Assembly (NCBI GenBank): GCA_014802435.1 | Contig: JAAVCG010000032.1 | Coordinates: 65,839-129,838, forward strand | Source of the DNA: Bacteroides sp. | GTDB lineage: Bacteria; Bacteroidota; Bacteroidia; Bacteroidales; Muribaculaceae | Length of the DNA: 64,000 nucleotides | Reading direction: 5' to 3' | Shown: piece after piece, positions 1 through 64,000 of the stretch | Position numbering within the stretch: the stretch's first letter is position 1 | Layout of the letters: every line of letters starts with the position of its first letter | Translations under genes and position numbers: made by a program | The notes under the pieces: generated by a model | Seen by the model: only the letters and a program-made list of their open reading frames with translations | Told to the model about the DNA's origin: nothing | Database searches by the model: none

Positions 1-627
1 CCCAAGAAGAATATCAAGCCCTTTCGCGGGAAGCCGCTGATTGCATGGTCAATCCTGACGGCCCTGGAACTGACTGATGCTGACCGGATTATTGTAACTA
101 CGGATTCTGACGAGATTGCCCAAGTGGCGCGCGAGTATGGAATCCCGAATCCTCATATGCGCCCTGCCGAATTGGCCACTGACACTGCCTCCACCCGTGA
201 TGTCCTCCTCGACGCTATGGCTCAGGCCGAGCGCCGCGGAGTGGACTATGACTGTGTGATTCTCCTTCAGCCTACATCGCCCTTGCGCACTGCCTCTGAT
301 GTCCGCAATGCCCTTGCGGCCTGGTCCCCGGAGGTTGACATGGCCGTAACCGTCCGCCCCGCTCCCTGCAATCCTTACTATGACTGCTTTGAAACTTCGC
401 CCGACGGCTTTCTGCGCGTCAGCAAGGGCGATGGTCTCCTCACTCGCCGCCAGGACGCTCCACCTGCCTGGCAGCTTAATGGCGCCGTCTATGTGATTAC
501 CCCCGCCCGCTTGCGTGAGATGGAAATTGGCCGCATGATGCGCCGAGTCCCCGTCCCGATGCCCCCCGAGCGCTCCCTTGATATTGACACTCCCCTTGAC
601 TGGAAAATTGCCGAACTCTATGGATAA
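1..627 (+). CDS. Nonulosonate/acylneuraminate cytidylyltransferase (CMP-sugar synthetase, NeuA/LegF-like); 5' end cut by the window edge
   Basis: Frame 1 is open from base 1 (PKKNIKPFRGKPLIAWSI...). It has the LLQPTSPLR and DIDTPLDW motifs typical of the CMP-NeuAc/KDO synthetase fold. Stop TAA is at 625-627. Confidence 0.8.
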   Translation, partial: PKKNIKPFRGKPLIAWSILTALELTDADRIIVTTDSDEIAQVAREYGIPNPHMRPAELATDTASTRDVLLDAMAQAERRGVDYDCVILLQPTSPLRTASDVRNALAAWSPEVDMAVTVRPAPCNPYYDCFETSPDGFLRVSKGDGLLTRRQDAPPAWQLNGAVYVITPARLREMEIGRMMRRVPVPMPPERSLDIDTPLDWKIAELYG

Positions 628-1639
628 GCATTTGATTTCCCCCTCCGCAACCCTCCGTGAAGCCCTCCGCGCCCTCAATAATCTCAGCGGCATGGCAATG
701 ACTCTCCTTGTCGTCGACACGGACAGGCATCTGCTCGGCTCGCTGACTGATGGCGATGTGCGCCGCGCTCTCATTGCCGGACTTAACCTTGATTCGCCCG
801 TCGCCGAGGCCATGCATCGTGATTTCCGCGCTCTGGCCGATGATATGACCCCGATGGATATTCGCCGCGTCAGGGCTCAGGGAATCCGCCTGCTCCCGGT
901 CATTGATTCTGAGGGTAGGGTGGTGAGGATTCTTGACTTATTCCGCCAGTCAACCCGACTGCCGCTCCGCGCAATGCTGATGGCCGGAGGGCGAGGCGAG
1001 CGACTCCGCCCGTTGACCGATACCACTCCCAAACCGCTCCTCCCGGTTGGTGGTCAGCCGATTATTGACCGCAATATCGACGCGCTACGCCGTGTGGGAG
1101 TCGATGATATTACGGTTTCCGTCAATTACCTGGCCGAGCAGATTGAAGCCCATTTTGCTGGCTCTGACGTGAAATGTGTCCGCGAATCAGCCCCGTTGGG
1201 AACCATCGGCGCATGCTCACTCCTCCCCGCCGACGGCCCCGCTACGACCCTGCTGATGAACTCTGACCTGCTGACCAACATTTCTTTTGAGGACTTTTTT
1301 ATTCATCATTCTGAGAGCCAAAACGACATCACTATTGCTACTATACCTCATGTGGTCAGCATTCCCTTTGCCGTCCTGACCACTGACGGCGACCGCGTTA
1401 CCGGAATTGAGGAAAAACCAACTCTCACTCATTATGCCAATGCCGGAATCTACCTGATTCGCAGCTCCTTATTGCGCAATCTCAAGCCCGAACGACTCGA
1501 CGCCCCTGATTTCATTGCCGAGCAGATTCGCTCCGGTGCGCGCGTCGGCCATTTCCCCATCTCCGGATTCTGGCTCGACATCGGAACCCCCGCAGATTTC
1601 CGCCAAGCCGCCGACCTCATAAAACTAACCACCCCCTGA
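620..1639 (+). CDS. CBS-domain pair fused to a sugar-phosphate nucleotidyltransferase (PtmE-like)
   Basis: ATG at 620 overlaps the upstream stop (ATGGATAA). The N-terminus has CBS-like repeats. It is followed by LMAGGRGERLRPLT..PKPLLPV, a G-x-G-x-R NTP-transferase signature. Confidence 0.75.
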   Translation: MDKHLISPSATLREALRALNNLSGMAMTLLVVDTDRHLLGSLTDGDVRRALIAGLNLDSPVAEAMHRDFRALADDMTPMDIRRVRAQGIRLLPVIDSEGRVVRILDLFRQSTRLPLRAMLMAGGRGERLRPLTDTTPKPLLPVGGQPIIDRNIDALRRVGVDDITVSVNYLAEQIEAHFAGSDVKCVRESAPLGTIGACSLLPADGPATTLLMNSDLLTNISFEDFFIHHSESQNDITIATIPHVVSIPFAVLTTDGDRVTGIEEKPTLTHYANAGIYLIRSSLLRNLKPERLDAPDFIAEQIRSGARVGHFPISGFWLDIGTPADFRQAADLIKLTTP

Positions 1640-1649
1640 ATTTGTTAAC

Positions 1650-1800
1650 AATAAAAACAAAACAAAAAATACAAAATACAAAATAAAAACTTATAAACCT
1701 TATAAGAATTATAAAACTTATAAAACTCATAAAAAAAACTCATAACCCCCGCTCTCCTTAAACCTTAACCCTTAAACTTTAAACCTTAAACCCTAAAAAA
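1650..1800. repeat. Three abutting degenerate tandem-repeat blocks: (ACAAAAT)n, (CTTATAAA)n and (CTTAAAC)n, ending in an A-run just before the obg ATG
   Basis: Direct reading: ...aatacaaaatacaaaata / cttataaaccttataagaattataaaacttataaaactcataa / cttaaaccttaacccttaaactttaaaccttaaaccctaaaaaa. Confidence 0.85.
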
Positions 1801-1804
1801 GAAT

Positions 1805-2983
1805 ATGGCCGACTCAAACTTCATAGACTACGTTAAAATCCAATGCCGCTCAGGCAAAGGTGGCGCCGGCTCTCGCCATTTCCATAGAGCAAAATATGTT
1901 CCCAAAGGTGGACCCGACGGCGGTGACGGAGGCCGCGGTGGCCACGTAATTCTGCGCGGCAACCGAAATATGTGGACCCTCCTCCCCCTGCGCTATCAGC
2001 GACATGTCTTCGCCACTAATGGCGAAAGCGGTGGCGCCGGTCGCTCATTCGGTAAAGACGGCGAAGACAGAATTATCGATGTGCCCTGCGGAACTGTAGT
2101 CTTTGACGCCGAAACCGGTGAATATCTCACCGAGGTAACTGACGATGGCCAAGAAGTTTACCTCCTCCGTGGCGGTCGTGGCGGCCTCGGTAACTGGCAC
2201 TTCGCCACTTCCACTAATCGCACTCCCCGATATGCCCAGCCCGGCGAACCCGCCGTTGAACGCACCGTAATCCTCGAACTCAAACTCCTCGCGGATGTCG
2301 GCCTCGTCGGATTCCCTAACGCCGGTAAATCAACCCTCCTCTCCGCCGTCAGCGCCGCCAAGCCCAAGATTGCCGACTATCCGTTCACAACCATGGAACC
2401 CCAGCTCGGAATCGTTGCCTATCGCGACAATCGCTCATTCGTAATGGCCGATATCCCCGGTATTATTGAGGGTGCAAGCGAGGGCAAAGGACTTGGCCTC
2501 AGATTCTTGCGCCATATTGAACGCAACGCCGTGCTCCTCTTCATGGTCCCCGCCGACGCCGACGATATTGTCGCTCAATATGAAATCCTCCTGGGAGAAC
2601 TGACCCGATTCAACCCCGAACTCGCCGATAAACCCCGAGTACTCGCTATCAGCAAATCTGACATGCTCGACGACGAACTCAAAGACGAAATCGCCAAGAC
2701 CCTCCCGGAAGGAATCCCTCACGTCTTCATCTCCGCCGTGACCGGACAAGGCCTTACTCAGCTCAAAGACTTGCTCTGGGCTGAAATCACTGATGAGTCT
2801 AACCAGCTCCAACTCAGCAACATCACCCATCGTCCCCTCGACGGCCACCATCGCGTCAGCGAAGAAGACGCCTTCATCTTCGAACCCTCCGCCCCCGAAC
2901 CCGACGACGAAGACTTCGGCGCCGACGACTACGACCCCGAACTCGACGACTTCGAAGACTTCGACGACGACATCTACAAATAA
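1805..2983 (+). CDS. obg: GTPase Obg/CgtA
   Basis: Glycine-rich Obg fold ([14 protein letters not shown]), G1 motif [19 protein letters not shown], and an acidic C-terminal tail. Confidence 0.95.
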
Positions 2984-2999
2984 CACCCCCGCACATACA

Positions 3000-3033
3000 C
3001 CGGGCGTCGCGATCATCTCGTCGCGACGTCCGG
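3000..3033. terminator. GC-rich hairpin between convergent obg and the glycosyltransferase gene (no clear U-tract)
   Basis: ccgggcgtcgcga / tcgcgacgtccgg arms pair at 12 of 13 positions with an 8-nt loop. Confidence 0.45.
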
Positions 3034-3061
3034 TAATTCATCTATTCTCAGAGATTCGTAT

Positions 3062-3838
3062 TCAGACCCAGGGCCATGAAGCTATGTATTCCATTAGATC
3101 AGGTGCTGACATGGCACAAACTCTGCAATATTCACGTTTCGTTTTCAATACTAACGGAGAATAAGAGTTTGAGCTATTGATACCCCTGGGATGGTTCAGA
3201 TGAAATATTTTACCCATGATTCTCTTGGGCTTATGACCTAAAATATCAAGTCGGTGTTCTCTTTCAAAATCTTCCGGACCCCATCCCGGGAAATTCTCGT
3301 TCTCCCAACCGACTGTTTTATATCGGTTAACATTTACTAAGTATGCGCCTCCAACAGATATAAAACCAAACATTAGCTGCTGATTTCCGTCTATGGCTTC
3401 AAATATCTTAGGGTTGAGTCTCTGACGGAAAATATTTGACATATAAGCATCGCAGCCAATGAATCGGCCATCATAAGGGAATACCATGATTTCATCCGAA
3501 AACAAGAGTAGTTTATTTGCTCGGATGAGTTGATTTTTCGGGACTATTACGTCAGAGTCTATTACGGCCGCATTTTGAGTTTTTACTCTGCGAAATTCTT
3601 CATTTATGTAATGGGTCCGATGGAAAATCGGGTTTTCATCCTGAATAAAAATATAGTCAACTTCCGGGAACTCAGTTCGCATTATTTCGCGTAATTTTGG
3701 CTTTGAGTCCGCTTCAAGGAGGACAGTCGGCGCACCTTGTGTTAGCTCTCTGTAATAACTCAGAGTCGCCTTGACGTTTTCAAATCGAGTTTCCGAGTCA
3801 ATTCTGACAGTAAATATTATAGTTAAGTCTTTAATCAT
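3062..3838 (-). CDS. GT-A fold glycosyltransferase (galactosyltransferase-like)
   Basis: Likely start is MIKDLTIIFTVR at 3838, overlapping the upstream stop by 8 nt. It has a DxD-like IDSDVIV and FPGWGPEDFE, which resembles the WGxED motif of GT2/GT7-type enzymes. The gene is AT-rich. Confidence 0.7.
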   Translation of the reverse strand: MIKDLTIIFTVRIDSETRFENVKATLSYYRELTQGAPTVLLEADSKPKLREIMRTEFPEVDYIFIQDENPIFHRTHYINEEFRRVKTQNAAVIDSDVIVPKNQLIRANKLLLFSDEIMVFPYDGRFIGCDAYMSNIFRQRLNPKIFEAIDGNQQLMFGFISVGGAYLVNVNRYKTVGWENENFPGWGPEDFEREHRLDILGHKPKRIMGKIFHLNHPRGINSSNSYSPLVLKTKREYCRVCAMSAPDLMEYIASWPWV

Positions 3839-4733
3839 CGTAGAGTAATTTATCAAGGCCAAGGGCGAATCCAACTAATTGTGAAGACGAACAATTTGAA
3901 TTTGAGATCAGACCTATAAAGTCATGACACAATTTTTTGCAAAATGTAAATACTGACAAGAAGAATTCTTTTGAATCATAGCAAATCGAGAGTCTCCCGG
4001 CATCATTGAGTAAATTTAGTAGTGTCTCTGTGTTGACTTCGTTAGGATCAATACTTACTTCTCTGCTGCATTGCAAGTCAAGCATGATGATGTCTTGCAG
4101 ATAAGAATGAGTACGGTCAAATGGCGCCATTTTAACCATTTCTTTAATTTGTTTTGCCTTGTGAGGATAGACTCCATGTTTTTCTGCTAACGCAGCAAAC
4201 GCTCCAATGCTATGTAGAATGCCGGCTGTCAATTCCGTAGGAGAGTAGACGGAGGGAATGGAAGTTGTCAATATTTTCTCACAATCGCATAGCCGAAAAA
4301 TAATTTGTTCCTCCAAAACATAACGTTCTATTGTATCTTCATCTGTGTTCAGTAGAGACATCATAACAACCCCAAACGGATAAAATCGGTCTCTTAAATC
4401 AAGCTGGATTGGTGCATTGACAAAGTATGTGCTGTTTTTCTTTATGATATTATAAGCCATGTGCAACAGTCCTTCAGGCTTCTCCAGTATTTCTTCCTTA
4501 ATTAATCTGGCAAGAAGTAAGAGAAACGCCATATCACCTCCCAATAGTCCCATAGGAAGATCCCGATACTCTCTGGTTAATCTATGCAACTGTTTTACGG
4601 CATAGTCAGGAGGATTAACTGCTGAATCATTATTAGCATATTCTTTTAGTCTGAAATATATTAGTCCAAGATCAATCATAGGGGACTGATATTTTGTTAA
4701 AAGCTTTAGGATAATAGAGAGAAGATGTTTCAT
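3831..4733 (-). CDS. Helical-repeat protein of unknown function with LanC-like G-x-x-x-G-x-x-G repeat signatures
   Basis: 300-aa ORF whose ATG overlaps the OMP stop (TAATG). Repeat motifs are GLLGGDMAFLLLLA, TAGILHSIGAFAALA and LVGFALGL. No CHG or WCxG zinc-ligand motifs are present. Confidence 0.6.
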   Translation of the reverse strand: MKHLLSIILKLLTKYQSPMIDLGLIYFRLKEYANNDSAVNPPDYAVKQLHRLTREYRDLPMGLLGGDMAFLLLLARLIKEEILEKPEGLLHMAYNIIKKNSTYFVNAPIQLDLRDRFYPFGVVMMSLLNTDEDTIERYVLEEQIIFRLCDCEKILTTSIPSVYSPTELTAGILHSIGAFAALAEKHGVYPHKAKQIKEMVKMAPFDRTHSYLQDIIMLDLQCSREVSIDPNEVNTETLLNLLNDAGRLSICYDSKEFFLSVFTFCKKLCHDFIGLISNSNCSSSQLVGFALGLDKLLYDD

Positions 4734-7681
4734 TATTGAGGTAAATGTTTTGGTTGCTTATTGATTCGGTATTGAATATGGAAAAGAACATACGAGGGAA
4801 TAACGTTACTTATGGTTTCAGTGCGCGCTTCCGATGTAATCCTATACGAGATTCCTGTCAGCTGTTGAAGGATATCATATGCGTCAATTGTGAATGTCAA
4901 TACTCCATTCATAATAGACTTACTGAGGCGTGCATTCCAAATCCAGTCTTTTCTATTGATGAGAGTATTCAGGTATCCATCACGATATTCCAATGACAGA
5001 TCTGTTGACAAGCTCCAGTTATTCGGTAGATTTAAAAAAGAGGATATCGTGCTTTTATATTGACGAGTGTGGTAGTTTATTATTCCATTAATTTTATCTC
5101 CATTTTTGTCTGAGGCTATATCCGCTTTGGTTATCCATTCGAATCTCATGTTTTTATTGGCCCAAGAGAGACCAAATTCTCCATCCACTTTATGGCGAGT
5201 ATCTTCCCTCATGAAGGTTCTATTCTCGAGTAAGACACTGGCATACCCGAGATTACGAGACGCCCCTATCCCGGCAGATAATTGAAAAGGCCCGTTGCGT
5301 CTGAAGGTGGTGGAAAAACCGTAATGGATGTTTCCGGACCATGAGCCGGTTTTATTTACATATTGAATGACCTGTAAACCTGTCGTTTCGTTGAATTCAG
5401 AAGCCTGGATTATTGTACGGAAATCGTGGTCGTAGGATATATATATGTCATGCCTTGTTACCTGTTGATAGTTATATTCCGTTTGAAATTGAGCAAATGC
5501 TGCCATGGTGGGTTTAAGATTGGTGTTGCCTATTTCTATAAGCAAAGGATTGATTATCGGGCGTGAAATCATCTGAAGATAGTTTGGAGAAGATGTATCC
5601 AATCCTGTCCTAAATGTTATTTCTGTAGAAGACCGGCTTACACCCGGATTTGCCCTTGATAGCGTAATTTCGGCATCAGCAGATGGTAAGATAAACTTTT
5701 TATGAATATTCTCTTGTTGACCATATTCAAAAATTGAGAAGTTGTTCTCATTAAATTTTATCACTGCATTGACTTTGAATTGATACTTCAAGTTAGGGCT
5801 ATTGCGAATTGAAGTAGTATGTTTGATAACGGATGCTTGCAGGGTGTGATTATTATTCAGAATTAGATTTTGTCTGCTTCTATCCAAGTTTAATATGCCA
5901 ATATTAAAGACCTCATATGTGTCCTTATCTTTTAAGCTATGAAAGGTATATTTTAGTGGAATTGACAAGTTCTTATTCGGGTAATATTTAGTGAGAGTTG
6001 CAAATGTTGTCCAATTCGCTGAGTATGTTGGCTTTTGATTTATTTTATCGTTAGCTTGACTGGAAGTGTCTTCCATTGGATATCTTATAAATGAATCGTT
6101 TAGGCCATGAAAAAATCTCCACGTATTTGATGTATTTAATCTTAATGTTAGTGATAGCGGATTCGTCCCTCCATGTAATTTTATCATACTCTCGATAAAA
6201 ATCCATAGGAAAGCACGGTGTCCTTGATTAGAAATGTTTTGTTTTCGTAGATTAAGTGTGTTAGAATTTTCAGACTCGGATTCTAAAAGTGAGTCTTCAA
6301 TATATTTTGCTGAAATATCTTTGCGTTCGGAATTAAATATTCCGGACAGCAAGTTTGTTTTTGTATTGATATTGGAAAAATCAAATGAAATGAAACCCTC
6401 GAGATTGGCTTTAGAGTCAAATCTATAATTGAATTTATTCCAAGTCTTTATTGAAAGAGCCTTATGAGTTGAAGATTTGAATGAATATTCAAAATTATTT
6501 GAACTGCCTAATAAATTCTGCCGCATGGTTTTGTCATGATATAACTCTTTTGAATTTTCAGCTTCTAAACTTCCCTTTAATTCCCATACTGATTCGGATG
6601 TGGATAGATTATAGTTTAAGCCTCCTCCGTAGCGTCGGGTAACACCAAGGCCCATTTTCTCAATTGACCATGCACCGTCATTCTTTCCCGGAGGAGTCGC
6701 ATCGCTTAGGTTATTGGTATTCATGTAAGCTGAACAACCGAGATTCTTGGTAAATCCCATCCCAAATAACTTGCCGAGAAATCTATTATGGGTGCCATAT
6801 CCGGCATTTACGTTGGCAAACCATCCGTAAGAATACTCCCTTTTTAACTTTACATCCATTACCAGTTGAGAGTCGTTAATCACATCTTTCCCCAATAGAG
6901 AAGCCATTTTCCCCTCTTTTGAGTAACACTGAATCTCTTTTACTGTATAAGCGCCAAGATTCTCCAATGCAAGGGTATTTTTCCCGTTAAAAAGATCTCT
7001 ACCATTTATCAGTAGAGTTCCAACCGGCTTATTATTTACAGTAATCTGACCTCCGGGGTTTAATTTTACCCCCGGCATTTGCCGGAGCAAAGCGTCTAAC
7101 ATTGACCCGTCTGCCGTGATAAATGCATCCGCATTATATACTAATGTGTCACCCTTATGATAAAACTTTACAACTGATGCTGTTACTTCTATCTCCTTTA
7201 ATTGCTTTGATTTACGCTTATTCAATACTGCGTCGGGCAATCTGTAATCCTTACCTGCTGTCTTTAAATCTTTGTGTGAAACTTTTATCCATACCGGTTC
7301 ATAGTCTTCTGCTAAAACATAACTCCCGGCAGCTGGATTTCCATTGTTCTTGTGATAGCCTTCAACCTTAAACATATAATATGAAGGTTTTATTTTTATT
7401 TCACCTCCAAAGTATTTCATTCCCTTCTCGATTATTGGAGTGAACAACTCTCCATCAAATATCAGAGAATCTTCCTCTCCGGGGATCGCGATTGAATCAC
7501 ATAAGTAAACCGTAATCAATCCCTGAGAAAAAGATTCCTTTGTTACGCCGTTAAGCACACGCCCTTTGACAAAAATAATCTTCCCATCATTCCAGTCTTG
7601 ACAAATCGAAATGATTGAAATGAATAAAAAGCATATTGTAATGCAATAGCGTTTAATAATATGATTGAGTAGTAAATCCAT
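4733..7681 (-). CDS. Outer-membrane plug + beta-barrel protein (TonB-dependent-receptor-like, with an N-terminal carboxypeptidase-regulatory-like domain)
   Basis: It has a signal-like N-terminus (the ATG at 7681 is preferred over the TTG at 7687). Plug-like region: DGSMLDALLRQMPGVKLNPGGQITVNNKP..LLINGRDLF. A long alternating beta-strand region ends in an aromatic-rich C-terminus. Confidence 0.8.
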   Translation of the reverse strand: MDLLLNHIIKRYCITICFLFISIISICQDWNDGKIIFVKGRVLNGVTKESFSQGLITVYLCDSIAIPGEEDSLIFDGELFTPIIEKGMKYFGGEIKIKPSYYMFKVEGYHKNNGNPAAGSYVLAEDYEPVWIKVSHKDLKTAGKDYRLPDAVLNKRKSKQLKEIEVTASVVKFYHKGDTLVYNADAFITADGSMLDALLRQMPGVKLNPGGQITVNNKPVGTLLINGRDLFNGKNTLALENLGAYTVKEIQCYSKEGKMASLLGKDVINDSQLVMDVKLKREYSYGWFANVNAGYGTHNRFLGKLFGMGFTKNLGCSAYMNTNNLSDATPPGKNDGAWSIEKMGLGVTRRYGGGLNYNLSTSESVWELKGSLEAENSKELYHDKTMRQNLLGSSNNFEYSFKSSTHKALSIKTWNKFNYRFDSKANLEGFISFDFSNINTKTNLLSGIFNSERKDISAKYIEDSLLESESENSNTLNLRKQNISNQGHRAFLWIFIESMIKLHGGTNPLSLTLRLNTSNTWRFFHGLNDSFIRYPMEDTSSQANDKINQKPTYSANWTTFATLTKYYPNKNLSIPLKYTFHSLKDKDTYEVFNIGILNLDRSRQNLILNNNHTLQASVIKHTTSIRNSPNLKYQFKVNAVIKFNENNFSIFEYGQQENIHKKFILPSADAEITLSRANPGVSRSSTEITFRTGLDTSSPNYLQMISRPIINPLLIEIGNTNLKPTMAAFAQFQTEYNYQQVTRHDIYISYDHDFRTIIQASEFNETTGLQVIQYVNKTGSWSGNIHYGFSTTFRRNGPFQLSAGIGASRNLGYASVLLENRTFMREDTRHKVDGEFGLSWANKNMRFEWITKADIASDKNGDKINGIINYHTRQYKSTISSFLNLPNNWSLSTDLSLEYRDGYLNTLINRKDWIWNARLSKSIMNGVLTFTIDAYDILQQLTGISYRITSEARTETISNVIPSYVLFHIQYRINKQPKHLPQ

Positions 7682-7779
7682 ATGCAAAATTAATAAAAAA
7701 AATTGGGCAATTCGCGGTTTTAATAGTGAATTAACTTTTTTTTAACTGTAAATATTTGCATATTTTTAATTTTGATTCG

Positions 7780-7787
7780 TACATTTG
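7780..7787 (+). promoter_or_regulatory. Candidate Bacteroidetes -7 promoter box (TACATTTG) for the precursor operon
   Basis: Matches TAnnTTTG and lies 26 nt upstream of the ATG at 7814, inside the 126-bp divergent intergenic region. Confidence 0.4.
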
Positions 7788-7813
7788 CGCAGAATTTATA
7801 ATAAACTGTAATT

Positions 7814-8293
7814 ATGAAACATGCAAAAATTTCCCTTTCGACTCTAAGCGATGACGAGATGCGTTCAGATGTGGCTATGCCTCGAGGTAATACTTCCGAT
7901 TACCTAAAAAAGCATCTGAATATTACGGAGGCTGGTTCTTCTGACGAGCGGTGCTTTGCGTCTTTGGTGTGCCCTCCTGGAGATGGAACAAATGGTACTG
8001 TCCAATGCAGTGGCGCTGCAGGGTCGTGTGAGGGATATACTTCCAGTGGCATTTATGTGGGAGTAAAATGTGGTGATTATTCTGAAGAGTGCTCTAAAGC
8101 TGTTTTTCAAGGGTGGGATTGCTCTGAAGTATATGATGAACTGGAAGACAAGGAGAAAGCTTGTTGCAATAAGGAGGTGTCGGATTCATGTGAATACATG
8201 TATCATACGCTCTCCGGTCAGTCGGGATACGTACGAGGCTGGTGTAAATATAGATTCGCTGCACCAGGGCTATATTGCTCTGAAACTCGTTAA
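7814..8293 (+). CDS. Cysteine-rich (12 Cys) precursor-like protein with a hydrophilic leader and no Sec signal
   Basis: The N-terminus MKHAKISLSTLSDDEMRSDVAMPRG resembles Bacteroidetes LSxxEMxxIxGG-type leaders. All 12 Cys lie between residues 47 and 155. It is the first gene of an operon with an oxidoreductase fusion. Confidence 0.7.
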   Translation: MKHAKISLSTLSDDEMRSDVAMPRGNTSDYLKKHLNITEAGSSDERCFASLVCPPGDGTNGTVQCSGAAGSCEGYTSSGIYVGVKCGDYSEECSKAVFQGWDCSEVYDELEDKEKACCNKEVSDSCEYMYHTLSGQSGYVRGWCKYRFAAPGLYCSETR

Positions 8294-8360
8294 CTATACT
8301 AATTGATCTTTTGGCAGGACTTTATTAATTCAAATAGTATTGTTAAGCCTATTCGATTAA

Positions 8361-9932
8361 TTGAATTGCTATGAATGCGATATGTACTCATTTATTACCC
8401 TTATTCTTTCTAATATAGGTGTTAAGTTTTCACATCAGACTCTTAAACACTTATTTGAAACTCGTTTCTTTGATAATAGTTTGTATTCAATTGCTCAAAT
8501 TCTTTCAAAGTACAATGTCGCCTCAGTCGGAGTACGATTTAGTAAAGAATCAGTTGTTGAAGATGAGTATTGTCCATTCGTAGCTCAAATCGGAGGTTTG
8601 TGGACTTTGGTAACACGCGTGTCTAATGATTCGGTGTTCTACTATGATGCCATACATCCGGCAAAAGAGAATAAAATCTCCAAAGATATCTTTATCGGTC
8701 AGAGTAATGGAAAGGCATTATTAGTCTTGCCTGATAGGTATTCAGGTGAGCTGAATTATGTACATAATCATCTTTGTATTATTAAAGACAGAATAAAGAA
8801 AATTGTCATTTTCAGCATGGGAATTATTTTGGTTTCTTTGGGACTGTTAAAGAATCCGTTGACTGTTAAATGGTCGTATTATGCTCTTCTGGCTCTTAAT
8901 ATTCTTGGATTAGTAATTTGCTTTTTATTATTACAAAAGCAATTGAATATTTCTAATAGATTTACGGATAAATTATGTTCGTTTATTAACGATAATCATT
9001 GTGATTCGGTTACTGATTCTGCCGCTGCCTCGGTTTTGGGGATGGTTAAGTTGAGTGAGATTGGCTTCGGATTTTTTACTGTCAACTTGGTAGTCCTATT
9101 ATTTGTTCCTCAAGTTATTCCTTGGCTCGCAGTATTTTCTGTATGTGTGTTGCCTTTCTCGTTTTGGAGTATCTGGTATCAACGATATCGTGTAAAAAGT
9201 TGGTGTACTTTATGTCTGATTGTGTTAGCCGTAATGTGGATTCAATCCTGTTGTTATTTTGTCGCAGGATTTCTTTCTCAATTAGCAAGCGAATCATTAA
9301 TTGATGGTATCAATTGTTTTGTTGGGTATGTATTTGTTGTGCTGATGATTAATTATTGTATGCAAGTAATTGAGAAATCAAAAAATGCTGATTATTGGAA
9401 GCAGAGGTATGAAAGTATTAAGTCTGTTCCGACTGTCATAGACGCATTTATGGGGCTGGAGAATGGTTATGATATATCGCCGAATGTTTGTTCTGCAATG
9501 ATTTTCGGAGACCCGGATGCTGAACGTACGATTACTGTATTCAGTAACCCATATTGTGGGCCATGTGGGCAATTGCACAATATAATTAAGGATTTCCCTG
9601 GTGGATGTGTAAAGATTCAATATGTTATGACTTATTTTAGTGAAGATAAATCAGCCGTGAATAAGGCTATTATTGCAGCATATAGTCAACTCGGATGGGA
9701 AAAGACTTGGGAGATAATGACTGAATGGTATAAGTCAGACAAGAAGGATGGTGTAAAATTTTTTGAACGATTTGGTCTCAATATGGATAGGTCTGATATT
9801 GAAAAAGAGTTTAAGAAGCAGAAAGAATGGCCTATGGGGAAGAATTTTAGAGGAACCCCTACTATCCTTGTTAACGGAAGAGAACTTCAAGGTCCGTATA
9901 CGATTGAAGATTATTTTTATTTACCGAGATGA
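8361..9932 (+). CDS. Tri-domain fusion: C39-peptidase-like domain (probably non-catalytic) + VKOR membrane oxidoreductase + thioredoxin/DsbA-like domain
   Basis: It has VKOR loop cysteines CSFINDNHC (residues 206 and 214). The CXXC motif WCTLC (282-285) sits at the start of a transmembrane helix. A thioredoxin YCGPC motif (399-402) and a cis-Pro loop RGTPT are present. The N-terminal ~135 aa are C39-like (LYSIAQILSKYN.., YYDAIHP). The start is ambiguous between TTG 8361 and ATG 8382. Confidence 0.85.
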   Translation: MNCYECDMYSFITLILSNIGVKFSHQTLKHLFETRFFDNSLYSIAQILSKYNVASVGVRFSKESVVEDEYCPFVAQIGGLWTLVTRVSNDSVFYYDAIHPAKENKISKDIFIGQSNGKALLVLPDRYSGELNYVHNHLCIIKDRIKKIVIFSMGIILVSLGLLKNPLTVKWSYYALLALNILGLVICFLLLQKQLNISNRFTDKLCSFINDNHCDSVTDSAAASVLGMVKLSEIGFGFFTVNLVVLLFVPQVIPWLAVFSVCVLPFSFWSIWYQRYRVKSWCTLCLIVLAVMWIQSCCYFVAGFLSQLASESLIDGINCFVGYVFVVLMINYCMQVIEKSKNADYWKQRYESIKSVPTVIDAFMGLENGYDISPNVCSAMIFGDPDAERTITVFSNPYCGPCGQLHNIIKDFPGGCVKIQYVMTYFSEDKSAVNKAIIAAYSQLGWEKTWEIMTEWYKSDKKDGVKFFERFGLNMDRSDIEKEFKKQKEWPMGKNFRGTPTILVNGRELQGPYTIEDYFYLPR

Positions 9933-10600
9933 GTCTCCGAATACGACAAAGAAACTTAATAAACAAACTAGTCTTTCACGCCCTGGATTCACCTTATGCT
10001 TTGGGACTTTTTCATGGGCAAATGGGGATTTTAATTGTTGTTGCTCATTGTAGTAAGCAGTGGGGCTTATCTGAATTAGAGTGTGTTGCAGATTTTTTGT
10101 TTGAGCATATTCGGTTGAACACTAGAAGGGTTGATAAGATTGGATTATCTACGGGCTTGTCGGGTATATGTTGGGGTGTAGAGTACTTGGTTCAGCATGG
10201 TATAATGCCAGGACCGGCAGATGATATTTGTGAGGAAGTGGATGGTAAAATTATGCAGACAGACGTGAGACGCATTGACGATTTTAGTTTAGCAACGGGG
10301 TTAAATGGACTATGGCTTTATGTTAAGGCTCGTATTCAGGGAAATTTGGTTGCGGGATTGCCTTTGCCGTTTGATTTTGTGTATCTAAATGATTGGCAGA
10401 ATGTTTTGACGCAGAATAAGGAACATTTTCCGGTAGATGCTGCGCAGTGGCTCATGGATGCCCGAAAAGGGAGAATTACACCATATGAGCTTAGGTTGCC
10501 CCCGTTTATTCGTCCCATGAGGTGTTGCCCTCAGACCGATTTATCATTGTCGGAAGGTCTTGCCGGATATATTGCATTTCATTATCTGCACGAAATATGA
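9929..10600 (+). CDS. LanC-like helical-repeat protein (about half the length of LanC, no zinc ligands)
   Basis: ATGA overlap with the upstream gene. Four repeats spaced ~48-85 aa apart: GLFHGQMGI, GLSTGLSGICWG, SLATGLNGLW and SLSEGLAGYI. Confidence 0.65.
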   Translation: MSLRIRQRNLINKLVFHALDSPYALGLFHGQMGILIVVAHCSKQWGLSELECVADFLFEHIRLNTRRVDKIGLSTGLSGICWGVEYLVQHGIMPGPADDICEEVDGKIMQTDVRRIDDFSLATGLNGLWLYVKARIQGNLVAGLPLPFDFVYLNDWQNVLTQNKEHFPVDAAQWLMDARKGRITPYELRLPPFIRPMRCCPQTDLSLSEGLAGYIAFHYLHEI

Positions 10601-11823
10601 AACACGTTATTTTTGTTGATGAATATAATAGTTCAATTCAAAACGGTATAGGAACTTTTCGAGATCAGTTGCTTCCTCGTTTAGGTACTTCTTCCGGAAT
10701 TAAGACAACACTGATTTCTCTTAACTCAATGGAATCAGATGTGAAGCGAAGGAAGACTTTGTTTGGAAATGAGCTTAGAATACCTATGGTTAATTCCGGC
10801 AATTGGCGCGGTATTGGAGGGCTAATCTGTCCTGTTCGGAGGACTTATATTCCAGATAGAGATTGGAATGTCTTTATACTGAATCATTCACCTTGTTCAA
10901 ATTTCATTAAGTCGCTTCGGGAGTCATTTCCAAAATCAAAAATTATTTTTGTTATTCATGATCAAGGATGGTGTGCTCCACTGTTGGGAAGCGTCAGTCT
11001 TTTGAAAGATATTCTCTTGAAAAAAATTATTCCTAAAGGGTTTTCGCGTGAGGTTATTAGTCACGTTGTTGAATCCTATAAGGAGGAAGTAGAGATTTAT
11101 TCGAATGTTGATTACATAGTATGCATATCTCGCTCAACTTTTAAGATAGTAGCAGAGGTATATGGCATTAATGAGGCAAAATTACGCCTGATACCTAATG
11201 GATTGGACGCCGATGGATTGTCATTGGAAAATAAGTTGGCTATCCGAAAGAGTCTTGGAATAATGTCACATGAGAAATTAATCATATTCTCCGGGCGTCC
11301 GGCCCGTTATAAAGGGATTGAGCCCATGTTAATAGCTTTTGAGCGTTTACAGAATACAATTCCTGATATAAGGCTCGTTATTTGTGGGAGTTTGGACGGA
11401 TTTGGTAAGTTTAGCCGATTACTTGAGCCCATAGCGTCTCGTGTAACATTTACGGGATTGTTGTCTCAAGAAAAATTGGCTGAATGGTATAAAGCATCTG
11501 ATGTCGGGCTTTTGCCTTCTTATAGCGAACAATTTGGTTATTCTGCCTTTGAAATGATAAAGTATGGGCTACCCATAGTCGTATCAGATGGTAATGGTCT
11601 TCGCGATTTGTTTACTGATGGGGTTAATGCTTTGGTTGCTCAAATTGGTAATGTGATTGATTCAAGTGGTTTTGTCAAGTCTTTAACTCAATCTTTGGAG
11701 ACAGTCTTGACTATGTCTCCTCTACAATTGAGAGGAATCCAAGATGAAGCGAGGGAGCTCTTGACCTATTATTCCACAGAAAATATGGTGCAAAAATATC
11801 TACAAGTTATAAGAGAGAAATAG
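10597..11823 (+). CDS. Glycosyltransferase family 4 (GT-B, Glycos_transf_1-type)
   Basis: ATG at 10597 overlaps the upstream stop (ATGA). The C-terminal half reads FSGRPARYKGIEP...LLPSYSEQFGYSAFEMIKYGLPIVVSDGNG, with the E-x7-E region typical of GT4. Confidence 0.85.
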   Translation: MKHVIFVDEYNSSIQNGIGTFRDQLLPRLGTSSGIKTTLISLNSMESDVKRRKTLFGNELRIPMVNSGNWRGIGGLICPVRRTYIPDRDWNVFILNHSPCSNFIKSLRESFPKSKIIFVIHDQGWCAPLLGSVSLLKDILLKKIIPKGFSREVISHVVESYKEEVEIYSNVDYIVCISRSTFKIVAEVYGINEAKLRLIPNGLDADGLSLENKLAIRKSLGIMSHEKLIIFSGRPARYKGIEPMLIAFERLQNTIPDIRLVICGSLDGFGKFSRLLEPIASRVTFTGLLSQEKLAEWYKASDVGLLPSYSEQFGYSAFEMIKYGLPIVVSDGNGLRDLFTDGVNALVAQIGNVIDSSGFVKSLTQSLETVLTMSPLQLRGIQDEARELLTYYSTENMVQKYLQVIREK

Positions 11824-11826
11824 TAA

Positions 11827-11859
11827 AGAAAGAGTCCGACGCTGAGCCGGACTCTTTCT
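11827..11859. terminator. Hairpin between convergent GT4 and GH31 genes
   Basis: agaaagagtccg / cggactctttct form a perfect 12-bp stem with a 9-nt loop. Confidence 0.6.
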
Positions 11860-11877
11860 GATTATTTGGCCTTTTGG

Positions 11878-14800
11878 TTATTTGGTTTGGAGGAGCTTGT
11901 TGACCAGGATGGGGCCTTGCATCGTCGGGGCGGAGGTGCGGGCCTTGACGCGGAAGCGGATGGTCAGCAGCGCGCCGGAGCCGTTGACGTCAGGTTTGTC
12001 GCCAATGGTGACAAACGTCGGGTAGAGGACCTTGTCGCCTGAGGTGTGGAGGCGGTCATAGGTCAGGTTCTCCATGTTGGCGAGCAGTTCTGAGGGCTCG
12101 ATGCCAAGGTATTCAATCACTGCCGGGTCATAAGGAATGGCCAGCGAGAAAGCCGCGAGGGCTTGCAGGTCTTGGCCGCTGAGGGTCAGTACCATCTCTT
12201 CACCGGGAGCATAGCTCTTCTTGGAGGATTCAAGGCTCAAGGTGCCTTCAATCGGCTTGATGTTCCATGGGGATTCGATTCCGCCATCGAGCTTGACGGC
12301 TACGTTGGCAATATCAAAGGCGTCGATGAGGCCGTTGCGGTTCACATCGCCCATGCTGACGTAGTCAAAGTCGCCGTCGCCCATGCGCAGACCCGTATAG
12401 TTGGTGTAAGAGGTCAGGTCATTGGAGTCGATTTTGCCGTCTTTGTTGATGTCGCCGGGAATGAATGAGGGTGAGCCGGGAACCTTGAAGACGAAGAATT
12501 CGCGTCCGGAGCCGAAGTTGCCGACGGCTTTGTCAACGTGAAGGCGGATATAGCGCGCCATCGGTTGCCCCTCAAGGGTGATGACCTTGGTGGAGTTATC
12601 GCGAACCCACTGGAAGGGGATTGCGGGGCTCCAGTCTGAGGCATTTTCTGAGAGTTCGATGGTGCCTTCAAGGAGCGTTCCGTTGCCGGCGTTGGTGCGG
12701 GGAAGATATTCCAGACGGTCAAGGGTATTAAATGAGCCGAGGTCCATGACGATGTCCAGCGGCAGGGCGTCTTCGCCATACTTGGTGTGCCAGAGTTCGC
12801 GGTCGTCATGGTCAAAGAGGCGGCTGATGCGTGCGCCTCCCTGGTCAGGGGCTGAGGATGTGGCCGTGATGCCGCTGATGGCAAATTCAAGGGGATTATC
12901 GGCCGTGGTGACGTTGATGGTGGTCCAATCGGAGGCGCCGGCGGGGTTGAGGGCGCGGAGTTTGAACTCATAGGCCGTCTTGGGCTGGAGGTCCTCAATG
13001 AGGAGGGTATTGAAGCCTTCGGCGGTGCCTAAGTTGGTGTATAGCATGCCGTTGAAGAGCATTTCCAGTGATGAGGCATCATTCATCGGGGCCCAGCGCA
13101 GATTGACGGCATATGGCTGAATATCAGCCTCATCGAGTTCCACTTGAGGAGCTTCCGGAGCCGTCAGCGCGAGGCTCGCGGGCATGGCGGCTTGCGGATT
13201 CAGCTCAAAGCCCTTGACTACGCAGCCAACGGCAGTTTCCGTCACTGTCACGGTCGGGAGCTTCACCAGGAGCTGAGGAATGGACGAGGCGGCCTCGTCG
13301 ATGCCCCATTGACCCAGGCGGTTAGCTGAATCGTCAATCATCCATGCGGCATCGTTGGCCTCAAATTCGCTGCGAGTGGAAGCATGGGTGAGCTTCAGCT
13401 TCTTGCCGCCAAGGAGGCCGTAAACTTCCTTGGGTTCAGAGGTGATATTGATGCGCAGTTCGGTTGATTTCTTGTCGGTCATCCCCTGGAATGAACCGAT
13501 AGTGGGGTCAATGGTAACGGTCAGGACGCCCTTATCGGAGAGGTCTGAGGTGATTTTGGTCGTTGCATATTGGCCGAGGCGATAGGCTTCAGTGGTGCCG
13601 TCATCGTCATATTCGGTGATTTCAGACTTGCCCGCGGGCCAGAGCTCATAGATGCGCTCCCAGGATTTGATCTGACTCGGGTTATTGTTCGGATTAACCA
13701 TCGGAATGATGGCGCCGGCCTTGACAAACACCGGGAGCTTCCATAGCGGAGCGTCGAAATTATTCAGGATAATGTCGGCCTCCGGATTGCCATAAGCAAG
13801 GCCGCTGAAATAGTCAAACCATTGTCCGGCGGGAAGATAGATGTTATGGCGCACGTCGTTGCCGGCCTCATCGGAGCGAGTGGGCTGATAAATCGGCGCA
13901 ACGAGCATCGACGGGCCGTAGAGGAACTGATAGCGTGAAGCCGTCCCGTGAGTGTAATCATTAGGATAGTCCAGGAACATGGCGCGAATCATCGGCTGTC
14001 CGTCGATGGCCTCGCGCGCTGCCGTATAGGCATAAGGCATCAGCTCTGACTTGAGCTTGAGGTAGGCGCGGTTAATCCTTTCGGCGTCTTCGCCAAGCTG
14101 ATGGGGATACTTGGGGTTGGCGCCCCAGCCGTCCATATTGAGCTGCATCGGGGTGAACGTTTTCCATTGATAGTCACGGATATTGACGGGGATGTTGCGG
14201 CCGCCGAAAATGCCGTCCATGTCTGAGCTGATGTTCGGCTGACCGGAAAGGCCCGAGCCGATATACGTCGGGATATGGAAGCGGATGTACTCCCATTCGC
14301 CGCCCGTCTGGTCGCCGGTCCAGATTCCTGCATAGCGCTGAGTTCCGGCCCAGCCGTCGAGCGAGATGATGAACGGACGCGCGTCGTTGCCATAGTAAGG
14401 CATGATTTCGCCTACGTCGGCAACTCCGTTAAGGCCAAAGGAATAGCCTGCGCCAACCCAGGCCACGTCGGTCTTCAGAACCCTGACGCCCGCATCGCGT
14501 ACTTCCTTGACGATGTCGCGCTGAAGCAGCGGCTCAACGCCCTCCCTGGGATGGAGCGCGCTCTGAGTCCAGAGGCCGATTTCAACGCCATGTTGCCGCG
14601 CATAATCGCCATATTGACGCAGATTTTCTATATTGCCGTCAAGGCTCGACGTCTGACCATAGCCTGCGCCATAACCATCATTGGGCAATACCCAGCCCAG
14701 GGGCATATCCTTGGCGTTATAACGGTCAATGACGGCGCGTGCCGAGAATTGATAATTGCCCGGAAGCTCGCCGTTGAGGCTCTCCTTGATGCCGCCGTTA

Positions 14801-15678
14801 TCGGTCTGACTTTCTTTATATTTCTTGCCATCCTCAAAGAGAATGCCGTTTTCATCTTCCTTCCAGTAGTCGCGGTTATAGGCGTTCAGATGCCCCTCAT
14901 AGAAACCAAACTTGGGAAGCAGCACGGGATTGCCCGTAAGCTGATAAAAATCATTCAGCAGGCCGACGGGTGTCTCGTCAACCATGATAAATACGTCGAG
15001 ATAAGGCGCGTTATGGCTCAGTGATACCGTGCCCGGCTCTGAGGCACCGAAATCATAGGCTCCGGGCGCAAACGTGTGCCACATCAGGCCGTAACCGTCA
15101 GTCGACCAGTAGAAAGGAGTCGGTGAGGCCACTCCGCCGTCGGTCCATGAATTGGTGTTGACAATGTCAATCAGCTGCCCTTTATGAGAAAAACGGCCGT
15201 TTTGAACTCCGCCGCCATAGAAATATTCGCCCGGATTCTCGCGAAATTGGAGAGTGGTCTTCTTTCCTTCAATTTTGATGGGCGAAACGGTCTGAGCCAC
15301 TTGCTTTCCCGTCCGGAGGTCAGTAACGGTAAACGTCTCGCCCTCAGCCGGAAAATCGATGCTGATTCGTGAAGTCTCAACTCTTACCGAGCCGTCGGCA
15401 TTGTTCTTGACAATGACTGCTCCTGACTCCTTGCGGGGATTATCAACAAGGATTTGAGCCTCCGGACTCGCCTCCGGATTGCGCGGAAGTCCTCCCTGAG
15501 GGTCTGAAAACAGACGGAATACGTTAGGCCCGTAAAAGTCAATAAGCAAGGGAAGTTTTTCCGCCCCTAAATTAACCTCGACGGAATGAGGATTCAAGCG
15601 CAAGGCCGTCGCGGCCGATAGCCCCAACGGAGCCGCAGCGACGACTGCCGCCAGAATAGAAAATTTTAACTTAATCAT
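11878..15678 (-). CDS. Secreted multidomain glycoside hydrolase family 31 protein with FN3, F5/8 type C (discoidin), dockerin-like and cohesin-like C-terminal modules
   Basis: Signal peptide MIKLKFSILAAVVAAAPLGLSA. GH31-type WTGDQTG and KTDVAW catalytic-region motifs. An FN3-like segment. A discoidin-like segment (..RYIRLHV..). Dockerin repeats GDINKDGKIDSND and GDVNRNGLIDAFD. Confidence 0.8.
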   Translation of the reverse strand: MIKLKFSILAAVVAAAPLGLSAATALRLNPHSVEVNLGAEKLPLLIDFYGPNVFRLFSDPQGGLPRNPEASPEAQILVDNPRKESGAVIVKNNADGSVRVETSRISIDFPAEGETFTVTDLRTGKQVAQTVSPIKIEGKKTTLQFRENPGEYFYGGGVQNGRFSHKGQLIDIVNTNSWTDGGVASPTPFYWSTDGYGLMWHTFAPGAYDFGASEPGTVSLSHNAPYLDVFIMVDETPVGLLNDFYQLTGNPVLLPKFGFYEGHLNAYNRDYWKEDENGILFEDGKKYKESQTDNGGIKESLNGELPGNYQFSARAVIDRYNAKDMPLGWVLPNDGYGAGYGQTSSLDGNIENLRQYGDYARQHGVEIGLWTQSALHPREGVEPLLQRDIVKEVRDAGVRVLKTDVAWVGAGYSFGLNGVADVGEIMPYYGNDARPFIISLDGWAGTQRYAGIWTGDQTGGEWEYIRFHIPTYIGSGLSGQPNISSDMDGIFGGRNIPVNIRDYQWKTFTPMQLNMDGWGANPKYPHQLGEDAERINRAYLKLKSELMPYAYTAAREAIDGQPMIRAMFLDYPNDYTHGTASRYQFLYGPSMLVAPIYQPTRSDEAGNDVRHNIYLPAGQWFDYFSGLAYGNPEADIILNNFDAPLWKLPVFVKAGAIIPMVNPNNNPSQIKSWERIYELWPAGKSEITEYDDDGTTEAYRLGQYATTKITSDLSDKGVLTVTIDPTIGSFQGMTDKKSTELRINITSEPKEVYGLLGGKKLKLTHASTRSEFEANDAAWMIDDSANRLGQWGIDEAASSIPQLLVKLPTVTVTETAVGCVVKGFELNPQAAMPASLALTAPEAPQVELDEADIQPYAVNLRWAPMNDASSLEMLFNGMLYTNLGTAEGFNTLLIEDLQPKTAYEFKLRALNPAGASDWTTINVTTADNPLEFAISGITATSSAPDQGGARISRLFDHDDRELWHTKYGEDALPLDIVMDLGSFNTLDRLEYLPRTNAGNGTLLEGTIELSENASDWSPAIPFQWVRDNSTKVITLEGQPMARYIRLHVDKAVGNFGSGREFFVFKVPGSPSFIPGDINKDGKIDSNDLTSYTNYTGLRMGDGDFDYVSMGDVNRNGLIDAFDIANVAVKLDGGIESPWNIKPIEGTLSLESSKKSYAPGEEMVLTLSGQDLQALAAFSLAIPYDPAVIEYLGIEPSELLANMENLTYDRLHTSGDKVLYPTFVTIGDKPDVNGSGALLTIRFRVKARTSAPTMQGPILVNKLLQTK

Positions 15679-15721
15679 GGTTATCAGATCTCTTACGTTA
15701 ACATGATGAATTTTTCACCCA

Positions 15722-15729
15722 CAAAGTTA
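15722..15729 (-). promoter_or_regulatory. Candidate -7 box (TAACTTTG on the minus strand) for the GH31 gene
   Basis: CAAAGTTA on the plus strand, ~44 nt upstream of the ATG at 15678. Confidence 0.45.
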
Positions 15730-15758
15730 ACCAAAATCCCCGATATTTCCAAATCCGA

Positions 15759-16256
15759 TTATTCTGATTCGTTGGAGAAACCGGGATAGCGGGTGATATT
15801 GATGCCGGTTGAGAGTATGTCATCCTCCTTATTGGAGGCAATATCCAGATAGCTGTGATTATAATAGGGATAATAAACGTCGTCAGGATCGGGATCGGGT
15901 TCGTAATCGATTTTGTCAAGAACGAGTTTAACCCTGTTTGGACTAATCAGTTCAGCTGACCATTGGCCTCTCTCGCAGTAGTAATAAGATGGCGATTCAG
16001 CTTCCTTGTTTGCAATGTAGATATTATTGGCATTTTTGCATTGAAGAATTATTTCGCTCGCCTCGTAGTTTGCGTCAATATAATACATCTTCACGCAGTG
16101 TGGCGGGTCAGGAGAATAATATTCAATTTTGATGTTCTCCGGATTGACGGTGCTTTTGGTGGAGAACCGCAAGTCAGCCTCTTTTTCTATGCAGGAGGAG
16201 AAGGTAAACACCGAGAGAAGCATCACAAATATAATAAGATTTCTCATAACTGACAT
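15759..16256 (-). CDS. Small hypothetical lipoprotein (AT-rich)
   Basis: MSVMRNLIIFVMLLSVFTFSSC lipobox if the start is at 16256. The ORF is open up to 16376, and a CAAAGATA -7 box lies at 16388-16395, so an N-terminally extended membrane-anchored form is possible. Confidence 0.55.
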   Translation of the reverse strand: MSVMRNLIIFVMLLSVFTFSSCIEKEADLRFSTKSTVNPENIKIEYYSPDPPHCVKMYYIDANYEASEIILQCKNANNIYIANKEAESPSYYYCERGQWSAELISPNRVKLVLDKIDYEPDPDPDDVYYPYYNHSYLDIASNKEDDILSTGINITRYPGFSNESE

Positions 16257-16450
16257 TTTATAGTCAGGTTCGCCGGTCTTTTGGTAGTAGTCGTTGTTCA
16301 CCTGCATGTCATGTTCCGGGCAGCCATTGTAGGTATTCAAGTCATCGTAATTCATAGTCATGTAATGATTTGGCAATTAATTTCCGGCAAAGATACATAT
16401 TTATTCCGAGTTATCCAACTCCCCATTAACCATTTATTAGAAAAGATGGA

Positions 16451-16485
16451 AAAAGGCGCGCTCCGGGGTGGGAGCGCGCCTTTTT
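16451..16485. terminator. Bidirectional rho-independent terminator downstream of rpsA
   Basis: aaaaa-GGCGCGCTCC-ggggtg-GGAGCGCGCC-ttttt: a perfect 10-bp GC stem flanked by an A-run and a T-run. Confidence 0.8.
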
Positions 16486-16504
16486 GTGGGATTGGCTGCG
16501 GGGA

Positions 16505-18295
16505 TTATTCGCCCTGTTCGAGCTTCTGCTTGAGGGCGGCGAGGGCTTCGAGGTCGCCGAGAGTGGTCTTCTCGGGTGCGGGAAGCGCAGCGGTTTCTTC
16601 AGCCTGACGGGGAGCGCGAGAAGCGCGAGCGGCTTTGCGTTCGGCTTTGCGTTCGGCCTTGGTTTCGTCTTCGTGGATGCGGCTGTGGCTGAGGATGATG
16701 CGGCGGTTGTCCTTGTTGAATTCGATTACCTTGAATTCGAGGGTTTCGCCGGCCTTGGCCTGAGTGCCGTCTTCTTTGACGAGGTGGCGGGGAGTTGCGA
16801 ATCCTTCAACGCCTTCGGCGAGGGATACGACAGCGCCTTTTTCCATGAGTTCGGTGATGGTGCCCTGGTGAACGGTGCCTACGCCGTATTGTTCTTCAAG
16901 GGCGTTCCAGGGGTTGTCTTCGAGCTGCTTGTGACCGAGGCTGAGGCGACGGTTTTCCTTGTCGATTTCGAGGACTTGAACTTCGATGGGCGCACCGATC
17001 TGAGTGAATTCGCTGGGGTGTTTGATCTTCTTGGTCCAAGAGAGGTCAGAGATGTGGATCAGGCCGTCAACTCCTTCTTCGAGTTCTACGAATACGCCGA
17101 AGTTAGTGAAGTTGCGAACCTTGGCGGTGTGGCGGCTGCCGATGGGGAAGCGCACTTCGATGTCGGCCCAGGGATCGGGTTTGAGCTGCTTGAGGCCGAG
17201 GCTCATCTTGCGGTCTTCGCGGTCAAGGGTGAGGACTACGGCTTCGATTTCGTCGCCTACCTTGAGGAAGTCCTGAGCTGAGCGGAGGTGCTGGCTCCAT
17301 GACATTTCGCTGACGTGGATGAGGCCTTCAACGCCGTGGGCAACTTCGACGAATGCGCCGTAGTCAGCCATAACGACAACTTTGCCTTTTACCTTGTCGC
17401 CAACCTTGAGGTCTGCGTCGAGGGCATCCCAGGGATGGGGCTGGAGCTGCTTGAGGCCGAGGGCGATGCGCTTCTTTTCGTCGTCGAAGTCGAGGATAAC
17501 GACATTGAGAGTCTGGAAGGGTTCAACGACTTCGCTGGGGTGAGATACACGGCCCCAAGAGAGGTCAGTGATGTGGATGAGGCCGTCTACGCCGCCCAGG
17601 TCGATGAATACGCCGTAGGGGGTGATGTTCTTAACCTGGCCTTCAAGTACCTGGCCTTTTTCGAGCTTGGAGATGATTTCCTTCTTCTGCTGTTCGAGTT
17701 CGGCTTCGATGAGGACTTTGTGGCTGACAACGACGTTGCGGTATTCCTGGTTGATTTTAACGACTTTGAATTCCATTGTCTTGCCGACGAAGATATCGTA
17801 GTCGCGGATGGGCTTGACGTCGATCTGAGAGCCGGGGAGGAATGCTTCGAGGCCGAAGACGTCGACAATCATGCCGCCTTTGGTGCGACATTTAACGAAA
17901 CCTTTGATGATTTCGTCGTTTTCGAGGGCTTGGTTGACGCGGTCCCATGCGCGGGCTGCGCGTGCTTTTTTGTGGCTGAGGATGAGCTGACCCTTTTTGT
18001 CTTCCTGATTTTCAATGAAGACTTCTACAACGTCGCCGACCTTCACGTCAGGGTTGTAGCGGAATTCGCTCATCGGGATGATGCCGTCGCTCTTGTAGCC
18101 GATGTTAACCACAGCTTCGCGCTTGTTCAGGGCGATGATGGTACCTTCGATTACTTGTTGATCCTTAACCTGACCGAGCGATTGGTCATAGGTCTTGGTG
18201 AGTTCCTCAAGAGATTTTTCGGTGTTGGTCACGCCATTTTCAAATGCGTCCCAGTCGAAATCCTCAATCGGAGAATTGTTTAATTGGTTTGACAT
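16505..18295 (-). CDS. rpsA: 30S ribosomal protein S1
   Basis: 596 aa with six S1 (OB-fold) repeats and a typical N-terminus ..DFDWDAFE... Confidence 0.97.
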   Translation of the reverse strand: MSNQLNNSPIEDFDWDAFENGVTNTEKSLEELTKTYDQSLGQVKDQQVIEGTIIALNKREAVVNIGYKSDGIIPMSEFRYNPDVKVGDVVEVFIENQEDKKGQLILSHKKARAARAWDRVNQALENDEIIKGFVKCRTKGGMIVDVFGLEAFLPGSQIDVKPIRDYDIFVGKTMEFKVVKINQEYRNVVVSHKVLIEAELEQQKKEIISKLEKGQVLEGQVKNITPYGVFIDLGGVDGLIHITDLSWGRVSHPSEVVEPFQTLNVVILDFDDEKKRIALGLKQLQPHPWDALDADLKVGDKVKGKVVVMADYGAFVEVAHGVEGLIHVSEMSWSQHLRSAQDFLKVGDEIEAVVLTLDREDRKMSLGLKQLKPDPWADIEVRFPIGSRHTAKVRNFTNFGVFVELEEGVDGLIHISDLSWTKKIKHPSEFTQIGAPIEVQVLEIDKENRRLSLGHKQLEDNPWNALEEQYGVGTVHQGTITELMEKGAVVSLAEGVEGFATPRHLVKEDGTQAKAGETLEFKVIEFNKDNRRIILSHSRIHEDETKAERKAERKAARASRAPRQAEETAALPAPEKTTLGDLEALAALKQKLEQGE

Positions 18296-18342
18296 ATAGT
18301 TAATTAATTAAAAAAAAGTGATGTTCTCGCACGAAATGCGCC

Positions 18343-18374
18343 GCAAAGTTACAAATTTTCCCCGACATACGCAA
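18343..18374 (-). repeat. Direct-repeat copy A (32 nt) containing the rpsA -7 promoter box
   Basis: gcaaagttacaaattttccCcgacatacgcaa. CAAAGTTA at 18344-18351 is TAACTTTG on the minus strand. It matches 19114-19145 at 31 of 32 positions. Confidence 0.8.
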
Positions 18375-18399
18375 ATATCCCCCATGAATTTTTTTTGTT

Positions 18400-18954
18400 T
18401 CAGGCATTTATAGTAAATTCTCCCATGTAGGTTTCGTTAATTCGCTGCTCTATTTTATTTAAAGTGATTTTTCCGCTGTTCAGCTGTTTTCGGTTTACCA
18501 TTAAATAGAACTTGTTACTTATGTCCGCGCAATGAAGAAAAACGTTATCACCAAATAATCGGAGCATAAGCTTTTTGTAGAATCCGAATCGGCGATTACC
18601 ATTGGGCACCGGTTTGTCAACAATGTCTTTTGCCAAATCCGGAGCCGCAATGAACCCGAATGAAGAGAATTCGTTACGTCGAAAATAGTCCAGCATTATC
18701 TCAATGCATGAGCGGATTATTCTTCTTGGCTCATAGTCATTGGTCAGGAGCGAATATCTGTTTTTACTTTTTTCAACTCCTTTCCAGTAGAATTTAAGTC
18801 CGTAAAATTCATGTTCATAACCCTCAACTTCTACGATATATCTTTTTTTACTCCGAGAAGATTTAAATGCCCAGATATCAGTAATGCGGGGAGACCCGTG
18901 GGTCTTCTTCCGCATTACAAAATGAGGGATATAAAATTCAGTCGTGGAGCTCAC
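18400..18954 (-). CDS. Hypothetical protein (no family recognised)
   Basis: 184-aa AT-rich ORF. The GTG start at 18954 overlaps the upstream small ORF stop; an alternative ATG is at 18915. Confidence 0.55.
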   Translation of the reverse strand: MSSTTEFYIPHFVMRKKTHGSPRITDIWAFKSSRSKKRYIVEVEGYEHEFYGLKFYWKGVEKSKNRYSLLTNDYEPRRIIRSCIEIMLDYFRRNEFSSFGFIAAPDLAKDIVDKPVPNGNRRFGFYKKLMLRLFGDNVFLHCADISNKFYLMVNRKQLNSGKITLNKIEQRINETYMGEFTINA

Positions 18955-19082
18955 GGCAGAATGTATTCATAAGTGGAGGTTCGAGCGGAAGCTTTTTCTT
19001 CGGTCGATATAGCACGCAGACGAATCGTTGGGGTCTGTCCGTCCTCAATACTGAGATTCAAAGGTTTCTGTAACTGTGCCAT
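18951..19082 (-). CDS. Small hypothetical ORF (43 aa)
   Basis: ATG at 19082 lies 33 nt downstream of the -7 box in repeat copy B. Its stop overlaps the start of the next ORF (GTGA). No homology is recognised. Confidence 0.3.
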   Translation of the reverse strand: MAQLQKPLNLSIEDGQTPTIRLRAISTEEKASARTSTYEYILP

Positions 19083-19113
19083 AGGATAAACTGATTGAAT
19101 TAATAATCTATTT

Positions 19114-19145
19114 GCAAAGTTACAAATTTTCCGCGACATACGCAA
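19114..19145 (-). repeat. Direct-repeat copy B (32 nt) containing a -7 promoter box
   Basis: gcaaagttacaaattttccGcgacatacgcaa, with CAAAGTTA at 19115-19122. Similarity to copy A continues more weakly for ~20 nt further. Confidence 0.8.
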
Positions 19146-19178
19146 GCCCCGTCCGGAAATTTTTATACCGTTTGCCAT

Positions 19179-19721
19179 TCATTTCATTTGGACAAGATTT
19201 TGAATTATGTCATCGTATATTTTGATGACATGGCGAATATCAAATTCTTGTTCTGCTTTTTTTCGGCTATATTTGCCGAATTCGTTTCTTTGCTCTGGAC
19301 TAAGATTTATGAACTGAGTTATGGATTGGATTAATGACTCTGCATTGGCAGGCTGACATAGAAAACCATTCTTTCCAGGTTCAACCATTTCTCTGCATCC
19401 GGGGATATCTGAGGTTATTATTGGCTTACTCATTGCGAGTGCTTCCATTAGGGTTCTGGACATTCCTTCGTGGTAAGAGGGTAAAACAATGCAGTCAGCA
19501 TTTCTAATATATGGTCTAACATCCAAGGACTCCCCTAAATATTTGAAACTGCTGTTTACTTCATCATATTTTATTTGAGGCAGGGAAACATGGTTTGGGT
19601 AACTCTCGTCAATTGGGCCAAGCCAATGGAAGTCCGCGAGATTTTTTAGTTTTTCAGATGCTTTGATGTACTCAGAGTATCCCTTATCGTAAAGGACTCT
19701 ACCAATAACAAGGAAAACCAT
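19179..19721 (-). CDS. GT4 glycosyltransferase, C-terminal (Glycos_transf_1) half only
   Basis: MVFLVIGRVLYDKGY... VLPSYHEGMSRTLMEALAMSKPIITSDIPGCREMVEPGKNGF. It starts 1 nt after the stop of the N-terminal-half ORF, in a different frame. Confidence 0.8.
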   Translation of the reverse strand: MVFLVIGRVLYDKGYSEYIKASEKLKNLADFHWLGPIDESYPNHVSLPQIKYDEVNSSFKYLGESLDVRPYIRNADCIVLPSYHEGMSRTLMEALAMSKPIITSDIPGCREMVEPGKNGFLCQPANAESLIQSITQFINLSPEQRNEFGKYSRKKAEQEFDIRHVIKIYDDIIQNLVQMK

Positions 19722-19722
19722 A

Positions 19723-20256
19723 TTATAAATATTTGTTTAGATTTACACCTTCACCTCCGGGTAGCAAGATGAGTTTTTCTTTTGATACTATGTTAAGGTT
19801 TAATAGGGTGTTAAAGTTATGTTGATTCAGTGTGATTATTTTATCAGTGAACTTTAGCCCTATTTTATATAGAGAGCGTGCAACTTTGCTTTTTAAATTG
19901 TTATGATTGAATACATAACCTAATCCTGTAACTATTGCTACGCTTTTTATTTTGCAAATCCGAGCGGCAATTGAACCGTAGATATTGGGCTTGATGGTAT
20001 AGTGAAAAACTATGTCGGGCCGAATTTTATAATAGATATTTTGTAGAAACAATAAATATTTTAAATCTTGAATAGGATTAGTTCCTCCTCGATCTAAGGA
20101 CGATTCAATAAGTATGCATCCTTCAGGGATTGAGACATTTGTATTTTTTGGCGCTATGAGAAATACGGAATGTCCCAATGAAACAAAATGGCGTATAATC
20201 TCGCCTCGGAAGTTTAGCAATTCCTTTAGTGAGTTATCACAGAATACGATTTTCAT
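19723..20256 (-). CDS. GT4 glycosyltransferase, N-terminal half only
   Basis: MKIVFCDNS...GHSVFLIAP...LLPGGEGVNLNKYL*. Together with 19179-19721 the total is 357 aa, a normal full-length GT4. Confidence 0.7.
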   Translation of the reverse strand: MKIVFCDNSLKELLNFRGEIIRHFVSLGHSVFLIAPKNTNVSIPEGCILIESSLDRGGTNPIQDLKYLLFLQNIYYKIRPDIVFHYTIKPNIYGSIAARICKIKSVAIVTGLGYVFNHNNLKSKVARSLYKIGLKFTDKIITLNQHNFNTLLNLNIVSKEKLILLPGGEGVNLNKYL

Positions 20257-20285
20257 TTGATGACCGGTTATATTTATCGCGCTAT

Positions 20286-21269
20286 TTATTTGTAAATAAA
20301 TTTGTATAGACGATTGATTATATGTCGTGTCAAACTTTGTCCCAATGTTTTATAACTAATTATTATTAATCTTTTCCCTATAGGAGATGGTGCGGTGATT
20401 ACTCGCTTAAAACTCAATCTATTGTTGGATATTTGTTTGAAAGGAACGGTAGTATCATTGGTACGCAAATATGCAAATGCCAGGTCAATGGCGCTTACTG
20501 TTAGCTCTTTTTCGAATTTAGTAGGATCAAGTTTAAGCTGTTTCCATTGGTCAACGTATCGGAGTTGAGACCATTTTTGAAAATCAATGTTATTGGTATA
20601 GGTGTTTTCTCCTGAACGGCGACGGTAGTGATAAAGACATGAATCGGTCTTGACTACTTTTACCTGACCACTGGTTAAAATTTTGAGAAGCATCAGAGCA
20701 TCTTCTGCAAGATTGATGCCATCTTTCCAGTGAAGATTACGATCAATAAAAATTTGCCGTCTAATAAGCTTATTCCACGAGGCGCACGTTGCGTTATTAA
20801 TTAGTATTTTATGGAGTATTTGGGAAAAACTTGGTTGACCATAATCTATCTTTACTTTGCACTGACGACCATCAGCATAATTATAGAAAAAATCACATAT
20901 AGCAACGTCTGAGTTAGAGTTCGTAGCTAATCTATATAAGTCTTCATACATTGTCGGTTCGACCCAATCATCGCTATCACATACTATAATATATTCACCG
21001 ACAGCATTGTTAAATCCTAATTCACGAGCCGAGGCGGAACCTCCATTCTCTTTATGGAACGTGCGAAACATTTCAGGATATTTGTAACAGTAATCTTCAC
21101 ATATTTTCCCTGAAGCGTCTGTTGATCCATCGTTAACTAAAAGAATGTCCAGATCGTTGCCAAGGGTCTGCTTACTTAGAGATTCCAAGCACGTTTGGAG
21201 ATATGGTTCAGTATTGTAGACGGGGACAATTACACTGACTTTTTTCATCGTTAGCGTATAATTAGTCAA
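20286..21269 (-). CDS. Glycosyltransferase family 2
   Basis: VSVIVPVYNTEPYLQTCLESL..LLVNDGSTD..VCDSDDW (DxD). The start is at 21269 or at M8 (21248). Confidence 0.9.
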   Translation of the reverse strand: MTNYTLTMKKVSVIVPVYNTEPYLQTCLESLSKQTLGNDLDILLVNDGSTDASGKICEDYCYKYPEMFRTFHKENGGSASARELGFNNAVGEYIIVCDSDDWVEPTMYEDLYRLATNSNSDVAICDFFYNYADGRQCKVKIDYGQPSFSQILHKILINNATCASWNKLIRRQIFIDRNLHWKDGINLAEDALMLLKILTSGQVKVVKTDSCLYHYRRRSGENTYTNNIDFQKWSQLRYVDQWKQLKLDPTKFEKELTVSAIDLAFAYLRTNDTTVPFKQISNNRLSFKRVITAPSPIGKRLIIISYKTLGQSLTRHIINRLYKFIYK

Positions 21270-22341
21270 AAATAGTATAAAAGGGAGATATGCCTAATCC
21301 GCGATGAAGTGAGACTTGAGCCTCCGTTACGGCTTTATTGAATATGACAAAATACATGAACATGAATCCTAAGAAAATAATGAAGGGATGCCGTTTGCTG
21401 ATAGCTTTACATGTAGGATAAGCGATAAAAGCGGGAATAAAACGAAATACGTCAATCAACCTCGTGAAGATATAAGTCTGTGTTGACATGAGATAACTTG
21501 CCAGAAAACATAATGTTAACCAACAAATGAAATTAGCATTATTGACATATTTGGAGGAACGTTTATAGAAGATGAGAAATAGAATCGGTAAAATAAGGTT
21601 TGCTATTACTCCGAGGCCGGATCCAAGCTCAGTATCTCTAAAGTAGTAGTCATTTCCCAAGTATTTGCTGTACTTTGAAGCGAGAAACATTGGATTTGTC
21701 ACAATCCAGTCAATCACATTAGCTCCAAGTGTAAGAGTGAATACGATAATTAGTAAAACCATAATGGAGCGAGGTCCAATCTCCACCTTTTTTAACAGTA
21801 GTATTGGGTAATAGAATATGGAAGAAGAATGGAATAAGCATGCCATTGTGGAGTTGAGCAGGTATTTAATTGTTCCATACTTCTTTTCTAATGCAATGAT
21901 GCCGCATATAGCAAATGCGATTGCAACTTCTTGTCGGCTGACTGCAATTATTTTCAAGTATGATGTCAGAATATAGGTGGGGACAAAGTAATCGTAATGA
22001 CGTTTTGGAACATAGAATACGATTAAAGCTAATGGAATTATTGCTAAGATTGCAATAAAAGTATGAGGAGTAGCATCAAATAACCAACAAAGCTTCGCGA
22101 GGATTTTGAAACCGAGTTCATGGTCGTCATCAAAATGGCGATATCTTTGGTAGAGATGTACATAGCCTGGATAGTCTGTGCCTATTCCTTTTCTAATATA
22201 TGCAGGAATAGCCACACTAAAAAAGACCAAGATACGAGCAATATATTCAGAGCTTTTGTTTTTGGAATGAGTAACCCAAATGCTGAATATAATAGTAAAG
22301 AATAAGGTCAGATTATAGATTATGTAGGTTCTTACCATCAT
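21262..22341 (-). CDS. EpsG-family polysaccharide polymerase-like membrane protein
   Basis: Multi-pass membrane ORF with GTDYPGYVHLY near the N-terminus. ATGA overlap with the upstream gene. Confidence 0.75.
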   Translation of the reverse strand: MMVRTYIIYNLTLFFTIIFSIWVTHSKNKSSEYIARILVFFSVAIPAYIRKGIGTDYPGYVHLYQRYRHFDDDHELGFKILAKLCWLFDATPHTFIAILAIIPLALIVFYVPKRHYDYFVPTYILTSYLKIIAVSRQEVAIAFAICGIIALEKKYGTIKYLLNSTMACLFHSSSIFYYPILLLKKVEIGPRSIMVLLIIVFTLTLGANVIDWIVTNPMFLASKYSKYLGNDYYFRDTELGSGLGVIANLILPILFLIFYKRSSKYVNNANFICWLTLCFLASYLMSTQTYIFTRLIDVFRFIPAFIAYPTCKAISKRHPFIIFLGFMFMYFVIFNKAVTEAQVSLHRGLGISPFYTIFD

Positions 22342-23345
22342 AATTCAAACAGGGATTTATTCGGAAGAATGGACTCAAATGCATTAATTAGTTGCTTTCT
22401 GTAGTTATTGAAGTCATCCACATCACTATCATTAATGCAGACAATGGATTTGGATTGATGTTTAATAATGTCAGAGAGACGGTTTAAGTTATTATTAACC
22501 GGTAGTGCAACAGATGTTTTCTTAATGTTTATTGGATGAAAATCTCCATGCAATAATTGAACGTAACGGATGATGTATTGATTAACATCTTCAATGGATC
22601 TGAATTTGTGTAGGCAGGTTTTGTGTAGACTTTCCTCAAAAGTGTTCCAAACGTCTGCGAAAGATTTTTTTAGGAATGGATTTGGTAGGTGAGGATCAAG
22701 AAATCCGGTAAAGTAAGGGAAGCCTAATAGTCCAAATGTCCGAAGTAATTCAGTGCCATAAACCGGATTGAACCATCTTGTCCAGTTTTTACGGATAGTC
22801 TCCTTTTTATGGAATATTTTATTAATGAGGGCTATATTGTTTGCTTTTATATGCTCAAAAGCCGTTCCGATTGGTTGAATCGCATTTAACACTGCCATAT
22901 CACATGGGACTCCATCTTTAAAGAATCTTGATTGGGGAGTGTTGTTAATAATGAAAGTGTCGTCATTGAAATAGACGAACTTGTCAGATAAACCGTCAAT
23001 TCTGTGCAGGTTTAGTTCAATTGTATGAGAACTGAACGTAGGCAGGTATTCAGATGGAATAAAGTCGGAGTGTTTTACGAAACGAAGTTTTTGACAATCA
23101 AGATTAAGCCACTCAGGGTAATGTCCACAAGTTACAAAAAATACTTTATTGACCCATGGTGTAAAACATTCCACCCCACGAAACCAATATTTTAAGGTGC
23201 CCCAATCTCTGAAGCAAACGGAACGGGCGTCCCCAAATTCTAATTTAGAATAATGGCTATATACTGATTGCCACTCGGGGTCAGTATCATCTACCCAAAG
23301 AATAACAAAATCTATTTTTTCCATCTGATGATATTTCGTAACCAT
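22338..23345 (-). CDS. Stealth-family capsule sugar-1-phosphate transferase-like protein
   Basis: IDFVILWVDDTDPEWQ (CR1-like) and VYFNDDTFI (CR2-like). The probable start is MEKIDF at 23324. Confidence 0.7.
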   Translation of the reverse strand: MVTKYHQMEKIDFVILWVDDTDPEWQSVYSHYSKLEFGDARSVCFRDWGTLKYWFRGVECFTPWVNKVFFVTCGHYPEWLNLDCQKLRFVKHSDFIPSEYLPTFSSHTIELNLHRIDGLSDKFVYFNDDTFIINNTPQSRFFKDGVPCDMAVLNAIQPIGTAFEHIKANNIALINKIFHKKETIRKNWTRWFNPVYGTELLRTFGLLGFPYFTGFLDPHLPNPFLKKSFADVWNTFEESLHKTCLHKFRSIEDVNQYIIRYVQLLHGDFHPINIKKTSVALPVNNNLNRLSDIIKHQSKSIVCINDSDVDDFNNYRKQLINAFESILPNKSLFEL

Positions 23346-24367
23346 TGTTTAAAGCCGGATAATTCTGCTTCAATTTCATATCTGGAAGTGTAGCGGCTTA
23401 TGTTGATGCGTGACAAAGTGTAAGGTGTCTCCTCTGTAACGTATTCATTCATGACGGCAGCGGAAAAGCCTGATGCGGCACATTCGCTGACACATTCAGC
23501 TGAAACGTCGCGTTGATGACCGAAGGGATAGGCATATAAGCTGCAATTGAATAGTTTATTGATTTGAGTTTCACATTGCTGAAAGTCCTCTTTCAGCTTT
23601 TCCGGAGGGAAGAGGGAGAGAATATCGTGATTGACGGAGTGACCACCGATTTTATGCCCATTTTTCTTAAATTGCAACACCTCATCATGAGTCAACCCTC
23701 GGAAACGCAGATTTGCGTATTCTTCACTTATGTTCAGTTGCTCAAATGGGCAAATTACCTCTAATTGCTCGATAATGGATGAGTAATTGTAATTATTTTC
23801 GTAGATAGAATCAATAATGGTATCGTATGCATTATGTCGTGATGACTGAGAATGCAAATCATAAGTTTGTCCTGCAATGGAATACTCTCCTGGAGCTACG
23901 TAGGCTATCCATCCCATAATTTTGTCAACCCATAGAGGTCCTCCATCAACAATGGACAATGGCAGAAAAAAATAGGCATTATTGTCGTATTTTCTTAAAA
24001 CTTTATCGGCCGTAAGAGCCGCGCGGTAGCCATCATCAAAAGTAATTATAGCTGAGTTTGGCTTTCCTATTTGAGTTGTTACTTCAAATCGCTTATTCAC
24101 AATGTCAATAAGGCGCTCAAAGTGTGATTGCGATGAGCATACAATCCGTTGCTCAAAAGTATCGTTAATGAGATGATCAGGAATGATATGGTGGAAAACG
24201 AGAATACGCTGTCGGCGTCTATTCAGACGATAAAACAACGATATGATTCCTGAATAAAATGCGAGGATGTATAATAATAAAAAAAATCGATTAGAGTTTA
24301 GTTTTAACACGGTTGATGATATAATATAATGCCGGTTTGAAATCTTTTTTATTCCAGAGTAGATCAA
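23312..24367 (-). CDS. Polysaccharide deacetylase (NodB homology domain)
   Basis: ITFDDGY and GGHSVNHD motifs, with an N-terminal transmembrane segment. The start is uncertain because of the long overlap with the upstream ORF. Confidence 0.8.
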   Translation of the reverse strand: MIYSGIKKISNRHYIISSTVLKLNSNRFFLLLYILAFYSGIISLFYRLNRRRQRILVFHHIIPDHLINDTFEQRIVCSSQSHFERLIDIVNKRFEVTTQIGKPNSAIITFDDGYRAALTADKVLRKYDNNAYFFLPLSIVDGGPLWVDKIMGWIAYVAPGEYSIAGQTYDLHSQSSRHNAYDTIIDSIYENNYNYSSIIEQLEVICPFEQLNISEEYANLRFRGLTHDEVLQFKKNGHKIGGHSVNHDILSLFPPEKLKEDFQQCETQINKLFNCSLYAYPFGHQRDVSAECVSECAASGFSAAVMNEYVTEETPYTLSRINISRYTSRYEIEAELSGFKQWLRNIIRWKK

Positions 24368-25421
24368 CGTCAGATTGGATAATCTGTTTAAACCATTGAC
24401 AAACTTTTATTCTTTTTTCGGTAACATTATGAAAGTCCGCTATTATGGAGCTGGCAAGATACTCTTTGCTAACCTTGGTGTTAAAAATGTTCTCCAATCC
24501 AAGCGCGTCTTTTGTCCAAATAGATGCTAAGTTTACACCACCGTATGTTGAAACATAAGAAGTCCCGTCGTTTCTTAGATTGATTTCAAGGAAATAAGCG
24601 TTACCATCTTTTATAAGAAATTCAATGCTGAAAAGGCCATTGTACCCAATCTTCTCAAGAAAATTTTTAAGTAATGGTGTTGAGATGTATTGGTCTATGT
24701 TTGGTGTTACTATTCCGTAAGCTAACCCTCCGAATCCATGGGGAAAATGCCGAATTTTTTTTAGGGCACAAGGCATTATTATTTCGCCATTTGAAAGCAC
24801 ACATCCGTTGATTAGAATCTCATAATCTTTTTCAATAAATTCTTGAATTTGAATTATGTGGGATTCAACGATTAAGCTCTGCAATCCGGATATTAGTTCA
24901 GATTCAGTGTGGTAGATGTTTACATCTTTTCTTCCTGCAACACTATTTATAGCTTTAATTACGCATGGATATGATAGATCATGAGGCAGAACAATGCCAT
25001 TTGTACAGTCAATAACCCAAGATTTTGGTGTTCTTAGGCCAACTGACTCTGCACAAATTCGTATTCTCTCCTTGTCAAGCAAGTTTTCAAGTTCCCCCTC
25101 GGTATTGTTAACTGATGAAATAATAAAGTTTGGTCTCAATTTGTTATAGTTTCGGTCTATAACCATTGCGCAAGCATCAGTTCCGGTTAATATTATTGAT
25201 TTCCCTGGTTTGCTGCTGTAGAGCTGTTGTATCAATTCAATGCCATCTTCTGGAGAATTAACTTTATGATAGTTGGCAATATATTTGCTGACGTTTATGA
25301 AACTGTGTTTTGAATTGTTTACCTCAACTAAAATTGGTTTAAACCCATCTTCTCCGAGGCTTCGGATGAGTCCTAAAGTGTTAGTGTGGCAGATACCAAA
25401 GACAATGATATTGTGACTCAT
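24291..25421 (-). CDS. ATP-grasp domain protein
   Basis: 376 aa with an ATP-grasp-like layout (..YPCVIKAINS.., ..FSIEFLIKDGNAYFLEINLRNDG..). ATGA overlap with the upstream gene. Confidence 0.65.
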   Translation of the reverse strand: MSHNIIVFGICHTNTLGLIRSLGEDGFKPILVEVNNSKHSFINVSKYIANYHKVNSPEDGIELIQQLYSSKPGKSIILTGTDACAMVIDRNYNKLRPNFIISSVNNTEGELENLLDKERIRICAESVGLRTPKSWVIDCTNGIVLPHDLSYPCVIKAINSVAGRKDVNIYHTESELISGLQSLIVESHIIQIQEFIEKDYEILINGCVLSNGEIIMPCALKKIRHFPHGFGGLAYGIVTPNIDQYISTPLLKNFLEKIGYNGLFSIEFLIKDGNAYFLEINLRNDGTSYVSTYGGVNLASIWTKDALGLENIFNTKVSKEYLASSIIADFHNVTEKRIKVCQWFKQIIQSDVDLLWNKKDFKPALYYIINRVKTKL

Positions 25422-26506
25422 TGATTTATGGAATTATTTAGAAATTCAATTCCTTCCTTCCGATACGCATTAAGCATGGCTTGAAAATCCATGTATGAGA
25501 TATCGGTAGTGAGTATTGATAGATTGTTGGTAAGTCGTTCTTTCAAGTTGAATTTATTAAGCAGTGTTTCCATGCGTCCGTTCATTCTTGCGGCATGATA
25601 TGATAGCGGAATAGTGATGAATTGGCGATTGAAAATCAGAGAGAATACAGTCCCGTGAAATGAATTTGTGACTACATATTCCGCATTTGAGATCAGGGAA
25701 AGCCATTGCGAGATGTCAGGATATATTTTAGTGTAGTCGTCGTCCATTCCTTGAGAGGCAACGTAGACCACATCTAATCCCCTTTCTTTTGCAAATGAAT
25801 AAATCAAATCTACGTCAAAGCAGATTTTACTACCTAATAAATAAACGAATATATATTTATTATTATTCGGAGTGGTGTCACGGGTTAATTCTTTGTAAGT
25901 AGCTGAAGGTAATAATAATGTTGGATCCGGAACTAATGTTGCGGGCTTTGCTCCCAATCTTTGACATTGCTGAAGGCCATCTAATTCTCTTACAGATATG
26001 GCGCTAAATGATTTTAACCATTTAGTAATGTATACGGCATCAAGACCCGAATACTCAATACCGCCGAAACTGGCAGCATAAGAAATTTTTTTGACATTTT
26101 GAGCTTTAATAAAGTCCAAAAAATAACTTCCGTCCAGTTTATTCCAAACCTGATCACTTCCGGTTATAAAAATATCAGCTTCCGGAGGTGAATTCAATAT
26201 GCTCTTTCTTGTAAATACTTCGTCAGACAGAGTGATATGCTTTTGTAAGAAGGCTTGCGCACCTCTGGATACTTCTTTGGTAACGTTTTTGTGTTTAGCC
26301 TTTTTCCTTTGCAATATTTGCTGAAAGGATATGAGTGACTTTAGTTTGTTTTTTAATCGCCATCTGATGGAGCCATTGTTGCTGATATATCTAATTAGAA
26401 AAGGTTTATGCCCCATCTCTCGAAGAACGGCCTGCAGAGCATATGCTTGGAGCGTTTGTCCGTAGTTGTCGTCTGAACGCCAATGAGTAATTACGCCGAT
26501 TGTCAT
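25418..26506 (-). CDS. Polysaccharide pyruvyl transferase family protein
   Basis: MTIGVITHWRSDNYGQTLQAYAL-type N-terminus and ..VVTNSFHGTVFS.. near the C-terminus. Confidence 0.8.
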   Translation of the reverse strand: MTIGVITHWRSDDNYGQTLQAYALQAVLREMGHKPFLIRYISNNGSIRWRLKNKLKSLISFQQILQRKKAKHKNVTKEVSRGAQAFLQKHITLSDEVFTRKSILNSPPEADIFITGSDQVWNKLDGSYFLDFIKAQNVKKISYAASFGGIEYSGLDAVYITKWLKSFSAISVRELDGLQQCQRLGAKPATLVPDPTLLLPSATYKELTRDTTPNNNKYIFVYLLGSKICFDVDLIYSFAKERGLDVVYVASQGMDDDYTKIYPDISQWLSLISNAEYVVTNSFHGTVFSLIFNRQFITIPLSYHAARMNGRMETLLNKFNLKERLTNNLSILTTDISYMDFQAMLNAYRKEGIEFLNNSINQ

Positions 26507-26510
26507 GTGC

Positions 26511-27668
26511 TTACAAAAGTTTTTTTAAGAAGTTTTTGACTTTACGTATGAATCGGTAATAAAGAGAGGGTTTGGATTTGTTGGCATATTTTTGTAGTGT
26601 TGCTACATTCGGGCTTTCGCTATATTTGGACCAAAAGACATTGTAAAGTTTGGGGCGTCTTGTCGATCTTATGAGGGTCGGATTAGATAATTTCGCTTTG
26701 TCAATAGTGGTCGCAAGTCGAAGTATGTCAAGTTCTTCAAAAATTTTGGCGCCGGCTTCTGTGTTAATCAGGATTAGGGAGGTGCCGGATTCTGATGCGA
26801 TTTCGGGCTCGAGGCTTTTTACTCGCCAGAAGTCGCCAATGATTATGTCACTTCGTGAGCGTCCGTCTTTTGCCGGACATTCAAAGCAGGAGGGCCGCAG
26901 GGTTATGTCGTGGAGGAATGCTTGCATGTATGTGTTGTCATGAATGAACTCGAAGTGATACTTTGATTTATTATTTGTTTGTTTGGTGTATGAAAGACCA
27001 AAATAAACCCAGCTATGGTGCTTGTCTCTAAAGGAGATGCGGGAAATTTCGTTCGGGGAGCCGATTTTTTCTTGGCGATAGTTGGCCCATACGAGCGGGG
27101 AGGGGACTCCATGGCAGATAACTGCTACTTTGAGGAGCAGGTCGCCATAGTCTTTTCGGAGGAAGAGGGTAAGGCCGGCAATTTGACATGGTGTTCCGGA
27201 GAAGAGCACTTTCCGGCCTTGTTTGAGGAATTTTTCGGCTTGGAGGAAGGAACTGCCAATGTCTGATTGGACGTATTTTGAGCCCATGAATTTGGAGAGT
27301 TCATGGGGCGATTCGGTGTAGGAGTGGATAACGTTATAGTTTTCGTCAAAGCATGCGCCGAAGATTACGCCTCCATGGTTGAGAATGTTAAGGGCGAGGG
27401 CATGGAAAATTCCGCCCGATGAGGATTCGCTGACAATTTGATTGTCAGGATTAATGGCGCCGTAGACTGCTAATGGTTCAGAGGGCGTTTGCCGGTTTAT
27501 AACGGGGCAGACGCGCTCGCAGAGAGAGCAGTTGATGCATTTTGAGGTGTCAACTTGGGGGTAGCGGAAGCCTTGTTGGTCGCGCTCAAATGAGATGCAA
27601 TTTACGGGACATCGCTCTACGCAGGCGCTGCATCCGACGCAGTCTTCTTTACGTTGAATCTGAATCAT
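26511..27668 (-). CDS. Coenzyme F420 hydrogenase/dehydrogenase beta-subunit-like Fe-S protein
   Basis: Two 4Fe-4S ferredoxin motifs (CVGCSACVERCP, CINCSLCERVCP). This protein is a common partner of pyruvyl transferases in capsule loci. Confidence 0.8.
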   Translation of the reverse strand: MIQIQRKEDCVGCSACVERCPVNCISFERDQQGFRYPQVDTSKCINCSLCERVCPVINRQTPSEPLAVYGAINPDNQIVSESSSGGIFHALALNILNHGGVIFGACFDENYNVIHSYTESPHELSKFMGSKYVQSDIGSSFLQAEKFLKQGRKVLFSGTPCQIAGLTLFLRKDYGDLLLKVAVICHGVPSPLVWANYRQEKIGSPNEISRISFRDKHHSWVYFGLSYTKQTNNKSKYHFEFIHDNTYMQAFLHDITLRPSCFECPAKDGRSRSDIIIGDFWRVKSLEPEIASESGTSLILINTEAGAKIFEELDILRLATTIDKAKLSNPTLIRSTRRPKLYNVFWSKYSESPNVATLQKYANKSKPSLYYRFIRKVKNFLKKLL

Positions 27669-27674
27669 TTGTGT

Positions 27675-29198
27675 TTAATGGCGGCTACTTGGGCGGGAGA
27701 GGATTTTTTTGAGAGGCGAGGAGAAGAGATTGCGTTCGTAGGAGTTCATTGAGAAGAACCAGGCGGACGCGATGTATATGATTGTGAAGAGGGTTATGCC
27801 GAGAGCGAGCGTGGGGATTCGGGAGTAGTCAAAGAATCGGTTGGTTGTGTATCCGATGATTGTCAGGATTGCGGGGGCTATGAGTTGCTTGAGGTTTTCG
27901 CTCCAGAAGCGGGGAATGTTGATGTCTTGGCGGGTGTAGTAGTAGATGTTCATGATTATGCCGGTACCAAGAATCAGGGCTGCTCCAATTGCGATTGCGC
28001 ATCCGAGAGCTCCGTAACTTTTTGAGAGGATTATCTGGAAGATGAGGCTGATTATGGCGATGGTGACGTAGAGGAGTGAGCGAAATTTCATCTGGTTTCT
28101 TGCCTGGAGAATGGTAATGCCGATGTTTTGGATGAGGGGAATGTAGAGGGCAATGAAGAAGATGAGGGTGATTAGGAATGATTCGGAGTATTCATTTCCG
28201 GCCCATAGTTTGATGAAGCTTTGTCCGAAGACGATGAATCCGCCGAGGATTAAGGCCATGATGAGGTTCTGAATGCGTCCGATGCGGATAAACAGGTTTG
28301 AGATTTCAGTCTTGGAGTGGTTATGGGTAATCATTGCGGTCATCCGGGGGAGCATGACGCTTACAATGGAGGTTGAGAATTGCATGTACATTTGCTGGAG
28401 CATAATGGCGACGGAGAAGATGGCGACGGCGATTGTTCCGGAGATTGCCCCAAGGACGAATTGGCCGGTGCCCCAGTAGATTTTGTCCATAATGGCATTG
28501 AGGAATATCCAGAATGAGTAGATGGATATTTCCTTGATGAATGCAAGGTCGAAGTGGCCGAATAGGATTTTTATTTTGAGCTTTTTCTTACAGTAAATCA
28601 GATTGATGATTAGAGTAAGAATGTTGAAGACGGTGTTAACGACGACTAATGCTATTGCTTTGTAGCCGATGAGGAGGAGGCCGATCATTACGCCGGTGCA
28701 GAGCAGGATTCGGGCTATGTTAATCACCCGCTGGAACACGAAGTTTTCGTAGGCGGAGATGATTGAGCCGAAAATGCTCAGCGGGAAGGTGAAGACGAGG
28801 TTGAACGTCAACAGGAGCATCATCGTGCGCGCCTGTGAGATGTCGTCCGGGGTCATCGTTTGGTCAAAGAGGGCTTCAACGTTGAAGTATAGTCCCAGGC
28901 CGCCGCAAAAGGCTATTAATCCGATGATTGAGTAGACAATCAGGAACATGCCAAACATTTCCCATTGTTCGCGGGTTTTTCCTTCTGCGCGGAATTTGGA
29001 GGTGTAGCGTATAATGGCATTGCCAAACCCGAAGTCAAGTATGGTCAGGTATGCAATTACGGATGAAACGAGCGAGTATAGCCCGTATTCATTCTGTCCC
29101 AGGCATCGGAGCAGGAATGGAGTATAGGCTAATCCGACGATGGTGTTCAGCCCGATTATGACGTAGTTAAGGATTGCACCGGCTTTAATTTGGTTCAT
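27675..29198 (-). CDS. Oligosaccharide flippase (Wzx / polysaccharide biosynthesis protein family)
   Basis: Multi-pass membrane protein. The start MNQIKAGAILNYV at 29198 makes an ATGA overlap with the upstream ORF. The Pro-rich upstream extension of the ORF track is rejected. Confidence 0.85.
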   Translation of the reverse strand: MNQIKAGAILNYVIIGLNTIVGLAYTPFLLRCLGQNEYGLYSLVSSVIAYLTILDFGFGNAIIRYTSKFRAEGKTREQWEMFGMFLIVYSIIGLIAFCGGLGLYFNVEALFDQTMTPDDISQARTMMLLLTFNLVFTFPLSIFGSIISAYENFVFQRVINIARILLCTGVMIGLLLIGYKAIALVVVNTVFNILTLIINLIYCKKKLKIKILFGHFDLAFIKEISIYSFWIFLNAIMDKIYWGTGQFVLGAISGTIAVAIFSVAIMLQQMYMQFSTSIVSVMLPRMTAMITHNHSKTEISNLFIRIGRIQNLIMALILGGFIVFGQSFIKLWAGNEYSESFLITLIFFIALYIPLIQNIGITILQARNQMKFRSLLYVTIAIISLIFQIILSKSYGALGCAIAIGAALILGTGIIMNIYYYTRQDINIPRFWSENLKQLIAPAILTIIGYTTNRFFDYSRIPTLALGITLFTIIYIASAWFFSMNSYERNLFSSPLKKILSRPSSRH

Positions 29199-29770
29199 GA
29201 GCGGGAGTTTGCTTGGAGCAGGGGGAGGAGGGTTGAGGGGGATGGGAGGAAGGGGGAGAGGTCTGTTTGGAGGAGGAGGCGGGATTGGGTTTTGAGGTCT
29301 TGGCCCTGGATTTTTGGGCGGCGGGGGTTTTTGAAGTTTTGGAGCCAGGCGGCGACTTGGAGAGAGTGCCATCGGAGGGGGGCTCCGAGAAATGCTGGGT
29401 CGCGGCGTTGGATGGCTTGGTTTATGTGAGGGAAGAGGTCATAGGGGGTTATGGTTTGGTCGCCGTGGATGAGGGCGTTGAATGCTTGGAGGATGAGGGG
29501 GTTAGTGAGGGTTGAGGGGGCGGGGAGGGAGTGGGCAATTCGGTGGAGGAGGTCAATGGCCTGGACGGTCTGGAGGGCCTCGGAGGCAGAGAGGGCGGGG
29601 GCGGCTTGGATGGCTTGGTCAATCCATCGGGCGGCTTGGCCGCGGGTAGTTGCGGCCTGAGGGGAGGAGGGGGTTGCCGGGTCGTGGAGCCGGAGGGCGT
29701 TGGCCCGGGAGAATATGTCACGAGCCCGGGTGAGGAGGTCAGGGATTGAGGAGGGGGCGGGTGAGTTCAT
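29195..29770 (-). CDS. Hypothetical protein in the UpxZ position (between the UpxY-like gene and the flippase)
   Basis: 191-aa ORF overlapping both neighbours. The call rests on synteny only; no motif is recognised. Confidence 0.45.
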   Translation of the reverse strand: MNSPAPSSIPDLLTRARDIFSRANALRLHDPATPSSPQAATTRGQAARWIDQAIQAAPALSASEALQTVQAIDLLHRIAHSLPAPSTLTNPLILQAFNALIHGDQTITPYDLFPHINQAIQRRDPAFLGAPLRWHSLQVAAWLQNFKNPRRPKIQGQDLKTQSRLLLQTDLSPFLPSPSTLLPLLQANSRS

Positions 29771-30755
29771 ATTCTTGCGTGATGAGGAGTTGGAGCTTCG
29801 ATTGCGGGGTGAGGCCGGCGATTTGTTGGAGCCCGAGGTTGAGAGGGGCGGGGTCAGAGGTCGAGAGGGCTATGATGAGTAGGACGAGTGCTTTGGTCCA
29901 GGGGTTTGTGATGATTGGGGGGAGCGAGGGGGTTAGTTTTTTGAGTTTTTGGAGGGCTTGGGTTTGTTGCCCGAGGATATGGTGAGCTCCGAGCAGGAGG
30001 GCGTCGAGTTTGGGTTGGAGTTTTTGGTTCTGCAGGGTGAGTGATTGCATCCTGGAGGTGAACACGGCGATTTGCGAGGCGAGAGGGCGGGGGAGAGGTT
30101 GGTTTTGGACTGAGAGGCGGAGAGCTTTGAGGAGGCGGGGGATGAAGTGGTCAATCTGGTCGTATTCCCTTCCGGAGGCGGGGGCGAATTGGAGGATTCT
30201 GATTTGGTCGGCGCGGATGTTGAATGCGGCGGTTGCGAGTCCTTGGTCTACTTGGAGAATTATTGTCCCGGTTTTTGAGCGGGGATTGGGGATGTAGTGT
30301 CCGCGGAGTCCGGGGAAGTCGCCGGTGATTACTTCAACGAGGTCGCCGGCGGCGATGTCGATGTCGGCGGGAGAGAAGAAGGGGAGGGTATTAGAGTAGG
30401 CGCGCGCAATGGTCATGAATTGTTTCATCTGGGGGTCGGAGATGGTTGCGTAGCGGTTCTTTCCGGCTCGGTCAATGAGGAATGCGAATCCTTGGCGCAG
30501 TGCGCAGAGTTGTTTGATTTGAGGTAGTGTACCGCGGATGAATGTGTAGAAGAAAGTCAGCGGCGCGGATCGGAATTGGATTTTTCCTTGTTTTTGAGTA
30601 GGGAGGGAGTATTTTGGGTGAAAGAGGGTGAGAGGGGCTTCCTGAGGGGAGATTGAGCGGTTAAATTTGTTGATTATTTTGTCTGCAGCGGCGCCCGGGG
30701 CGTCGGGGATGAACGTGAGTATGTGCCATTGAGGGGCGGGCTGCGGGGTTGGCAT
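29739..30755 (-). CDS. UpxY-family (NusG/RfaH-like) transcription antiterminator with a long C-terminal extension
   Basis: NGN-like N-terminus (WHILTF.., FYTFIRG) and a KOW-like AGDLVEVITGDFPGLRGHY. It is the first gene after the invertible promoter. At 338 aa it looks roughly double my recollection of usual UpxY length (recalled, not checked). Confidence 0.7.
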   Translation of the reverse strand: MPTPQPAPQWHILTFIPDAPGAAADKIINKFNRSISPQEAPLTLFHPKYSLPTQKQGKIQFRSAPLTFFYTFIRGTLPQIKQLCALRQGFAFLIDRAGKNRYATISDPQMKQFMTIARAYSNTLPFFSPADIDIAAGDLVEVITGDFPGLRGHYIPNPRSKTGTIILQVDQGLATAAFNIRADQIRILQFAPASGREYDQIDHFIPRLLKALRLSVQNQPLPRPLASQIAVFTSRMQSLTLQNQKLQPKLDALLLGAHHILGQQTQALQKLKKLTPSLPPIITNPWTKALVLLIIALSTSDPAPLNLGLQQIAGLTPQSKLQLLITQEYELTRPLLNP

Positions 30756-30836
30756 CAGGGTATAGTTTTAGATGGCTTGATTCGGGTTAACGCGCTGATT
30801 TGCAAATGGTTGTGCGTGTGATGAATCAAACTGCGG

Positions 30837-30867
30837 AAAAATATCTCTTGCTAAGAGATACTTTTTT
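30837..30867. repeat. Inverted repeat, left copy (IR-L) of the capsule promoter inverton
   Basis: aaaaatatctcttGCTaagagatactttttt. Its reverse complement matches 31027-31058 over 29 contiguous nt. Confidence 0.9.
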
Positions 30868-31026
30868 CACGGCAAAGTTAATAAAAATTTCTGAGTTTTA
30901 TGCTATAATTCAGATTTTTGTAAAGTTTTTTCTTTGAGCGGCGGTTTGGCGCTCGGGGATAAAATTTTATAAGTTTTATAAGATTTATAAGTCTTATAAG
31001 TCATATTATCAGGGAAGTGTGTTCAT
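30868..31026 (-). promoter_or_regulatory. Invertible promoter segment, currently ON (reading toward the upxY-like gene)
   Basis: CAAAGTTA at 30873-30880 is TAACTTTG on the minus strand. It sits just inside IR-L and points to the ATG at 30755. The segment also holds 4 x 9-bp TTATAAG repeats (30965-31000). Confidence 0.7.
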
Positions 31027-31058
31027 AAAAGTATCTCTTAGCAAGAGATATTTTTTTT
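31027..31058. repeat. Inverted repeat, right copy (IR-R), overlapping the recombinase stop codon
   Basis: aaaagtatctcttAGCaagagatatttttttt. Confidence 0.9.
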
Positions 31059-31938
31059 AGAGGGCGGAGAGGATTAGGTCGTTGGCGCGGTCAATTGTTT
31101 CGTTTGATAGGGTTTGGAGGTAAATCTGGGTTGTTTTTATGGAGTCGTGGCCCATAGCTTGGCTGATGGTGTTGATTTGTATTCCTTTTGATTGAGCGGC
31201 CGAGGCCCATGAATGGCGGGCAACGTAGAGGGTTAGCGGCTGAGAGAGTCCCAGGCGGGGCATCAGTTGCTTGAGCGCGGCATTGATTTGCGCGCTTTTG
31301 TTGCGATAGGCCGAGCGGATGTTTTTTGATTGTCGTGTTAAGATTGGCAGCAGGCGCTCCGTTGGGTTTGTAGGGTATTTTTGGATTATGCGGTTTATTT
31401 GCGGTGTGATTCTGATTGTGAGGGGTTGCCCGGTTTTTTGGCGACGGTAAGTCAGGGTGTCTCCTTTTAATTGAGATTTTTTAAGGAGACACATGTCAAT
31501 GAAGCTCATTCCGCGGAGCATGAAGGAGAGTATGAACACGTCGCGGGCAAATTCGAGTTGTGGTTCCTTTTTCAGGTTGAGTTGGTGCATCCGTTTGATA
31601 GTTTTTAGCGGGATTGCGCGTTTGATGGTTTTTTTGACTCCGGTGTAAACGTCGCGAAAGGGTTTGCGGTCTGGCGTGAGTCCTTGTTTTACGGCCCGAT
31701 TGTAGGCTGCGCGGAGAATCCTCATGTAGAATGATGATGTGTTTTGGCATATTCCCTTGTTTGCGAGCCATGATTCGAATTGCCGGATAATGGCCGGGGT
31801 TATTTGGCTCAGGGGAATGTCGTCGCCCTGGCGGAATCGGAGAAAGGCGTTGAGAGCGGCGAGATATGTCTCGGCTGTTCGATGATGGCCGGTGGTTTTC
31901 AGGTCGGCGATAAGTGCATGGATGAATGGGGCGGTCAT
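31057..31938 (-). CDS. Tyrosine site-specific recombinase (phage-integrase family), candidate capsule-promoter invertase
   Basis: SAM-like N-terminal domain. The catalytic region has ARHSWAS and MGHDSIKTTQIYL (His and Tyr). The gene directly abuts IR-R. Confidence 0.85.
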   Translation of the reverse strand: MTAPFIHALIADLKTTGHHRTAETYLAALNAFLRFRQGDDIPLSQITPAIIRQFESWLANKGICQNTSSFYMRILRAAYNRAVKQGLTPDRKPFRDVYTGVKKTIKRAIPLKTIKRMHQLNLKKEPQLEFARDVFILSFMLRGMSFIDMCLLKKSQLKGDTLTYRRQKTGQPLTIRITPQINRIIQKYPTNPTERLLPILTRQSKNIRSAYRNKSAQINAALKQLMPRLGLSQPLTLYVARHSWASAAQSKGIQINTISQAMGHDSIKTTQIYLQTLSNETIDRANDLILSAL

Positions 31939-31944
31939 TTTTTT

Positions 31945-31998
31945 GTTTAGTGTTTAGTGTTTATGGTTTATGGTTTATGGTTTAGTGAGGGGTTTATG
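31945..31998. repeat. Heptamer tandem array (GTTTAGT/GTTTATG) x7 directly upstream of the recombinase ATG
   Basis: On the coding (minus) strand it reads (CATAAAC/ACTAAAC)n-AAAAAA-ATG. Confidence 0.85.
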
Positions 31999-32020
31999 TG
32001 GTTATTTCAAAAAAAATTGC

Positions 32021-32028
32021 TAAATTTG
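32021..32028 (+). promoter_or_regulatory. Candidate -7 box TAAATTTG
   Basis: 25 nt upstream of the ATG at 32054. Confidence 0.5.
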
Positions 32029-32053
32029 CCGAAATTTTAAATCACATTACATA

Positions 32054-34096
32054 ATGAAACTGACAAAATTCGCTATTGCTATGTCAATTGCTTTGACCGG
32101 ATGTGGAAATCACGCTCCGGAGCATCTGAAGAGCTTGAAGGCTGATCAGATTACCGATTCCATCGCCCCGGGCGAGGATTTTTTTCTTCATGTGAATCAG
32201 CGTTGGATGACTGAAAATCCGTTGACTGATGAGTATGCACGCTTTGGCGTCTTTGACCAGCTGCGTGACACTGCCGAGGAACGTGTACGCCAGCTCGTTA
32301 CGGGATTGGCTGATACGAATCCCGAGACCGGAACCGTTGCCCATAAGGTTGCTACTATTTATACTCAGGCAATGGATTCCGTGCGCCGCAATAAGTTGGG
32401 CGCTGAGCCTATCAAGGCTGACCTGCAGAAGATTGAGTCTGCTCCGGCTGATTCACTCTATCAGATTTTCCTCTGGATGCATAAGAATTATGCGTCGCCC
32501 TTCTTTGGCGCAGGCCCGATGGAGGATTTGAATGACTCAAATCAGTATGCCATGTACGTTAGCGGCGGAGGCATGAGCCTTGGTGACCGCGATTATTATC
32601 TTGAAAACGACGAGCGCAATACGGAAGTTCGCAATGCCTATAAGAAACTTATTGTAGACCAAATGGTTAACGCGGGCTATTCAGAAGCTGACGCCAAGCG
32701 CATCATGCAGAACGTCATCAAGCTTGAAACCTCTCTGGCCGAGAAGGCCTGGACCCGCGAACAGAGCCGCGACCTTCCCGCAATGAATAATCCGCGCTCG
32801 CTGGCTGAACTGAAGGAGATGTATCCTCAGGTCAACTGGGACGAGTTCTTCCCCGCAACTATGGGCATCACCGCTCCTGACCGCGTAATCGTAACTGAAA
32901 TCGAACCGGTTAAGCGCGCCATGGAGCTGCTGGCCAATTCCTCAGAACGTGAACTCAAGGATTATTACCTCTGGAAATACGTCAGCCAGGCCTCTCCCTT
33001 CCTGAGCGATGACTTCACCAATGCTTCATTTGAATTCAACAAGGTTATGAGCGGAGTGAAGGAACAGAAACCCCGCTGGAAGCGCGCCCTGGCCGCCACG
33101 GAAGGCACCCTTGGCGAGGCTATCGGCGAACTCTACGTTGAGAAATATTTCCCGGCTTCAAGCAAGGAATATATGATCAATCTCGTTGAAAACCTCCGCA
33201 CTGCTCTTGGCGAACACATTGACAATCTCACCTGGATGAGCGACTCAACCAAGGCCAATGCGCGCGAAAAACTCGCCGCCTTCACCGTCAAGATCGGTTA
33301 TCCCGATAAGTGGAAAGACTATTCAACGATGAATATTGACCCCGAATTGAGCTATTATGAGAATATGCACAATGCGTCAATGTGGCATCAGGCCGATATG
33401 CTCTCAAAGTGGGGCAAGCCGGTGGATAAGACCGAATGGGGCATGACTCCTCAAACTGTTAATGCCTACTATAACCCGATGGCAAATGAAATCGTCTTCC
33501 CGGCAGCTATTCTTCAGGCTCCGTTCTTTGACCCCGAGGCGAGCGATGCTGAAAACTATGGCGGCATCGGAGTGGTTATCGGCCATGAAATGACCCATGG
33601 ATTTGATGACCAGGGACGCAATTTTGATAAGGACGGCAACATGGTCAACTGGTGGACCGATGCTGATGCCGAGGCCTTTGCCAAGCTGACTCAGGGCCTC
33701 GTTGACCAGTTCAGCGCCGTTGAAGTTCTCCCCGGCCTCCACGCCAACGGAGCCTACACTCTCGGCGAAAACATTGCTGACCAGGGCGGCCTCCGCGTTT
33801 CAATGACCGCCTTCCTCAACTCTCAGAAAAAGAAGGGCGTCGACGTCAACTCCGAGACGGCAAAGATTGAAGGCTTCACCCCCGAACAGGTCTTCTACAT
33901 GAACTATGCCAACCTCTGGGCCCAGAATATCCGCGACGAGGAAATCCGCTCGCTGACCGTCGGCGACGTTCATTCTCTCGGAAATCTCCGCGTCAACGTC
34001 AGCCTGCGCAATCTTGAACCCTTCTTCCGCGCTTTCGGAATCAAGGAAGGCGACAAGATGTGGCGTCCGGAAGAAGAACGCATCATCATTTGGTAA
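32054..34096 (+). CDS. M13-family zinc metallopeptidase (PepO/endothelin-converting-enzyme-like) lipoprotein
   Basis: Lipobox ALTGC, HEXXH motif (VIGHEMTHGFD), and ENIADQGG. Confidence 0.92.
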   Translation: MKLTKFAIAMSIALTGCGNHAPEHLKSLKADQITDSIAPGEDFFLHVNQRWMTENPLTDEYARFGVFDQLRDTAEERVRQLVTGLADTNPETGTVAHKVATIYTQAMDSVRRNKLGAEPIKADLQKIESAPADSLYQIFLWMHKNYASPFFGAGPMEDLNDSNQYAMYVSGGGMSLGDRDYYLENDERNTEVRNAYKKLIVDQMVNAGYSEADAKRIMQNVIKLETSLAEKAWTREQSRDLPAMNNPRSLAELKEMYPQVNWDEFFPATMGITAPDRVIVTEIEPVKRAMELLANSSERELKDYYLWKYVSQASPFLSDDFTNASFEFNKVMSGVKEQKPRWKRALAATEGTLGEAIGELYVEKYFPASSKEYMINLVENLRTALGEHIDNLTWMSDSTKANAREKLAAFTVKIGYPDKWKDYSTMNIDPELSYYENMHNASMWHQADMLSKWGKPVDKTEWGMTPQTVNAYYNPMANEIVFPAAILQAPFFDPEASDAENYGGIGVVIGHEMTHGFDDQGRNFDKDGNMVNWWTDADAEAFAKLTQGLVDQFSAVEVLPGLHANGAYTLGENIADQGGLRVSMTAFLNSQKKKGVDVNSETAKIEGFTPEQVFYMNYANLWAQNIRDEEIRSLTVGDVHSLGNLRVNVSLRNLEPFFRAFGIKEGDKMWRPEEERIIIW

Positions 34097-34215
34097 ACTT
34101 TTTATTGAAATCAATCGTTTTAAGATTAAAAAGGAGGCTCGGATTGCCATTAATGGCCTGATGAGTCTCCCGGAATCTTAAAACATACAGTAACCATTAA
34201 TTTAAGTAAAAAACT

Positions 34216-34806
34216 ATGCCACAGAAAATTGAACCGGGTAAGTTCGTAGAAGTTGCCTATGATATTTATGATGTGAAAGCCGACGGCTCTGAAGAAAAAA
34301 TCCATGAAGTTCCCGCCTCTGACCCTGAAAAGTTCATCTTCGGCGTGACGCCTCATATGCTTCCCTCGCTGCTTGACGCCCTGGAAGGAAAGACTGACGG
34401 CGACTGCTTTGACGTCACGATGACTCCTCAGGAAGGATTTGGCGAATATAACGATGACTTCGTGCGCATTGAAGAACTTCCCAAGGAAATCTTTGAAGTT
34501 GACGGCAAGATTGACCCCGAGCAGATTCACCCCGAAGCTAAAATCATGCTCCAGACCAACATGGGTCAGCCCGTTCCCGCCACGGTAATCGAGATTCAGG
34601 ACAAGAGCGTCCGCGTTGCCGTTGACTTTAACCATCCCCTTGCAGGCAAGACCGTTAAGCTCGTGGGTAAAGTAATCAAGGTCCGCGAGGCTACAGCTGA
34701 AGAAATTGCCATTCAGCAGGCTCAGGCCGGCGGATGTGGTTGCAACGGCGGCAGCTGCGGCGAGGGCTGTGACTGCTCCGACAAAGGCTGCAACTGTGAT
34801 AAATAA
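34216..34806 (+). CDS. slyD: FKBP-type peptidyl-prolyl isomerase SlyD-like with a Cys-rich metal-binding tail
   Basis: DFNHPLAGKTVKL motif and C-terminal GGCGCNGGSCGEGCDCSDKGCNCDK. Confidence 0.85.
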   Translation: MPQKIEPGKFVEVAYDIYDVKADGSEEKIHEVPASDPEKFIFGVTPHMLPSLLDALEGKTDGDCFDVTMTPQEGFGEYNDDFVRIEELPKEIFEVDGKIDPEQIHPEAKIMLQTNMGQPVPATVIEIQDKSVRVAVDFNHPLAGKTVKLVGKVIKVREATAEEIAIQQAQAGGCGCNGGSCGEGCDCSDKGCNCDK

Positions 34807-36001
34807 ACTGCCTGAAGAGTTTGTCGCCTGCATTTTGGGCGACTCATCCATACCTGACCCGCAGGGATTACTCGACGAATTGGCGTCGGGCAATCCCTGC
34901 GTTGCCATTCGCCATAACCGCCTGAAAGGCTCCCGGCCCGCTGATGGTGCCGACCTTGTCCCATGGTGCAACCGGGGCGAATATCTGGCCGAGCGTCCGC
35001 AGTTTACTTTTGACCCGCATCTCCATCAGGGCCTTTACTATGTTCAGGATGCCTCATCAATGGCTCTGGCCGCCGTGATTGAATCCCTGGGCCTTGACCG
35101 CCCGGTTCAATATCTTGACTGCTGTGCCGCCCCCGGCGGAAAGACCACTGCGGCGATTGATGCTCTCCCGGCCGGCTCCTTCATCGTGGCCAATGAGGCG
35201 GAACCCGCTCGCGCCGCGGCCCTGGATGAGAATTTAATGCGCTGGGGCTACCCTGATGTGGCCATCACCGTTGGTCCCGCCCAGCGCCTCGGGCGTTTGC
35301 CTGAGGGTTGTTTTGACGTGATAGGGGCCGATGTTCCCTGCTCCGGCGAGGGGATGATGCGCAAGGACCCCAAGGCCATCGAGCAATGGAATCCGGGCCT
35401 CGTGGAGTCATGTGCGCGCCTTCAGCGCGACATTCTCAGCGCCGTCTGGCCTCTGCTTCGCCCGGGAGGATACATGATTTACTCCACCTGCACTTTTGCG
35501 GCGGCTGAAGATGAAAATCAGGTCCGATGGCTGGCCGACGAGTTTGGCGCCGAAGTGATGGAGCTTCCCCCGATGCCGGGAGTGGTCAATGGCCATTTCT
35601 TCCCTCATCTGGTCCGGGGCGAGGGCCTGTTTATGGCTCTCCTGCGCAAACCCGGCGAATCCGTCCGCCCGGCGCGCCGGCTGACTGAAAAGGACCTGGC
35701 CAAGGCGACCAAACTCTTGCGCTACGGCTCTATCGACACCGAGCCGAAGGGGCGTGACGTAATTCCTTCTCATGCTGCGGCTCAGCGTTATGACTTTGAT
35801 GCCTCAAAATGGCCGCAGGCCGAGGTTGACCGCCCCGCCGCCCTGCAGTTTCTGCATCGTGATGCAATTACTCTGCCGGAGGGAACTCCCCGCGGGCTGA
35901 CGCTGCTCACTTATGATGGCCGCCCGTTAGGATGGGTCAATAACCTGGGCTCGCGCGCCAACAATCTCTTGCCGCGCAATCTAAGAATCCTTTCGCGTTA
36001 A
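34796..36001 (+). CDS. RsmB/RsmF-type (NOL1/NOP2/Sun) rRNA cytosine-C5 methyltransferase
   Basis: YVQDASSM, DCCAAPGGKT, DVPCSGEGMMRKDP and YSTCTF motifs. The GTG at 34796 is proposed as the start. The ORF track's upstream extension overlaps slyD. Confidence 0.85.
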   Translation: MINKLPEEFVACILGDSSIPDPQGLLDELASGNPCVAIRHNRLKGSRPADGADLVPWCNRGEYLAERPQFTFDPHLHQGLYYVQDASSMALAAVIESLGLDRPVQYLDCCAAPGGKTTAAIDALPAGSFIVANEAEPARAAALDENLMRWGYPDVAITVGPAQRLGRLPEGCFDVIGADVPCSGEGMMRKDPKAIEQWNPGLVESCARLQRDILSAVWPLLRPGGYMIYSTCTFAAAEDENQVRWLADEFGAEVMELPPMPGVVNGHFFPHLVRGEGLFMALLRKPGESVRPARRLTEKDLAKATKLLRYGSIDTEPKGRDVIPSHAAAQRYDFDASKWPQAEVDRPAALQFLHRDAITLPEGTPRGLTLLTYDGRPLGWVNNLGSRANNLLPRNLRILSR

Positions 36002-38970
36002 TCAGCCGCCTTGGCAACTACTCCAAGCGATTTGCGTCCGTTCAGAGCAATTCTGAGCGGCGCTTTCATTCTGACCAGTCTGATGTTTTCCGTCTCGAAA
36101 TCGGCCGGCAGAGAGTTCAGATAGTCAACGTCATAGTAGCCGGAAGCGCCGTCAATGGTGAAGTAACCCACCCCGATGCTCGTCAGGTTCTGGAAGAAGT
36201 GAGTGCCCTGGCTCGGCTCAATCCGGTAGCCCGGAAGGGAACACTCGGCAATGAGCCGGGCGCCGCTGATGTGAGGCCACTTGACGGGAATCCCTAATGC
36301 GGGGTCTGATGAGCCCCAGCGCCCCGGACCGATGAGGACATAAGGCTCTTCCGCGGCGACGAGTTCACGGTTCAGCTTCTCGATTTCGCGCGCAATCAGC
36401 GGAGTGTTGGCTGAATTGAAGGTCTCCGGTTTGACGTAGACAATGGTGCTTACGTTCTCGATATTTCCGTTGCCCAAGGCCGTTTGCGAGCGCAAAATCA
36501 GCTCTGAGTCGGGGAGCGAGAGCACCGTTTCATCGCCAACTTCTTTCTTGTCGACAATCGGACGAATCTGGAGCCAGTAAATCGTGCCTTTGTTCTGCCC
36601 GTTGACCACTCCGGCAAACTCAATCTCCACGGGGCGGGCCATTTCGCGCTGCCCCGTGCGGAGCATGAAGTCAGCCGCCTGAGCCAAGGGGAAAGAGCCA
36701 TGATTCAGCATATTGGCAAAGGTGACCACCTTGCGTCCCGCTCCGGCGTCCGTGTCGCGGATAATCTGGTCGTTGACGTCGAAGGTGCTGACCATGTATT
36801 TCAGCGACCCGGTTTGGGCCACTTGCTGCACCCTGAGCGAGCGGATGTTGAATCCGTCGTCGGCCGTGAAGTCTGAGGGCGCCGAGGGGGTCATGTCCAG
36901 GGCCATCATTCGGGTCTGGGTATCGCGCAGAGCCAGGTCAAGAGTCGATGTCTGGAGCACTTTCGAGGGGTGGCGCGGGGAGAACCTGAGCGCTGTGCCC
37001 CCTTCGACGATGGTCTTGCCGAGGCCCACGGCAACCTGCACCACTCCATCCTCAGCCTTTTCCTGACCTAAGGGGTAATAATTCAGCGAGCGACCAACTC
37101 CGGAAAATGACGGAAAATAGAGCTCCGAGTGCATCACCCCGACCACTTCCTGAATGATGACGGCCATTTTTTCCTGGTCGATGACATTGGATGTGGCCGT
37201 CATGTAAGCCTTTGAATCAGCATAAAAGACGGAAGCGTAGACCGACTTGATAGCATCTGAGAGCATGCGGAAAGTCCGGTCAGCCTCGTCCGGCCGATTG
37301 GGTATCATATAAGTTGAATAGACTCCGGCAAATGGCTGATAATGACTATCCTCAAGGAGCGATGATGAGCGGATGGCCAGCGGCTTGTCCATCACTTCAA
37401 GCAGGGCGCGCAAGTCATCATTGAGCCGCTCCGGGAGCTTTGCGGCTATGAATGAAGCATGGATTTGCTCGTCAGGCACATCGCTCAGCGCCAGCGGATA
37501 GAGGTCATTTTCAGCCATGAACTCATCAAAGAGGTCAGTGCAGAGAACCACTGTCCTGGGAATAGTGATATTGACCTCCGTCTCACAGATAGCTTCACAT
37601 TGCGGATGCTTCTTGATTATGGAGTCAATGAAGGCGAGGCCGCGCCCTTTGCCCCCCATCGAGCCCTGCCCGATGCGCGCAAAGTTTGAGTAGCGGTCAA
37701 AGCGCTCCTTGCGAAACACGGCAACCACGCCGCGGTTCTTCATGCGCCGGTAGCGCACAATGGCCTCCAGAAAATGGAGCCTCGCCGCCGGAATCTCCTC
37801 TAACGAGCGGGTCCTATGGCTCTTAATTACTTCCGCAATGGGAAACATTGCGCGCGAATAGAGCCAGCGCGAAATGTCGTTACGCAGGCAGTGATAAAAC
37901 AGCGTCTTATCCGGAATCTCCATCATTTTATATTGGAGATCTTTGAGCGAGGTGATGCGCATGATTTCAGCGCCCGTGTCAGGGTTGCGCATAATGAAGT
38001 CGCCAAACCCGAAGTTATCAGTGATTGCCACTCCAAGGTCAAGGGGGAGCTTCTTGGAGTTCTTATCAAGGAAAATCCCGTTGAAGTCGCTTACTTTGGA
38101 GGCATTTTCAGTCTCGGAACTCTCAACGATTATCGGCAGATAGGGGTCCTTCTCCCTCAGCATGCGGGCCAATTCAAGTCCGGCCTGCGGGTCTTTTTCG
38201 CCATTGCGCTTGAAGGAGACATCCGTGATGACTCCGAGCATGTTTTCGCCATAGCGGTCATAGAGCTCACAGGCTTCTTCATAGTCGCGCGCGAGGATAA
38301 TCTTGGGGCGTCCGCGCATGCGGAGCATCTGCTCGTGTTCATTGAGCGCCTCGGTGCTGAATTCGCGGCTCTGTTTGAGCAGGAATTTATAGAGATGGGG
38401 CAGCACCGAGCTATAGAATCTGACGGAGTCCTCAACGAGCATGATGGTCTGAATCCCTACGGTGTTGACGTCATGGTCAGCGTTCATCTTGTCCTCCAGG
38501 AGCTTGATGATGGCCAGCAGGAGGTCAACGTTGCCGAGCCATGAGAAAACGTAGTCCACTGCTGAGAGGTCTTCATTCTCCAGGCGGCGGCTCACTTCCT
38601 TGCTGAATGGCGTCAGCACAACTATCGGAGTTTCAGGCGCGGCGGTCTTGATTTCTCTGAGCCCATTGAAGGTTTCGCTCAGGTCCGGTCCCGGCATTGC
38701 TATGACAAGGTCAAAATGCTTGCTCGCCATGGTTTCGAGCGCCTCCATCGGGTCAGACACTCGGGTTACTCGCGGCGGGGATGACAGATTCAGCGAGACA
38801 TACTCAAAGTAGAGTTGCTCCTCAACTCGGCCGTCTTCCTCCATCATGAAGGCATCATAAGGCGACGCAATCAGCAGGACGTTGAAAATTCGGCGCTGCA
38901 TGAGTTGATTGAACGCCGTGTCTCGCAGATAGAGCTGCGAGCCGCTGGTTGCCGGGACATTCGGGGTCAT
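35998..38970 (-). CDS. Large PEP/pyruvate-binding (PPDK N-terminal-like) domain protein with receiver-like N-terminal modules
   Basis: 990 aa with two CheY-like-looking segments (NVLLIASPYD.., TIMLVEDS..). It has a GQGSMGGKGRGLAF ATP-grasp/PPDK_N-type motif. ATGA overlap with the upstream gene. Confidence 0.7.
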   Translation of the reverse strand: MTPNVPATSGSQLYLRDTAFNQLMQRRIFNVLLIASPYDAFMMEEDGRVEEQLYFEYVSLNLSSPPRVTRVSDPMEALETMASKHFDLVIAMPGPDLSETFNGLREIKTAAPETPIVVLTPFSKEVSRRLENEDLSAVDYVFSWLGNVDLLLAIIKLLEDKMNADHDVNTVGIQTIMLVEDSVRFYSSVLPHLYKFLLKQSREFSTEALNEHEQMLRMRGRPKIILARDYEEACELYDRYGENMLGVITDVSFKRNGEKDPQAGLELARMLREKDPYLPIIVESSETENASKVSDFNGIFLDKNSKKLPLDLGVAITDNFGFGDFIMRNPDTGAEIMRITSLKDLQYKMMEIPDKTLFYHCLRNDISRWLYSRAMFPIAEVIKSHRTRSLEEIPAARLHFLEAIVRYRRMKNRGVVAVFRKERFDRYSNFARIGQGSMGGKGRGLAFIDSIIKKHPQCEAICETEVNITIPRTVVLCTDLFDEFMAENDLYPLALSDVPDEQIHASFIAAKLPERLNDDLRALLEVMDKPLAIRSSSLLEDSHYQPFAGVYSTYMIPNRPDEADRTFRMLSDAIKSVYASVFYADSKAYMTATSNVIDQEKMAVIIQEVVGVMHSELYFPSFSGVGRSLNYYPLGQEKAEDGVVQVAVGLGKTIVEGGTALRFSPRHPSKVLQTSTLDLALRDTQTRMMALDMTPSAPSDFTADDGFNIRSLRVQQVAQTGSLKYMVSTFDVNDQIIRDTDAGAGRKVVTFANMLNHGSFPLAQAADFMLRTGQREMARPVEIEFAGVVNGQNKGTIYWLQIRPIVDKKEVGDETVLSLPDSELILRSQTALGNGNIENVSTIVYVKPETFNSANTPLIAREIEKLNRELVAAEEPYVLIGPGRWGSSDPALGIPVKWPHISGARLIAECSLPGYRIEPSQGTHFFQNLTSIGVGYFTIDGASGYYDVDYLNSLPADFETENIRLVRMKAPLRIALNGRKSLGVVAKAAD

Positions 38971-40451
38971 TTCTGCTCGAGTTGAATGGTTTGCGGTTGC
39001 TGTGAAATTATTCCGTGGAGCAGGGCATCGGTATTGACTACGGGAGATTTTACCAGCTCGGGAATATTGAAGGTGCGGAGGAATTCCTGATAGAAGTCAG
39101 GAGCTTTCTGCGGCAGGCAGAAGGGCGTTGCGGCGCGTCCGGTTTCGGGATCAAATGCCGCAAAATAGGGGCGCGCCCAAAGTCCGTCCATGCGCTTGGA
39201 GGAGAACACGAACCATCGGCCCGAGGAGTCCCAGCTATGGTAACTTTCAATGCTCCCGGAGTTTACCTCGTCGAGCTTGCGCCATTGGCCGGTACGCAGG
39301 TCCATGATGCAAAGGTCGGCCTCCGGATGCCAGATGGAGAAGTTGCCATAATCCGAGCGGGTAAACATCAGCCAGCGGCCGTCGGGCGAGCAGCGCGGAA
39401 AGCTCACCGAGGCGCTGTCGGCCGCGGCCGCATAGAGCACTTTCAAGTCTGAGAAACGGCCTGTCGATGCGTCAAACCCGATTGAGCAGAGGTCATAACG
39501 GACTGAATCCAGCGGAGTGGTGTCGCTGACGCCGTTGGCCCGGCAGAAGAATATCGTCTTGCTGTCAGGCGACCAGTTGGGGAAGGTCTCGATATAGTCT
39601 GAGCCGCAGATTGTCGAGTCGGAGTAGGCCTGATGGGTTTCAACGTCATAGACCATGAGGTCAGCAGCGCGGTCAACCACTTCAATCGGCTTCGAGCCGG
39701 AGGAGTGGAAAACCTGGCCGACGTCGTTGGCCGAGAAGGCGATGAAGCGCCCGTTGGGGCTCCAGCCCGGATAGGTCGCGCCATGGTTTGAACCGTTGAA
39801 TTTGGAGTTGATTTTCTCTACTTTGCCGTTGCGCGAAATCAGGGTGCCTCCCTGAGGACCGCGCACATGAATCATCAGCCCTTGCTCCGGATTTCCGGCT
39901 GAAAAATTATGGCAGTTGATACACTGGCGGTCAAAGTCCTTATTCTCCAGTATCGGCTTCTGGTCATAATTGGTCAGGTTGCGCTCGTAGATTCCAATGG
40001 AGCTCCAGAGTTCATAGCCCGGATAGAGCAGACGATAGCAGAGATATTCGTCAATGGGGTAGGGGCTTACAGGAGAGGCCTGAACCGTCTGGTCAAGCAT
40101 CCAGTGGCCGCCGATGCTGGCCATCACCCGGAAGTAAATGTTCTGTCCCTTGGCGCTTTCCAGGAGCTTTTGCCATTTTTTCAGGGGAATGCTGATTTTG
40201 CCGTCGCGCCCGGCCTTGACTTGAATCACGGGCGACTCGCCTTCGCGACCCAGTTGGACCATATATCCGGCGATATTGTCGGCGGCGTTGCTCTCGAGGG
40301 TAAACGCCGGGGCGGCAATGTTGACCGGAAATGTTGCTCCCCGATATTCGGGAGTCATCTTGATAGGGTCATTCATGATGCCCTCCGGCTCCACAATCTT
40401 GGAGCAGCCACAGAGGGCCATGGCTATAACTATGTAGATCAGTTTTTTCAT
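38967..40451 (-). CDS. Lipoprotein with a single CXXCH haem-c motif and TolB-like (PD40) beta-propeller repeats
   Basis: Lipobox MALCGCS, CINCH motif, and repeated WSPNG/WSPDS/CSPDG PD40 signatures. Confidence 0.7.
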   Translation of the reverse strand: MKKLIYIVIAMALCGCSKIVEPEGIMNDPIKMTPEYRGATFPVNIAAPAFTLESNAADNIAGYMVQLGREGESPVIQVKAGRDGKISIPLKKWQKLLESAKGQNIYFRVMASIGGHWMLDQTVQASPVSPYPIDEYLCYRLLYPGYELWSSIGIYERNLTNYDQKPILENKDFDRQCINCHNFSAGNPEQGLMIHVRGPQGGTLISRNGKVEKINSKFNGSNHGATYPGWSPNGRFIAFSANDVGQVFHSSGSKPIEVVDRAADLMVYDVETHQAYSDSTICGSDYIETFPNWSPDSKTIFFCRANGVSDTTPLDSVRYDLCSIGFDASTGRFSDLKVLYAAAADSASVSFPRCSPDGRWLMFTRSDYGNFSIWHPEADLCIMDLRTGQWRKLDEVNSGSIESYHSWDSSGRWFVFSSKRMDGLWARPYFAAFDPETGRAATPFCLPQKAPDFYQEFLRTFNIPELVKSPVVNTDALLHGIISQQPQTIQLEQK

Positions 40452-40616
40452 AAGTAGGTTTCAATAATTAGTTTATATTAAGATTCGAGACTGATATTCG
40501 CAAGATTTGGACTTAGGAAGAATGAGTTATGGGGTTCCATAATGATTGATGAGTAAGTTCGAAGATTGCAATAGCAGTCCGAAGATTGATATAAACTAAT
40601 TATCGAAACCTACTTA
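40451..40616. repeat. 28-bp inverted repeats (27/28 identical) enclosing 110 bp, directly upstream of the lipoprotein gene
   Basis: 40451-40478 is taagtaggtttcaataattagtttatat. 40589-40616 is atataaactaattatcgaaacctactta. Confidence 0.85.
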
Positions 40617-40625
40617 AGTGGCGGT

Positions 40626-42182
40626 TTAGAATTTAAGTTCACGTCCATGAGGGCTTACGCGCTGAACGTAGTACCAGTAAGTTTGTCTCTGAGCCGGAGT
40701 GAACCGCGCATTTTGTCCCTTGTTGAGTTCAAGAACAAATTCGCGGAATCGCTGTTCGGTTTCGGGCGATATCCTGTAGCCGTCGGCCTGCAGTTGCGCC
40801 TCGCCTATCTGGCTTTGAACCAGGACTAAGCCTTGCTCTACCAGTGGAGGCATATAGCCCTCTTCCGGCATTGGCCAGAACTCTTTGAGGTTGCGGTAAA
40901 ATGCTCCTAAGTTGTTGGCCAGGAGGAAATAGGCCGCGGCATATTCCCGCGCCATTTTGTTCTGAGGGTCTGAGAGCAGAATGTATCGCAGGTCAGCGCC
41001 CAGATTGAGCACATTGTCCCAGCGGGCGGGGTCCTGAGGAGTGTCCGCAAGGGCATTCTTGAGTCCGTCAACTTCGCCGGATGCGAGCTGCCGGTCAAGC
41101 TCGCGCGCGAGCCCGCGATAATATAATGTGTGGCGCAGAGGCGCTATGAATTTCTTCGCCTGCTCCTCTTTGCCTTGAACAATGCAGTAACGGGCAAGGT
41201 TGCTCAGATGGGTTGCCGTTTCGCCCCAGCCAACCAGGGCTTCAAACTCCCAGTGTTGGGCGGCATTGACGGCTCCTAAGTCCTCATAGACGTAGCCGCC
41301 GAATTCCGCACAGTGCCGGTCTGATTCCCAGGGGAAAAACAGAGTCTTCACTCCAAAGGTCTGAGGATAGTCCATCAGGTTAGTCAGCAGCTTCCCCTGA
41401 TGATAGAGGGCCATGGCGCGGAAGTAGCTCATCAGATGGTTTCGTGTGCCCTCGGCCGCATAATCCTGAGTGATCTCGTAGAGTTTATCCCAATCTTTTT
41501 GTTTGAGGGCTCTTTCAGCCTCAATCATCACTCGCTCTGAATGACGCTGCTTGATGCGCTCTTCGCGGCTGAATGTGCGCGTGCGCCCATTTTTGAGCCC
41601 CACTTCTTTCGGGGCGGTGGAGTCCTGATATCCCTTATAGGAGTAAATGCCAAGGGCGGCAAGGCTTATGAGCAGCCATATCCAGGGGCGTTTCCCCTCG
41701 GGAGCAGCGTTCAGGGCCTGATAGCGCCGACGGATGACCGGCACAAAGCGCGATAATATCAATGAAACAATCCAAAGCCCCAGAACGCAGGCAAATATCT
41801 TGACGGCTCGCTCCGGAAAGATATCAACGCTGACCGTTGAGAAAAACATCATCACTGACGGGATGCCGCTGACGCAGATATAGTCACGCAAGCCGGTCAG
41901 CCGGCGCCAGGCGTTGAGGGTCAGGAAATAAACGCCTACTTCCAGTGTCGTCCAGATTATAGCCCCGAGCCAGGTCCAGTAACTGAACTGAACAATAAAC
42001 TCGGTCAGCAGATAAAAAAGGCCATGCTCATGGAGCGTCTCCCGCAGGTAAGGGCCGAAGAACCGGAAGAGATGATGCTGCTCATGGAAGTAAATTACGT
42101 ATTCGTAAGTGGTTAAGTAGGCTATCATCAAGCAGATAGCCATCACCGAGGCAATAATGTATTTTTGATACTTTCTCATCAT
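40626..42182 (-). CDS. Multi-pass membrane protein with a C-terminal soluble helical domain (unknown function)
   Basis: Start MMRKYQKYII at 42182. It has ~7 hydrophobic segments followed by a ~300-aa hydrophilic region. Confidence 0.65.
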   Translation of the reverse strand: MMRKYQKYIIASVMAICLMIAYLTTYEYVIYFHEQHHLFRFFGPYLRETLHEHGLFYLLTEFIVQFSYWTWLGAIIWTTLEVGVYFLTLNAWRRLTGLRDYICVSGIPSVMMFFSTVSVDIFPERAVKIFACVLGLWIVSLILSRFVPVIRRRYQALNAAPEGKRPWIWLLISLAALGIYSYKGYQDSTAPKEVGLKNGRTRTFSREERIKQRHSERVMIEAERALKQKDWDKLYEITQDYAAEGTRNHLMSYFRAMALYHQGKLLTNLMDYPQTFGVKTLFFPWESDRHCAEFGGYVYEDLGAVNAAQHWEFEALVGWGETATHLSNLARYCIVQGKEEQAKKFIAPLRHTLYYRGLARELDRQLASGEVDGLKNALADTPQDPARWDNVLNLGADLRYILLSDPQNKMAREYAAAYFLLANNLGAFYRNLKEFWPMPEEGYMPPLVEQGLVLVQSQIGEAQLQADGYRISPETEQRFREFVLELNKGQNARFTPAQRQTYWYYVQRVSPHGRELKF

Positions 42183-42187
42183 AGATG

Positions 42188-42195
42188 CAAAGTTA
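42188..42195 (-). promoter_or_regulatory. Candidate -7 box (TAACTTTG) 5 nt upstream of the ATG; predicted leaderless transcript
   Basis: The minus strand reads TAACTTTG-catct-ATG. Confidence 0.45.
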
Positions 42196-42282
42196 CGAAA
42201 AAAAATTAAAAAAACTTGCAGAAATATTTGCAAGATTCAAAAATTATTCCGAACTTTGCACCCGTAAAACAACAATCCACCC

Positions 42283-42353
42283 TGCCTTGTGGTGTAATGG
42301 TAGCACGTCGGATTCTGGTTCCGCCTGTGAGGGTTCGAATCCTTCCAAGGCAA
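42283..42353 (+). tRNA. tRNA-Gln (anticodon CTG)
   Basis: Hand-folded. A 7-bp acceptor stem TGCCTTG/CAAGGCA with U1-A72. A D-arm, and an anticodon loop TT-CTG-GT at 42313-42319. A T-arm GAGGG-TTCGAAT-CCTTC. There is one mismatch at the top of the anticodon stem. CCA is not encoded. A near-consensus GAACTTTG box lies at 42251-42258. Confidence 0.85.
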
Positions 42354-42357
42354 CAAA

Positions 42358-42383
42358 AGCTGAGCTTCCCGCTCAGCTTTTTT
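42358..42383 (+). terminator. Rho-independent terminator after tRNA-Gln
   Basis: AGCTGAGC-ttccc-GCTCAGC followed by a 6-nt T-run. Confidence 0.8.
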
Positions 42384-42501
42384 GTTTTATCTCCCCGTTT
42401 TTTTTGATGTTAACATTGTTTAACACGAAGGGGCCGTATTTTTGCCCGCTGATGGCTTAACTTTGCCCCCTGTAACGTTTAACTGTTTATTCATCAAGAT
42501 T

Positions 42502-43221
42502 ATGGCAACTTACATTCTTTTTTGGAATCCCGACATCTCCAGTTATACTAAGGAGCGCTTCCTGGGCGATTTCTCAGCTGGAGATAACGTTGGCAACTGG
42601 AGCTTCTATGAGCATGATGACGTTCGCACCGAGGATGTCTTCTATATGGTGCGATGTGGCGAGGGGAAAACCGGCATTGTCATGCGCGGCGAAATCACTT
42701 CCGCTTGCTATCATGATAGTGACTGGTCGCCTAAAAATCGCCGTAACATCTATTATGCCGACATCTTCCCATACTGTACTATCAATCCATGGTCTGACGC
42801 CCCGATGCTGACCCCCGAAATTCTCACAGAGGCCATTCCTGACTTCAACTGGTTTGGCGGGCACTCCGGGCGGCGCATTTCTGACGAGATGGCCTCCAAA
42901 CTTGACGAGCTCTTTTATGCTTATCTTGATGAGAACCCGTCAATGTTCTGCCGCGGCGATGCTACTTACACATATTCTCTGGAAGAAGAATTGCCGGAGG
43001 AAATTCAGGAGAAGATGCTCGCCCGCAGCGAGGGCTCTTGTGAGGTCTGCGGTTACTCTTACAGGAAGGTCTTCGGCGACGCTGTCAACGATGAATATTT
43101 CCCCCGGATTAAACCCTCAATCCTTCAGTCTCCTGGCCTTAATCGCCTGTTCTATAACATCTGTCTTAACTGCTATCGGGTTCCTGACCGCACTTTGGCA
43201 GCCAAACTCCTCAATAAATAA
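42502..43221 (+). CDS. Hypothetical protein with a C-terminal four-Cys zinc-ribbon/degenerate-HNH-like motif
   Basis: Start MATYILFWNPD at 42502. The C-terminus reads CEVCG...x40...CLNC. Confidence 0.6.
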   Translation: MATYILFWNPDISSYTKERFLGDFSAGDNVGNWSFYEHDDVRTEDVFYMVRCGEGKTGIVMRGEITSACYHDSDWSPKNRRNIYYADIFPYCTINPWSDAPMLTPEILTEAIPDFNWFGGHSGRRISDEMASKLDELFYAYLDENPSMFCRGDATYTYSLEEELPEEIQEKMLARSEGSCEVCGYSYRKVFGDAVNDEYFPRIKPSILQSPGLNRLFYNICLNCYRVPDRTLAAKLLNK

Positions 43222-43246
43222 AAAAACACACACTCTCCTCTCCTCC

Positions 43247-43280
43247 TGCCGGGCTAATCCTAAGCCCGGCACATTTTTTT
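43247..43280 (+). terminator. Rho-independent terminator
   Basis: TGCCGGGCT-aatccta-AGCCCGGCA followed by ca-TTTTTTT. Confidence 0.8.
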
Positions 43281-43316
43281 ATGGGCTGAAAGCGCGGAGA
43301 AGTTAAAAAAAATTCG

Positions 43317-43324
43317 TACCTTTG
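43317..43324 (+). promoter_or_regulatory. Candidate -7 box TACCTTTG for pyrG
   Basis: 20 nt upstream of the GTG start at 43345. Confidence 0.5.
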
Positions 43325-43344
43325 CACTTTCAAAATCATATCAC

Positions 43345-44967
43345 GTGGATACAAAGTATATTTTTGTTACCGGAGGAGTAGTCTCCTCGCTTGGTAAAGG
43401 TATCATTTCTTCCTCGCTCGCGTGTCTGCTCAAGGCGCGCGGTTTCCGTGTCACTATCCAGAAATTTGATCCTTATATAAATATTGACCCGGGCACTCTA
43501 AATCCCTATGAACATGGCGAATGTTATGTCACGGTCGATGGCCATGAAGCCGACCTTGACCTGGGACATTATGAGCGCTTCACCAATATTCAGACCACTC
43601 GCGCCAACAATATTACCAGCGGTCGCATCTTCCAAAACGTAATCAATAAGGAGCGCCATGGCGAATATCTCGGCAAAACCGTCCAGATTATTCCTCACAT
43701 CACTGACGAAATCAAGCGTAACGTCACTCTGCTTGGCGAAACCGGAAATTTTGACTTCGTTATTACGGAAATCGGGGGCACTGTCGGTGATATTGAGTCG
43801 CTGCCGTTTCTGGAGGCCGTGCGCCAACTCAAGTGGGAACTCGGCGATGATGCCTGCTGCGTCCATCTGACTTATGTTCCTTATCTCGGAGCGGCCAAGG
43901 AGCTGAAAACCAAGCCTACGCAACATTCCGTCAAGCAGTTGCAGCAATTGGGCATACAGCCTGACATCCTCGTGCTTCGTACGGAAAAGGATATTCCCCA
44001 AGAAATGCGCCGCAAGATTGCGCAGTTCTGTAATGTCGCTCCTGACGCCGTAGTCCAGAGTGCCGATGCGCCGAGCATCTATGAGGTCCCCGTCAGAATG
44101 CACAATCAGCATCTCGACGAAATCCTTCTTCGCGTTTGCAACGTCAGCAATGCTCCGGAGCCCGACATGGAGGCCTGGTATAAGTTCCTCAATCATATGG
44201 TTGAAGCCAAGGAGGAAGTAACCATTGGACTCGTTGGCAAATACGTTGAGCTTCAGGATGCATATAAGTCTATCAATGAGGCCCTTTTCCAGGCCGCTAC
44301 TTATAATGACCGCCGCCTGAACCTCATCTCGATCCATTCCGAGCATCTCCATGAAGGCAACGTCGATGAAAAACTCGCCCAGATGGACGGCGTAATCATC
44401 GCCCCCGGATTTGGTTCACGTGGCATTGAAGGAAAGTTCGTCGCCCTGAAATGGTGTCGCGAACATGATGTGCCCACGTTTGGAATCTGCCTCGGTATGC
44501 AGTGCATGGTCATTGAATTTGCCCGCAATGTACTCGGCCTTAAGGACGCTAACTCAACGGAGATGCAACCCTCCACTCCTCATAATGTCATTGACCTGAT
44601 GGAAGAGCAAAAGAGCGTGACCGATATGGGCGGAACAATGCGCCTCGGAGCCTATGATTGCGTCTTGCGCCCCGGCTCGCGTGCCGCCATGGCCTATGGC
44701 GCCGAAAACGTCCGCGAGCGCCATCGCCATCGCTTTGAATTCAATAATAATTACCGTGCCGCATTTGAGCAGGCCGGCATGAACTGCGTCGGCGAAAATC
44801 CTGAAACTCACCTCGTTGAAGTGGTTGAAATCCCTGAGAAACGTTGGTTTATCGGCACTCAGTATCATCCCGAATATTCTTCAACCGTTCTCTCCCCTAA
44901 TCCGATTTTCCTTGACTTCATTAAAGCCGCAATTTCATTTCACAAAGAAAAAAACAGCAATAAATAA
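43345..44967 (+). CDS. pyrG: CTP synthase
   Basis: YIFVTGGVVSSLGKGI N-terminus and a glutamine amidotransferase GICLGMQ region. GTG start. Confidence 0.97.
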   Translation: MDTKYIFVTGGVVSSLGKGIISSSLACLLKARGFRVTIQKFDPYINIDPGTLNPYEHGECYVTVDGHEADLDLGHYERFTNIQTTRANNITSGRIFQNVINKERHGEYLGKTVQIIPHITDEIKRNVTLLGETGNFDFVITEIGGTVGDIESLPFLEAVRQLKWELGDDACCVHLTYVPYLGAAKELKTKPTQHSVKQLQQLGIQPDILVLRTEKDIPQEMRRKIAQFCNVAPDAVVQSADAPSIYEVPVRMHNQHLDEILLRVCNVSNAPEPDMEAWYKFLNHMVEAKEEVTIGLVGKYVELQDAYKSINEALFQAATYNDRRLNLISIHSEHLHEGNVDEKLAQMDGVIIAPGFGSRGIEGKFVALKWCREHDVPTFGICLGMQCMVIEFARNVLGLKDANSTEMQPSTPHNVIDLMEEQKSVTDMGGTMRLGAYDCVLRPGSRAAMAYGAENVRERHRHRFEFNNNYRAAFEQAGMNCVGENPETHLVEVVEIPEKRWFIGTQYHPEYSSTVLSPNPIFLDFIKAAISFHKEKNSNK

Positions 44968-47093
44968 TGGATAAGAACACTCTCATTGGCATCCTCCTGA
45001 TGGGTGCTATCATCTTCGGCTTCATGTATCTTAACAAGCCCTCCGCCGAAGAAATCGAGCGCCAGCGCCAGGAACAGGCCGACAAAGCGGCCGATGAAGA
45101 GCGCCGACGCGCCGAGGCCGAACAGCAGGCCCTCACCATCCCTGAAATCACTGCCGCCGATGTGACTGCCCTCCGCTCCGGCCTCGCACTCTATGGCCGC
45201 GAACAGGCTGATGGGTCACGTCAGTTTAAAACCGAGGATTATGACCTCCGTCTGGTCAATGACTCTACTCTGGTGGGAGAAGTAATCACCCCCGCCGGCG
45301 CTGTCAAGGTCAACGACGTAATCGCCGGTAACTTCCCCGAGGAAATGGCCACTCGCCAGAAGGCCGATGCTGCCCGCGCCCTGCTCGACGCCAAGTCACA
45401 GCTCGCCCGATATAAAAACTTTGCCGGATACCTCAGCGGTCAGGAAGAAATCGTCGGCCTTGAAAACAATGTCATCGCCCTCAAGCTCTCTAATCGCGGA
45501 GCCCAGATCAGCAACGTAATCCTCAAAGACTATAAATGTTACATCAATCCGGACACAACCCTTATTCAGCTCTGGGACGGTGACCAGAACAATTATGCCT
45601 TCACCCTGCGCAGCGATAGCGAGAAGTTTGAGTCTGACTCATTCTTCTTCACTCCCGTCCTCGAATCTGACTCTACTGTCCTGATGAAACTCGACCTGGG
45701 CGGCGACGCCTGGTGGGGTATCCGCTATACTCTCCCGGAGGCCGACGGATATATCGTCAAGATGGACGTCGTGCAGCATAACATGGCCGCCGCCGGAGTC
45801 ATTCCCGCCGGAGTCAGCACAATGGAATTCAGCTGGCGCCAAACCATGCAGAGATTTGAGCGCGGTCGAATGTTTGAAGAACGCAACTCCGCTATCTATT
45901 ATAAGGAACAAGGCGAAAAACCTGATGACCTCACCTCTCAGGGCAATGCCGACAAGGAAATTGACGCTCCCATCAAATGGATTGGCTTCAAAAATCAGTT
46001 CTTCAGTTCAATCCTGATTGCCGACGGTCAGTTCAACGCCGGAACAAAACTCAAATCCGTCGACCTCAAGGACAGCCTGACCGCCCTCAAAAACATGTCC
46101 GCAACCTCGCAGGTAGACTATGCCGTCAGCCGTGACTCCGTCGCCTCATTCAACTGGTATCTCGGTCCCAACCTCTATCCCGTCCTGAGAGATATGGACC
46201 GCATCTCCCCCTCTGAGGACCTGCAGCTCACCCGTGTGATTCCCCTCGGATGGTCCCTCTTCCGCTGGATCAACACCGGCGTAATCATCCCCGTCTTTAC
46301 CTTCCTCTCCAAGTATATTGTCAACTATGGCATCATCATCCTCCTGCTGACAATCTTCATTAAACTCGTCCTCTTCCCCTTCACTTTCAAGACCTTCAAG
46401 AGCCAGGCCAAGATGCGCCTCCTCGCCCCGGAAATCAAGGAAATCAATGAGCGTTATCCCGGTCAGGAACAGGCTCTCACACGCCAGCAGAAGACTATGG
46501 AACTATACTCCCGAGCCGGTGCTAACCCCATGGGCGGGTGTCTCCCGATGCTCCTCCAGATGCCTATTCTGATTGCTATGTTCTCATTCTTCCCCAGCGC
46601 AATCGAGCTCCGCGGACAATCTTTCCTCTGGGCTCATGACCTTGCCGCTCCTGATGCCGTAATCACCTGGAAAGCCAATATCCCCATCATCTCCTGGATT
46701 TTCGGAAACCATCTGAGCCTCTTCTGCCTCCTGATGACCGCCACTAACATTGTCTACAGCAAGATTACTATGGCCTCGCAGCCCGGCGGACAGTCAATGC
46801 CCGGAATGAAACTCATGACCTACGGCATGCCCCTGATGTTCCTCTTCTGGTTCAATAACTATGCCGCAGGCCTCAGCTACTATTACTTCCTCTCGCTCCT
46901 GATTACCATCATCCAAACCTACGTTATCCGCCACTGGGTTATCGACGAAGACAAAGTTCGCGCCGAAATGGCTGAAAATGCTAAAAAGCCCAAAAAGAAA
47001 TCCGGATGGCTCGCCAAGATGCAGGAAGTACAGCGCCAGCAGGAACAACTGATGCGCGAACAAGCTAAACAACAATCTAAAAAACGCCGCTAA
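44967..47093 (+). CDS. yidC: Membrane protein insertase YidC (long Bacteroidetes form)
   Basis: TAATG overlap with pyrG. It has a large periplasmic domain, then conserved C-terminal transmembrane helices (..NPMGGCLPMLLQMPILIAMF..) and a basic tail. Confidence 0.95.
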   Translation: MDKNTLIGILLMGAIIFGFMYLNKPSAEEIERQRQEQADKAADEERRRAEAEQQALTIPEITAADVTALRSGLALYGREQADGSRQFKTEDYDLRLVNDSTLVGEVITPAGAVKVNDVIAGNFPEEMATRQKADAARALLDAKSQLARYKNFAGYLSGQEEIVGLENNVIALKLSNRGAQISNVILKDYKCYINPDTTLIQLWDGDQNNYAFTLRSDSEKFESDSFFFTPVLESDSTVLMKLDLGGDAWWGIRYTLPEADGYIVKMDVVQHNMAAAGVIPAGVSTMEFSWRQTMQRFERGRMFEERNSAIYYKEQGEKPDDLTSQGNADKEIDAPIKWIGFKNQFFSSILIADGQFNAGTKLKSVDLKDSLTALKNMSATSQVDYAVSRDSVASFNWYLGPNLYPVLRDMDRISPSEDLQLTRVIPLGWSLFRWINTGVIIPVFTFLSKYIVNYGIIILLLTIFIKLVLFPFTFKTFKSQAKMRLLAPEIKEINERYPGQEQALTRQQKTMELYSRAGANPMGGCLPMLLQMPILIAMFSFFPSAIELRGQSFLWAHDLAAPDAVITWKANIPIISWIFGNHLSLFCLLMTATNIVYSKITMASQPGGQSMPGMKLMTYGMPLMFLFWFNNYAAGLSYYYFLSLLITIIQTYVIRHWVIDEDKVRAEMAENAKKPKKKSGWLAKMQEVQRQQEQLMREQAKQQSKKRR

Positions 47094-47120
47094 TCACCCC
47101 CCCATCTTATTTTTCTGACG

Positions 47121-48299
47121 ATGAGCAACCAACGATATGACCTCCGAGGAGTCTCCGCTACTAAGGAAGACGTCCATTCAGCTATCAAAAACATTGATAA
47201 GGGTCTCTTCCCCAAGGCCTTCTGCAAGATTATCCCCGATATTCTTGGCGGCGACCCCGAATTCTGTAACATCATGCATGCCGATGGCGCAGGAACAAAA
47301 TCAAGCCTTGCCTACGTCTACTGGCGCGAAACCGGCGACCTTTCCGTCTGGAAAGGTATCGCCCAGGATGCCCTCGTGATGAACATTGATGACCTTCTCT
47401 GCGTCGGCGCTACCTCCGGAATCCTTGTCAGCTCCACAATTGGACGAAACAAGCACCTCATCCCCGGAGAAGTTATCGCCGCCATCATCAACGGCACCGA
47501 AGAACTCCTCGCTGACCTCCGCGCCCACGGAATCGACATCCACTCCACCGGAGGCGAAACCGCCGACGTCGGTGACCTCGTCCGCACCATCATCGTGGAC
47601 TCTACTGTAACCTGCCGTATGCCCCGCAATCAGGTCATTGACAACGCCAACATCGCCGCCGGAAACGTTATCGTCGGGCTCGCATCTTATGGCCAAGCAG
47701 AATATGAAGACGCCTACAACGGCGGAATGGGCTCAAACGGTCTCACTTCCGCCCGACATGACGTCTTCGCCAAATACCTCGCCGAAAAATACCCCGAAAG
47801 CTTCGACGCTGCCACTCCCGACGAACTCGTCTACTCAGGCTCTGTCCGCCTCACTGACCCCACTGAAGTCGAAGGAGTTGACGCCGGTAAACTCGTTCTT
47901 TCCCCAACCCGCACCTATGCTCCCCTCGTCAAGGCTCTCCTCGACAAGATGCGCCCCCGAATCCACGGTATGATTCACTGCTCCGGTGGCGCACAAACCA
48001 AGATTCTGCATTTCCTCGCACCCGGCCTACACGTCATCAAAGACAATCTCCTCCCCGTTCCCCCGCTTTTCAACCTCATTCAGCGCGAATCAGCAACTGA
48101 CTGGGCCGAAATGTATAAAGTCTTCAACATGGGAACCCGCATGGAAATCTACGTCGACCCCGCCGACGCCCAACTCGTCATCGACACCGCCGCCTCATTC
48201 GGCATCCCCGCCCAAATCATCGGCCGCGTCGAACCCGGCACAAACCCCAACGCCCCAACCCTAACCATCACCTCCCCCCAAGGCACCTTCACCTACTAA
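47121..48299 (+). CDS. purM: AIR synthase-related protein / phosphoribosylformylglycinamidine cyclo-ligase
   Basis: ..IMHADGAGTKS.. and an AIRS/AIRS_C-like layout, 392 aa. Confidence 0.8.
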   Translation: MSNQRYDLRGVSATKEDVHSAIKNIDKGLFPKAFCKIIPDILGGDPEFCNIMHADGAGTKSSLAYVYWRETGDLSVWKGIAQDALVMNIDDLLCVGATSGILVSSTIGRNKHLIPGEVIAAIINGTEELLADLRAHGIDIHSTGGETADVGDLVRTIIVDSTVTCRMPRNQVIDNANIAAGNVIVGLASYGQAEYEDAYNGGMGSNGLTSARHDVFAKYLAEKYPESFDAATPDELVYSGSVRLTDPTEVEGVDAGKLVLSPTRTYAPLVKALLDKMRPRIHGMIHCSGGAQTKILHFLAPGLHVIKDNLLPVPPLFNLIQRESATDWAEMYKVFNMGTRMEIYVDPADAQLVIDTAASFGIPAQIIGRVEPGTNPNAPTLTITSPQGTFTY

Positions 48300-48305
48300 A
48301 AAAAA

Positions 48306-48376
48306 TCCGCCAAGTCCGCCCAGTCAAACCAGTCCGACAAGTCCGACAAGTCCGACTCGTCCGACAAGTCCGACTA
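48306..48376. repeat. Eight tandem 9-nt repeats (consensus TCCGACAAG) between convergent genes
   Basis: tccgccaag tccgcccag tcaaaccag tccgacaag tccgacaag tccgactcg tccgacaag tccgacta. Confidence 0.9.
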
Positions 48377-48559
48377 AAAATCATCAAACATATCGTAATC
48401 ATCCTGCTCCTCATGGAAATCATCATATGATCGGAAATCATATGAAAATCCATGAGGAGCATCATTCTTGTGATCAGACTCATGCTTCTCCATGCGATCA
48501 TACTCGCCAACCAACCAGCGAAACAAGAAAAAATCACCGATCCATTTCCAAATCCTCAT
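48374..48559 (-). CDS. Small hypothetical protein (61 aa; hydrophobic N-terminus, acidic C-terminus)
   Basis: The ORF is preceded by a CAAAGATA -7 box at 48605-48612. No homology is recognised. Confidence 0.4.
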   Translation of the reverse strand: MRIWKWIGDFFLFRWLVGEYDRMEKHESDHKNDAPHGFSYDFRSYDDFHEEQDDYDMFDDF

Positions 48560-48604
48560 AATCGTTCGTTTAAATCGTTATATATAAATTTTAATTTTTC
48601 GCCG

Positions 48605-48612
48605 CAAAGATA
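48605..48612 (-). promoter_or_regulatory. Candidate -7 box (TATCTTTG on the minus strand)
   Basis: ~45 nt upstream of the ATG at 48559. Confidence 0.4.
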
Positions 48613-48716
48613 GCAACATCAGGGGCATAAACCAAACCCACCCAAGTTAAAAAACGTTAACCCCCCAATCTGCCCTCCTCACCCATGGAAAGGCGCTGTC
48701 GCAAAGCCGGGATTCT

Positions 48717-49766
48717 TCAGGCCTGATTATGGTGGTCAAGAAAGAATTGCTTTTGCCGTTCAATCTCTCGGCGAAGTTCATCCTCCGTTGGCATATAGGT
48801 CATGTACTTGGCCGCAAAAAGTTGATTGCTATCATTCAGTACTGAATATTTTGCAATGGTAGAGTCTGTATCCGTGCATAAAAGTACTCCGATTGTAGGA
48901 TTATCGTCGGGCCCTTTAATTAAGTCATCATACATTCTGACATACATATCCAGTTGACCTACATCTCCGTGGGTCATTTTGTGAGTTTTTAGCTCAAAAA
49001 TAACAAATCGCTTCATGCGGAAGTTATAGAAAACGAGATCAATATAGAAATCATCCATATCCGTCGAGATATGTTGCTGCCTTTCCACAAAGGCAAATCC
49101 TCTGCCGAGTTCAAGGATGAATTTTTCAAGATTATCAATTAGAGCCTGTTCAAGCTCTGACTCTGAAAAATGGCTATCGGGTTTGAAGCCCATAAATTCT
49201 GCAACCGTTGGATTTTTGATATATTCCAATGGGTCAGAATCATTATATGGAGCTTTAGTTATCGGAAGAATATCCTTCGGATGTTCCCTTTGGTCTGCAA
49301 GTCTGCGTTCATAATATTGGGAGCAGATATTTCGGTCAAGGGTTGTTGTGCTCCACATATCTTTTGATGCTTGGCTCATATACCAAAGGCGAGCTTCCGT
49401 ATTTGTTACTGATAACAAACGTCGGATGTGTGTCCACGTTAAATTGTGTACGAGCTCGTTCACAATTTGAATGTCGTTAAAAAGCAAGTAAAACTTACGA
49501 AAATGTTCTAAATTACGTTTATTGTAACTTGCTCCATACTCATGTCTCAGCTCCTCAGCCAATCCGGCAATAAGTCGGGAGCCGTATTCCGCGCGAACAT
49601 TCCCTTTTTGTTCTTCCTCAACAATGCGGCGACCGATATTCCAATATGTGGCCAGTGCAATAGCACTTGCGGTTGAGAACGCTTGTTGACGGCCATTATC
49701 AATAATTTGGCGAACATCAGAAACAAATTCCGTTGGTATATGTATTATTGCTTTCTTCTTTGCCAT
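48717..49766 (-). CDS. YhcG-like PDDEXK nuclease domain protein (DUF1016 family)
   Basis: N-terminal ..YWNIGRRIVEEEQ..AEYG.. and C-terminal ..GFAFVERQ..IDLVFYN..FVIFELK.. (PD-(D/E)xK). AT-rich relative to its neighbours. Confidence 0.8.
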   Translation of the reverse strand: MAKKKAIIHIPTEFVSDVRQIIDNGRQQAFSTASAIALATYWNIGRRIVEEEQKGNVRAEYGSRLIAGLAEELRHEYGASYNKRNLEHFRKFYLLFNDIQIVNELVHNLTWTHIRRLLSVTNTEARLWYMSQASKDMWSTTTLDRNICSQYYERRLADQREHPKDILPITKAPYNDSDPLEYIKNPTVAEFMGFKPDSHFSESELEQALIDNLEKFILELGRGFAFVERQQHISTDMDDFYIDLVFYNFRMKRFVIFELKTHKMTHGDVGQLDMYVRMYDDLIKGPDDNPTIGVLLCTDTDSTIAKYSVLNDSNQLFAAKYMTYMPTEDELRREIERQKQFFLDHHNQA

Positions 49767-49798
49767 TTGACTTTATTAGATTATTAGTTACGATGCAC

Positions 49799-49806
49799 CA
49801 AAGTTA
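49799..49806 (-). promoter_or_regulatory. Candidate -7 box (TAACTTTG on the minus strand)
   Basis: 33 nt upstream of the ATG at 49766. It shares the 15-nt CAAAGTTACAAATTT with the rpsA promoter. Confidence 0.5.
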
Positions 49807-49838
49807 CAAATTTATTTTGAAATTTCCATTGGCGGGGA

Positions 49839-50888
49839 TTAGCGGAGGAGGGGGAGGGTGAGGGCGTCGGCAAGGAGCCAGTCTGGTTCGGAGATGCGGA
49901 GGTTGCCTTGGGGGGTGGGGGAGAGGTGGCTGCGGGCGTAGAGGAGTTCTTTTTCAGTGAGGAGGGCGGGGTTGAGGCCTCGGGCGGTTCTGAGGGCGGT
50001 CATTATGACGTCGTTATGGCGCTCGGTCGCGGTTTCAGGGTCTGTTTGAAACGCTCCGGCGGGATTGTTCATATAGACGGGCAGATTTGGCGGATTGAAG
50101 CTGCGTAAGGCGCCGTCAAAGCTGTGGGCGCCGGGTCCCAGACCCAGGTAAGGTGTTGAGTCCCAATAGGCTGAGTTATGCCGGGAATGGAATCCGGGTC
50201 GGGCAAAGTTTGAAATCTCATAGTGCTCAAATCCGGCGCCGCGCGTCAGCGAGCAGAGGGCGTGATACATCCGGACTACTTCATCTTCGTCGGTTTCCTG
50301 AATCTTTCCCGTCATCAGTCGGGTATGGAGCAGGGTGCCGGGTTCATAGCTCAGGGAGTAGGCCGAAAGATGCTCGGGGGCGAGTTCGAGGAGGCCTTCA
50401 AGGGATTGGTGCCATGACCGGAGAGTCTGGCCGGGGAGCCCGTAGATGAGGTCAAGGGAGATGTTTGAAAATCCGGCGCGGCGGAGCGTATGAAACGCCT
50501 CAATGGCCTGAGCAGCAGAGTGTCGGCGCCCAACGGCCGAGAGCTCTGAGTCAATGAGTGACTGCACACCCATGCTCACTCTGTTAGCGCCGGCGCTGAG
50601 CCAGAGTTCGGCGGCACGGGGGGAGACGTCTTCCGGGTTCACTTCAATGGTGCGTTCGCCTGCCGAGAGGGCAAAGAAGGGGGCGAGCAACTGCGGCGGC
50701 ATCGTTGAGGGGGTGCCTCCGCCAATGTAAACCGTCTGATATTCCGGGGCTAACGTGCGGGCCTCGAGTTCGCGGCTGAGGGCCGCGGCATAGTCTTGCG
50801 GGGCGAATCCGCGGAGCGGCCCCGAATAGAAGTCGCAGTAGGCACACTTATGTCGGCAAAAGGGAATATGAACGTAGAGTCCGGCCAT
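49839..50888 (-). CDS. hemW: Radical SAM haem chaperone HemW (HemN-like, oxygen-independent coproporphyrinogen oxidase family)
   Basis: YVHIPFCRHKCAYCDF CxxxCxxC motif near the N-terminus. Confidence 0.9.
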   Translation of the reverse strand: MAGLYVHIPFCRHKCAYCDFYSGPLRGFAPQDYAAALSRELEARTLAPEYQTVYIGGGTPSTMPPQLLAPFFALSAGERTIEVNPEDVSPRAAELWLSAGANRVSMGVQSLIDSELSAVGRRHSAAQAIEAFHTLRRAGFSNISLDLIYGLPGQTLRSWHQSLEGLLELAPEHLSAYSLSYEPGTLLHTRLMTGKIQETDEDEVVRMYHALCSLTRGAGFEHYEISNFARPGFHSRHNSAYWDSTPYLGLGPGAHSFDGALRSFNPPNLPVYMNNPAGAFQTDPETATERHNDVIMTALRTARGLNPALLTEKELLYARSHLSPTPQGNLRISEPDWLLADALTLPLLR

Positions 50889-50902
50889 AAGCGGGTGGTG
50901 GG

Positions 50903-53900
50903 TTAGACGAGGCAGGTCGTTTTAAAAGGACAGTAATTACAGGGCGAGCCTGTTCCGGCGGTCAGGCCGGTTTTGCGGAAGGGCACTTCGGGATTAAAAA
51001 TCTCCTCAATCATGCTGCAAAACAGCGGCTCAAACCAGTCGGCCACCTGCGCATATGAAAGCAGCGGGACGGGCTTTTGGCGTGATTCCTTGAGGTTGAG
51101 CGGCGGGAAGGTGGAGCCGTCGGTCGGAGTCTGGCGAATCTTATAAATCAGCGGCTGCATCTCGTCATTTTCCGCGCCGATAAGTGATTTATAGGCAAAG
51201 CAATATGTCAGCAGCTGGAAGATACCTTCGCGATGAGTGTAGCGGCCCGGAGGCATCAGGTTCGAGGGGTTGAAGTCTAATTCGTCGCTCCCGGTTTTAT
51301 AGTCGACAAAGCGGAGTTTGCCTCCGGCGCGGTCCAGGCGGTCAATCTTGAGGGTGAAGTTGAGGTTAGTTCCGGAGGGGAGGTGCCAGTTTTCGGTTTT
51401 CGACATTTCGGCGTCAACGAACTCAAAAGGCACGGGTTCGGCCCGCAGCATATCCTTCATAATCTCAAGATATTCCGGGAAATAGACCTCAGCCTCGCCG
51501 GAAAGATTGCGCGAATAAGCCTGAGGGTCGTCAACTCGGAGGCCTACGTGGTTAACATTAAACGAGCGCAAAAGCTCCCGGCGGAGCATATCGTCATACC
51601 CCCCGTCAATGAGCTCCCGGATAACGGACTCGGTGATGTTTGAGGTCTTAAATTCGTCGCGCAGACGCTTATAAATCATCTCGGCGGTTTGATGGATGAT
51701 GTTACCAAAGGCGAGCGCGTCAAGATTAGGCCTCCGCGGCTCTTCAGGGCGAATGTTTTCCACTCGCTCAAGGTAAAACCTCATCGGACACCCAAGATAA
51801 GTCTTTAAGGCCGAGGCTGATAGCTTATAGGTCCGTTTCTGAGCCGGGTCAGTGTATCGGAGGAGTTTCTCCATGACCTCCGGAGTCTTCTCAACCGAGT
51901 CCGGGAAGAGCGAGCGCTCACTCGGCGACGCCAGATTTGAGGCAATCACCGCGTCATTAACCGTGATTTCCACTCCCGGGAAGTCCATGTTGATAAGCTG
52001 CTCAATGAAGCGACTCTTTTCGCCGGAGCGCAGTCCGCCGGAGCGCGAATCATAAATGAGAGTCAGATTATCGGCATTAGAGAGTATGCGGAAAAAATAA
52101 TATGCTGCGTCTGACTCGTAATGCTCAGCCGTCGGCAGCCCGTAGGCGCGGCGCAGCGATTCCGGAATGAAGGATTTATTGCTCACCCGCCCGGGAAAGA
52201 CGGAATCATTCATTGAGAGCATCATGACGTTACGGAATCCGAGGGCACGGGTCTCGAGCACTCCCATAATCTGCAATACGTCAAACGTGAGCCCCGAAAG
52301 CGCCAGAGCCGACTGGAAGATGACTCTCTCAAGCATATGGAAGAACGTGTTTTTAACCATTTTCACTCCATATTGCTCCGTCAATTCCTTGATTTCATCT
52401 ACTTGACCGTTAATCACTTCAATCACCTTGGCGTCAAGTCCGGTGAGGATTTCCGATTCAAGACAGCGCCCGAGAACGAGCCTTGTATAATCCGCCACGC
52501 AGTCAATATCATTGGGGTCACGGACCGGCGCAAGCAAATCAGCCATCACCGGAAAGTCTGCCGCCGCAAAGGCGATGGTCTCGCCGGGAAGATTAAAGAG
52601 GTTCTGCTCGTCCATCAGGTTGCGCAGGGCGGTCAATTCATCCGGACAGACGGCGCGCAGAAGCGGATTGGCCAGCAGCCGGAGTATGTCCTTACGGAAG
52701 TATTCTATGCGGCCGTCAGTATGGCGTTTGGCGCGAAGCTGTAGCCCGGCCAGCGACGCATAAAGTTGCGACACCTGAGAGTAGCGCAACGGATAACCCA
52801 TCGTGACATTTATCTGCTCAAACTCCTCAGGGATAGAGGCTACGAGCGGAAGCAACGCGTCAGGCGCCGGAAGCACCAGGGCGGTATTCGACCCCCTGAG
52901 CAGCGACGCCGCAAGCTTGGCCTGACCAACGTTGGAGGCTATCCCGATGACCTCCACACGGTGCTTGCCGCCCCCCGCGGGAAGGCTGACGGCATTGAGC
53001 GAGTCGGTAAAATGCTCCTGATAGCGGGCAATGAATCGCCCCGCCTTATTGCCCGAGGCCGGATTCATCAGCGCCGGGTCATATTCCCAGTAGAAATGAG
53101 CCATGGAGGCTTTCCGGAGCTCTTCAAAAATCATGTGTTCGGCCGTCGAGAGGCGGTGGAAGCCGATGAAAACATATTTCTTCGGGTTAAACGGGAGCTT
53201 CCGCGGCCCTTCTGATTTCAGCATTTCGGCCACCCGGCGCTCGGCCATGCCCGGATAACAGAGTTTCTCCTCAAGAAGCATCCGCGTCACCTCCTGATAA
53301 ATCTCAGTCATCATCTCCCAAATCTGCTTGAACTTGCGCACGGGGGCATGCTCGTCGGAGCCTATGTGGGCCCAAAACGGGAGCTCCTTGGCCTCCTCTT
53401 TGAGCTCCGGAGCGGCCAGTCGGCCCCAGTAGGGGTCATCGCCCCAGAAATTTCTGATTATCCGCGCTTGCTCATCCGTAAGATAAAAGGCCTGAATCTC
53501 CTTATAGTCAGCGACATTGCGGAAAATCTCCGTAGGATTGACCATATAGCGGTCAATTTCGTCAAAATCCTTGATGAGCATCTCCGCCCAAAAGCGAAAG
53601 CGGTCAAATTCCTCCGGGGTGAAGTCCGGGTTATGTTGGCGCGAAACCTTGCAATAGGCCGCATAAACCGTCATCAGGAGCTTGTTTTGCGAGGCCCGTT
53701 TCAGGCGGGCGCCTTTTTCGCAAAACTCCGCCATAGTCAGGGTGATGGTCTTCAGGTCGCGACCCTCAAAGGTCTTGTTCTGTGATAGATAGTGGGTAAA
53801 ATATTTGGCTGAACGGGAATTGGGAAAGACGAAGGTATAGCGGTTGAGATCCATTCCCTCGGCGCGGAAATATCCGTCGGCAATACTGCGGAGAAATGCG

Positions 53901-53905
53901 TGCAT
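50903..53905 (-). CDS. PD-(D/E)XK nuclease family protein, AddB/RexB-like
   Basis: 1000 aa. The C-terminal nuclease domain has a Cys cluster (CPMRFY... CNYCPFKTTC) typical of AddB-type Fe-S nucleases. Confidence 0.75.
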   Translation of the reverse strand: MHAFLRSIADGYFRAEGMDLNRYTFVFPNSRSAKYFTHYLSQNKTFEGRDLKTITLTMAEFCEKGARLKRASQNKLLMTVYAAYCKVSRQHNPDFTPEEFDRFRFWAEMLIKDFDEIDRYMVNPTEIFRNVADYKEIQAFYLTDEQARIIRNFWGDDPYWGRLAAPELKEEAKELPFWAHIGSDEHAPVRKFKQIWEMMTEIYQEVTRMLLEEKLCYPGMAERRVAEMLKSEGPRKLPFNPKKYVFIGFHRLSTAEHMIFEELRKASMAHFYWEYDPALMNPASGNKAGRFIARYQEHFTDSLNAVSLPAGGGKHRVEVIGIASNVGQAKLAASLLRGSNTALVLPAPDALLPLVASIPEEFEQINVTMGYPLRYSQVSQLYASLAGLQLRAKRHTDGRIEYFRKDILRLLANPLLRAVCPDELTALRNLMDEQNLFNLPGETIAFAAADFPVMADLLAPVRDPNDIDCVADYTRLVLGRCLESEILTGLDAKVIEVINGQVDEIKELTEQYGVKMVKNTFFHMLERVIFQSALALSGLTFDVLQIMGVLETRALGFRNVMMLSMNDSVFPGRVSNKSFIPESLRRAYGLPTAEHYESDAAYYFFRILSNADNLTLIYDSRSGGLRSGEKSRFIEQLINMDFPGVEITVNDAVIASNLASPSERSLFPDSVEKTPEVMEKLLRYTDPAQKRTYKLSASALKTYLGCPMRFYLERVENIRPEEPRRPNLDALAFGNIIHQTAEMIYKRLRDEFKTSNITESVIRELIDGGYDDMLRRELLRSFNVNHVGLRVDDPQAYSRNLSGEAEVYFPEYLEIMKDMLRAEPVPFEFVDAEMSKTENWHLPSGTNLNFTLKIDRLDRAGGKLRFVDYKTGSDELDFNPSNLMPPGRYTHREGIFQLLTYCFAYKSLIGAENDEMQPLIYKIRQTPTDGSTFPPLNLKESRQKPVPLLSYAQVADWFEPLFCSMIEEIFNPEVPFRKTGLTAGTGSPCNYCPFKTTCLV

Positions 53906-53909
53906 CGAA

Positions 53910-55037
53910 TTATTTTTTTAAGAGCATAATCATCTTGATAGCCAGGTCAAAAAAGATGATTTTTGCGTTACCGTTTCCCTGGATGTCGGTTTTGGCCTCG
54001 TTGAGTTCGGCGATTATCTGTTCAACGTTGCGCTCGTTGATGAAGGGGCAGAAGCGCTCGCTGAATTGCTGTTCCGGGCCGGTCATATAGTTGAGAGCCT
54101 GGATTTTAAGATTATAGATGAAGTTTTCGCGCACCATCCGCTGGCAATAATCCAGAAATCGCGCCTCTGTTTCGCGCCCGAGGTCGGCCACCTGCTCGCT
54201 CCATTTCTTGAGCTCGCCGATTTTGCGGGCATAGGCCTGTCGCATCAAGGCCATGAACAGGTCAAGAAACAGGGCCGAATCCTTCGAGTTTCCGGCCTCT
54301 TCACGCGCGGCAATGACGTTGCCCTCGGCCAGATGGGCCGCCGCCAGTTGGTTTGCGTCGGGCGTGAATCCGTCGGCAAGGGCTGAGGCCGCATCAGTGT
54401 CTGAGAGGCGCCTGAGCTCAATGCGCTGACAGCGCGAATAAATTGTAGGCAAAACCTCTGCCGGCGAGTTGCTTACGAGAATAAACATTGACCCCGCTTC
54501 CGGCTCCTCAATGAGTTTGAGGAGCTTATTGGCGGTCTCCGGCTGCATTTTTTCCGGAAGCCAAATCAGAGCGATGTTGACGTCGGAAGAGCGGGCACTG
54601 AGGCTCATTTTGCGGCGCAGAGCCTCCGCATCATGTACGTAGATCTTTGGCTGTCCGTTAGGGTTGCCCAGGGTCGACTGCCATTGGCGGAAATCCATCC
54701 ACGGGTCCTCGCGCAGAAAGTCGCGCCAGTCTGCCAGCCAGTCATCGCTGAGCGTATCGGTCTGATTTTTCTTTTTGAGCACCGGAAAAATGAAGTGCAG
54801 GTCAGAATGATTCAGACTCTGATGGAGCAGACACGACGGACACCGCCCGCAACTGTCAGTAGCCCCGGGGGCCCGTCCGCTGCAATGAATATACTGTGCG
54901 AGCGCGCGCGCAAGCATCATCTCGCCGCTACCGACGGGTGCGGAAATCAGCAGGGAATGGGGCAGACGCTCCTCCTGAATCATCCTTATCAGGCGCTCCT
55001 TGGCGCCCTGATGGCCTATAACATCATCAAATCTCAT
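53910..55037 (-). CDS. holB: DNA polymerase III delta' subunit-like AAA+ protein
   Basis: Start MRFDDVIGHQ at 55037. It has a PHSLLISAPVGSGE Walker-like motif and a zinc module CGRCPSC. Confidence 0.8.
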   Translation of the reverse strand: MRFDDVIGHQGAKERLIRMIQEERLPHSLLISAPVGSGEMMLARALAQYIHCSGRAPGATDSCGRCPSCLLHQSLNHSDLHFIFPVLKKKNQTDTLSDDWLADWRDFLREDPWMDFRQWQSTLGNPNGQPKIYVHDAEALRRKMSLSARSSDVNIALIWLPEKMQPETANKLLKLIEEPEAGSMFILVSNSPAEVLPTIYSRCQRIELRRLSDTDAASALADGFTPDANQLAAAHLAEGNVIAAREEAGNSKDSALFLDLFMALMRQAYARKIGELKKWSEQVADLGRETEARFLDYCQRMVRENFIYNLKIQALNYMTGPEQQFSERFCPFINERNVEQIIAELNEAKTDIQGNGNAKIIFFDLAIKMIMLLKK

Positions 55038-55042
55038 AACTG

Positions 55043-55050
55043 CAAAAATA
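55043..55050 (-). promoter_or_regulatory. Candidate -7 box (TATTTTTG) 5 nt upstream of the holB ATG; predicted leaderless
   Basis: The minus strand reads TATTTTTG-cagtt-ATG. Confidence 0.45.
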
Positions 55051-55080
55051 GCAAAAAAAAAGCAAATCACAAAATTAAAT

Positions 55081-55116
55081 GCAAAATACCAAGTACAAAA
55101 TACAAAATACAAAGTA
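55081..55116. repeat. (TACAAAA)n heptamer tract
   Basis: gtacaaaatacaaaatacaaag. The 16-nt tacaaaatacaaaata is identical to 1670-1685. Confidence 0.8.
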
Positions 55117-55197
55117 AACTCGTTGATTGAATTAATTATTTGCAAAAAAACATAACATAAACGGCACTTTATTAATATGGAGACTCTATCTTTAGTC

Positions 55198-55426
55198 AGA
55201 TAGCCCGGAGGGCTTGCACCTTTTGTTAACCGGGGGTTGAGCGTAGCACTACCCCCGGCTGAAGCCTAAAAAAATCTCAACGACCCGGGATGGGTCGCAC
55301 TATCCTTTGAGGCAAAGATAATGCGACCCACTCCGGGGTCGTTATGATAGGGGGGAGCTCATTCCCCCCGGGTATCGCTACGCTCAACCCCCGGTTAACT
55401 GAAGTATAAGCCCTGCCGGGCTATCT
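55198..55426. repeat. MITE-like nested palindromic element, copy 1 (~229 bp)
   Basis: The terminal ~50 nt agatagcccggagggctt...gttaaccgggggttgagcgtagc is mirrored by gctacgctcaacccccggttaac...aagccctgccgggctatct. The inner arms aacgacccggg.tgggtcgca / tgcgacccactccggggtcgtt also pair. The apex is ctttg-agg-caaag at ~55311. Confidence 0.85.
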
Positions 55427-55559
55427 ATGAGACAGCTATTAATTATAATTGAGTGTATATGCTGTAAAAAATTTAATTCAACCATAGCGAAAAATTAAAT
55501 GCAGAATCCAAAGGGCAAAGTAATCCGGCGGATTTTTTGGTTCTCAGGGGATTTTTGTG

Positions 55560-55567
55560 TAATTTTG
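55560..55567 (+). promoter_or_regulatory. Candidate -7 box TAATTTTG 5 nt upstream of the ATG; predicted leaderless
   Basis: TAATTTTG-cgggt-ATG(55573). Confidence 0.45.
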
Positions 55568-55572
55568 CGGGT

Positions 55573-56631
55573 ATGAAACGACTTGGAATGATTTTAGGGG
55601 CGGCTGTTATTGCCCTGACTATGAGTGCGGTAGAGCTGCATTTCTATCCTTATGAACTCAAACTGAACCATGCGTTTAATCTGGCCTCAATGTCACGTAC
55701 GGTGACTCCAGGGGTGCAGGTGGAGCTCCGCATGGACTCCATCATCGGCTATGGTGAGGCCTCGATGCCCCCTTATCTTGGCGAATCCGTGGAGTCGGTA
55801 ATGTCTTTCCTGGAAAAGGTTGACCCTCAGCGACTTGCCGACCCTTTTCAGTTTGAGCGCATCCATCAGTATTTAGACTCCTTGGCCCCGGGAAACCGCG
55901 CCGCCAAGGCTGCGATTGACATTGCCCTGCATGACCTCACAAGCCGAATCATGGGCAAACCTTGGTATCAAATCTATGGGCTCGACCCCGAGTTGGCTCC
56001 CTGCACTTCATATACAATTACAAATGACACTCCCGAAGTCCTGGCGCAAAAAATGGCCGAGGCCGAGCCTTATAAAATATGGAAAGTGAAGATGGGAGTC
56101 CCGGGCGACAGGGAGCTGATTGAAACAATCCGCCGCCATACTGACCGCCCCCTCTGTGTCGACGTCAATCAGGGATGGAAAACCCGCGAGGAAGCACTGG
56201 AAAATATCCTTTGGCTGGCCGAGAGGAATGTACTCTTCGTTGAGCAACCGATGGATAAGACTGATTTAGAGAGTCATAAGTGGCTCAAGGAGCGCTCCCC
56301 GCTGCCCATTATTGCCGATGAAGCCGTGCAGACGAGTGCCGATGTCCCCGCCCTGGCCGATGCCTATGATGGCATTAACATCAAGCTGATGAAGTCTGGA
56401 GGCCTCCACGACGCTTATAAGATGGCTATTCTGGCCCGCGCACTGGGAATGAAAGTGATGATAGGCTGCATGACCGAGACCTCCTGCGGCGTAACGGCCG
56501 CCGCCCAACTCGCCCCCTTGGCCGACTGGGTAGACCTCGACGGCAACCTCCTGATTGCCAATGACCCCTTCCGCGGCCTCACCATAGTCAACGGCCAAGT
56601 CCGCCTCCCCCGCCAACTCCTTAAAAATTAG
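55573..56631 (+). CDS. Dipeptide epimerase (L-Ala-D/L-Glu epimerase-like, enolase superfamily)
   Basis: ..GYGEASMPPYLGES.., KVKMG, DVNQGW, EQP and IIADE metal/base motifs of MLE-subgroup enzymes. The N-terminal 28 aa are hydrophobic and signal-like. Confidence 0.85.
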   Translation: MKRLGMILGAAVIALTMSAVELHFYPYELKLNHAFNLASMSRTVTPGVQVELRMDSIIGYGEASMPPYLGESVESVMSFLEKVDPQRLADPFQFERIHQYLDSLAPGNRAAKAAIDIALHDLTSRIMGKPWYQIYGLDPELAPCTSYTITNDTPEVLAQKMAEAEPYKIWKVKMGVPGDRELIETIRRHTDRPLCVDVNQGWKTREEALENILWLAERNVLFVEQPMDKTDLESHKWLKERSPLPIIADEAVQTSADVPALADAYDGINIKLMKSGGLHDAYKMAILARALGMKVMIGCMTETSCGVTAAAQLAPLADWVDLDGNLLIANDPFRGLTIVNGQVRLPRQLLKN

Positions 56632-56641
56632 CAATCAACAG

Positions 56642-57008
56642 TATAGCCCGGAGGGCTTATACTTCAGTTAACCGGGATGTTGAGCGTAGAGGATGTTTCA
56701 GAGCCTTGCGACCGTACATGACTGGGCTTCGTGGCGCCCTCGCCACGATGGCGCGTCAGCGCCACGGTTTTCATCTCATTGAATTGGTCCTCAGCTTTAT
56801 ATGAAAATTATGGCGCTGACGCGCCACCGTGGCGAGGGCGCCACGGAGCCCGGTGGCTTTCGCTAAATCATGAGTTCGGCAACACCCGCCTCGCCCCCGG
56901 TCAATAACGACACCATCCGTGGTCGTTATAATTTATTTTGACATTAACCCCGGGAATCGCTACGCTCAACCCGGGGTTAATTGAAGTGTAAGCCCTGCCG
57001 GGCTATCT
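56642..57008. repeat. MITE-like nested palindromic element, copy 2 (~367 bp)
   Basis: Same termini as copy 1: tatagcccggagggcttatacttcagttaaccggg... and ...cccggggttaattgaagtgtaagccctgccgggctatc. It has a different inner ~40-bp palindrome (cgtggcgccctcgccacgatggcgcgtcagcgcca, mirrored). Confidence 0.85.
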
Positions 57009-57039
57009 TTGAGGCAATTACTAATTGCTAATTGGTGAG

Positions 57040-58089
57040 TTAGTTTTTTGTGGAGAATTTGAAGATGATGTCTTCAGAGTAGGTTTCGCCGGGGCGGAGT
57101 TCTACGGAGGGGAATTGCGGATGATTGATGGAGTCGGGAAGTCCCTGACATTCAATCGCTACGCCGTCATAGTCCTCATATGAGCGTCCGGCCTTGTTTT
57201 TCGGCGAACCTGCGAGCCAGTTGCCGGTGTAGATCTGCACTCCGGGCTGGGTGGTCAATACGTCGAGCACACGGCCTGACTTCGGGTCCTCCAAGGTGGC
57301 GCAATGGCGGAGTTCGCCGGGATTCCATCCGTCAATGACGTAGCAGTTGTCATAACCCTTGCCAAAGGTCAGTGCGGGGAATTCAGCCTTGATGTCTGCG
57401 CCCAGGGCCTTGGCCTTGGTGAAGTCCATCGGGGTGCTTTTGACTGCCTCGAGATTGCCCGTAGGAATCAGTGAGTCGGTCGTCGGCAGGAAGAGATGGG
57501 CATCCAATTTGAGGGTATGGTCCAGAACGGAGCCGCTATTGTGTCCGGCCAGGTTGAAATAGGCGTGGTTAGTGAGGTTGACGATGGTGTGGGCGTCGGT
57601 CGTCGCGCCAAGGTGGAGCTTGAGCTCACAGTCGTCGGTCCATTCATATTCAGCCGTTGCGGTCAGATTGCCGGGATAGCCTTCTTCGCCGTCCTTTGAG
57701 AAGTAAGTGAACTTGACTTTTCCTTCGGGAGTGACTTCAACGTCCCAGATCTGATTCTGGAACCCTTCGGGGCCGCCATGGAGGGCGTTGGGGCCGTTAT
57801 TGATGGCGAGTTCATAGTCCTTGCCGTCAAGAACGAAGTGGCCGCGGTCAATGCGGTTGGCCACACGTCCGGGAACTTTGCCGGCACAGGGTCCGTCATA
57901 ATAATAGTCGGTAACGTCGGCATAGCCGAGGACTACGTCGTCCATCTTGCCTTCACGGTCAGGCACTTCAACCCCGACGATGCAGGCACCCAGGGAGCTC
58001 AGTGTAACCTTGGCTCCGGAGGCATTGGTGAGGGTCAGGATAGTGACGTCGCCTTTCGACGACGCCACGGTTTTCTTTTCGATATTCAT
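57040..58089 (-). CDS. galM: Aldose 1-epimerase (galactose mutarotase)
   Basis: ..NNGPNALHGGPEGF.., ..TNHAYFNL.., ..GVAIECQ.. motifs. Downstream of galK. Confidence 0.93.
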   Translation of the reverse strand: MNIEKKTVASSKGDVTILTLTNASGAKVTLSSLGACIVGVEVPDREGKMDDVVLGYADVTDYYYDGPCAGKVPGRVANRIDRGHFVLDGKDYELAINNGPNALHGGPEGFQNQIWDVEVTPEGKVKFTYFSKDGEEGYPGNLTATAEYEWTDDCELKLHLGATTDAHTIVNLTNHAYFNLAGHNSGSVLDHTLKLDAHLFLPTTDSLIPTGNLEAVKSTPMDFTKAKALGADIKAEFPALTFGKGYDNCYVIDGWNPGELRHCATLEDPKSGRVLDVLTTQPGVQIYTGNWLAGSPKNKAGRSYEDYDGVAIECQGLPDSINHPQFPSVELRPGETYSEDIIFKFSTKN

Positions 58090-58110
58090 AGGGTAGAGGA
58101 GAAGGGTAAA

Positions 58111-59274
58111 TTAGAGGCGACGGGCACCGTCAGAAATCACTACGGGATAAATCTTGGGCTCGTGGCCGTATTTTTCTTGGAACTTCTTGGTAACGACGGC
58201 GATGAAGGGGTCATAGAGGTCGTCCTTCACCAGGTTGATTGTGCAACCGCCGAAGCCGCCGCCCATGATGCGTGAGCCGGTAACTCCACATTCCTTGGCC
58301 AGGTCATTGAGATAGTCAAGCTCTTCGCAGCTTACTTCATAGAGCTTGCTCATGCCTTCGTGGGTCTGATACATGCGTTCGCCAACGGTTTGATAGTCAC
58401 CGCGTTCCAGGGCGTCGCAAACGTCGAGCACACGCTGCTTTTCGCCGATAACGTATTCAGCGCGCTTATAGTCTTCTTCGCTGATTTCGTCCTTGATGCG
58501 GTTGAGGTCGTCCATCGTGGCGTCACGCAGAGTCTCGATGCCGAGCTTTTCAGCTACGCGTTCGCAGCTCTGGCGGCGCTTGTTGTAGGGGGAGTCAACG
58601 AGTTCATGCTTAACCTGTGAGTCAACCAGAACGAGCTTGTAGCCATCGAGCTTGAAGGGGAAATATTCAAACTCCATTGAGCGGCAGTCAAGGCGCATCA
58701 GGTTGTCCTTCTTGCCGAATACGGAGGCAAACTGGTCCATGATGCCGCAGTTTACGCCGCAATAGTTATGTTCGGTGCTTTGGCCGATTTTGGCAAGCTC
58801 GAATTTGTCAATCTTGTTGTCATTGAACAGGTCGTTCATGGCAAAGGCAAAGCAGCTTTCCAGGGCGGCTGATGAGCTCAGACCTGCGCCTAAGGGCACA
58901 TTGCCGGCAAACACGGCGTCGAAGCCCTTAACGACGAATCCGCGCTTTTGAACTTCGCGGCATACGCCGAAAATATAGCGTGCCCACTGCTGTGAGGGGG
59001 CGTCTTCTTCTTTGAGGCCAAACTCAGCGGTCTCCTTGATGTCGACTGAGTAGACGCGGCAGCGGTCAGTGCCGTTGGGGCGGATTTCCGCTTCAATGAT
59101 TTTATCGATGGCGCCGGGGAAGACGAAGCCGCCGTTATAGTCGGTGTGTTCACCGATAAGGTTGATACGTCCGGCTGAGGCAAAAAGAATGCCTTCTCCG
59201 CCAAAACGGGTTGAAAATTCTTCGTGGATTTTCTGTTCCATGGCATTGGAACATTCATGCTGTTGAGTGCTCAT
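58111..59274 (-). CDS. galK: Galactokinase
   Basis: GRINLIGEHTDYNGGFVFP signature and GHMP kinase motif PLGAGLSSSAAL. Confidence 0.96.
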   Translation of the reverse strand: MSTQQHECSNAMEQKIHEEFSTRFGGEGILFASAGRINLIGEHTDYNGGFVFPGAIDKIIEAEIRPNGTDRCRVYSVDIKETAEFGLKEEDAPSQQWARYIFGVCREVQKRGFVVKGFDAVFAGNVPLGAGLSSSAALESCFAFAMNDLFNDNKIDKFELAKIGQSTEHNYCGVNCGIMDQFASVFGKKDNLMRLDCRSMEFEYFPFKLDGYKLVLVDSQVKHELVDSPYNKRRQSCERVAEKLGIETLRDATMDDLNRIKDEISEEDYKRAEYVIGEKQRVLDVCDALERGDYQTVGERMYQTHEGMSKLYEVSCEELDYLNDLAKECGVTGSRIMGGGFGGCTINLVKDDLYDPFIAVVTKKFQEKYGHEPKIYPVVISDGARRL

Positions 59275-59340
59275 GTTTGTTTTTCTTGATATTTGGTTAA
59301 TAAATTTGAGGCCAAAATTACGTCAAAAATTTTCGTAATG

Positions 59341-59348
59341 CAAATTTA
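59341..59348 (-). promoter_or_regulatory. Candidate -7 box (TAAATTTG on the minus strand) for galK-galM
   Basis: 67 nt upstream of the ATG at 59274. A second match, CAAAATTA, is at 59313-59320. Confidence 0.4.
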
Positions 59349-59361
59349 TTTAGTTAATTAA

Positions 59362-59904
59362 TTATAATAACATTCCGCGAGCCACTTCGTCGGCTTTCTC
59401 CTCGCCAAGGGCGGCATTGACAATGGCCAGCCCGAAGTCCGTTGCAAACGCGGGTCCTTTAGCCGTGATGAGTCCAGGAGCTGTTACTACCGGAGCTCCC
59501 GTCATCTCCGCACCCCGGCATAGGTCTTCAAAACCGGGATAACAAGTGGCCGGTTTGCCCTCAAGCAGCCCCTCGGCGCCTAAAACGACTGCCGGCGAAG
59601 CGCAGATGGCGGCAATTCCCCCGGCGGTCTTGCGGAGCAGCGCCAGCAATTTCTCGCACTCATGAAGGTTTGATGCGCCGGGCATTCCTCCCGGAAGAAC
59701 TAACCATTCGGCCTCAACGTCTTCCGCAAGCTCATCAATGTGAATATCCGCAACATACGGAACTCCGTGAGCCCCTTCAACGGCCTCTGAACCGTCGGTC
59801 GTAACAGCCACGCTGGTAACTTCCATTCCCGCGCGACGCATTATATCAATAGGCGCTACGGCCTCAATCTCCTCAAATCCCGGAGCTAAAAATACGTAAG
59901 TCAT
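59362..59904 (-). CDS. DJ-1/PfpI (ThiJ) family protein
   Basis: MTYVFLAPGFEEIE.. with nucleophile elbow AAICASP. The start at 59904 is chosen because the -7 box at 59938-59945 lies inside the longer ORF. Confidence 0.85.
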   Translation of the reverse strand: MTYVFLAPGFEEIEAVAPIDIMRRAGMEVTSVAVTTDGSEAVEGAHGVPYVADIHIDELAEDVEAEWLVLPGGMPGASNLHECEKLLALLRKTAGGIAAICASPAVVLGAEGLLEGKPATCYPGFEDLCRGAEMTGAPVVTAPGLITAKGPAFATDFGLAIVNAALGEEKADEVARGMLL

Positions 59905-59937
59905 GCTATTCAATGGATTAAATTTCATTTCATACTG

Positions 59938-59945
59938 CAAATTTA
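59938..59945 (-). promoter_or_regulatory. Candidate -7 box (TAAATTTG on the minus strand)
   Basis: CAAATTTA on the plus strand, 34 nt upstream of the ATG at 59904. Confidence 0.45.
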
Positions 59946-60082
59946 ACACATTTAATCCAAAAATCCAAATCCCCCTATGTCGCGCCCCGTCGCCCGTAAC
60001 AAATTCGTCCCTCGCAGACGTGGCTTGCCGCGTCTCCATAATTTTTTTTCATTTTTTGCGGTCCGGCCCTCAGAAGCGTGCG

Positions 60083-60090
60083 TATCTTTG
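60083..60090 (+). promoter_or_regulatory. Candidate -7 box TATCTTTG
   Basis: 45 nt upstream of the ATG at 60135. Confidence 0.45.
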
Positions 60091-60104
60091 CACCGCAAAA
60101 AAAA

Positions 60105-60134
60105 TTACTAACTACTAATTACCAATTACTAATT
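60105..60134. repeat. Four tandem heptamers (TTACTAA-like) ending 2 nt before the ATG
   Basis: ttactaa ctactaa ttaccaa ttactaa tt ATG. Confidence 0.85.
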
Positions 60135-60662
60135 ATGAAAGCTTTCCGACACGACGCCTGTGAGCGTACCAAGTCTAACGTACTGAAACTCCGCATGAAA
60201 TATGGCGCCGCCGGCTATGGCGTCTACATGATGCTCCTGGAGCGCCTGGCCATGGAGCCGAAGCTCCGCCATGACATGGATTATGACGCGCTTGCCTACG
60301 AATTTCAGGAGTCGGCAGATATGATTCGCCATATCGTTGAGGACTTCGACCTCTTCATTATCGACGTCGAAACCGAAACCTTTTCCCATGAGGAACTCAC
60401 CTCGCAAATGGCGACCAAAGCGCGTCGCGCCCGCGAAGAGAAGCTCCTTGACGAATTCATTGAGCGCCGCCTGGAGTCGCCGCGTTGGGCCGAAAACATG
60501 GCCTACGTACATAAGACCAGCCCTGAGCGGGTCAAAGCTCTGCTACAATGCTCCTTCCGCGACAAAATCCTATCGACCTACACCTTCCTGCCATCCTCCT
60601 CAGACCTCGGCCATATACTCAGCGACCTGATTAAATCCACCTTCCCTCCCAAAGACGATTGA
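60135..60662 (+). CDS. DUF4373-like (Lin1244/Lin1753-like N-terminal domain) protein
   Basis: MKAFRHDACERTKSNVLKLRMKYGAAGYGVYMMLLERL... is the typical N-terminus of this family. The call is from recollection of the family, not from a search. Confidence 0.6.
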   Translation: MKAFRHDACERTKSNVLKLRMKYGAAGYGVYMMLLERLAMEPKLRHDMDYDALAYEFQESADMIRHIVEDFDLFIIDVETETFSHEELTSQMATKARRAREEKLLDEFIERRLESPRWAENMAYVHKTSPERVKALLQCSFRDKILSTYTFLPSSSDLGHILSDLIKSTFPPKDD

Positions 60663-60693
60663 CACAAATTTTGGCGGTTATGAAAATTATTGC

Positions 60694-60701
60694 TAAATTT
60701 G
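60694..60701 (+). promoter_or_regulatory. Candidate -7 box TAAATTTG
   Basis: 30 nt upstream of the ATG at 60732. Confidence 0.5.
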
Positions 60702-60731
60702 CCGCGAAAAAGATACAACAACTTATTAATT

Positions 60732-61970
60732 ATGAAAAAAGGATTGATTTTGATGAGCTTGGCTCTGATTGGTCAGGCGGCGATGGCCGATGACCTGTGG
60801 GTTGCCAAGACTCAGAAGGGTTATGGCTGGGCCGGCAATGGCTGGGAGCTTGAGGAGGTCTATACTCAGAGCTATACCCGTGAAGGACTCGTCTCGCTGC
60901 AGACTGTAACGGATATTGAAGGCGGCGTTTCGCGTCAGTCGTTTCGTTATAACTCTAACGGAAAGATGATTTATCGCCTCACTTCGGCTGCGCAGTCGGT
61001 CTCCGGCCCTTTCAAGGATACTCAGAAGCTCACCCGCACTTATGACCATATCCTGACCGGATTTATTACTGATAATGACCAGCAAGTGCTCGTAGGCTCA
61101 ACCTGGCAGCCATCCAACTCTTATCGTCAGCAAATCACCCGCAATGAGTCGGGCGATGTCGTTCAGATGGTTCGCTCCGTGTTCTTCCAGGGCATCTATG
61201 ACCCCACTCATCATTTCAACGTTATATATAATGAGTCAGGCGACGCTACGGACCTGATTACCGAGGACTTGGACTATAATTACTCAAAGCAGGAATATTA
61301 CTGGAAACCGGGCCCAAGCTACAGAAACATTGTTTGGGATAAGTTTAACGGCCAGATTGTCAGTGTGGATAATCTTTTTGATGGAGAATGTCGCATCAAA
61401 TCAGCCGTGGCCACCATCGCGGGCGAGAAATATCGGATTTCAGCCGACTATGCCGATGATGGCAGCTGGACTTCACGTAGCGTTCAGTTTGACCCTGACG
61501 TAGACCTTGACCTCGAGGAGCGCACCGAGTATACTCCCCTGGACTCCAACGGCAGCTGCACGATTGTGACGACCATGGGCTATGTTGAAGATGGCGAAAT
61601 GATTGGCGCCGAACGCCATATTTATAATTTCAAATATGACGCTAACGGCCTGATTCTGCTTGAAGAAGAGCTCTATGACAACGGCGGCGAGGTTGAAATC
61701 ATTTCCCGCACGGTCGGCTCCGTTGAGTATGATGCCGAAAATGGCTATCCAACTCGCTGGACCGTTACCATCTACGATGATGAAACCGGCGAGATGGTCA
61801 ATGCGTTCCGCGCCGAATATGAGGACTATGTCAACCTCGGCGAAAGCGCCATCGATGTGGTCGCTGCCGGCGAACAGGGCGCCCGCTATTATGACTTCCG
61901 CGGCATCCCCGTCAACACTCCCCGCAAGGGTCAGATTCTGATTCATAACAATAAAAAAATCAGAATTTAA
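60732..61970 (+). CDS. Secreted hypothetical protein with a T9SS (Por) C-terminal sorting domain
   Basis: Signal peptide MKKGLILMSLALIGQAAMA. The C-terminus ..RYYDFRGIPVNTPRKGQILIHNNKKIRI is typical of T9SS CTDs. Confidence 0.7.
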   Translation: MKKGLILMSLALIGQAAMADDLWVAKTQKGYGWAGNGWELEEVYTQSYTREGLVSLQTVTDIEGGVSRQSFRYNSNGKMIYRLTSAAQSVSGPFKDTQKLTRTYDHILTGFITDNDQQVLVGSTWQPSNSYRQQITRNESGDVVQMVRSVFFQGIYDPTHHFNVIYNESGDATDLITEDLDYNYSKQEYYWKPGPSYRNIVWDKFNGQIVSVDNLFDGECRIKSAVATIAGEKYRISADYADDGSWTSRSVQFDPDVDLDLEERTEYTPLDSNGSCTIVTTMGYVEDGEMIGAERHIYNFKYDANGLILLEEELYDNGGEVEIISRTVGSVEYDAENGYPTRWTVTIYDDETGEMVNAFRAEYEDYVNLGESAIDVVAAGEQGARYYDFRGIPVNTPRKGQILIHNNKKIRI

Positions 61971-62002
61971 CCGAAAAACTTGCACGGTAAGGAAATAATT
62001 CG

Positions 62003-62010
62003 TAACTTTG
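62003..62010 (+). promoter_or_regulatory. Candidate -7 box TAACTTTG for rpsF-rpsR-rplI
   Basis: 62 nt upstream of the ATG at 62073. Confidence 0.5.
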
Positions 62011-62072
62011 CGGTCGCTTTACGAAGCGTTAAACCAATTTTTTTCAATCAAATTATTCACCTACAACAAAAG

Positions 62073-62453
62073 ATGAACAACTACGAAACCGTTTTCATTC
62101 TGACTCCCGTTTTGTCTGACCAGCAGGCAAAGGAAGCGGTAGAAAAGTTCACCAAAGTGCTGACTGACAATGGTGCAGCCATCGTGAACGAAGAAAACTG
62201 GGGTCTGCGTAAACTCGCTTATCCCATCGAGAAGAAGTCAACCGGCTACTATACTCTGGTTGAATTTGACTCAAACCCCGAAGTTATCAAGAAGCTCGAA
62301 ACCGCTTTCCGTCGTGACGAACGCGTGCTCCGCTTCCTGACTTTCCGCCTTGACAAGTATGCCAAGGAATATGCTGACAAGCGTCGCGCTCGCAAGACCG
62401 CCGCTCCCGCAGCCCCCGCAACCGAAGTTGAACCGGCTACTGCTGCCGAATAA
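62073..62453 (+). CDS. rpsF: 30S ribosomal protein S6
   Basis: [12 protein letters not shown]... with a typical S6 N-terminus and an Ala/Pro-rich tail. Confidence 0.95.
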
Positions 62454-62470
62454 AAACCGCTAAGATTACA

Positions 62471-62737
62471 ATGGCACAGAATTCAGAAATCCGCTATCTG
62501 ACCCCCCTGTCAGTAGACAAGAACAAGAAGAAATATTGCCGTTTCAAGCGCAGCGGCATCAAGTATATCGACTATAAGGATCCCGAGTTCCTGAAGAAGT
62601 TCCTCAACGAACAGGGCAAACTCCTTCCCCGTCGAATCACCGGCACCTCGCTGAAATTCCAGCGTCGTGTGGCTCAGGCCGTTAAGCGTGCCCGCCACCT
62701 GGCCCTCCTCCCCTATGTAACCGACCTGATGAAATAA
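62471..62737 (+). CDS. rpsR: 30S ribosomal protein S18
   Basis: ..[14 protein letters not shown]...LPRRITG...QR..A.A.KRAR.LALLPY. Confidence 0.96.
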
Positions 62738-62763
62738 CCCATATTAAGGAGACAATATAGACT

Positions 62764-63216
62764 ATGAAACTGATTCTTATTCAAGATGTCCCCAATCTGG
62801 GATACAAGGACGACGTTGTAGAGGTTAAGGCCGGATATGGTCGTAACTATCTGATTCCTCAGCAAAAGGCTGTTATCGCCACTGAAAGCGCCCTCAAGGT
62901 GCTCGCTGAAAACCAGCGTCAGCGCGCTCATAAGCTCGCGCAAATCAAGGCTGAAGCTGAAGCCGCTGCCGCCGCTCTGGCCGACGTTAAGCTCTCAATT
63001 GCCGCTAAGACCGCCGAAACCGGTACTATCTATGGCGCTGTAAATGCCGCTACCGTTGCTGAAGCTCTCGCTAAGCTCGGCCACGAAGTGGACCGCAAGC
63101 TCATTTCTCTCAACACCACCATCAAGGAAGTTGGTAACTACAACGCCACCGTTCGCTTCCACAAGGAAGTTGCCGTGGTTATCCCCGTGGAAGTTGTTGC
63201 TGAAGTAGCTGAATAA
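62764..63216 (+). CDS. rplI: 50S ribosomal protein L9
   Basis: MKLILIQDVPNLGYKDDVVEVKAGYGRNYLIP. Confidence 0.96.
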   Translation: MKLILIQDVPNLGYKDDVVEVKAGYGRNYLIPQQKAVIATESALKVLAENQRQRAHKLAQIKAEAEAAAAALADVKLSIAAKTAETGTIYGAVNAATVAEALAKLGHEVDRKLISLNTTIKEVGNYNATVRFHKEVAVVIPVEVVAEVAE

Positions 63217-63245
63217 ATTTGAAGTTTACTCATAATTCACCCAGA

Positions 63246-63291
63246 AACCTGCACATGAGGCTATCCAAGTGTGCAGGTTTTGTCGTTTTTT
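63246..63291 (+). terminator. Rho-independent terminator after rplI
   Basis: aacctgcaca / tgtgcaggtt form a 10-bp stem with a 14-nt loop, followed by a T-rich tract. Confidence 0.75.
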
Positions 63292-63335
63292 AGGTTTTTT
63301 AACCGCAAAAGGTTGGCTCGCACACAATTTTTTTG

Positions 63336-63343
63336 TAAATTTG
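63336..63343 (+). promoter_or_regulatory. Candidate -7 box TAAATTTG for ndk
   Basis: 41 nt upstream of the ATG at 63385. Confidence 0.5.
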
Positions 63344-63384
63344 CACGTAGATAATTAAGAACCTAAATAAATTTTGATATTATC

Positions 63385-63849
63385 ATGGAAACCACTCTCG
63401 TAATCCTCAAGCCCTCCGCTATCCTCCATGGATACGTCGGTCAGATCATAACCCGATTCCAGCAAAAAGGTCTGGTCATTCACGGCATGAAAATGATGAC
63501 TCTCTCTGATGAGATTCTCAGTGAACATTACGCTCACCTTGCTGACCGCCCCTTCTTCCCGGATCTGGTTAAGTCAATGAAAGCCTCGCCGGTTATCGTC
63601 ATGGCTCTCTGGGGCAAGGATGCAGTTGAAGTGGTTCGCCTCATGACCGGAGCTACCAACGGACGCAAAGCCCTCCCCGGAACAATCAGAGGCGATTTCA
63701 GCGTCAGCGGTCAGGAAAACATAATCCATGCCTCAGACTCCATTGAAAGCGCTGAAATCGAACTCAAACGCTTCTTCAAACCCGAAGAAATCATTCACTA
63801 CGAACCCTCCTCTCTCTCTTACACTTACGAGCCCGCCGAGCTCCTCTGA
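63385..63849 (+). CDS. ndk: Nucleoside diphosphate kinase
   Basis: TLVILKPSA.., ..GATNG...PGTIRGDF.., NIIHASDS (active-site His). Confidence 0.96.
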   Translation: METTLVILKPSAILHGYVGQIITRFQQKGLVIHGMKMMTLSDEILSEHYAHLADRPFFPDLVKSMKASPVIVMALWGKDAVEVVRLMTGATNGRKALPGTIRGDFSVSGQENIIHASDSIESAEIELKRFFKPEEIIHYEPSSLSYTYEPAELL

Positions 63850-63955
63850 AAAGTCAAAATCCGGCAAACCTCTCATCCTTGATTAAACCTCTCTTTCACA
63901 TTTCTTTTTAAACCGATCAAAATCATTCCCATTTCTTAGAAAGGACAAAACATAA

Positions 63956-64000
63956 TGCGATATAATTTAAAAACTATCTTTTTAACTGCCATGGCTACGG
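63956..64000 (+). CDS. Possible 5' end of a secreted protein gene, cut by the window edge
   Basis: ATG then MRYNLKTIFLTAMAT, which is signal-like. Only 15 codons are visible. Confidence 0.25.

Follow-up and report, generated by a model that had tools for sequence, protein, structure and literature searches.

Bacteroidetocins (proposed class IIf), found in Bacteroides and Phocaeicola, are 42-aa mature peptides with four cysteines that are made with a 15-aa GG leader and exported by a PCAT, from loci without glycosyltransferase, LanC-like or barrel genes, and their full activity needs an adjoining multi-TM protein and a thiol oxidoreductase (Coyne et al. 2019, PMC6671954). Another described system is captured by two NCBIfam models, 'TIGR04149 family rSAM-modified RiPP' and 'TIGR04157 family glycosyltransferase'. 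In the Gram-positive Bacillus subtilis, the sublancin locus (sunA, sunT, bdbA, sunS and bdbB) combines a GG leader, a 37-aa core with two disulfides and a PCAT (SunT).

Here we analysed an AT-rich island (positions 3062–11823) within a 64-kb stretch of DNA (the window), which an earlier note had likened to the sublancin locus while leaving it outside any described class. Its nearest relatives are bacteroidetocin-like and TIGR04149/TIGR04157 loci.

Results

Consistently with the abrupt compositional switch reported for this region, GC content was 0.378 in the island, compared with 0.50 in the rest of the window and 0.55–0.60 in the immediate flanks. All seven ORFs lay where they had been placed (Table 1), with ATGA overlaps at 9929 and 10597, a TAATG overlap at 4733 and an 8-nt overlap at 3831–3838; the divergent control region of about 126 bp and the two border hairpins, both with strong predicted folding, were equally real. 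The left hairpin lies in host-type sequence and is probably the obg terminator. The control region carries the -7 boxes (TAnnTTTG) TAATTTTG at 7767 and TACATTTG at 7780 on the plus strand and TAATTTTG (reverse complement) at 7685–7692 on the minus strand, shows 0–1 differences between samples and matches no Rfam family. The compositional island was found in several metagenome samples at 98.6–99.75% identity; it was acquired horizontally, and its host is a gut Bacteroidales genome. At 18.4–29.4 kb the window also contains a genuine polysaccharide locus.

Table 1 Features of the island and its borders. Residue numbers of the fusion run from the TTG at 8361.
Feature	Position	Strand	Description
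Left-border hairpin	2999–3035		GC-rich, 15-bp stem, -29.2 kcal/mol; directly past the obg stop codon
GT-A glycosyltransferase	3062–3838	-	258 aa
Second LanC-like helical protein	3831–4733	-	300 aa; GT-A partner
Outer-membrane barrel	4733–7681	-	982 aa; Sec signal peptide (signal-like N-terminus)
Shared divergent control region	7682–7813		Bacteroidetes -7 promoter boxes on both strands
Precursor	7814–8293	+	159 aa, acidic; non-GG bacteriocin-type leader and 12-Cys core
Fusion	8382–9932	+	516 aa; C39-like, VKOR and DsbA/BdbD-like Trx
Catalytically dead C39-like domain	8382–8750	+	No conserved Cys/His
Extra TM helix, VKOR TM1–4 and TM5	8757–9422	+	Loop Cys 206/214, CxxC 282/285
DsbA/BdbD-like Trx domain	9498–9929	+	CGPC 399–402
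LanC-like protein	9929–10600	+	223 aa, without zinc ligands; GT4 partner
GT4 (GT-B fold)	10597–11823	+	408 aa; sub-threshold TIGR04157 relative
Right-border hairpin	11827–11859		-20.7 kcal/mol; between convergent GT4 and GH31 stop codons

The gene set is a conserved system and its seven members a true functional unit; relatives with only 31–65% identical proteins (L003) keep the same divergent layout. Relatives of the fusion occupy 506 loci in Bacteroidota species-representative genomes. These loci include two classes, both with the fusion, a leader-bearing Cys-rich ORF, which holds an equivalent position in diverged loci, and LanC-like/GT pairs. Canonical loci encode 6-Cys peptides with GG leaders (TIGR04149) along with PCAT, HlyD and a secreted Trx protein, while the class of the window has non-GG leaders, 90–200-aa cores and a co-varying OMP_b-brl_3 barrel, without PCAT. 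PCAT and OMP were mutually exclusive (overlap in 0/18 loci, p = 0.005), and GG leaders tracked PCAT (17/17 GG in PCAT loci, whereas OMP loci had 4 leaders with GG and 10 without; p = 2e-5). As already remarked for the island, no PCAT (ABC exporter) or HlyD homologue was detected in the 64-kb window.

The precursor contains 12 cysteines, as originally counted (residues 47, 53, 65, 72, 86, 93, 103, 117, 118, 126, 144 and 155), and has a pI of 4.85 for the full protein and 4.66 for the core. Its leader (about residues 1–25, 'LSTLSDDEMR...PRG'), from which GG is absent, scored 8.4 bits against a GG-leader HMM, a value reached by none of 200 shuffles (-0.8 ± 2.0 bits), in support of the leader previously proposed. 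The core of about 114 aa includes a C-terminal 4-Cys module (residues 117–155, nt 8162–8278) common to about 22 small ORFs of related loci; no core homologues were detected beyond this short module, and the precursor did not match TIGR04149. Comparison with locus L001 revealed five synonymous and three non-synonymous changes, with every cysteine kept. The ORF is apparently without annotation in GenBank MAG records.

The C39-like/VKOR/thioredoxin make-up of the neighbouring fusion was borne out by Pfam (VKOR 57 bits, Thioredoxin_4 32 bits, Peptidase_C39 21 bits), by profile searches against the PDB (PCAT1 residues 31–182, E 2e-9; DsbA, E 1e-6; also VKOR 4NV2) and by Foldseek matches to PCAT1, BdbD and DsbA. 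Its start, previously put at the TTG at 8361, is most likely the ATG at 8382, because close homologues and the NCBI annotation begin there. Among 26 members, the catalytic cysteines of the VKOR and Trx parts were invariant and the C39-like domain had no conserved Cys or His. The latter domain, the linker and the first TM helix are homologous to the N-terminal part of PCAT1 (PDB 4RY2), which also gave top Foldseek hits, but ABC transporter domains are missing from the fusion and the C39 catalytic Cys and His are not conserved.

The AlphaFold2 model of the fusion (pLDDT 87) has six long helices, and six TM helices would leave the leader-binding and Trx domains on the same membrane side; model and hydropathy together indicate that these two domains share one face. 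The Synechococcus VKOR-Trx protein (PDB 4NV2/4NV5) likewise joins a four-helix VKOR core, which contains a loop Cys pair and a TM CxxC, to a fifth TM helix and then a Trx-fold domain; the extra N-terminal TM helix and the C39-like domain set the fusion apart from it. Loop K+R values (0.1 / 2.8 / 0.5) were reversed relative to the Synechococcus enzyme of known topology (3 / 1 / 2), which predicts the opposite orientation. Since the leader-binding domain is homologous to that of PCATs and K+R counts across the 26 members were 15.0 versus 1.15 (a 15:1 bias), the shared face is predicted to be cytoplasmic, and the disulfide chemistry of the fusion may take place on that side of the membrane. Against this placement, the Trx proteins that canonical loci also encode are secreted (periplasmic), as would suit disulfide chemistry in the periplasm. 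Naturally inverted VKORi paralogues exist in Crenarchaea such as Aeropyrum pernix and Pyrobaculum, with catalytic cysteines toward the cytoplasm as predicted for the fusion (cited in bioRxiv 10.64898/2026.03.26.714578). These are archaeal, stand-alone enzymes linked to general cytoplasmic disulfide formation in hyperthermophiles, with neither a leader-binding fusion nor a peptide locus; the orientation of the window's fusion is a prediction from sequence.

The barrel is a divergent OMP_b-brl_3/CarboxypepD_reg member that forms a cassette with the Cys-rich protein. The window copy itself had no Pfam match, and the barrel part of the earlier plug/barrel description stands through its homologues, which carried OMP_b-brl_3 in 9/20 cases (best 6.5e-28) and CarboxypepD_reg-type domains in 9/20; Pfam recognised no Plug domain at any threshold. 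Barrel similarity tracks that of the neighbouring small protein, so that the two are inherited as a cassette, with strictly 1:1 co-variation that extends to two different cassettes in one genome. Identity to the window copy was 30–36% for barrels versus 42–47% for fusions.

Two glycosyltransferase folds, GT-A and GT4, were established by Pfam, TIGR04157 and PDB profile, each enzyme being paired with a helical LanC-like protein as first described. For the 223-aa protein, the LanC-like assignment fell below the Pfam gathering threshold (19.5 versus 23.2 bits), but its family profile matched the cyclase domains of LanM, LanKC and NisC in the PDB (LicM2, 9e-7; LanKC, 7e-5; NisC, 0.01); invariance in the family is limited to Gly, Leu, Asp and Tyr residues. 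The 300-aa protein is indeed helical, but rather than the repeat protein suggested earlier it is LanC-like, and the two proteins are paralogues (hhalign of A2/A3, probability 99.7%, E 6e-27). LanC-like and GT genes were present together in 30 loci, with 'LanC-like then GT-A' pairs recurring in at least 14 and single-ORF LanC-like::GT4 fusions in three (L021, L076 and L086). GT4 matched Glycos_transf_1 at 92 bits and aligned end to end with TIGR04157 at 288.5 bits (family cutoff 400); in L088 and L089 it is interrupted by a premature stop (codon 22), and it differs from L001 by six synonymous and 15 non-synonymous changes, a near-neutral pattern. The GT-A family profile (A5) matched beta4GalT7 (4irp, E 1e-6), beta4GalT1 and chondroitin synthase and retrieved no SunS-type enzyme (SunS, ThuS). 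Invariant GT-A residues are D94xD96, W186-G187..D190 and H213..H216.R218, the Pfam match is a weak one to Glyco_transf_7C, and NCBI names the homologues, including a plasmid one, 'galactosyltransferase-related protein'.

In many Bacteroidales, the fusion, LanC-like and GT-A families recur in the neighbourhood of TIGR04149-type GG peptides, PCAT and HlyD. This recurrence and the kinship of GT4 with TIGR04157 make the verdict that the gene set could not be assigned to a described class too strong, and it is further weakened by the canonical gene order, which parallels that of experimentally studied bacteroidetocin loci (TM protein, peptide, oxidoreductase, ABC; PMC6671954), a likeness by gene order. 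The island shares with the latter a Bacteroidales host, a bacteriocin-type leader, a Cys-containing secreted peptide and, beside the peptide gene, a dedicated multi-TM protein and thiol oxidoreductase, but differs in its ~114-aa 12-Cys core, the lack of GG and PCAT, its two LanC-like/GT pairs and its barrel. With the TIGR04149/TIGR04157 system it has in common the GT4 alignment, a leader resembling TIGR04149-type leaders and the fusion, LanC-like and GT families, although GT4 stays below the cutoff and the precursor lacks a TIGR04149 match. No radical-SAM or pseudo-rSAM gene was found in the island, and the canonical-locus neighbours tested were Trx-fold proteins, not rSAM enzymes.

Discussion

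On balance, we consider it somewhat probable that the island belongs to Bacteroidota-wide loci that mature leader-bearing Cys-rich secreted peptides or proteins, and that it represents an undescribed barrel subclass of them. Judging from its sequence, the 159-aa protein carries at its N-terminus a bacteriocin-type leader whose GG cleavage site has been lost, and the dead C39-like domain, by homology to the leader-binding domains of PCATs, would bind this leader. The DsbA-like Trx domain on the same face would then oxidise the 12 cysteines and be re-oxidised by the VKOR core through menaquinone, as the conserved catalytic cysteines of both suggest. If that face is the cytoplasm, as predicted, leader-guided oxidation would precede export and occur in the compartment of the glycosyltransferases. 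Synteny and gene fusions point to glycosylation of the protein by the LanC-like/GT4 and LanC-like/GT-A pairs, which lack signal peptides, with the zinc-less LanC-like subunit as the putative substrate-binding partner; cassette co-variation suggests that the paired barrel serves in outer-membrane passage or recognition of the mature protein. We infer that the 159-aa protein is glycosylated and exported and acts as a toxin, signal or ligand, the product most likely working outside the cell as a protease-resistant effector of interbacterial competition or signalling. Several findings count against this scheme: the absence of an inner-membrane exporter from the 64-kb window, an acidic core unlike that of most class II bacteriocins, a core sequence that is orphan apart from the 4-Cys module, and the premature stop and near-neutral changes in GT4.

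The same maturation could instead yield a secreted stable ligand, for nutrient or metal capture or as a signal, that the barrel takes up or senses, by analogy with hemophore/siderophore receptor pairs. We hold this to be possible but unlikely: the barrel family is related to TonB-dependent receptors, normally importers, its cassettes co-vary 1:1 with the small protein even within one genome, the acidic disulfide-rich core is atypical of membrane-active bacteriocins and the island has no recognisable immunity gene; however, bacteriocin-type peptides are what the leader type and every relative suggest (PMC6671954), no sigma/anti-sigma pair, two-component system or inner-membrane importer is linked, and the export problem persists. 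More doubtful is a role of the barrel and glycosyltransferases in self-protection, through a resistant receptor allele or a surface-glycan change, rather than in maturation or export. Self-protection determinants co-acquired with a toxin gene have a precedent in the Bacteroides BSAP toxins, and this role would agree with a fast-evolving barrel that tracks the small protein, with the extra GT2 genes of several loci and with the loss of GT4 in some strains, which makes it dispensable for viability. It accords poorly with LanC-like and GT genes that remain linked to those for the peptide and the fusion in distant genera, even in barrel-less loci, with cytoplasmic glycosyltransferases in an island without flippase or lipid-carrier genes, and with the LanC-like::GT4 fusions and TIGR04157 kinship, which argue for a peptide-directed role.

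The proposed kinship with sublancin holds for the component logic of precursor, thiol-disulfide oxidoreductase(s) and glycosyltransferase, and the BdbD/DsbA-like Trx domain has BdbD as one of its best structural matches, but membership does not follow. A genuine glycocin, that is, a helical hairpin peptide with S-glycosylation and two disulfides that a SunT-type PCAT exports and cleaves, is very improbable given the missing GG site and PCAT, a 114-aa 12-Cys core in place of a 37-aa one with two disulfides, a GT-A whose profile matched beta4GalT-type enzymes and retrieved neither SunS nor ThuS, the sublancin enzyme being of a different GT family, and a Gram-negative Bacteroidales host. An ordinary LPS/capsule glycosylation operon lying beside unrelated genes, with a non-coding 159-aa ORF, is scarcely credible. 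It could draw on the two glycosyltransferases within an AT-rich island, the true polysaccharide locus elsewhere in the window and the missing GenBank annotation of the small ORF; yet the island lacks flippase, polymerase, chain-length and sugar-nucleotide genes, its seven genes overlap or abut in two operons, leader-bearing Cys-rich ORFs keep their position in diverged loci, and the ORF is intact between samples, with its 12 cysteines and with five synonymous against three non-synonymous changes.

As a barrel-equipped branch of leader-guided maturation loci, the reading we favour, the island would define a subclass in which PCAT, HlyD and the secreted Trx protein are absent and each Cys-rich protein has its own TonB-dependent-receptor-like barrel; it is an uncharacterised offshoot of Bacteroidales bacteriocin-type peptide loci.

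The AT-rich island and its surroundings

All seven ORFs claimed by the earlier note were recovered as it had described them, in a mouse-gut-type Bacteroidales metagenome-assembled genome (MAG), and the switch in composition was evident, with a GC content of 0.378 in the island against 0.55–0.60 in the flanking obg and GH31 genes. The junctions proposed from reading the DNA were all present (ATGA at 9929 and 10597, TAATG at 4733, and 8 shared nucleotides at 3831–3838), both border hairpins folded strongly (−29.2 and −20.7 kcal/mol), and the two operons diverged from a shared control region of 126–132 bp in which each strand has −7 boxes of the Bacteroidetes type (TAnnTTTG). Other metagenome samples contain copies of the island, 98.6–99.75% identical to it, at the same place between obg and GH31. 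Neither flanking direct repeats, an integrase nor a tRNA that would explain an insertion was found around the island, and no Rfam element was found. Regarding adjacency of obg and GH31 in relatives, one obg-cluster relative was looked up, whose flank is just 75% identical and in which obg is followed by a canonical OMP_b-brl_3 gene. In L090, a locus of a related Muribaculaceae MAG, a canonical OMP_b-brl_3 gene of host GC (0.54) lies directly 3' of obg, and its product belongs to the same family as the island barrel, matching the HMM of that family at E 4.5e-116 and being 25% identical to the window barrel.

A second AT-rich stretch of the window, most of whose genes have a GC of 0.33–0.39, is an ordinary locus for polysaccharide biosynthesis containing a Wzx-type flippase (Polysacc_synt), an EpsG-family protein and an ATP-grasp enzyme; it is unrelated to the island, and the genome thus holds several low-GC acquired regions. 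An ORF within a smaller AT-rich patch (GC 0.42), between GH31 and an S1-domain ribosomal protein gene, encodes a hydrophobic segment, has no Pfam match and is conserved in L088 and L089, two near-identical copies of the island, where it is called as a gene of 200 aa. The GH31 protein has further F5/8 type C, dockerin-like and cohesin-like Pfam matches, as read from the precomputed annotation of the identical L088 copy.

Positions of the island genes and of other features discussed in the text
Feature	Sequence	Positions	Strand	Length (aa)
Island	window	3062–11823		
GT-A glycosyltransferase	window	3062–3838	−	
LanC-like protein (paired with GT-A)	window	3831–4733	−	300
Outer-membrane barrel	window	4733–7681	−	982
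Cys-rich precursor	window	7814–8293	+	159
C39-like/VKOR/Trx fusion	window	8382 (ATG) or 8361 (TTG)–9932	+	
LanC-like protein (paired with GT4)	window	9929–10600	+	223
GT4 glycosyltransferase	window	10597–11823	+	
GH31 protein	window	11878–15678	−	1266
ORF without Pfam match	window	15759–16376	−	205
Polysaccharide biosynthesis locus	window	18400–29438		
EpsG-family protein	window	21262–22344		
ATP-grasp enzyme	window	24291–25433		
Wzx-type flippase	window	27675–29438		
Canonical OMP_b-brl_3 gene	L090	11242–14127		
GT4 with premature stop	L088	12237–13466		
4-Cys-module protein divergent to ~870-aa protein	L024	5780–8791		
4-Cys-module protein divergent to ~870-aa protein	L087	364–3359		

A widespread locus family with two classes

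The gene-neighbourhood comparison that the earlier note had proposed was run in relatives, and showed that the fusion, a leader-bearing Cys-rich ORF and LanC-like/glycosyltransferase (GT) genes co-occur as a locus family. Bacteroidota data with one genome per species contained relatives of the fusion at 506 places, and others lie on Parabacteroides and Cytophagia plasmids; 80 non-redundant neighbourhoods were analysed by iterative HMM searches. The island has the features of this family, namely the invariant fusion cysteines, an adjacent leader-bearing Cys-rich ORF and a LanC-like protein paired with a GT.

Loci of the canonical class are ordered as fusion, peptide, secreted Trx-fold protein, peptidase-containing ABC transporter (PCAT), HlyD, LanC-like protein and a TIGR04157-like GT4 or a GT-A; their peptide is 57–100 aa long, has a textbook GG leader and usually six Cys, and matches TIGR04149. 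On a P. distasonis plasmid the parts carry the NCBI names 'vitamin K epoxide reductase family protein', 'lanthionine synthetase LanC family protein', 'galactosyltransferase-related protein' and 'peptidase domain-containing ABC transporter'. In the window class, to which the closest homologues of the island fusion belong, a barrel stands beside a leader-bearing Cys-rich protein of 90–200 aa, followed by the fusion, a LanC-like protein, a GT4 and sometimes a second LanC-like/GT-A pair, while PCAT, HlyD and the secreted Trx protein are absent. Consistently with this and with what had been noted from the sequence, no PCAT or HlyD homologue was found in the 64 kb. A PCAT occurred in 18 of the 80 loci and a barrel in another 18, never both together (Fisher p = 0.005); leaders were of the GG type in all 17 PCAT loci scored and of a non-GG type in 10 of 14 barrel loci (p = 2e-5). 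The island falls in this barrel-cassette subclass, in which an OMP_b-brl_3-type barrel adjoins and co-varies with a non-GG, large-core protein and no PCAT is present.

Two groups of neighbouring genes had been considered for other roles. Genes of 370–500 aa in distant loci, taken as candidate TIGR04148-type radical-SAM proteins, were assigned by NCBIfam to Trx-fold (ResA/TlpA-like) proteins, with signal peptides and a position beside PCAT and HlyD. Genes of 550–590 aa next to window-type loci, considered as candidate ABC exporters, are variable flanking genes that encode Asp-Al_Ex permeases, a TPR protein, an M60 peptidase and an AMP-binding enzyme.

The fusion couples a degenerate C39-like domain to a disulfide-forming enzyme

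The three-domain composition proposed for the fusion was borne out by Pfam matches to VKOR (57 bits), Thioredoxin_4 (32 bits) and, below threshold, Peptidase_C39 (21 bits). Its family profile aligned with residues 31–182 of PCAT1 (E 2e-9), with DsbA and with the Synechococcus VKOR, and an AlphaFold model (pLDDT 87), in which six long helices lie between an alpha/beta N-domain and a Trx-fold C-domain, had PCAT1, BdbD and DsbA as Foldseek matches. In an alignment of 26 family members (residues numbered from the TTG at 8361), the VKOR loop cysteines C206 and C214 and the transmembrane (TM) CxxC pair C282 and C285 were invariant, and the Trx CGPC motif (C399/C402) was kept in at least 90% of members. 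In contrast to these catalytic residues, no Cys or His of the C39-like domain was conserved across the 26 members; since, in addition, close homologues and the NCBI annotation begin with the Met codon at 8382 and so leave out the 'EC' of the ORF read from the TTG, the domain is catalytically dead, and plausibly serves as a leader-binding module. A short form of ~335 aa (C39-like domain, extra TM helix and VKOR, without Trx) is common in Muribaculaceae, and is found among the protein matches P0062–P0106 (e.g. P0070).

An extra TM helix ahead of VKOR TM1 brings the total to six, so that the C39-like domain and the Trx domain must share one side of the membrane. Which side this is was suggested by three observations that point to the cytoplasm. 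The N-terminal homology to PCAT1 runs through the linker into the first TM helix of PCAT1, which leaves the cytoplasmic C39 domain; Lys and Arg residues averaged 15.0 (minimum 11) on the side of the C39 flank, Cys loops and Trx domain vs 1.15 (maximum 3) on the opposite side in the 26 members, and still 10.2 vs 1.15 without the long loop; and the short-loop charges of the Synechococcus VKOR, whose topology is known (+3, +1, +2), are reversed in the homologous loops of the fusion family (0.1, 2.8, 0.5). We therefore predict, with somewhat better than even confidence, that the C39-like domain, the Trx domain and the catalytic cysteines face the cytoplasm. Inward-facing VKORs (VKORi) are known from Crenarchaea, whereas bacterial VKORs have been described as outward-facing, and the positive-inside rule can be broken by eukaryotic VKORs (bioRxiv 10.64898/2026.03.26.714578).

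The precursor is tied to the family by its leader and a 4-Cys module

The 159-aa protein indeed has 12 Cys, with an acidic core of ~114 aa, and no GG follows its leader helix. Its N-terminus nevertheless scored 8.4 bits against an HMM built from 40 GG leaders, a value reached by none of 200 shuffles (−0.8 ± 2.0), and the 4-Cys module at its C-terminus (C-x-G/N-K...C-x-W/Y...G-x-C...L-Y-C) is found again in ~22 small ORFs of related loci, sometimes twice per ORF. A word-prefiltered database search with the module alignment gave two matches. On these sequence grounds, leader score and module tie the precursor to the locus family. At E ≤ 1, neither the window precursor nor five other window-type proteins matched TIGR04149, while four canonical-class peptides did so at 2e-3 to 7e-6. 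An exhaustive HMMER search with the precursor returned one 98% identical copy and a spurious repetitive 796-aa protein (P0109), and no genuine distant relative, so that, by sequence, the core is an orphan. Between samples the ORF had five synonymous and three non-synonymous changes and kept 12/12 Cys. In the GenBank MAG the barrel (MBD5293919) directly precedes the fusion (MBD5293920) in the consecutive accessions; the precursor gene thus appears unannotated there, and is called in the ENA and Logan gene sets only.

Many precursors have Gly/Ser/Thr/Asp-rich low-complexity linkers (GSGSGS..., SGTGGSGTG...) between leader and Cys-rich modules (small ORFs of L007, L008, L011, L015, L016, L018, L019, L030, L036, L049, L051, L055 and L068), the window precursor having short S/G-rich stretches only. 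By analogy with Ser-rich-repeat glycosylation, such linkers are possible O-glycosylation targets of the GT4. In two loci, L024 and L087, 4-Cys-module proteins are divergent to a ~870-aa protein outside the barrel family that has only a weak MG2-domain match, and fusion and GT genes are absent nearby in L087; these arrangements suggest other partner types and free-standing cassettes.

LanC-like proteins paired with glycosyltransferases

The island encodes two glycosyltransferases of different folds, each paired with a helical protein, as had been claimed. The GT4 is a clear GT-B enzyme that aligned over its full length with TIGR04157 at 288.5 bits, below the cutoff of 400. The other is a GT-A with an invariant DxD and a WGxED...HLxHxR signature; its family profile matched beta4GalT7, beta4GalT1 and chondroitin synthase only, with a weak Pfam Glyco_transf_7C match and no SunS/ThuS-type GT2 S-glycosyltransferase among the profile matches.

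The label 'LanC-like' for the 223-aa protein stood as far as remote homology goes, its family profile matching the lanthionine cyclase domains of LicM2 (9e-7), LanKC (7e-5) and NisC (0.01), but the protein is half the size of LanC and zinc-less, since no zinc-binding residue, and no Cys or His at all, is invariant in the family. The 300-aa protein, described before as a helical repeat protein, is helical and more precisely a paralogue of the 223-aa one (hhalign probability 99.7%); in both, the homology to LanC spans the first few helical repeats only. Lanthipeptide cyclases, in contrast, are full (alpha/alpha) toroids of ~400 aa that have a zinc site of Cys-Cys-His and work with a dehydratase, none of which is found here, and the island has no LanB, LanM or LanKC gene. 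The same features are lacking in Bacteroidales LanC-like proteins, whose genes have been noted as zinc-less LanC-like (PMC10352776).

LanC-like and GT genes were both present in 30 of the 80 loci, and the two domains (LanC-like and GT4) are fused in single ORFs in L021, L076 (in reversed order) and L086. Because neither LanC-like nor GT proteins have signal peptides, they are expected to act in the cytoplasm. Compared with its counterpart in the near-identical copy L001, the window GT4 had 15 non-synonymous and six synonymous changes, a near-neutral ratio. Codon 22 is a premature stop (R22*) in the copies of two other samples (L088 and L089), and a 364-aa version is on record at NCBI. In the window lineage, the gene may be in decay or its expression may vary.

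Barrel and Cys-rich protein form a two-gene cassette

The 982-aa protein, which the earlier note read as a plug/beta-barrel outer-membrane protein, has a signal peptide and no Pfam match of its own. Its homologues (9/20 match OMP_b-brl_3 and 9/20 CarboxypepD_reg-type domains) make it a probable barrel, but no Pfam Plug was detected at E ≤ 10 in the conserved N-terminal region of six family members; no PDB sequence matched the barrel profile. TonB-dependent transporters, for comparison, have a 22-strand barrel of the OMP_b-brl_3/TonB_dep_Rec type, preceded by a Plug domain and a TonB box. A conserved motif, 'L-x-E-V-T-V-T-A-S', presumably resembles a TonB box. The barrel pairs of 69, 65 and 57% identity, over a background of 30–48%, were exactly those with similar adjacent small proteins (scores of 510, 323 and 266 vs 26–86), while the barrels of two cassettes within one genome were only 35% identical. 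Since barrel similarity tracks that of the adjacent small protein, the two genes form a cassette, with a specific pairing of barrel and cargo at the sequence level that is compatible with either direction of transport. Several loci (among L003, L018, L031 and L042) have two barrel genes, and L003 has two complete cassettes with a single fusion/LanC-like/GT4 set.

Discussion

In its logic the island resembles the systems of bacteroidetocins, TIGR04149 peptides and glycocins, yet it lacks the defining features of each. Bacteroidetocins (class IIf) have a 15-aa GG leader, a ~42-aa mature peptide with four Cys and a PCAT, none of which the island has; in the experimentally studied loci, comprising a TM protein, peptide, thiol oxidoreductase and PCAT, an order that the canonical class parallels, the multi-TM protein and the thiol oxidoreductase flank the peptide gene, whereas their functional equivalent in the island, compared by description only, is one fused protein (PMC6671954). 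The TIGR04149/TIGR04157 system combines a GT above the cutoff, a TIGR04149 precursor and a radical-SAM maturase (with a pseudo-rSAM), and the island has none of them, no radical-SAM domain being found in its seven proteins. The statement that no described class fits is nevertheless too strong; the island belongs to a locus family that databases know only as separately named parts. Literature searches found no functional description of the C39-like/VKOR/Trx locus family, the nearest being PMC10352776, and nothing relevant on C39–VKOR fusions, VKOR with Bacteroides bacteriocins or PF14905. What is new is a barrel-coupled, PCAT-less, large-core subclass together with a predicted inverted VKOR.

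In the reading that we prefer, the fusion would direct leader-guided oxidation of the precursor, the LanC-like/GT pairs would glycosylate it and the paired barrel would handle the product at the outer membrane. Of this, the architecture and its conservation, the catalytic residues, the position of both fusion domains on one side and the cassette pairing are established by the data, whereas binding of the leader, the substrate of the enzymes, glycosylation, the transport direction at the barrel and the biological role are inferred. A true glycocin shares this logic and is nonetheless disfavoured: sublancin-type glycocins have a GG leader cleaved by the SunT-type PCAT of the locus, a SunS-type GT and a core of ~35–45 aa, a hairpin of helices in which two disulfides are nested and a Cys, Ser or Thr is glycosylated, whereas the island leader has no GG, the 64 kb has no PCAT and the core has 12 Cys in about 114 aa. 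An ordinary glycan operon of the LPS or capsule kind, which the earlier note had named as a refuting outcome, would account for the two GTs and is likewise disfavoured. Two further explanations keep the maturation logic. The product could serve as a ligand or as a signal, with its own barrel for uptake, or the barrel and GTs could be immunity determinants. The weak points of the preferred reading are that no inner-membrane exporter lies in the window, the stop and near-neutral changes of the GT4, the acidity of the core and the periplasmic Trx proteins of canonical loci.

As anaerobes, Bacteroidales reportedly have no general Dsb machinery (PMC6671954). Taken together, we put forward as a tentative model, on the doubtful side of even, that an inverted, menaquinone-linked VKOR–DsbA joined to a dead C39 domain acts as a leader-guided 'disulfide synthase' for bacteriocin-type precursors on the cytoplasmic face before export, beside cytoplasmic LanC-like/GT complexes, and that in the window subclass the resulting glycoprotein passes to a co-evolving TonB-dependent-receptor-like barrel rather than to PCAT/HlyD. 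If true, this would make it the first bacterial VKOR to face inward, and would give ribosomal peptides a new post-translational logic. To our knowledge, disulfide formation on the cytoplasmic face, as predicted from the architecture of the fusion, is so far known from Crenarchaea and engineered E. coli only.

Gut Bacteroidales shape their communities through secreted antagonistic proteins, of which, as far as we know, few toxin families have been characterised so far. The very widespread family described here joins bacteriocin-type leaders, a dedicated disulfide-forming membrane enzyme and GT/LanC-like pairs. Its barrel pairing is a concrete candidate for outer-membrane crossing or recognition of large multi-disulfide products, a passage explicitly left open by the bacteroidetocin work (PMC6671954), and its association of a leader-binding domain with an oxidase could serve the production of disulfide-rich peptides.

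Follow-up and report, generated by a model that had tools for sequence, protein, structure and literature searches.

Bacteroidales dominate gut communities but lack general Dsb machinery, which raises the question of how they produce secreted weapons rich in disulfides. The closest described counterparts come from several directions. Glycocins are peptides of ~40–50 aa whose GG leaders are cut by a PCAT (SunT) and which are modified by a GT2 S/O-glycosyltransferase; the sublancin glycocin locus is ordered sunA-sunT-bdbA-sunS-bdbB. Inactive peptidase domains are represented by the C39-like domain of HlyB, in which the catalytic residues are missing. Bacteroidetocins (class IIf) combine GG leaders of 15–16 aa with mature peptides of 42–48 aa containing 2–4 Cys, and their clusters also encode a PCAT and a 5-TM protein (PMC6671954). 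For these toxins to be fully active, a thiol oxidoreductase encoded beside them is needed (Coyne et al. 2019, PMC6671954), the stated rationale being that Bacteroides have no general Dsb machinery (PMC6671954). As for disulfide formation on the cytoplasmic side, ApVKORi of Aeropyrum pernix is described as an inward-facing VKOR (Hatahet and Ruddock 2013; Hibender et al. 2017, both cited in PMC13486548), a crenarchaeal paralogue serving general cytoplasmic disulfide formation.

Here, we describe a 159-aa cysteine-rich protein encoded in a 64,000-nt stretch of DNA from a Bacteroidales bacterium of gut type (the whole stretch is referred to as the window), the genes that surround it and a set of 80 Bacteroidales loci that hold relatives of the neighbouring oxidase fusion. 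The original prediction had called the protein precursor-like, a view that is upheld: it carries a leader of a Bacteroidales class from which the GG has been lost, followed by a core that forms a disulfide-type Cys scaffold. We consider it probable that this ORF encodes the substrate, complete with leader, of an island that contains its own maturation machinery; the leader would dock and a tethered relay would oxidise the core. The system would represent a way of producing peptide toxins that is widespread but has so far gone undescribed, a variant of the known ones, and literature searches found no description of a C39/VKOR fusion in Bacteroides.

An imported island with a recurrent gene set

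The precursor, described as the first gene of the island, and its neighbours are arranged as follows:

3001..12000, no strand: low-GC island (36–42% GC by GC profile, flanks 50–60% GC) between obg and GH31
3062..3838, minus strand: candidate GT-A-like glycosyltransferase, 258 aa, with weak matches to Glyco_transf_7C (17 bits) and Glyco_tranf_2_3
3831..4679, minus strand: 282-aa protein, island member in the closest loci, from gene calls and homologues in L010, L021 and L024
4733..7681, minus strand: 982-aa predicted outer-membrane beta-barrel protein, divergently transcribed, from synteny and a homologue's Pfam match
7814..8293, plus strand: gene for the precursor-like Cys-rich protein, 159 aa, from translation, assembly records and top scores with the leader and C-module profiles
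8382..9932, plus strand: 516-aa fusion of a degenerate C39-like domain, an extra TM helix, VKOR (4 TM + TM5) and a DsbA-like domain, from Pfam, AF2 and Foldseek
9929..10600, plus strand: 223-aa soluble protein with a sub-threshold LanC-like match (LANC_like, 19.5 bits; cutoff 23.2)
10597..11823, plus strand: GT4 glycosyltransferase, 408 aa (Glycos_transf_1, 91.9 bits)

The low-GC island is imported. The island (3.0–11.9 kb) and its flanks are likewise present in L003–L008, and no island-flanking repeats were found. This context also explains the orphan status of the precursor, which has no family in Pfam, NCBIfam, PHROG or PADLOC.

Several island genes recur elsewhere. Homologues of the GT-A-like protein that are 52–55% identical occur in L010, L021 and L024, and in L084 a homologue lies directly before five tandem precursors; by inspection, the window protein has a D-S-D motif. 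The adjacent 282-aa protein matched no family. The window copy of the barrel matched no profile, its homologue in L089 matches PF14905 (OMP_b-brl_3) and its homologues are syntenic in 16 loci; a signal-peptide-like N-terminus can be seen by inspection. The LanC-like protein is a conserved partner of the oxidase, its homologues being encoded directly 3′ of the oxidase gene in many loci, and the GT4 gene is syntenic in related loci, its nearest named family being TIGR04157 of the GG-Bacteroidales peptide system (288 bits, below the cutoff of 400). The recurring cassette comprises an outer-membrane barrel, a precursor, an oxidase, a LanC-like gene and a GT4. Scans of the seven island proteins with Pfam and NCBIfam revealed no radical-SAM domain, no PADLOC defence model matched, and neither a 5-TM protein gene nor a recognisable immunity gene was found in the island. 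No inner-membrane exporter that would account for secretion was found among the island genes or the other window ORFs that were scanned.

Among species-representative genomes, the oxidase has 312 relatives; a single-protein scan of genome representatives detected no close one, whereas the alignment-based scan did. A leader-bearing Cys-rich ORF lies at most ~2.3 kb from the oxidase gene in ~54 of the 80 loci (counted by eye), mostly within ~150 nt, and these small ORFs have the leader L-S-x-x-E-M-K. Phages are not the general carriers of the system: among 2.9 million viral contigs, only 2 relatives were found.

A predicted disulfide-generating relay fused to a dead C39-like domain

The oxidase gene starts at ATG 8382, 89 nt from the precursor stop at 8293; an alternative start, TTG 8361, would give 523 aa. 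Its product matches VKOR (PF07884) at 57.4 bits against a cutoff of 27.5 and Thioredoxin_4 at 31.7 bits, and the AF2 model (pLDDT 88) has six long helices. The redox set consists of the VKOR loop cysteines C206/C214, the membrane CxxC C282xxC285 and the DsbA-like C399xxC402, all invariant in 34 oxidase sequences, and Foldseek superposes the DsbA-like domain on BdbD/DsbA, with Bacillus subtilis BdbD as the best match. By domain content, the product of the gene that follows the precursor joins a C39-like domain to a complete VKOR/DsbA-like relay predicted to generate disulfides.

The N-terminal domain scores 20.9 bits with Peptidase_C39, below the cutoff of 22. The oxidase family profile aligns with PCAT1 over residues 29–182 (E = 1.7e-9), into the first hydrophobic helix of PCAT1, and the PCAT1 peptidase domain is the top Foldseek match. 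The homologues begin past the catalytic Cys position and have F/W in place of His99 of PCAT1; the PCAT1 segment laHFVV is aligned to g.eFviv in the oxidase family. As judged from these alignments, the C39-like domain is dead, the catalytic Cys and His both being absent, which suggests substrate binding without cleavage. The oxidase looks built to hold the leader tag and to cross-link the precursor by disulfides.

Six TM helices place the C39-like and DsbA-like domains on the same side of the membrane, whichever side that is. On their side, which also bears the CxxC, K+R residues average 2.9 in the N-flank, 2.9 in loop 3/4 and 3.6 after TM5, as against 0.56, 0.12 and 0.53 in the loops on the opposite side. 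Human and Synechococcus VKORs have the reverse bias, with a positive loop 2/3 and a short loop 3/4 that holds 0–1 positive residue (YDF; RQF). From the six TM helices, the PCAT-homologous N-terminal module and the reversal of loop charges relative to the solved VKORs, the redox face is predicted to be cytoplasmic, i.e. the enzyme would be an inward-facing VKOR; the basis of this topology is the positive-inside rule together with homology.

The same substrate–oxidase pair could also operate with classical sidedness, a reading that we hold to be unlikely. A transporter whose gene lies elsewhere would then export the precursor without removing its leader, and oxidation would follow in the periplasm, where the C39-like and DsbA-like domains would both reside, as with DsbA/DsbB and outward-facing VKORs. 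Nearly all known VKORs are oriented outwards (PMC13486548), and a periplasmic pair is geometrically possible, given that six TMs keep the two soluble domains together. TlpA-like periplasmic thioredoxin lipoproteins, encoded in several related loci, moreover point to thiol chemistry in the periplasm within this family and are compatible with an outward-facing oxidase too. However, a 130-residue N-terminal domain that has no signal peptide would have to be moved through the membrane, its module is homologous to the cytoplasmic peptidase domain and TM1 of PCAT1, and the charge bias of all the short loops predicts the opposite orientation. A GG-type PCAT would, in addition, strip the leader at export and so leave a periplasmic leader-binding domain without a ligand.

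A modular cysteine-rich core

The 12 Cys of the precursor lie exactly at the residues initially reported (47, 53, 65, 72, 86, 93, 103, 117, 118, 126, 144 and 155), with the spacing 5-11-6-13-6-9-13-0-7-17-10, and the description of the core as Gly/Ser/acidic-rich is borne out by its net charge of −8 and its abundance of G, S, C and E. The core has no obvious internal repeat, as had been noted, yet it is modular, with an N-part of six ordered Cys and a C-terminal module of four:

7952..8092, plus strand: N-part of the core, residues 47–93, C-x5-C-x11-C-x6-C-x13-KCGD-x4-C, from the Cys order in relatives
8144..8287, plus strand: C-terminal 4-Cys module, residues 111–158, A-C-x8-C-x-Y...G-x-C...L-x-C, from a family profile

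The C-module conforms to the family pattern A-C-x(8-9)-C-x-[WYF]...G-x-C...L-x-C. With a profile built from 20 module copies in 13 loci, the window being left out, the precursor scores 19.6 bits, whereas the highest score in 2000 shuffles is 10.7, and it is the only scorer among the window ORFs. By this measure, the C-module belongs to a family that is found beside homologous oxidases. Conservation of the Cys pattern, which had been proposed as a check, is therefore partial: the full 12-Cys unit occurs only in a 98% twin, while C117, C126, C144 and C155 are conserved and are invariant in the module alignment (A2). A search of a 5.8-billion-protein collection with the A2 profile gave 17 candidates and 2 matches, too few for a useful alignment, and the C-module had no sequence match in the PDB.

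For the N-part, the six-Cys order recurs in L017, L024, L074, L089 and L095, whose family pattern is C-x3-5-C-x6-7-C-x6-7-C-x13-19-C-x6-C; the second gap of the precursor is 11. The corresponding regular expression, with a spacing range that had been widened to include the window, matches 0.03% of shuffles. Profile scores are weak and equivocal (14.0 against 10.9 for the best shuffle; 8.9 against 8.5 with the rebuilt profile), and BLASTP of the N-part against the L089 precursor was not significant. Because the rebuilt profile failed to beat the shuffles, the N-module is claimed as a pattern-level resemblance. Judged from sequence, only the C-module is statistically established, the N-part resembling its relatives in Cys order. 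Of 19 precursors in the family, 16 contain an even number of Cys.

Given such a core, the product might be no toxin at all: it could be a secreted disulfide-stabilised binding protein (a metal or nutrient scavenger, an adhesin or a signal), with the barrel as its receptor in the manner of a hemophore or chalkophore. A PF14905-family barrel is indeed divergently transcribed beside the precursor in the 16 syntenic loci, the core is both acidic and Cys-rich, and an immunity gene was not recognised. Yet the barrel is missing from many loci, and the presence of a dedicated oxidase speaks for disulfide bonding of the Cys and against a role as metal ligands. The precursor cores are also almost wholly different between loci with 35–46% identical oxidases, a pattern that typifies proteins of conflict or recognition more than scavengers. 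On balance, we find this function improbable.

A leader without GG

Upstream of the core lie two segments:

7814..7879, plus strand: leader or docking tag, residues 1–22 (MKHAKISLSTLSDDEMRSDVAM), from a profile of non-GG leaders
7880..7951, plus strand: polar linker, residues 23–46 (PRGNTSDYLKKHLNITEAGSSDER), from comparison with neighbour-encoded precursors

As originally stated, the N-terminus lacks a hydrophobic signal (residues 1–40, Kyte-Doolittle 11-residue mean ≤0.23) and resembles the LSxxEM class of leaders without GG, in the form L11-S-x-x-E15-M16-R17. With a profile of 22 non-GG leaders, the window left out, the precursor reaches 11.7 bits, the maximum over 2000 shuffles being 10.0, and it has the best of the 460 ORF N-termini in the window (12.0 bits, the next being 5.3). 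These modest scores support a place for the precursor in the Bacteroidales L-S-x-x-E-M-K-x-I leader class. The rule for double-glycine leaders places hydrophobic residues at −4, −7 and −12 and Glu at −8 from the cleavage site; L11, E15 and M16 fit, −4 is D19, and V20 is one residue off register. At the canonical spacing from L11/E15/M16, the GG position is occupied by A21-M22, with no GG, GA or GS nearby. Loss of the GG is a property of the whole clade and not a quirk of a single gene.

The PRG|N cleavage site that had been suggested in place of GG is unsupported, because nothing is conserved there (PRG recurs in no relative), A21-M22 stands at the GG position, and no active C39 protease or PCAT is encoded in the island. 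The two sequons reported between the leader and the first Cys, NTS (26–28) and NIT (36–38), do exist, and a third, N60-G-T62, lies within the core; as a feature of the family they do not stand out, with 22 sequons observed against 29.7 expected from shuffles. In relatives, the linkers at the position of residues 23–46 are GS/GD-rich, and we infer that the polar linker is a tether.

These observations bear on the reading as a classical double-glycine bacteriocin precursor, with PRG|N for GG, a leader (1–25) cleaved by a C39 domain on export and N-glycosylation at NTS/NIT. In its favour are the likeness of the leader to the L-S-x-x-E-M class, the glycosyltransferase genes in the island and the nature of the GG-type neighbours of distant oxidases, which are TIGR04149 members (25.9 and 33.3 bits; cutoff 25), one of them named ‘bacteriocin’ by NCBI. 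The TIGR04149 model, however, found no match in the window protein even at E = 10 (cutoff 25 bits), and the PRG and sequon results also run against it. Neither an active C39 peptidase nor a PCAT was found in the island or among the large window ORFs that were scanned. Across the loci, scored by all-against-all clustering, PCAT and HlyD exporter genes accompany 14 of 32 GG loci, and a PCAT occurs in 0 of the 24 non-GG loci that make up the clade of the window (Fisher P = 1e-4, a value that counts related loci, L028–L032 being near-identical, and short contigs as independent). A classical precursor is, in our judgement, very unlikely. The PCATs in GG loci carry LSAGQ.

Authenticity of the gene

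The 159-aa sequence initially given is the translation of 7814–8293 on the plus strand. Upstream of it lies a promoter:

7755..7787, plus strand: Bacteroidetes-type promoter, −33 TTTG, 21-nt spacer, −7 TACATTTG, from a pattern match

The assignment follows the Bacteroides promoter consensus, and the end of TTTG-N21-TACATTTG is 27 nt upstream of ATG 7814. In the window, TTTG-N19-21-TAnnTTTG occurs 10 times where 0.59 occurrences would be expected, and several of the other matches lie just upstream of gene starts when compared by eye with the ORF list. A consensus scan detected no intrinsic terminator, and the intergenic hairpin at 8300–8363 was not significant as an attenuator (z = −1.5).

The identical protein is recorded in 29 blocks of an assembly collection, with the same neighbours among the matches listed, and a 98% variant of the gene differs by 5 synonymous and 3 non-synonymous changes. 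Taken together with the Bacteroidetes-type promoter, these records lead us to count ORF 7814–8293 as a real, expressed-looking gene and not a chance frame. Against a Cys background of 1.18%, taken from 26 large ORFs in the window, 12 Cys in 159 aa have P = 5e-7, and the placement of all 12 after residue 46 has P = 0.017. Whole-sequence searches (word-indexed, and phmmer against 1.84 billion representatives) returned the 98% twin as the sole relative of the precursor. A second phmmer match, P0002 (796 aa), was spurious, being a tandem-repeat protein in which six 29-bit stretches sum up. The AF2 model of the precursor (pLDDT 31.5) was unusable for fold or disulfide geometry.

That the ORF is spurious or decaying in AT-rich acquired DNA, with an accidental Cys content, would fit the single whole-length homologue and the empty family searches, but the improbable Cys content, the gene's own promoter, the synteny of its position with that of ORFs of analogous function at dozens of loci, the significant C-module match and the recurrence across assemblies, with a variant that has 5 synonymous against 3 non-synonymous changes, leave this explanation with a negligible chance.

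Proposed maturation pathway and its significance

In the reading that we favour, a leader-bearing substrate of the island, the amphipathic leader (L11, E15-M16, V20) would dock in the groove of the dead C39-like domain and serve as a recognition tag and not as a cleavage site. The flexible linker would allow the core to reach the tethered DsbA-like domain, which could install up to six disulfides, and electrons would pass from the DsbA-like C399xxC402 to the VKOR loop C206/C214, then to VKOR C282xxC285 and finally to menaquinone. Oxidation of the core is expected on the cytoplasmic side of the membrane, and the GT4 and GT-A-like transferases and the LanC-like proteins of the island probably modify or chaperone the same substrate. 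The product would then be released by a route that is not encoded in the island and would probably act extracellularly, in antagonism or recognition after the manner of a bacteriocin; the outer-membrane barrel inherited along with it may serve passage, immunity or reception. Release and extracellular action are the weakest step of this mechanism.

A more specific proposal, which we put forward tentatively, is that a leader-guided, cytoplasm-facing VKOR machine oxidatively folds leader-tagged proteins of up to ~250 aa ahead of their exit from the cell, and that the six-disulfide, probably glycosylated product of 12–17 kDa keeps its leader. Fusion to a PCAT-derived dead C39 domain and one TM helix would have inverted the VKOR. 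As the GG site and the PCAT are both lost in the clade of the window, the leader would be retained and release would not depend on a PCAT.

The locus may represent a compact answer to the question of how Bacteroidales make disulfide-rich products: an address tag, a dead protease domain that would read the tag and a quinone-linked oxidase tethered to the reader. If the inward orientation is true, it would provide a natural bacterial route to cytoplasmic disulfides, of use for the production of disulfide-rich proteins, the only precedents cited being the crenarchaeal VKOR paralogue and engineered E. coli strains. Disulfide installation would then become a leader-dependent, RiPP-style tailoring step, and the enzyme would be the first inward-facing VKOR in bacteria. 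The loci also expose a large, hypervariable and unannotated Cys-rich family in gut Bacteroidales, whose members are missed by whole-sequence searches and are candidates for strain-level antagonism or recognition.

Comparison with known systems

The GG-Bacteroidales RiPP system (TIGR04149/TIGR04157/TIGR04148) shares the leader class with the window protein, including a K-rich start and L-S-x-x-E-M-K-x-I; the window GT4 is closest to TIGR04157, and distant homologues of the oxidase adjoin genuine TIGR04149 members. In contrast, the window protein has neither a TIGR04149 match nor a GG, its core is 3–4 times longer, its GT4 stays below the family cutoff, the island has no radical-SAM maturase (TIGR04148) and the defining chemistry would be disulfide formation by a VKOR/DsbA fusion.

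Like the window protein, bacteroidetocins are Cys-containing products of Bacteroidetes with a hydrophilic leader and an adjacent thiol oxidoreductase gene, a likeness that does not imply orthology to the window oxidase. The window protein, unlike them, is 159 aa long without GG, with a core of ~115 aa and 12 Cys; its locus has no PCAT or 5-TM gene and adds glycosyltransferases and an outer-membrane barrel.

With glycocins, the locus has in common a leader-bearing precursor, dedicated thiol-disulfide oxidoreductases and one or more glycosyltransferases; C65–C72 and C86–C93 form C-x6-C pairs, and the DsbA-like domain is nearest BdbD. Whereas glycocins have two nested disulfides with paired C-x6-C, the window core has ~115 aa and 12 Cys, and its putative glycosylation would involve a GT4 and a sub-threshold GT-A, with no PCAT.

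In the oxidase, the N-terminal domain is a homologue of the peptidase domain of PCAT1 (PDB 4RY2, 6V9Z) and, like the C39-like domain (CLD) of HlyB, is devoid of catalytic residues. Its fusion partner is a VKOR/DsbA relay, where the C39-like domains of exporters are joined to an ABC transporter, and its partner peptide has an N-terminal leader where that of HlyB-type domains has a C-terminal RTX signal.

Finally, the predicted topology, if right, would liken the oxidase to ApVKORi in that its VKOR redox Cys would face the cytoplasm. In contrast to the archaeal enzyme, its inversion is predicted to have arisen through a PCAT-derived domain and one TM, in a bacterium, and to serve one class of leader-tagged substrate.

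Genomic context of the cysteine-rich precursor

The 159-aa cysteine-rich precursor is an orphan by sequence, and it is its context that explains it. No Pfam, NCBIfam, PHROG or PADLOC family matches the protein, its AF2 model (pLDDT 31.5) is unusable, and phmmer, run exhaustively against 1.84 billion cluster representatives, returned only a 98% twin and a repeat protein that was judged spurious. The translation of window positions 7814-8293 (+) is the sequence quoted in the original prediction, with all 12 cysteines at the predicted residues (47, 53, 65, 72, 86, 93, 103, 117, 118, 126, 144 and 155), an exact spacing string and an N-terminus devoid of any hydrophobic segment. The N-x-S/T sequons are also present, but there are three rather than two, the third being N60-G-T62. 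Against a background of 1.18% Cys in 26 large window ORFs, the probability of at least 12 Cys in 159 residues is 5e-7, and that of all 12 falling past residue 46 is 0.017.

Several lines of evidence suggest that the gene is expressed and maintained. A Bacteroidetes-type promoter at 7755-7787 (TTTG, 21 nt, TACATTTG) ends 27 nt upstream of the ATG. The TTTG/TAnnTTTG consensus, which we take to be the Bacteroides promoter type, was searched as the composite pattern TTTG-N19-21-TAnnTTTG and has 10 matches in the window against 0.59 expected, about 17-fold over shuffles. A comparison by eye with the ORF list places several other copies just 5′ of gene starts, which makes the pattern serviceable for predicting promoters in this genome; its sites include 15722-15753 (-), 18344-18375 (-) and 55536-55567 (+). 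The identical precursor is recorded in 29 blocks of the assembly collection (24 contigs read), with the same neighbours at the displayed places, and the 98% variant carries five synonymous and three non-synonymous substitutions.

The precursor gene is the first plus-strand gene of a seven-gene island (~3.0-11.9 kb):

Minus strand: 258-aa GT-A-like protein
Minus strand: 282-aa protein of unknown function
Minus strand: 982-aa predicted outer-membrane barrel, whose homologue in the closest locus matches PF14905
7814-8293, plus strand: precursor
8382-9932, plus strand: 516-aa membrane fusion protein (the oxidase)
Plus strand: 223-aa protein with a sub-threshold LanC-like match
Plus strand: GT4 glycosyltransferase, nearest to TIGR04157 (288 bits, cutoff 400)

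TIGR04157 is the glycosyltransferase of the 'GG-Bacteroidales peptide system'. The island has a GC content of 36-42%, as against 50-60% in the regions of the flanking obg and GH31 genes, and was therefore probably acquired horizontally. The 3′ end of obg (2902-2977) contains a short degenerate tandem repeat encoding an acidic Asp/Glu/Phe-rich C-terminal tail. With its F5/8 type C domain and its weak dockerin and cohesin-like matches, the 1266-aa product of the GH31 gene (11878-15678, -) is unusual for a Bacteroidales glycosidase. Elsewhere in the window, a minus-strand polysaccharide biosynthesis locus (18400-30755) encodes a GT2, an EpsG-like polymerase, a Stealth protein, an ATP-grasp protein, an FrhB/Fer4 protein and a flippase. 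GC is only 37-41% in the stretch between positions 18 and 20 kb, and a GT4 gene there seemingly occupies two adjacent ORFs (N-terminal half 19723-20256, C-terminal half 19179-19721), which suggests a frameshift or pseudogene.

Two groups of related loci

Scanning species-representative genomes with an alignment yielded 312 relatives of the fusion protein; the 80 loci kept from these are all Bacteroidales by record title except three Clostridia/Oscillospiraceae and one Paenibacillus. In approximately 54 of the 80 (counted by eye), the oxidase gene has, at a distance of up to ~2.3 kb and mostly of ~150 nt or less, a small leader-bearing Cys ORF, defined by a K-rich start, the motif [LIV]-[ST]-x-x-[ED]-[MIA]-[KR], 2-17 Cys and the absence of a transmembrane (TM) segment.

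Identity to the window's oxidase cleanly separates the loci into two groups. Where it is at most 33%, the partner precursors are 57-107 aa long, carry a canonical ...EMKxIxGG leader ending in a double glycine (GG) and are usually encoded just 3′ of the oxidase gene; two exceed the cutoff of TIGR04149, the GG-Bacteroidales RiPP precursor family, and NCBI and JGI label one 'bacteriocin' or 'natural product precursor'. Where it is at least 34%, the precursors usually lie just upstream, keep L-S-x-x-E-M-K and lack GG; most have 77-265 aa. Genes for peptidase-containing ABC transporters (PCATs) with an intact 'QLDxMDCGPxC' occur in 14/32 GG-type loci versus 0/24 non-GG loci (Fisher P = 1e-4), and HlyD-like genes in 13/32 versus 0/24, counts that include near-duplicate loci and short contigs. 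Because GG and PCAT are both absent, precursors of the window's clade probably retain their leader. The cassette of barrel, precursor, oxidase, LanC-like protein and GT4 recurs in this clade, including the four closest metagenome oxidase relatives retrieved.

The precursors vary widely among the related loci (L-numbers). Some non-GG ones are 44-47-aa minis directly 5′ of oxidase homologues (L027 7894-8037, L033 502-642, L038 199-339, L080 9841-9975); they end in GACDIRRPxDC, within a conserved single-loop motif G-A-C-D-I-R-[RK]-P-x-D-C-[DE], and look like a distinct small-peptide subfamily. A C-terminal (C-G-S-G-T-S-G)n / (C-x-S-G)n repeat brings the precursor at L018 241-774 to 17 Cys, and in L084 (6336-9879), a homologue of the 258-aa GT-A-like protein precedes a tandem array of five GG-type precursor genes. 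In many L009-L043 precursors (e.g. L013 5421-6023 and L020 9402-9860), leader and Cys modules are separated by long (GS)n or (GSGD)n linkers. These linkers give rise to weak 'Serglycin' Pfam matches; they may act as flexible tethers, or as tracts that the glycosyltransferases of the locus glycosylate. TlpA-like thioredoxin lipoproteins (WCxPC) often adjoin the oxidase cassettes (L013, L014, L016, L023, L024, L034, L045 and others), a hint of an extra periplasmic thiol-disulfide step; none is found in the window's island.

Family membership of the precursor

Support for the leader is modest but consistent. A profile derived from 22 non-GG leaders, with the window left out, gives the precursor 11.7 bits (best of 2000 shuffles, 10.0), and its leader ranks first among 460 window ORF N-termini (12.0 bits, next 5.3). 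The PRG|N cleavage site put forward in the original prediction is not conserved, and no protease to cut there was found. On defining features, the precursor does not qualify as a TIGR04149 member, a bacteroidetocin or a glycocin.

The expected conservation of the Cys pattern among relatives held for one part of the core. Residues 111-158 belong to a module family (C-module) of 20 copies of ~45 residues in the precursors of 13 loci, some in tandem and some in GG-type precursors, with the consensus A-C-x-G-K-x-x-G-D-x-C-x-W...G-x-C...L-x-C. They score 19.6 bits against a profile excluding the window (best of 2000 composition-matched shuffles, 10.7), no other window ORF exceeds 6 bits, and C117, C126, C144 and C155 align to the four invariant Cys. 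The six Cys of residues 47-93 resemble those of other precursors in order only. This order is that of the L017, L024, L074, L089 and L095 precursors (C-x3-5-C-x6-7-C-x6-7-C-x13-19-[KR]C-x6-C), with a second gap of 11 residues in the window; profile scores were 14.0 and 8.9 bits against best shuffles of 10.9 and 8.5, and BLASTP against the precursor of the closest locus was not significant, so that we speak of resemblance only. C103 and C118, the two Cys outside both modules, could pair, and 16/19 family precursors have an even Cys count. Sequons do not hold as a family feature (22 observed versus 29.7 expected). No Pfam family matches any of the cores, nor does the C-module match a PDB sequence.

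A degenerate C39-like domain fused to a VKOR-DsbA oxidase

The oxidase matches VKOR (57 bits) and a thioredoxin fold (32 bits) in Pfam, with a sub-threshold Peptidase_C39 match (20.9 bits, cutoff 22). Across 34 aligned homologues (29-46% identity), C206/C214 in the VKOR loop, C282xxC285 in the membrane and C399xxC402 in the partner domain are invariant and, as read from the alignment, form a complete disulfide-generating relay. With the start of the homologues at the Met8 equivalent (ATG 8382), the C39-like domain begins past the catalytic Cys position. The family profile aligns to PCAT1 residues 29-182 (E = 1.7e-9), extending into the first hydrophobic helix of PCAT1, and places 'g.eFviv' opposite the catalytic His ('laHFVV'); judged on these alignments, the domain is degenerate. 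The AF2 model, built with the 34-sequence alignment, is confident (pLDDT 88, pTM 0.72): an alpha/beta N-domain is followed by six long helices (133-164, 171-194, 231-248, 250-278, 283-302 and 313-354) and then by a C-domain with a thioredoxin fold. In Foldseek, the N-terminus matches PCAT1 best, and the C-terminus B. subtilis BdbD and DsbA proteins. Taken together, profile, model and structural matches describe a VKOR-DsbA oxidase onto which a dead C39-like domain and a single PCAT-derived TM have been grafted.

The mechanical ORF opens at a TTG (8361-8381, MNCYECDM...), and this extension would supply a Cys displaced by one residue from the position of the C39 catalytic Cys; it is probably untranslated, since all 33 homologues start at the Met8 equivalent. 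A second group of protein matches (P0063-P0107, ~335 aa, mostly Muribaculaceae, covering 51-64% of the query) seems to have the C39-like domain and VKOR but to lack the DsbA-like domain, implying that the thioredoxin-fold partner is a separate protein.

Six TMs place the C39-like and DsbA-like domains on one side of the membrane. On that side, also the side of the CxxC, mean K+R per segment over the 34 sequences is 2.9 in the flank before the extra TM, 2.9 (net +2.9) in loop 3/4 just before the CxxC and 3.6 after TM5; on the opposite side, it is 0.56 between the extra TM and TM1, 0.12 in loop 2/3 and 0.53 in loop 4/5. The bias is reversed in solved outward-facing VKORs: loops 2/3 and 3/4 contain 'RTRW' and 'YDF' in human VKORC1, and 'PDGLPLVKRWRWP' and 'RQF' in the Synechococcus enzyme. 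The charge bias of the oxidase, the lack of a signal peptide and an N-terminal module homologous to a cytoplasmic part of PCAT predict an inward-facing VKOR, so far described only as paralogues in a few Crenarchaea, e.g. Aeropyrum pernix (PMC13486548).

Proposed mechanism and comparison with known systems

The functional steps of the whole system are computational inferences. The dead C39-like domain would read the leader as a docking tag, with the polar 24-residue linker (longer and GS-rich in relatives) as a tether, and the core would be oxidised by the DsbA-like domain, itself reoxidised through the VKOR Cys relay to menaquinone. Oxidation would most likely occur on the cytoplasmic side; the GT4, GT-A-like and LanC-like proteins, which by inspection have no TM segments, could act there too. 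In GG-type relatives, a PCAT would then cleave the leader and export the folded peptide. Hypervariable cores and a bacteriocin-type leader favour a putative antagonistic or recognition role for the product, and a receptor-linked function is also conceivable, given the co-inherited barrel.

By analogy, the sole experimental anchor of the mechanism is the study of bacteroidetocins, which need a neighbouring thiol oxidoreductase gene for full toxin activity in Bacteroides without general disulfide machinery (PMC6671954). The finding is real, and its context is of more interest than the ORF by itself. The variant has no description in the literature searched, and the kind of system, in which a Bacteroidetes peptide with Cys and a leader tag has its own dedicated oxidoreductase, is known; the features of the variant are the large modular cores, the loss of both GG and PCAT, the dead C39 domain fused to a VKOR-DsbA relay, the predicted inward orientation and the associated glycosyltransferases and outer-membrane barrel.
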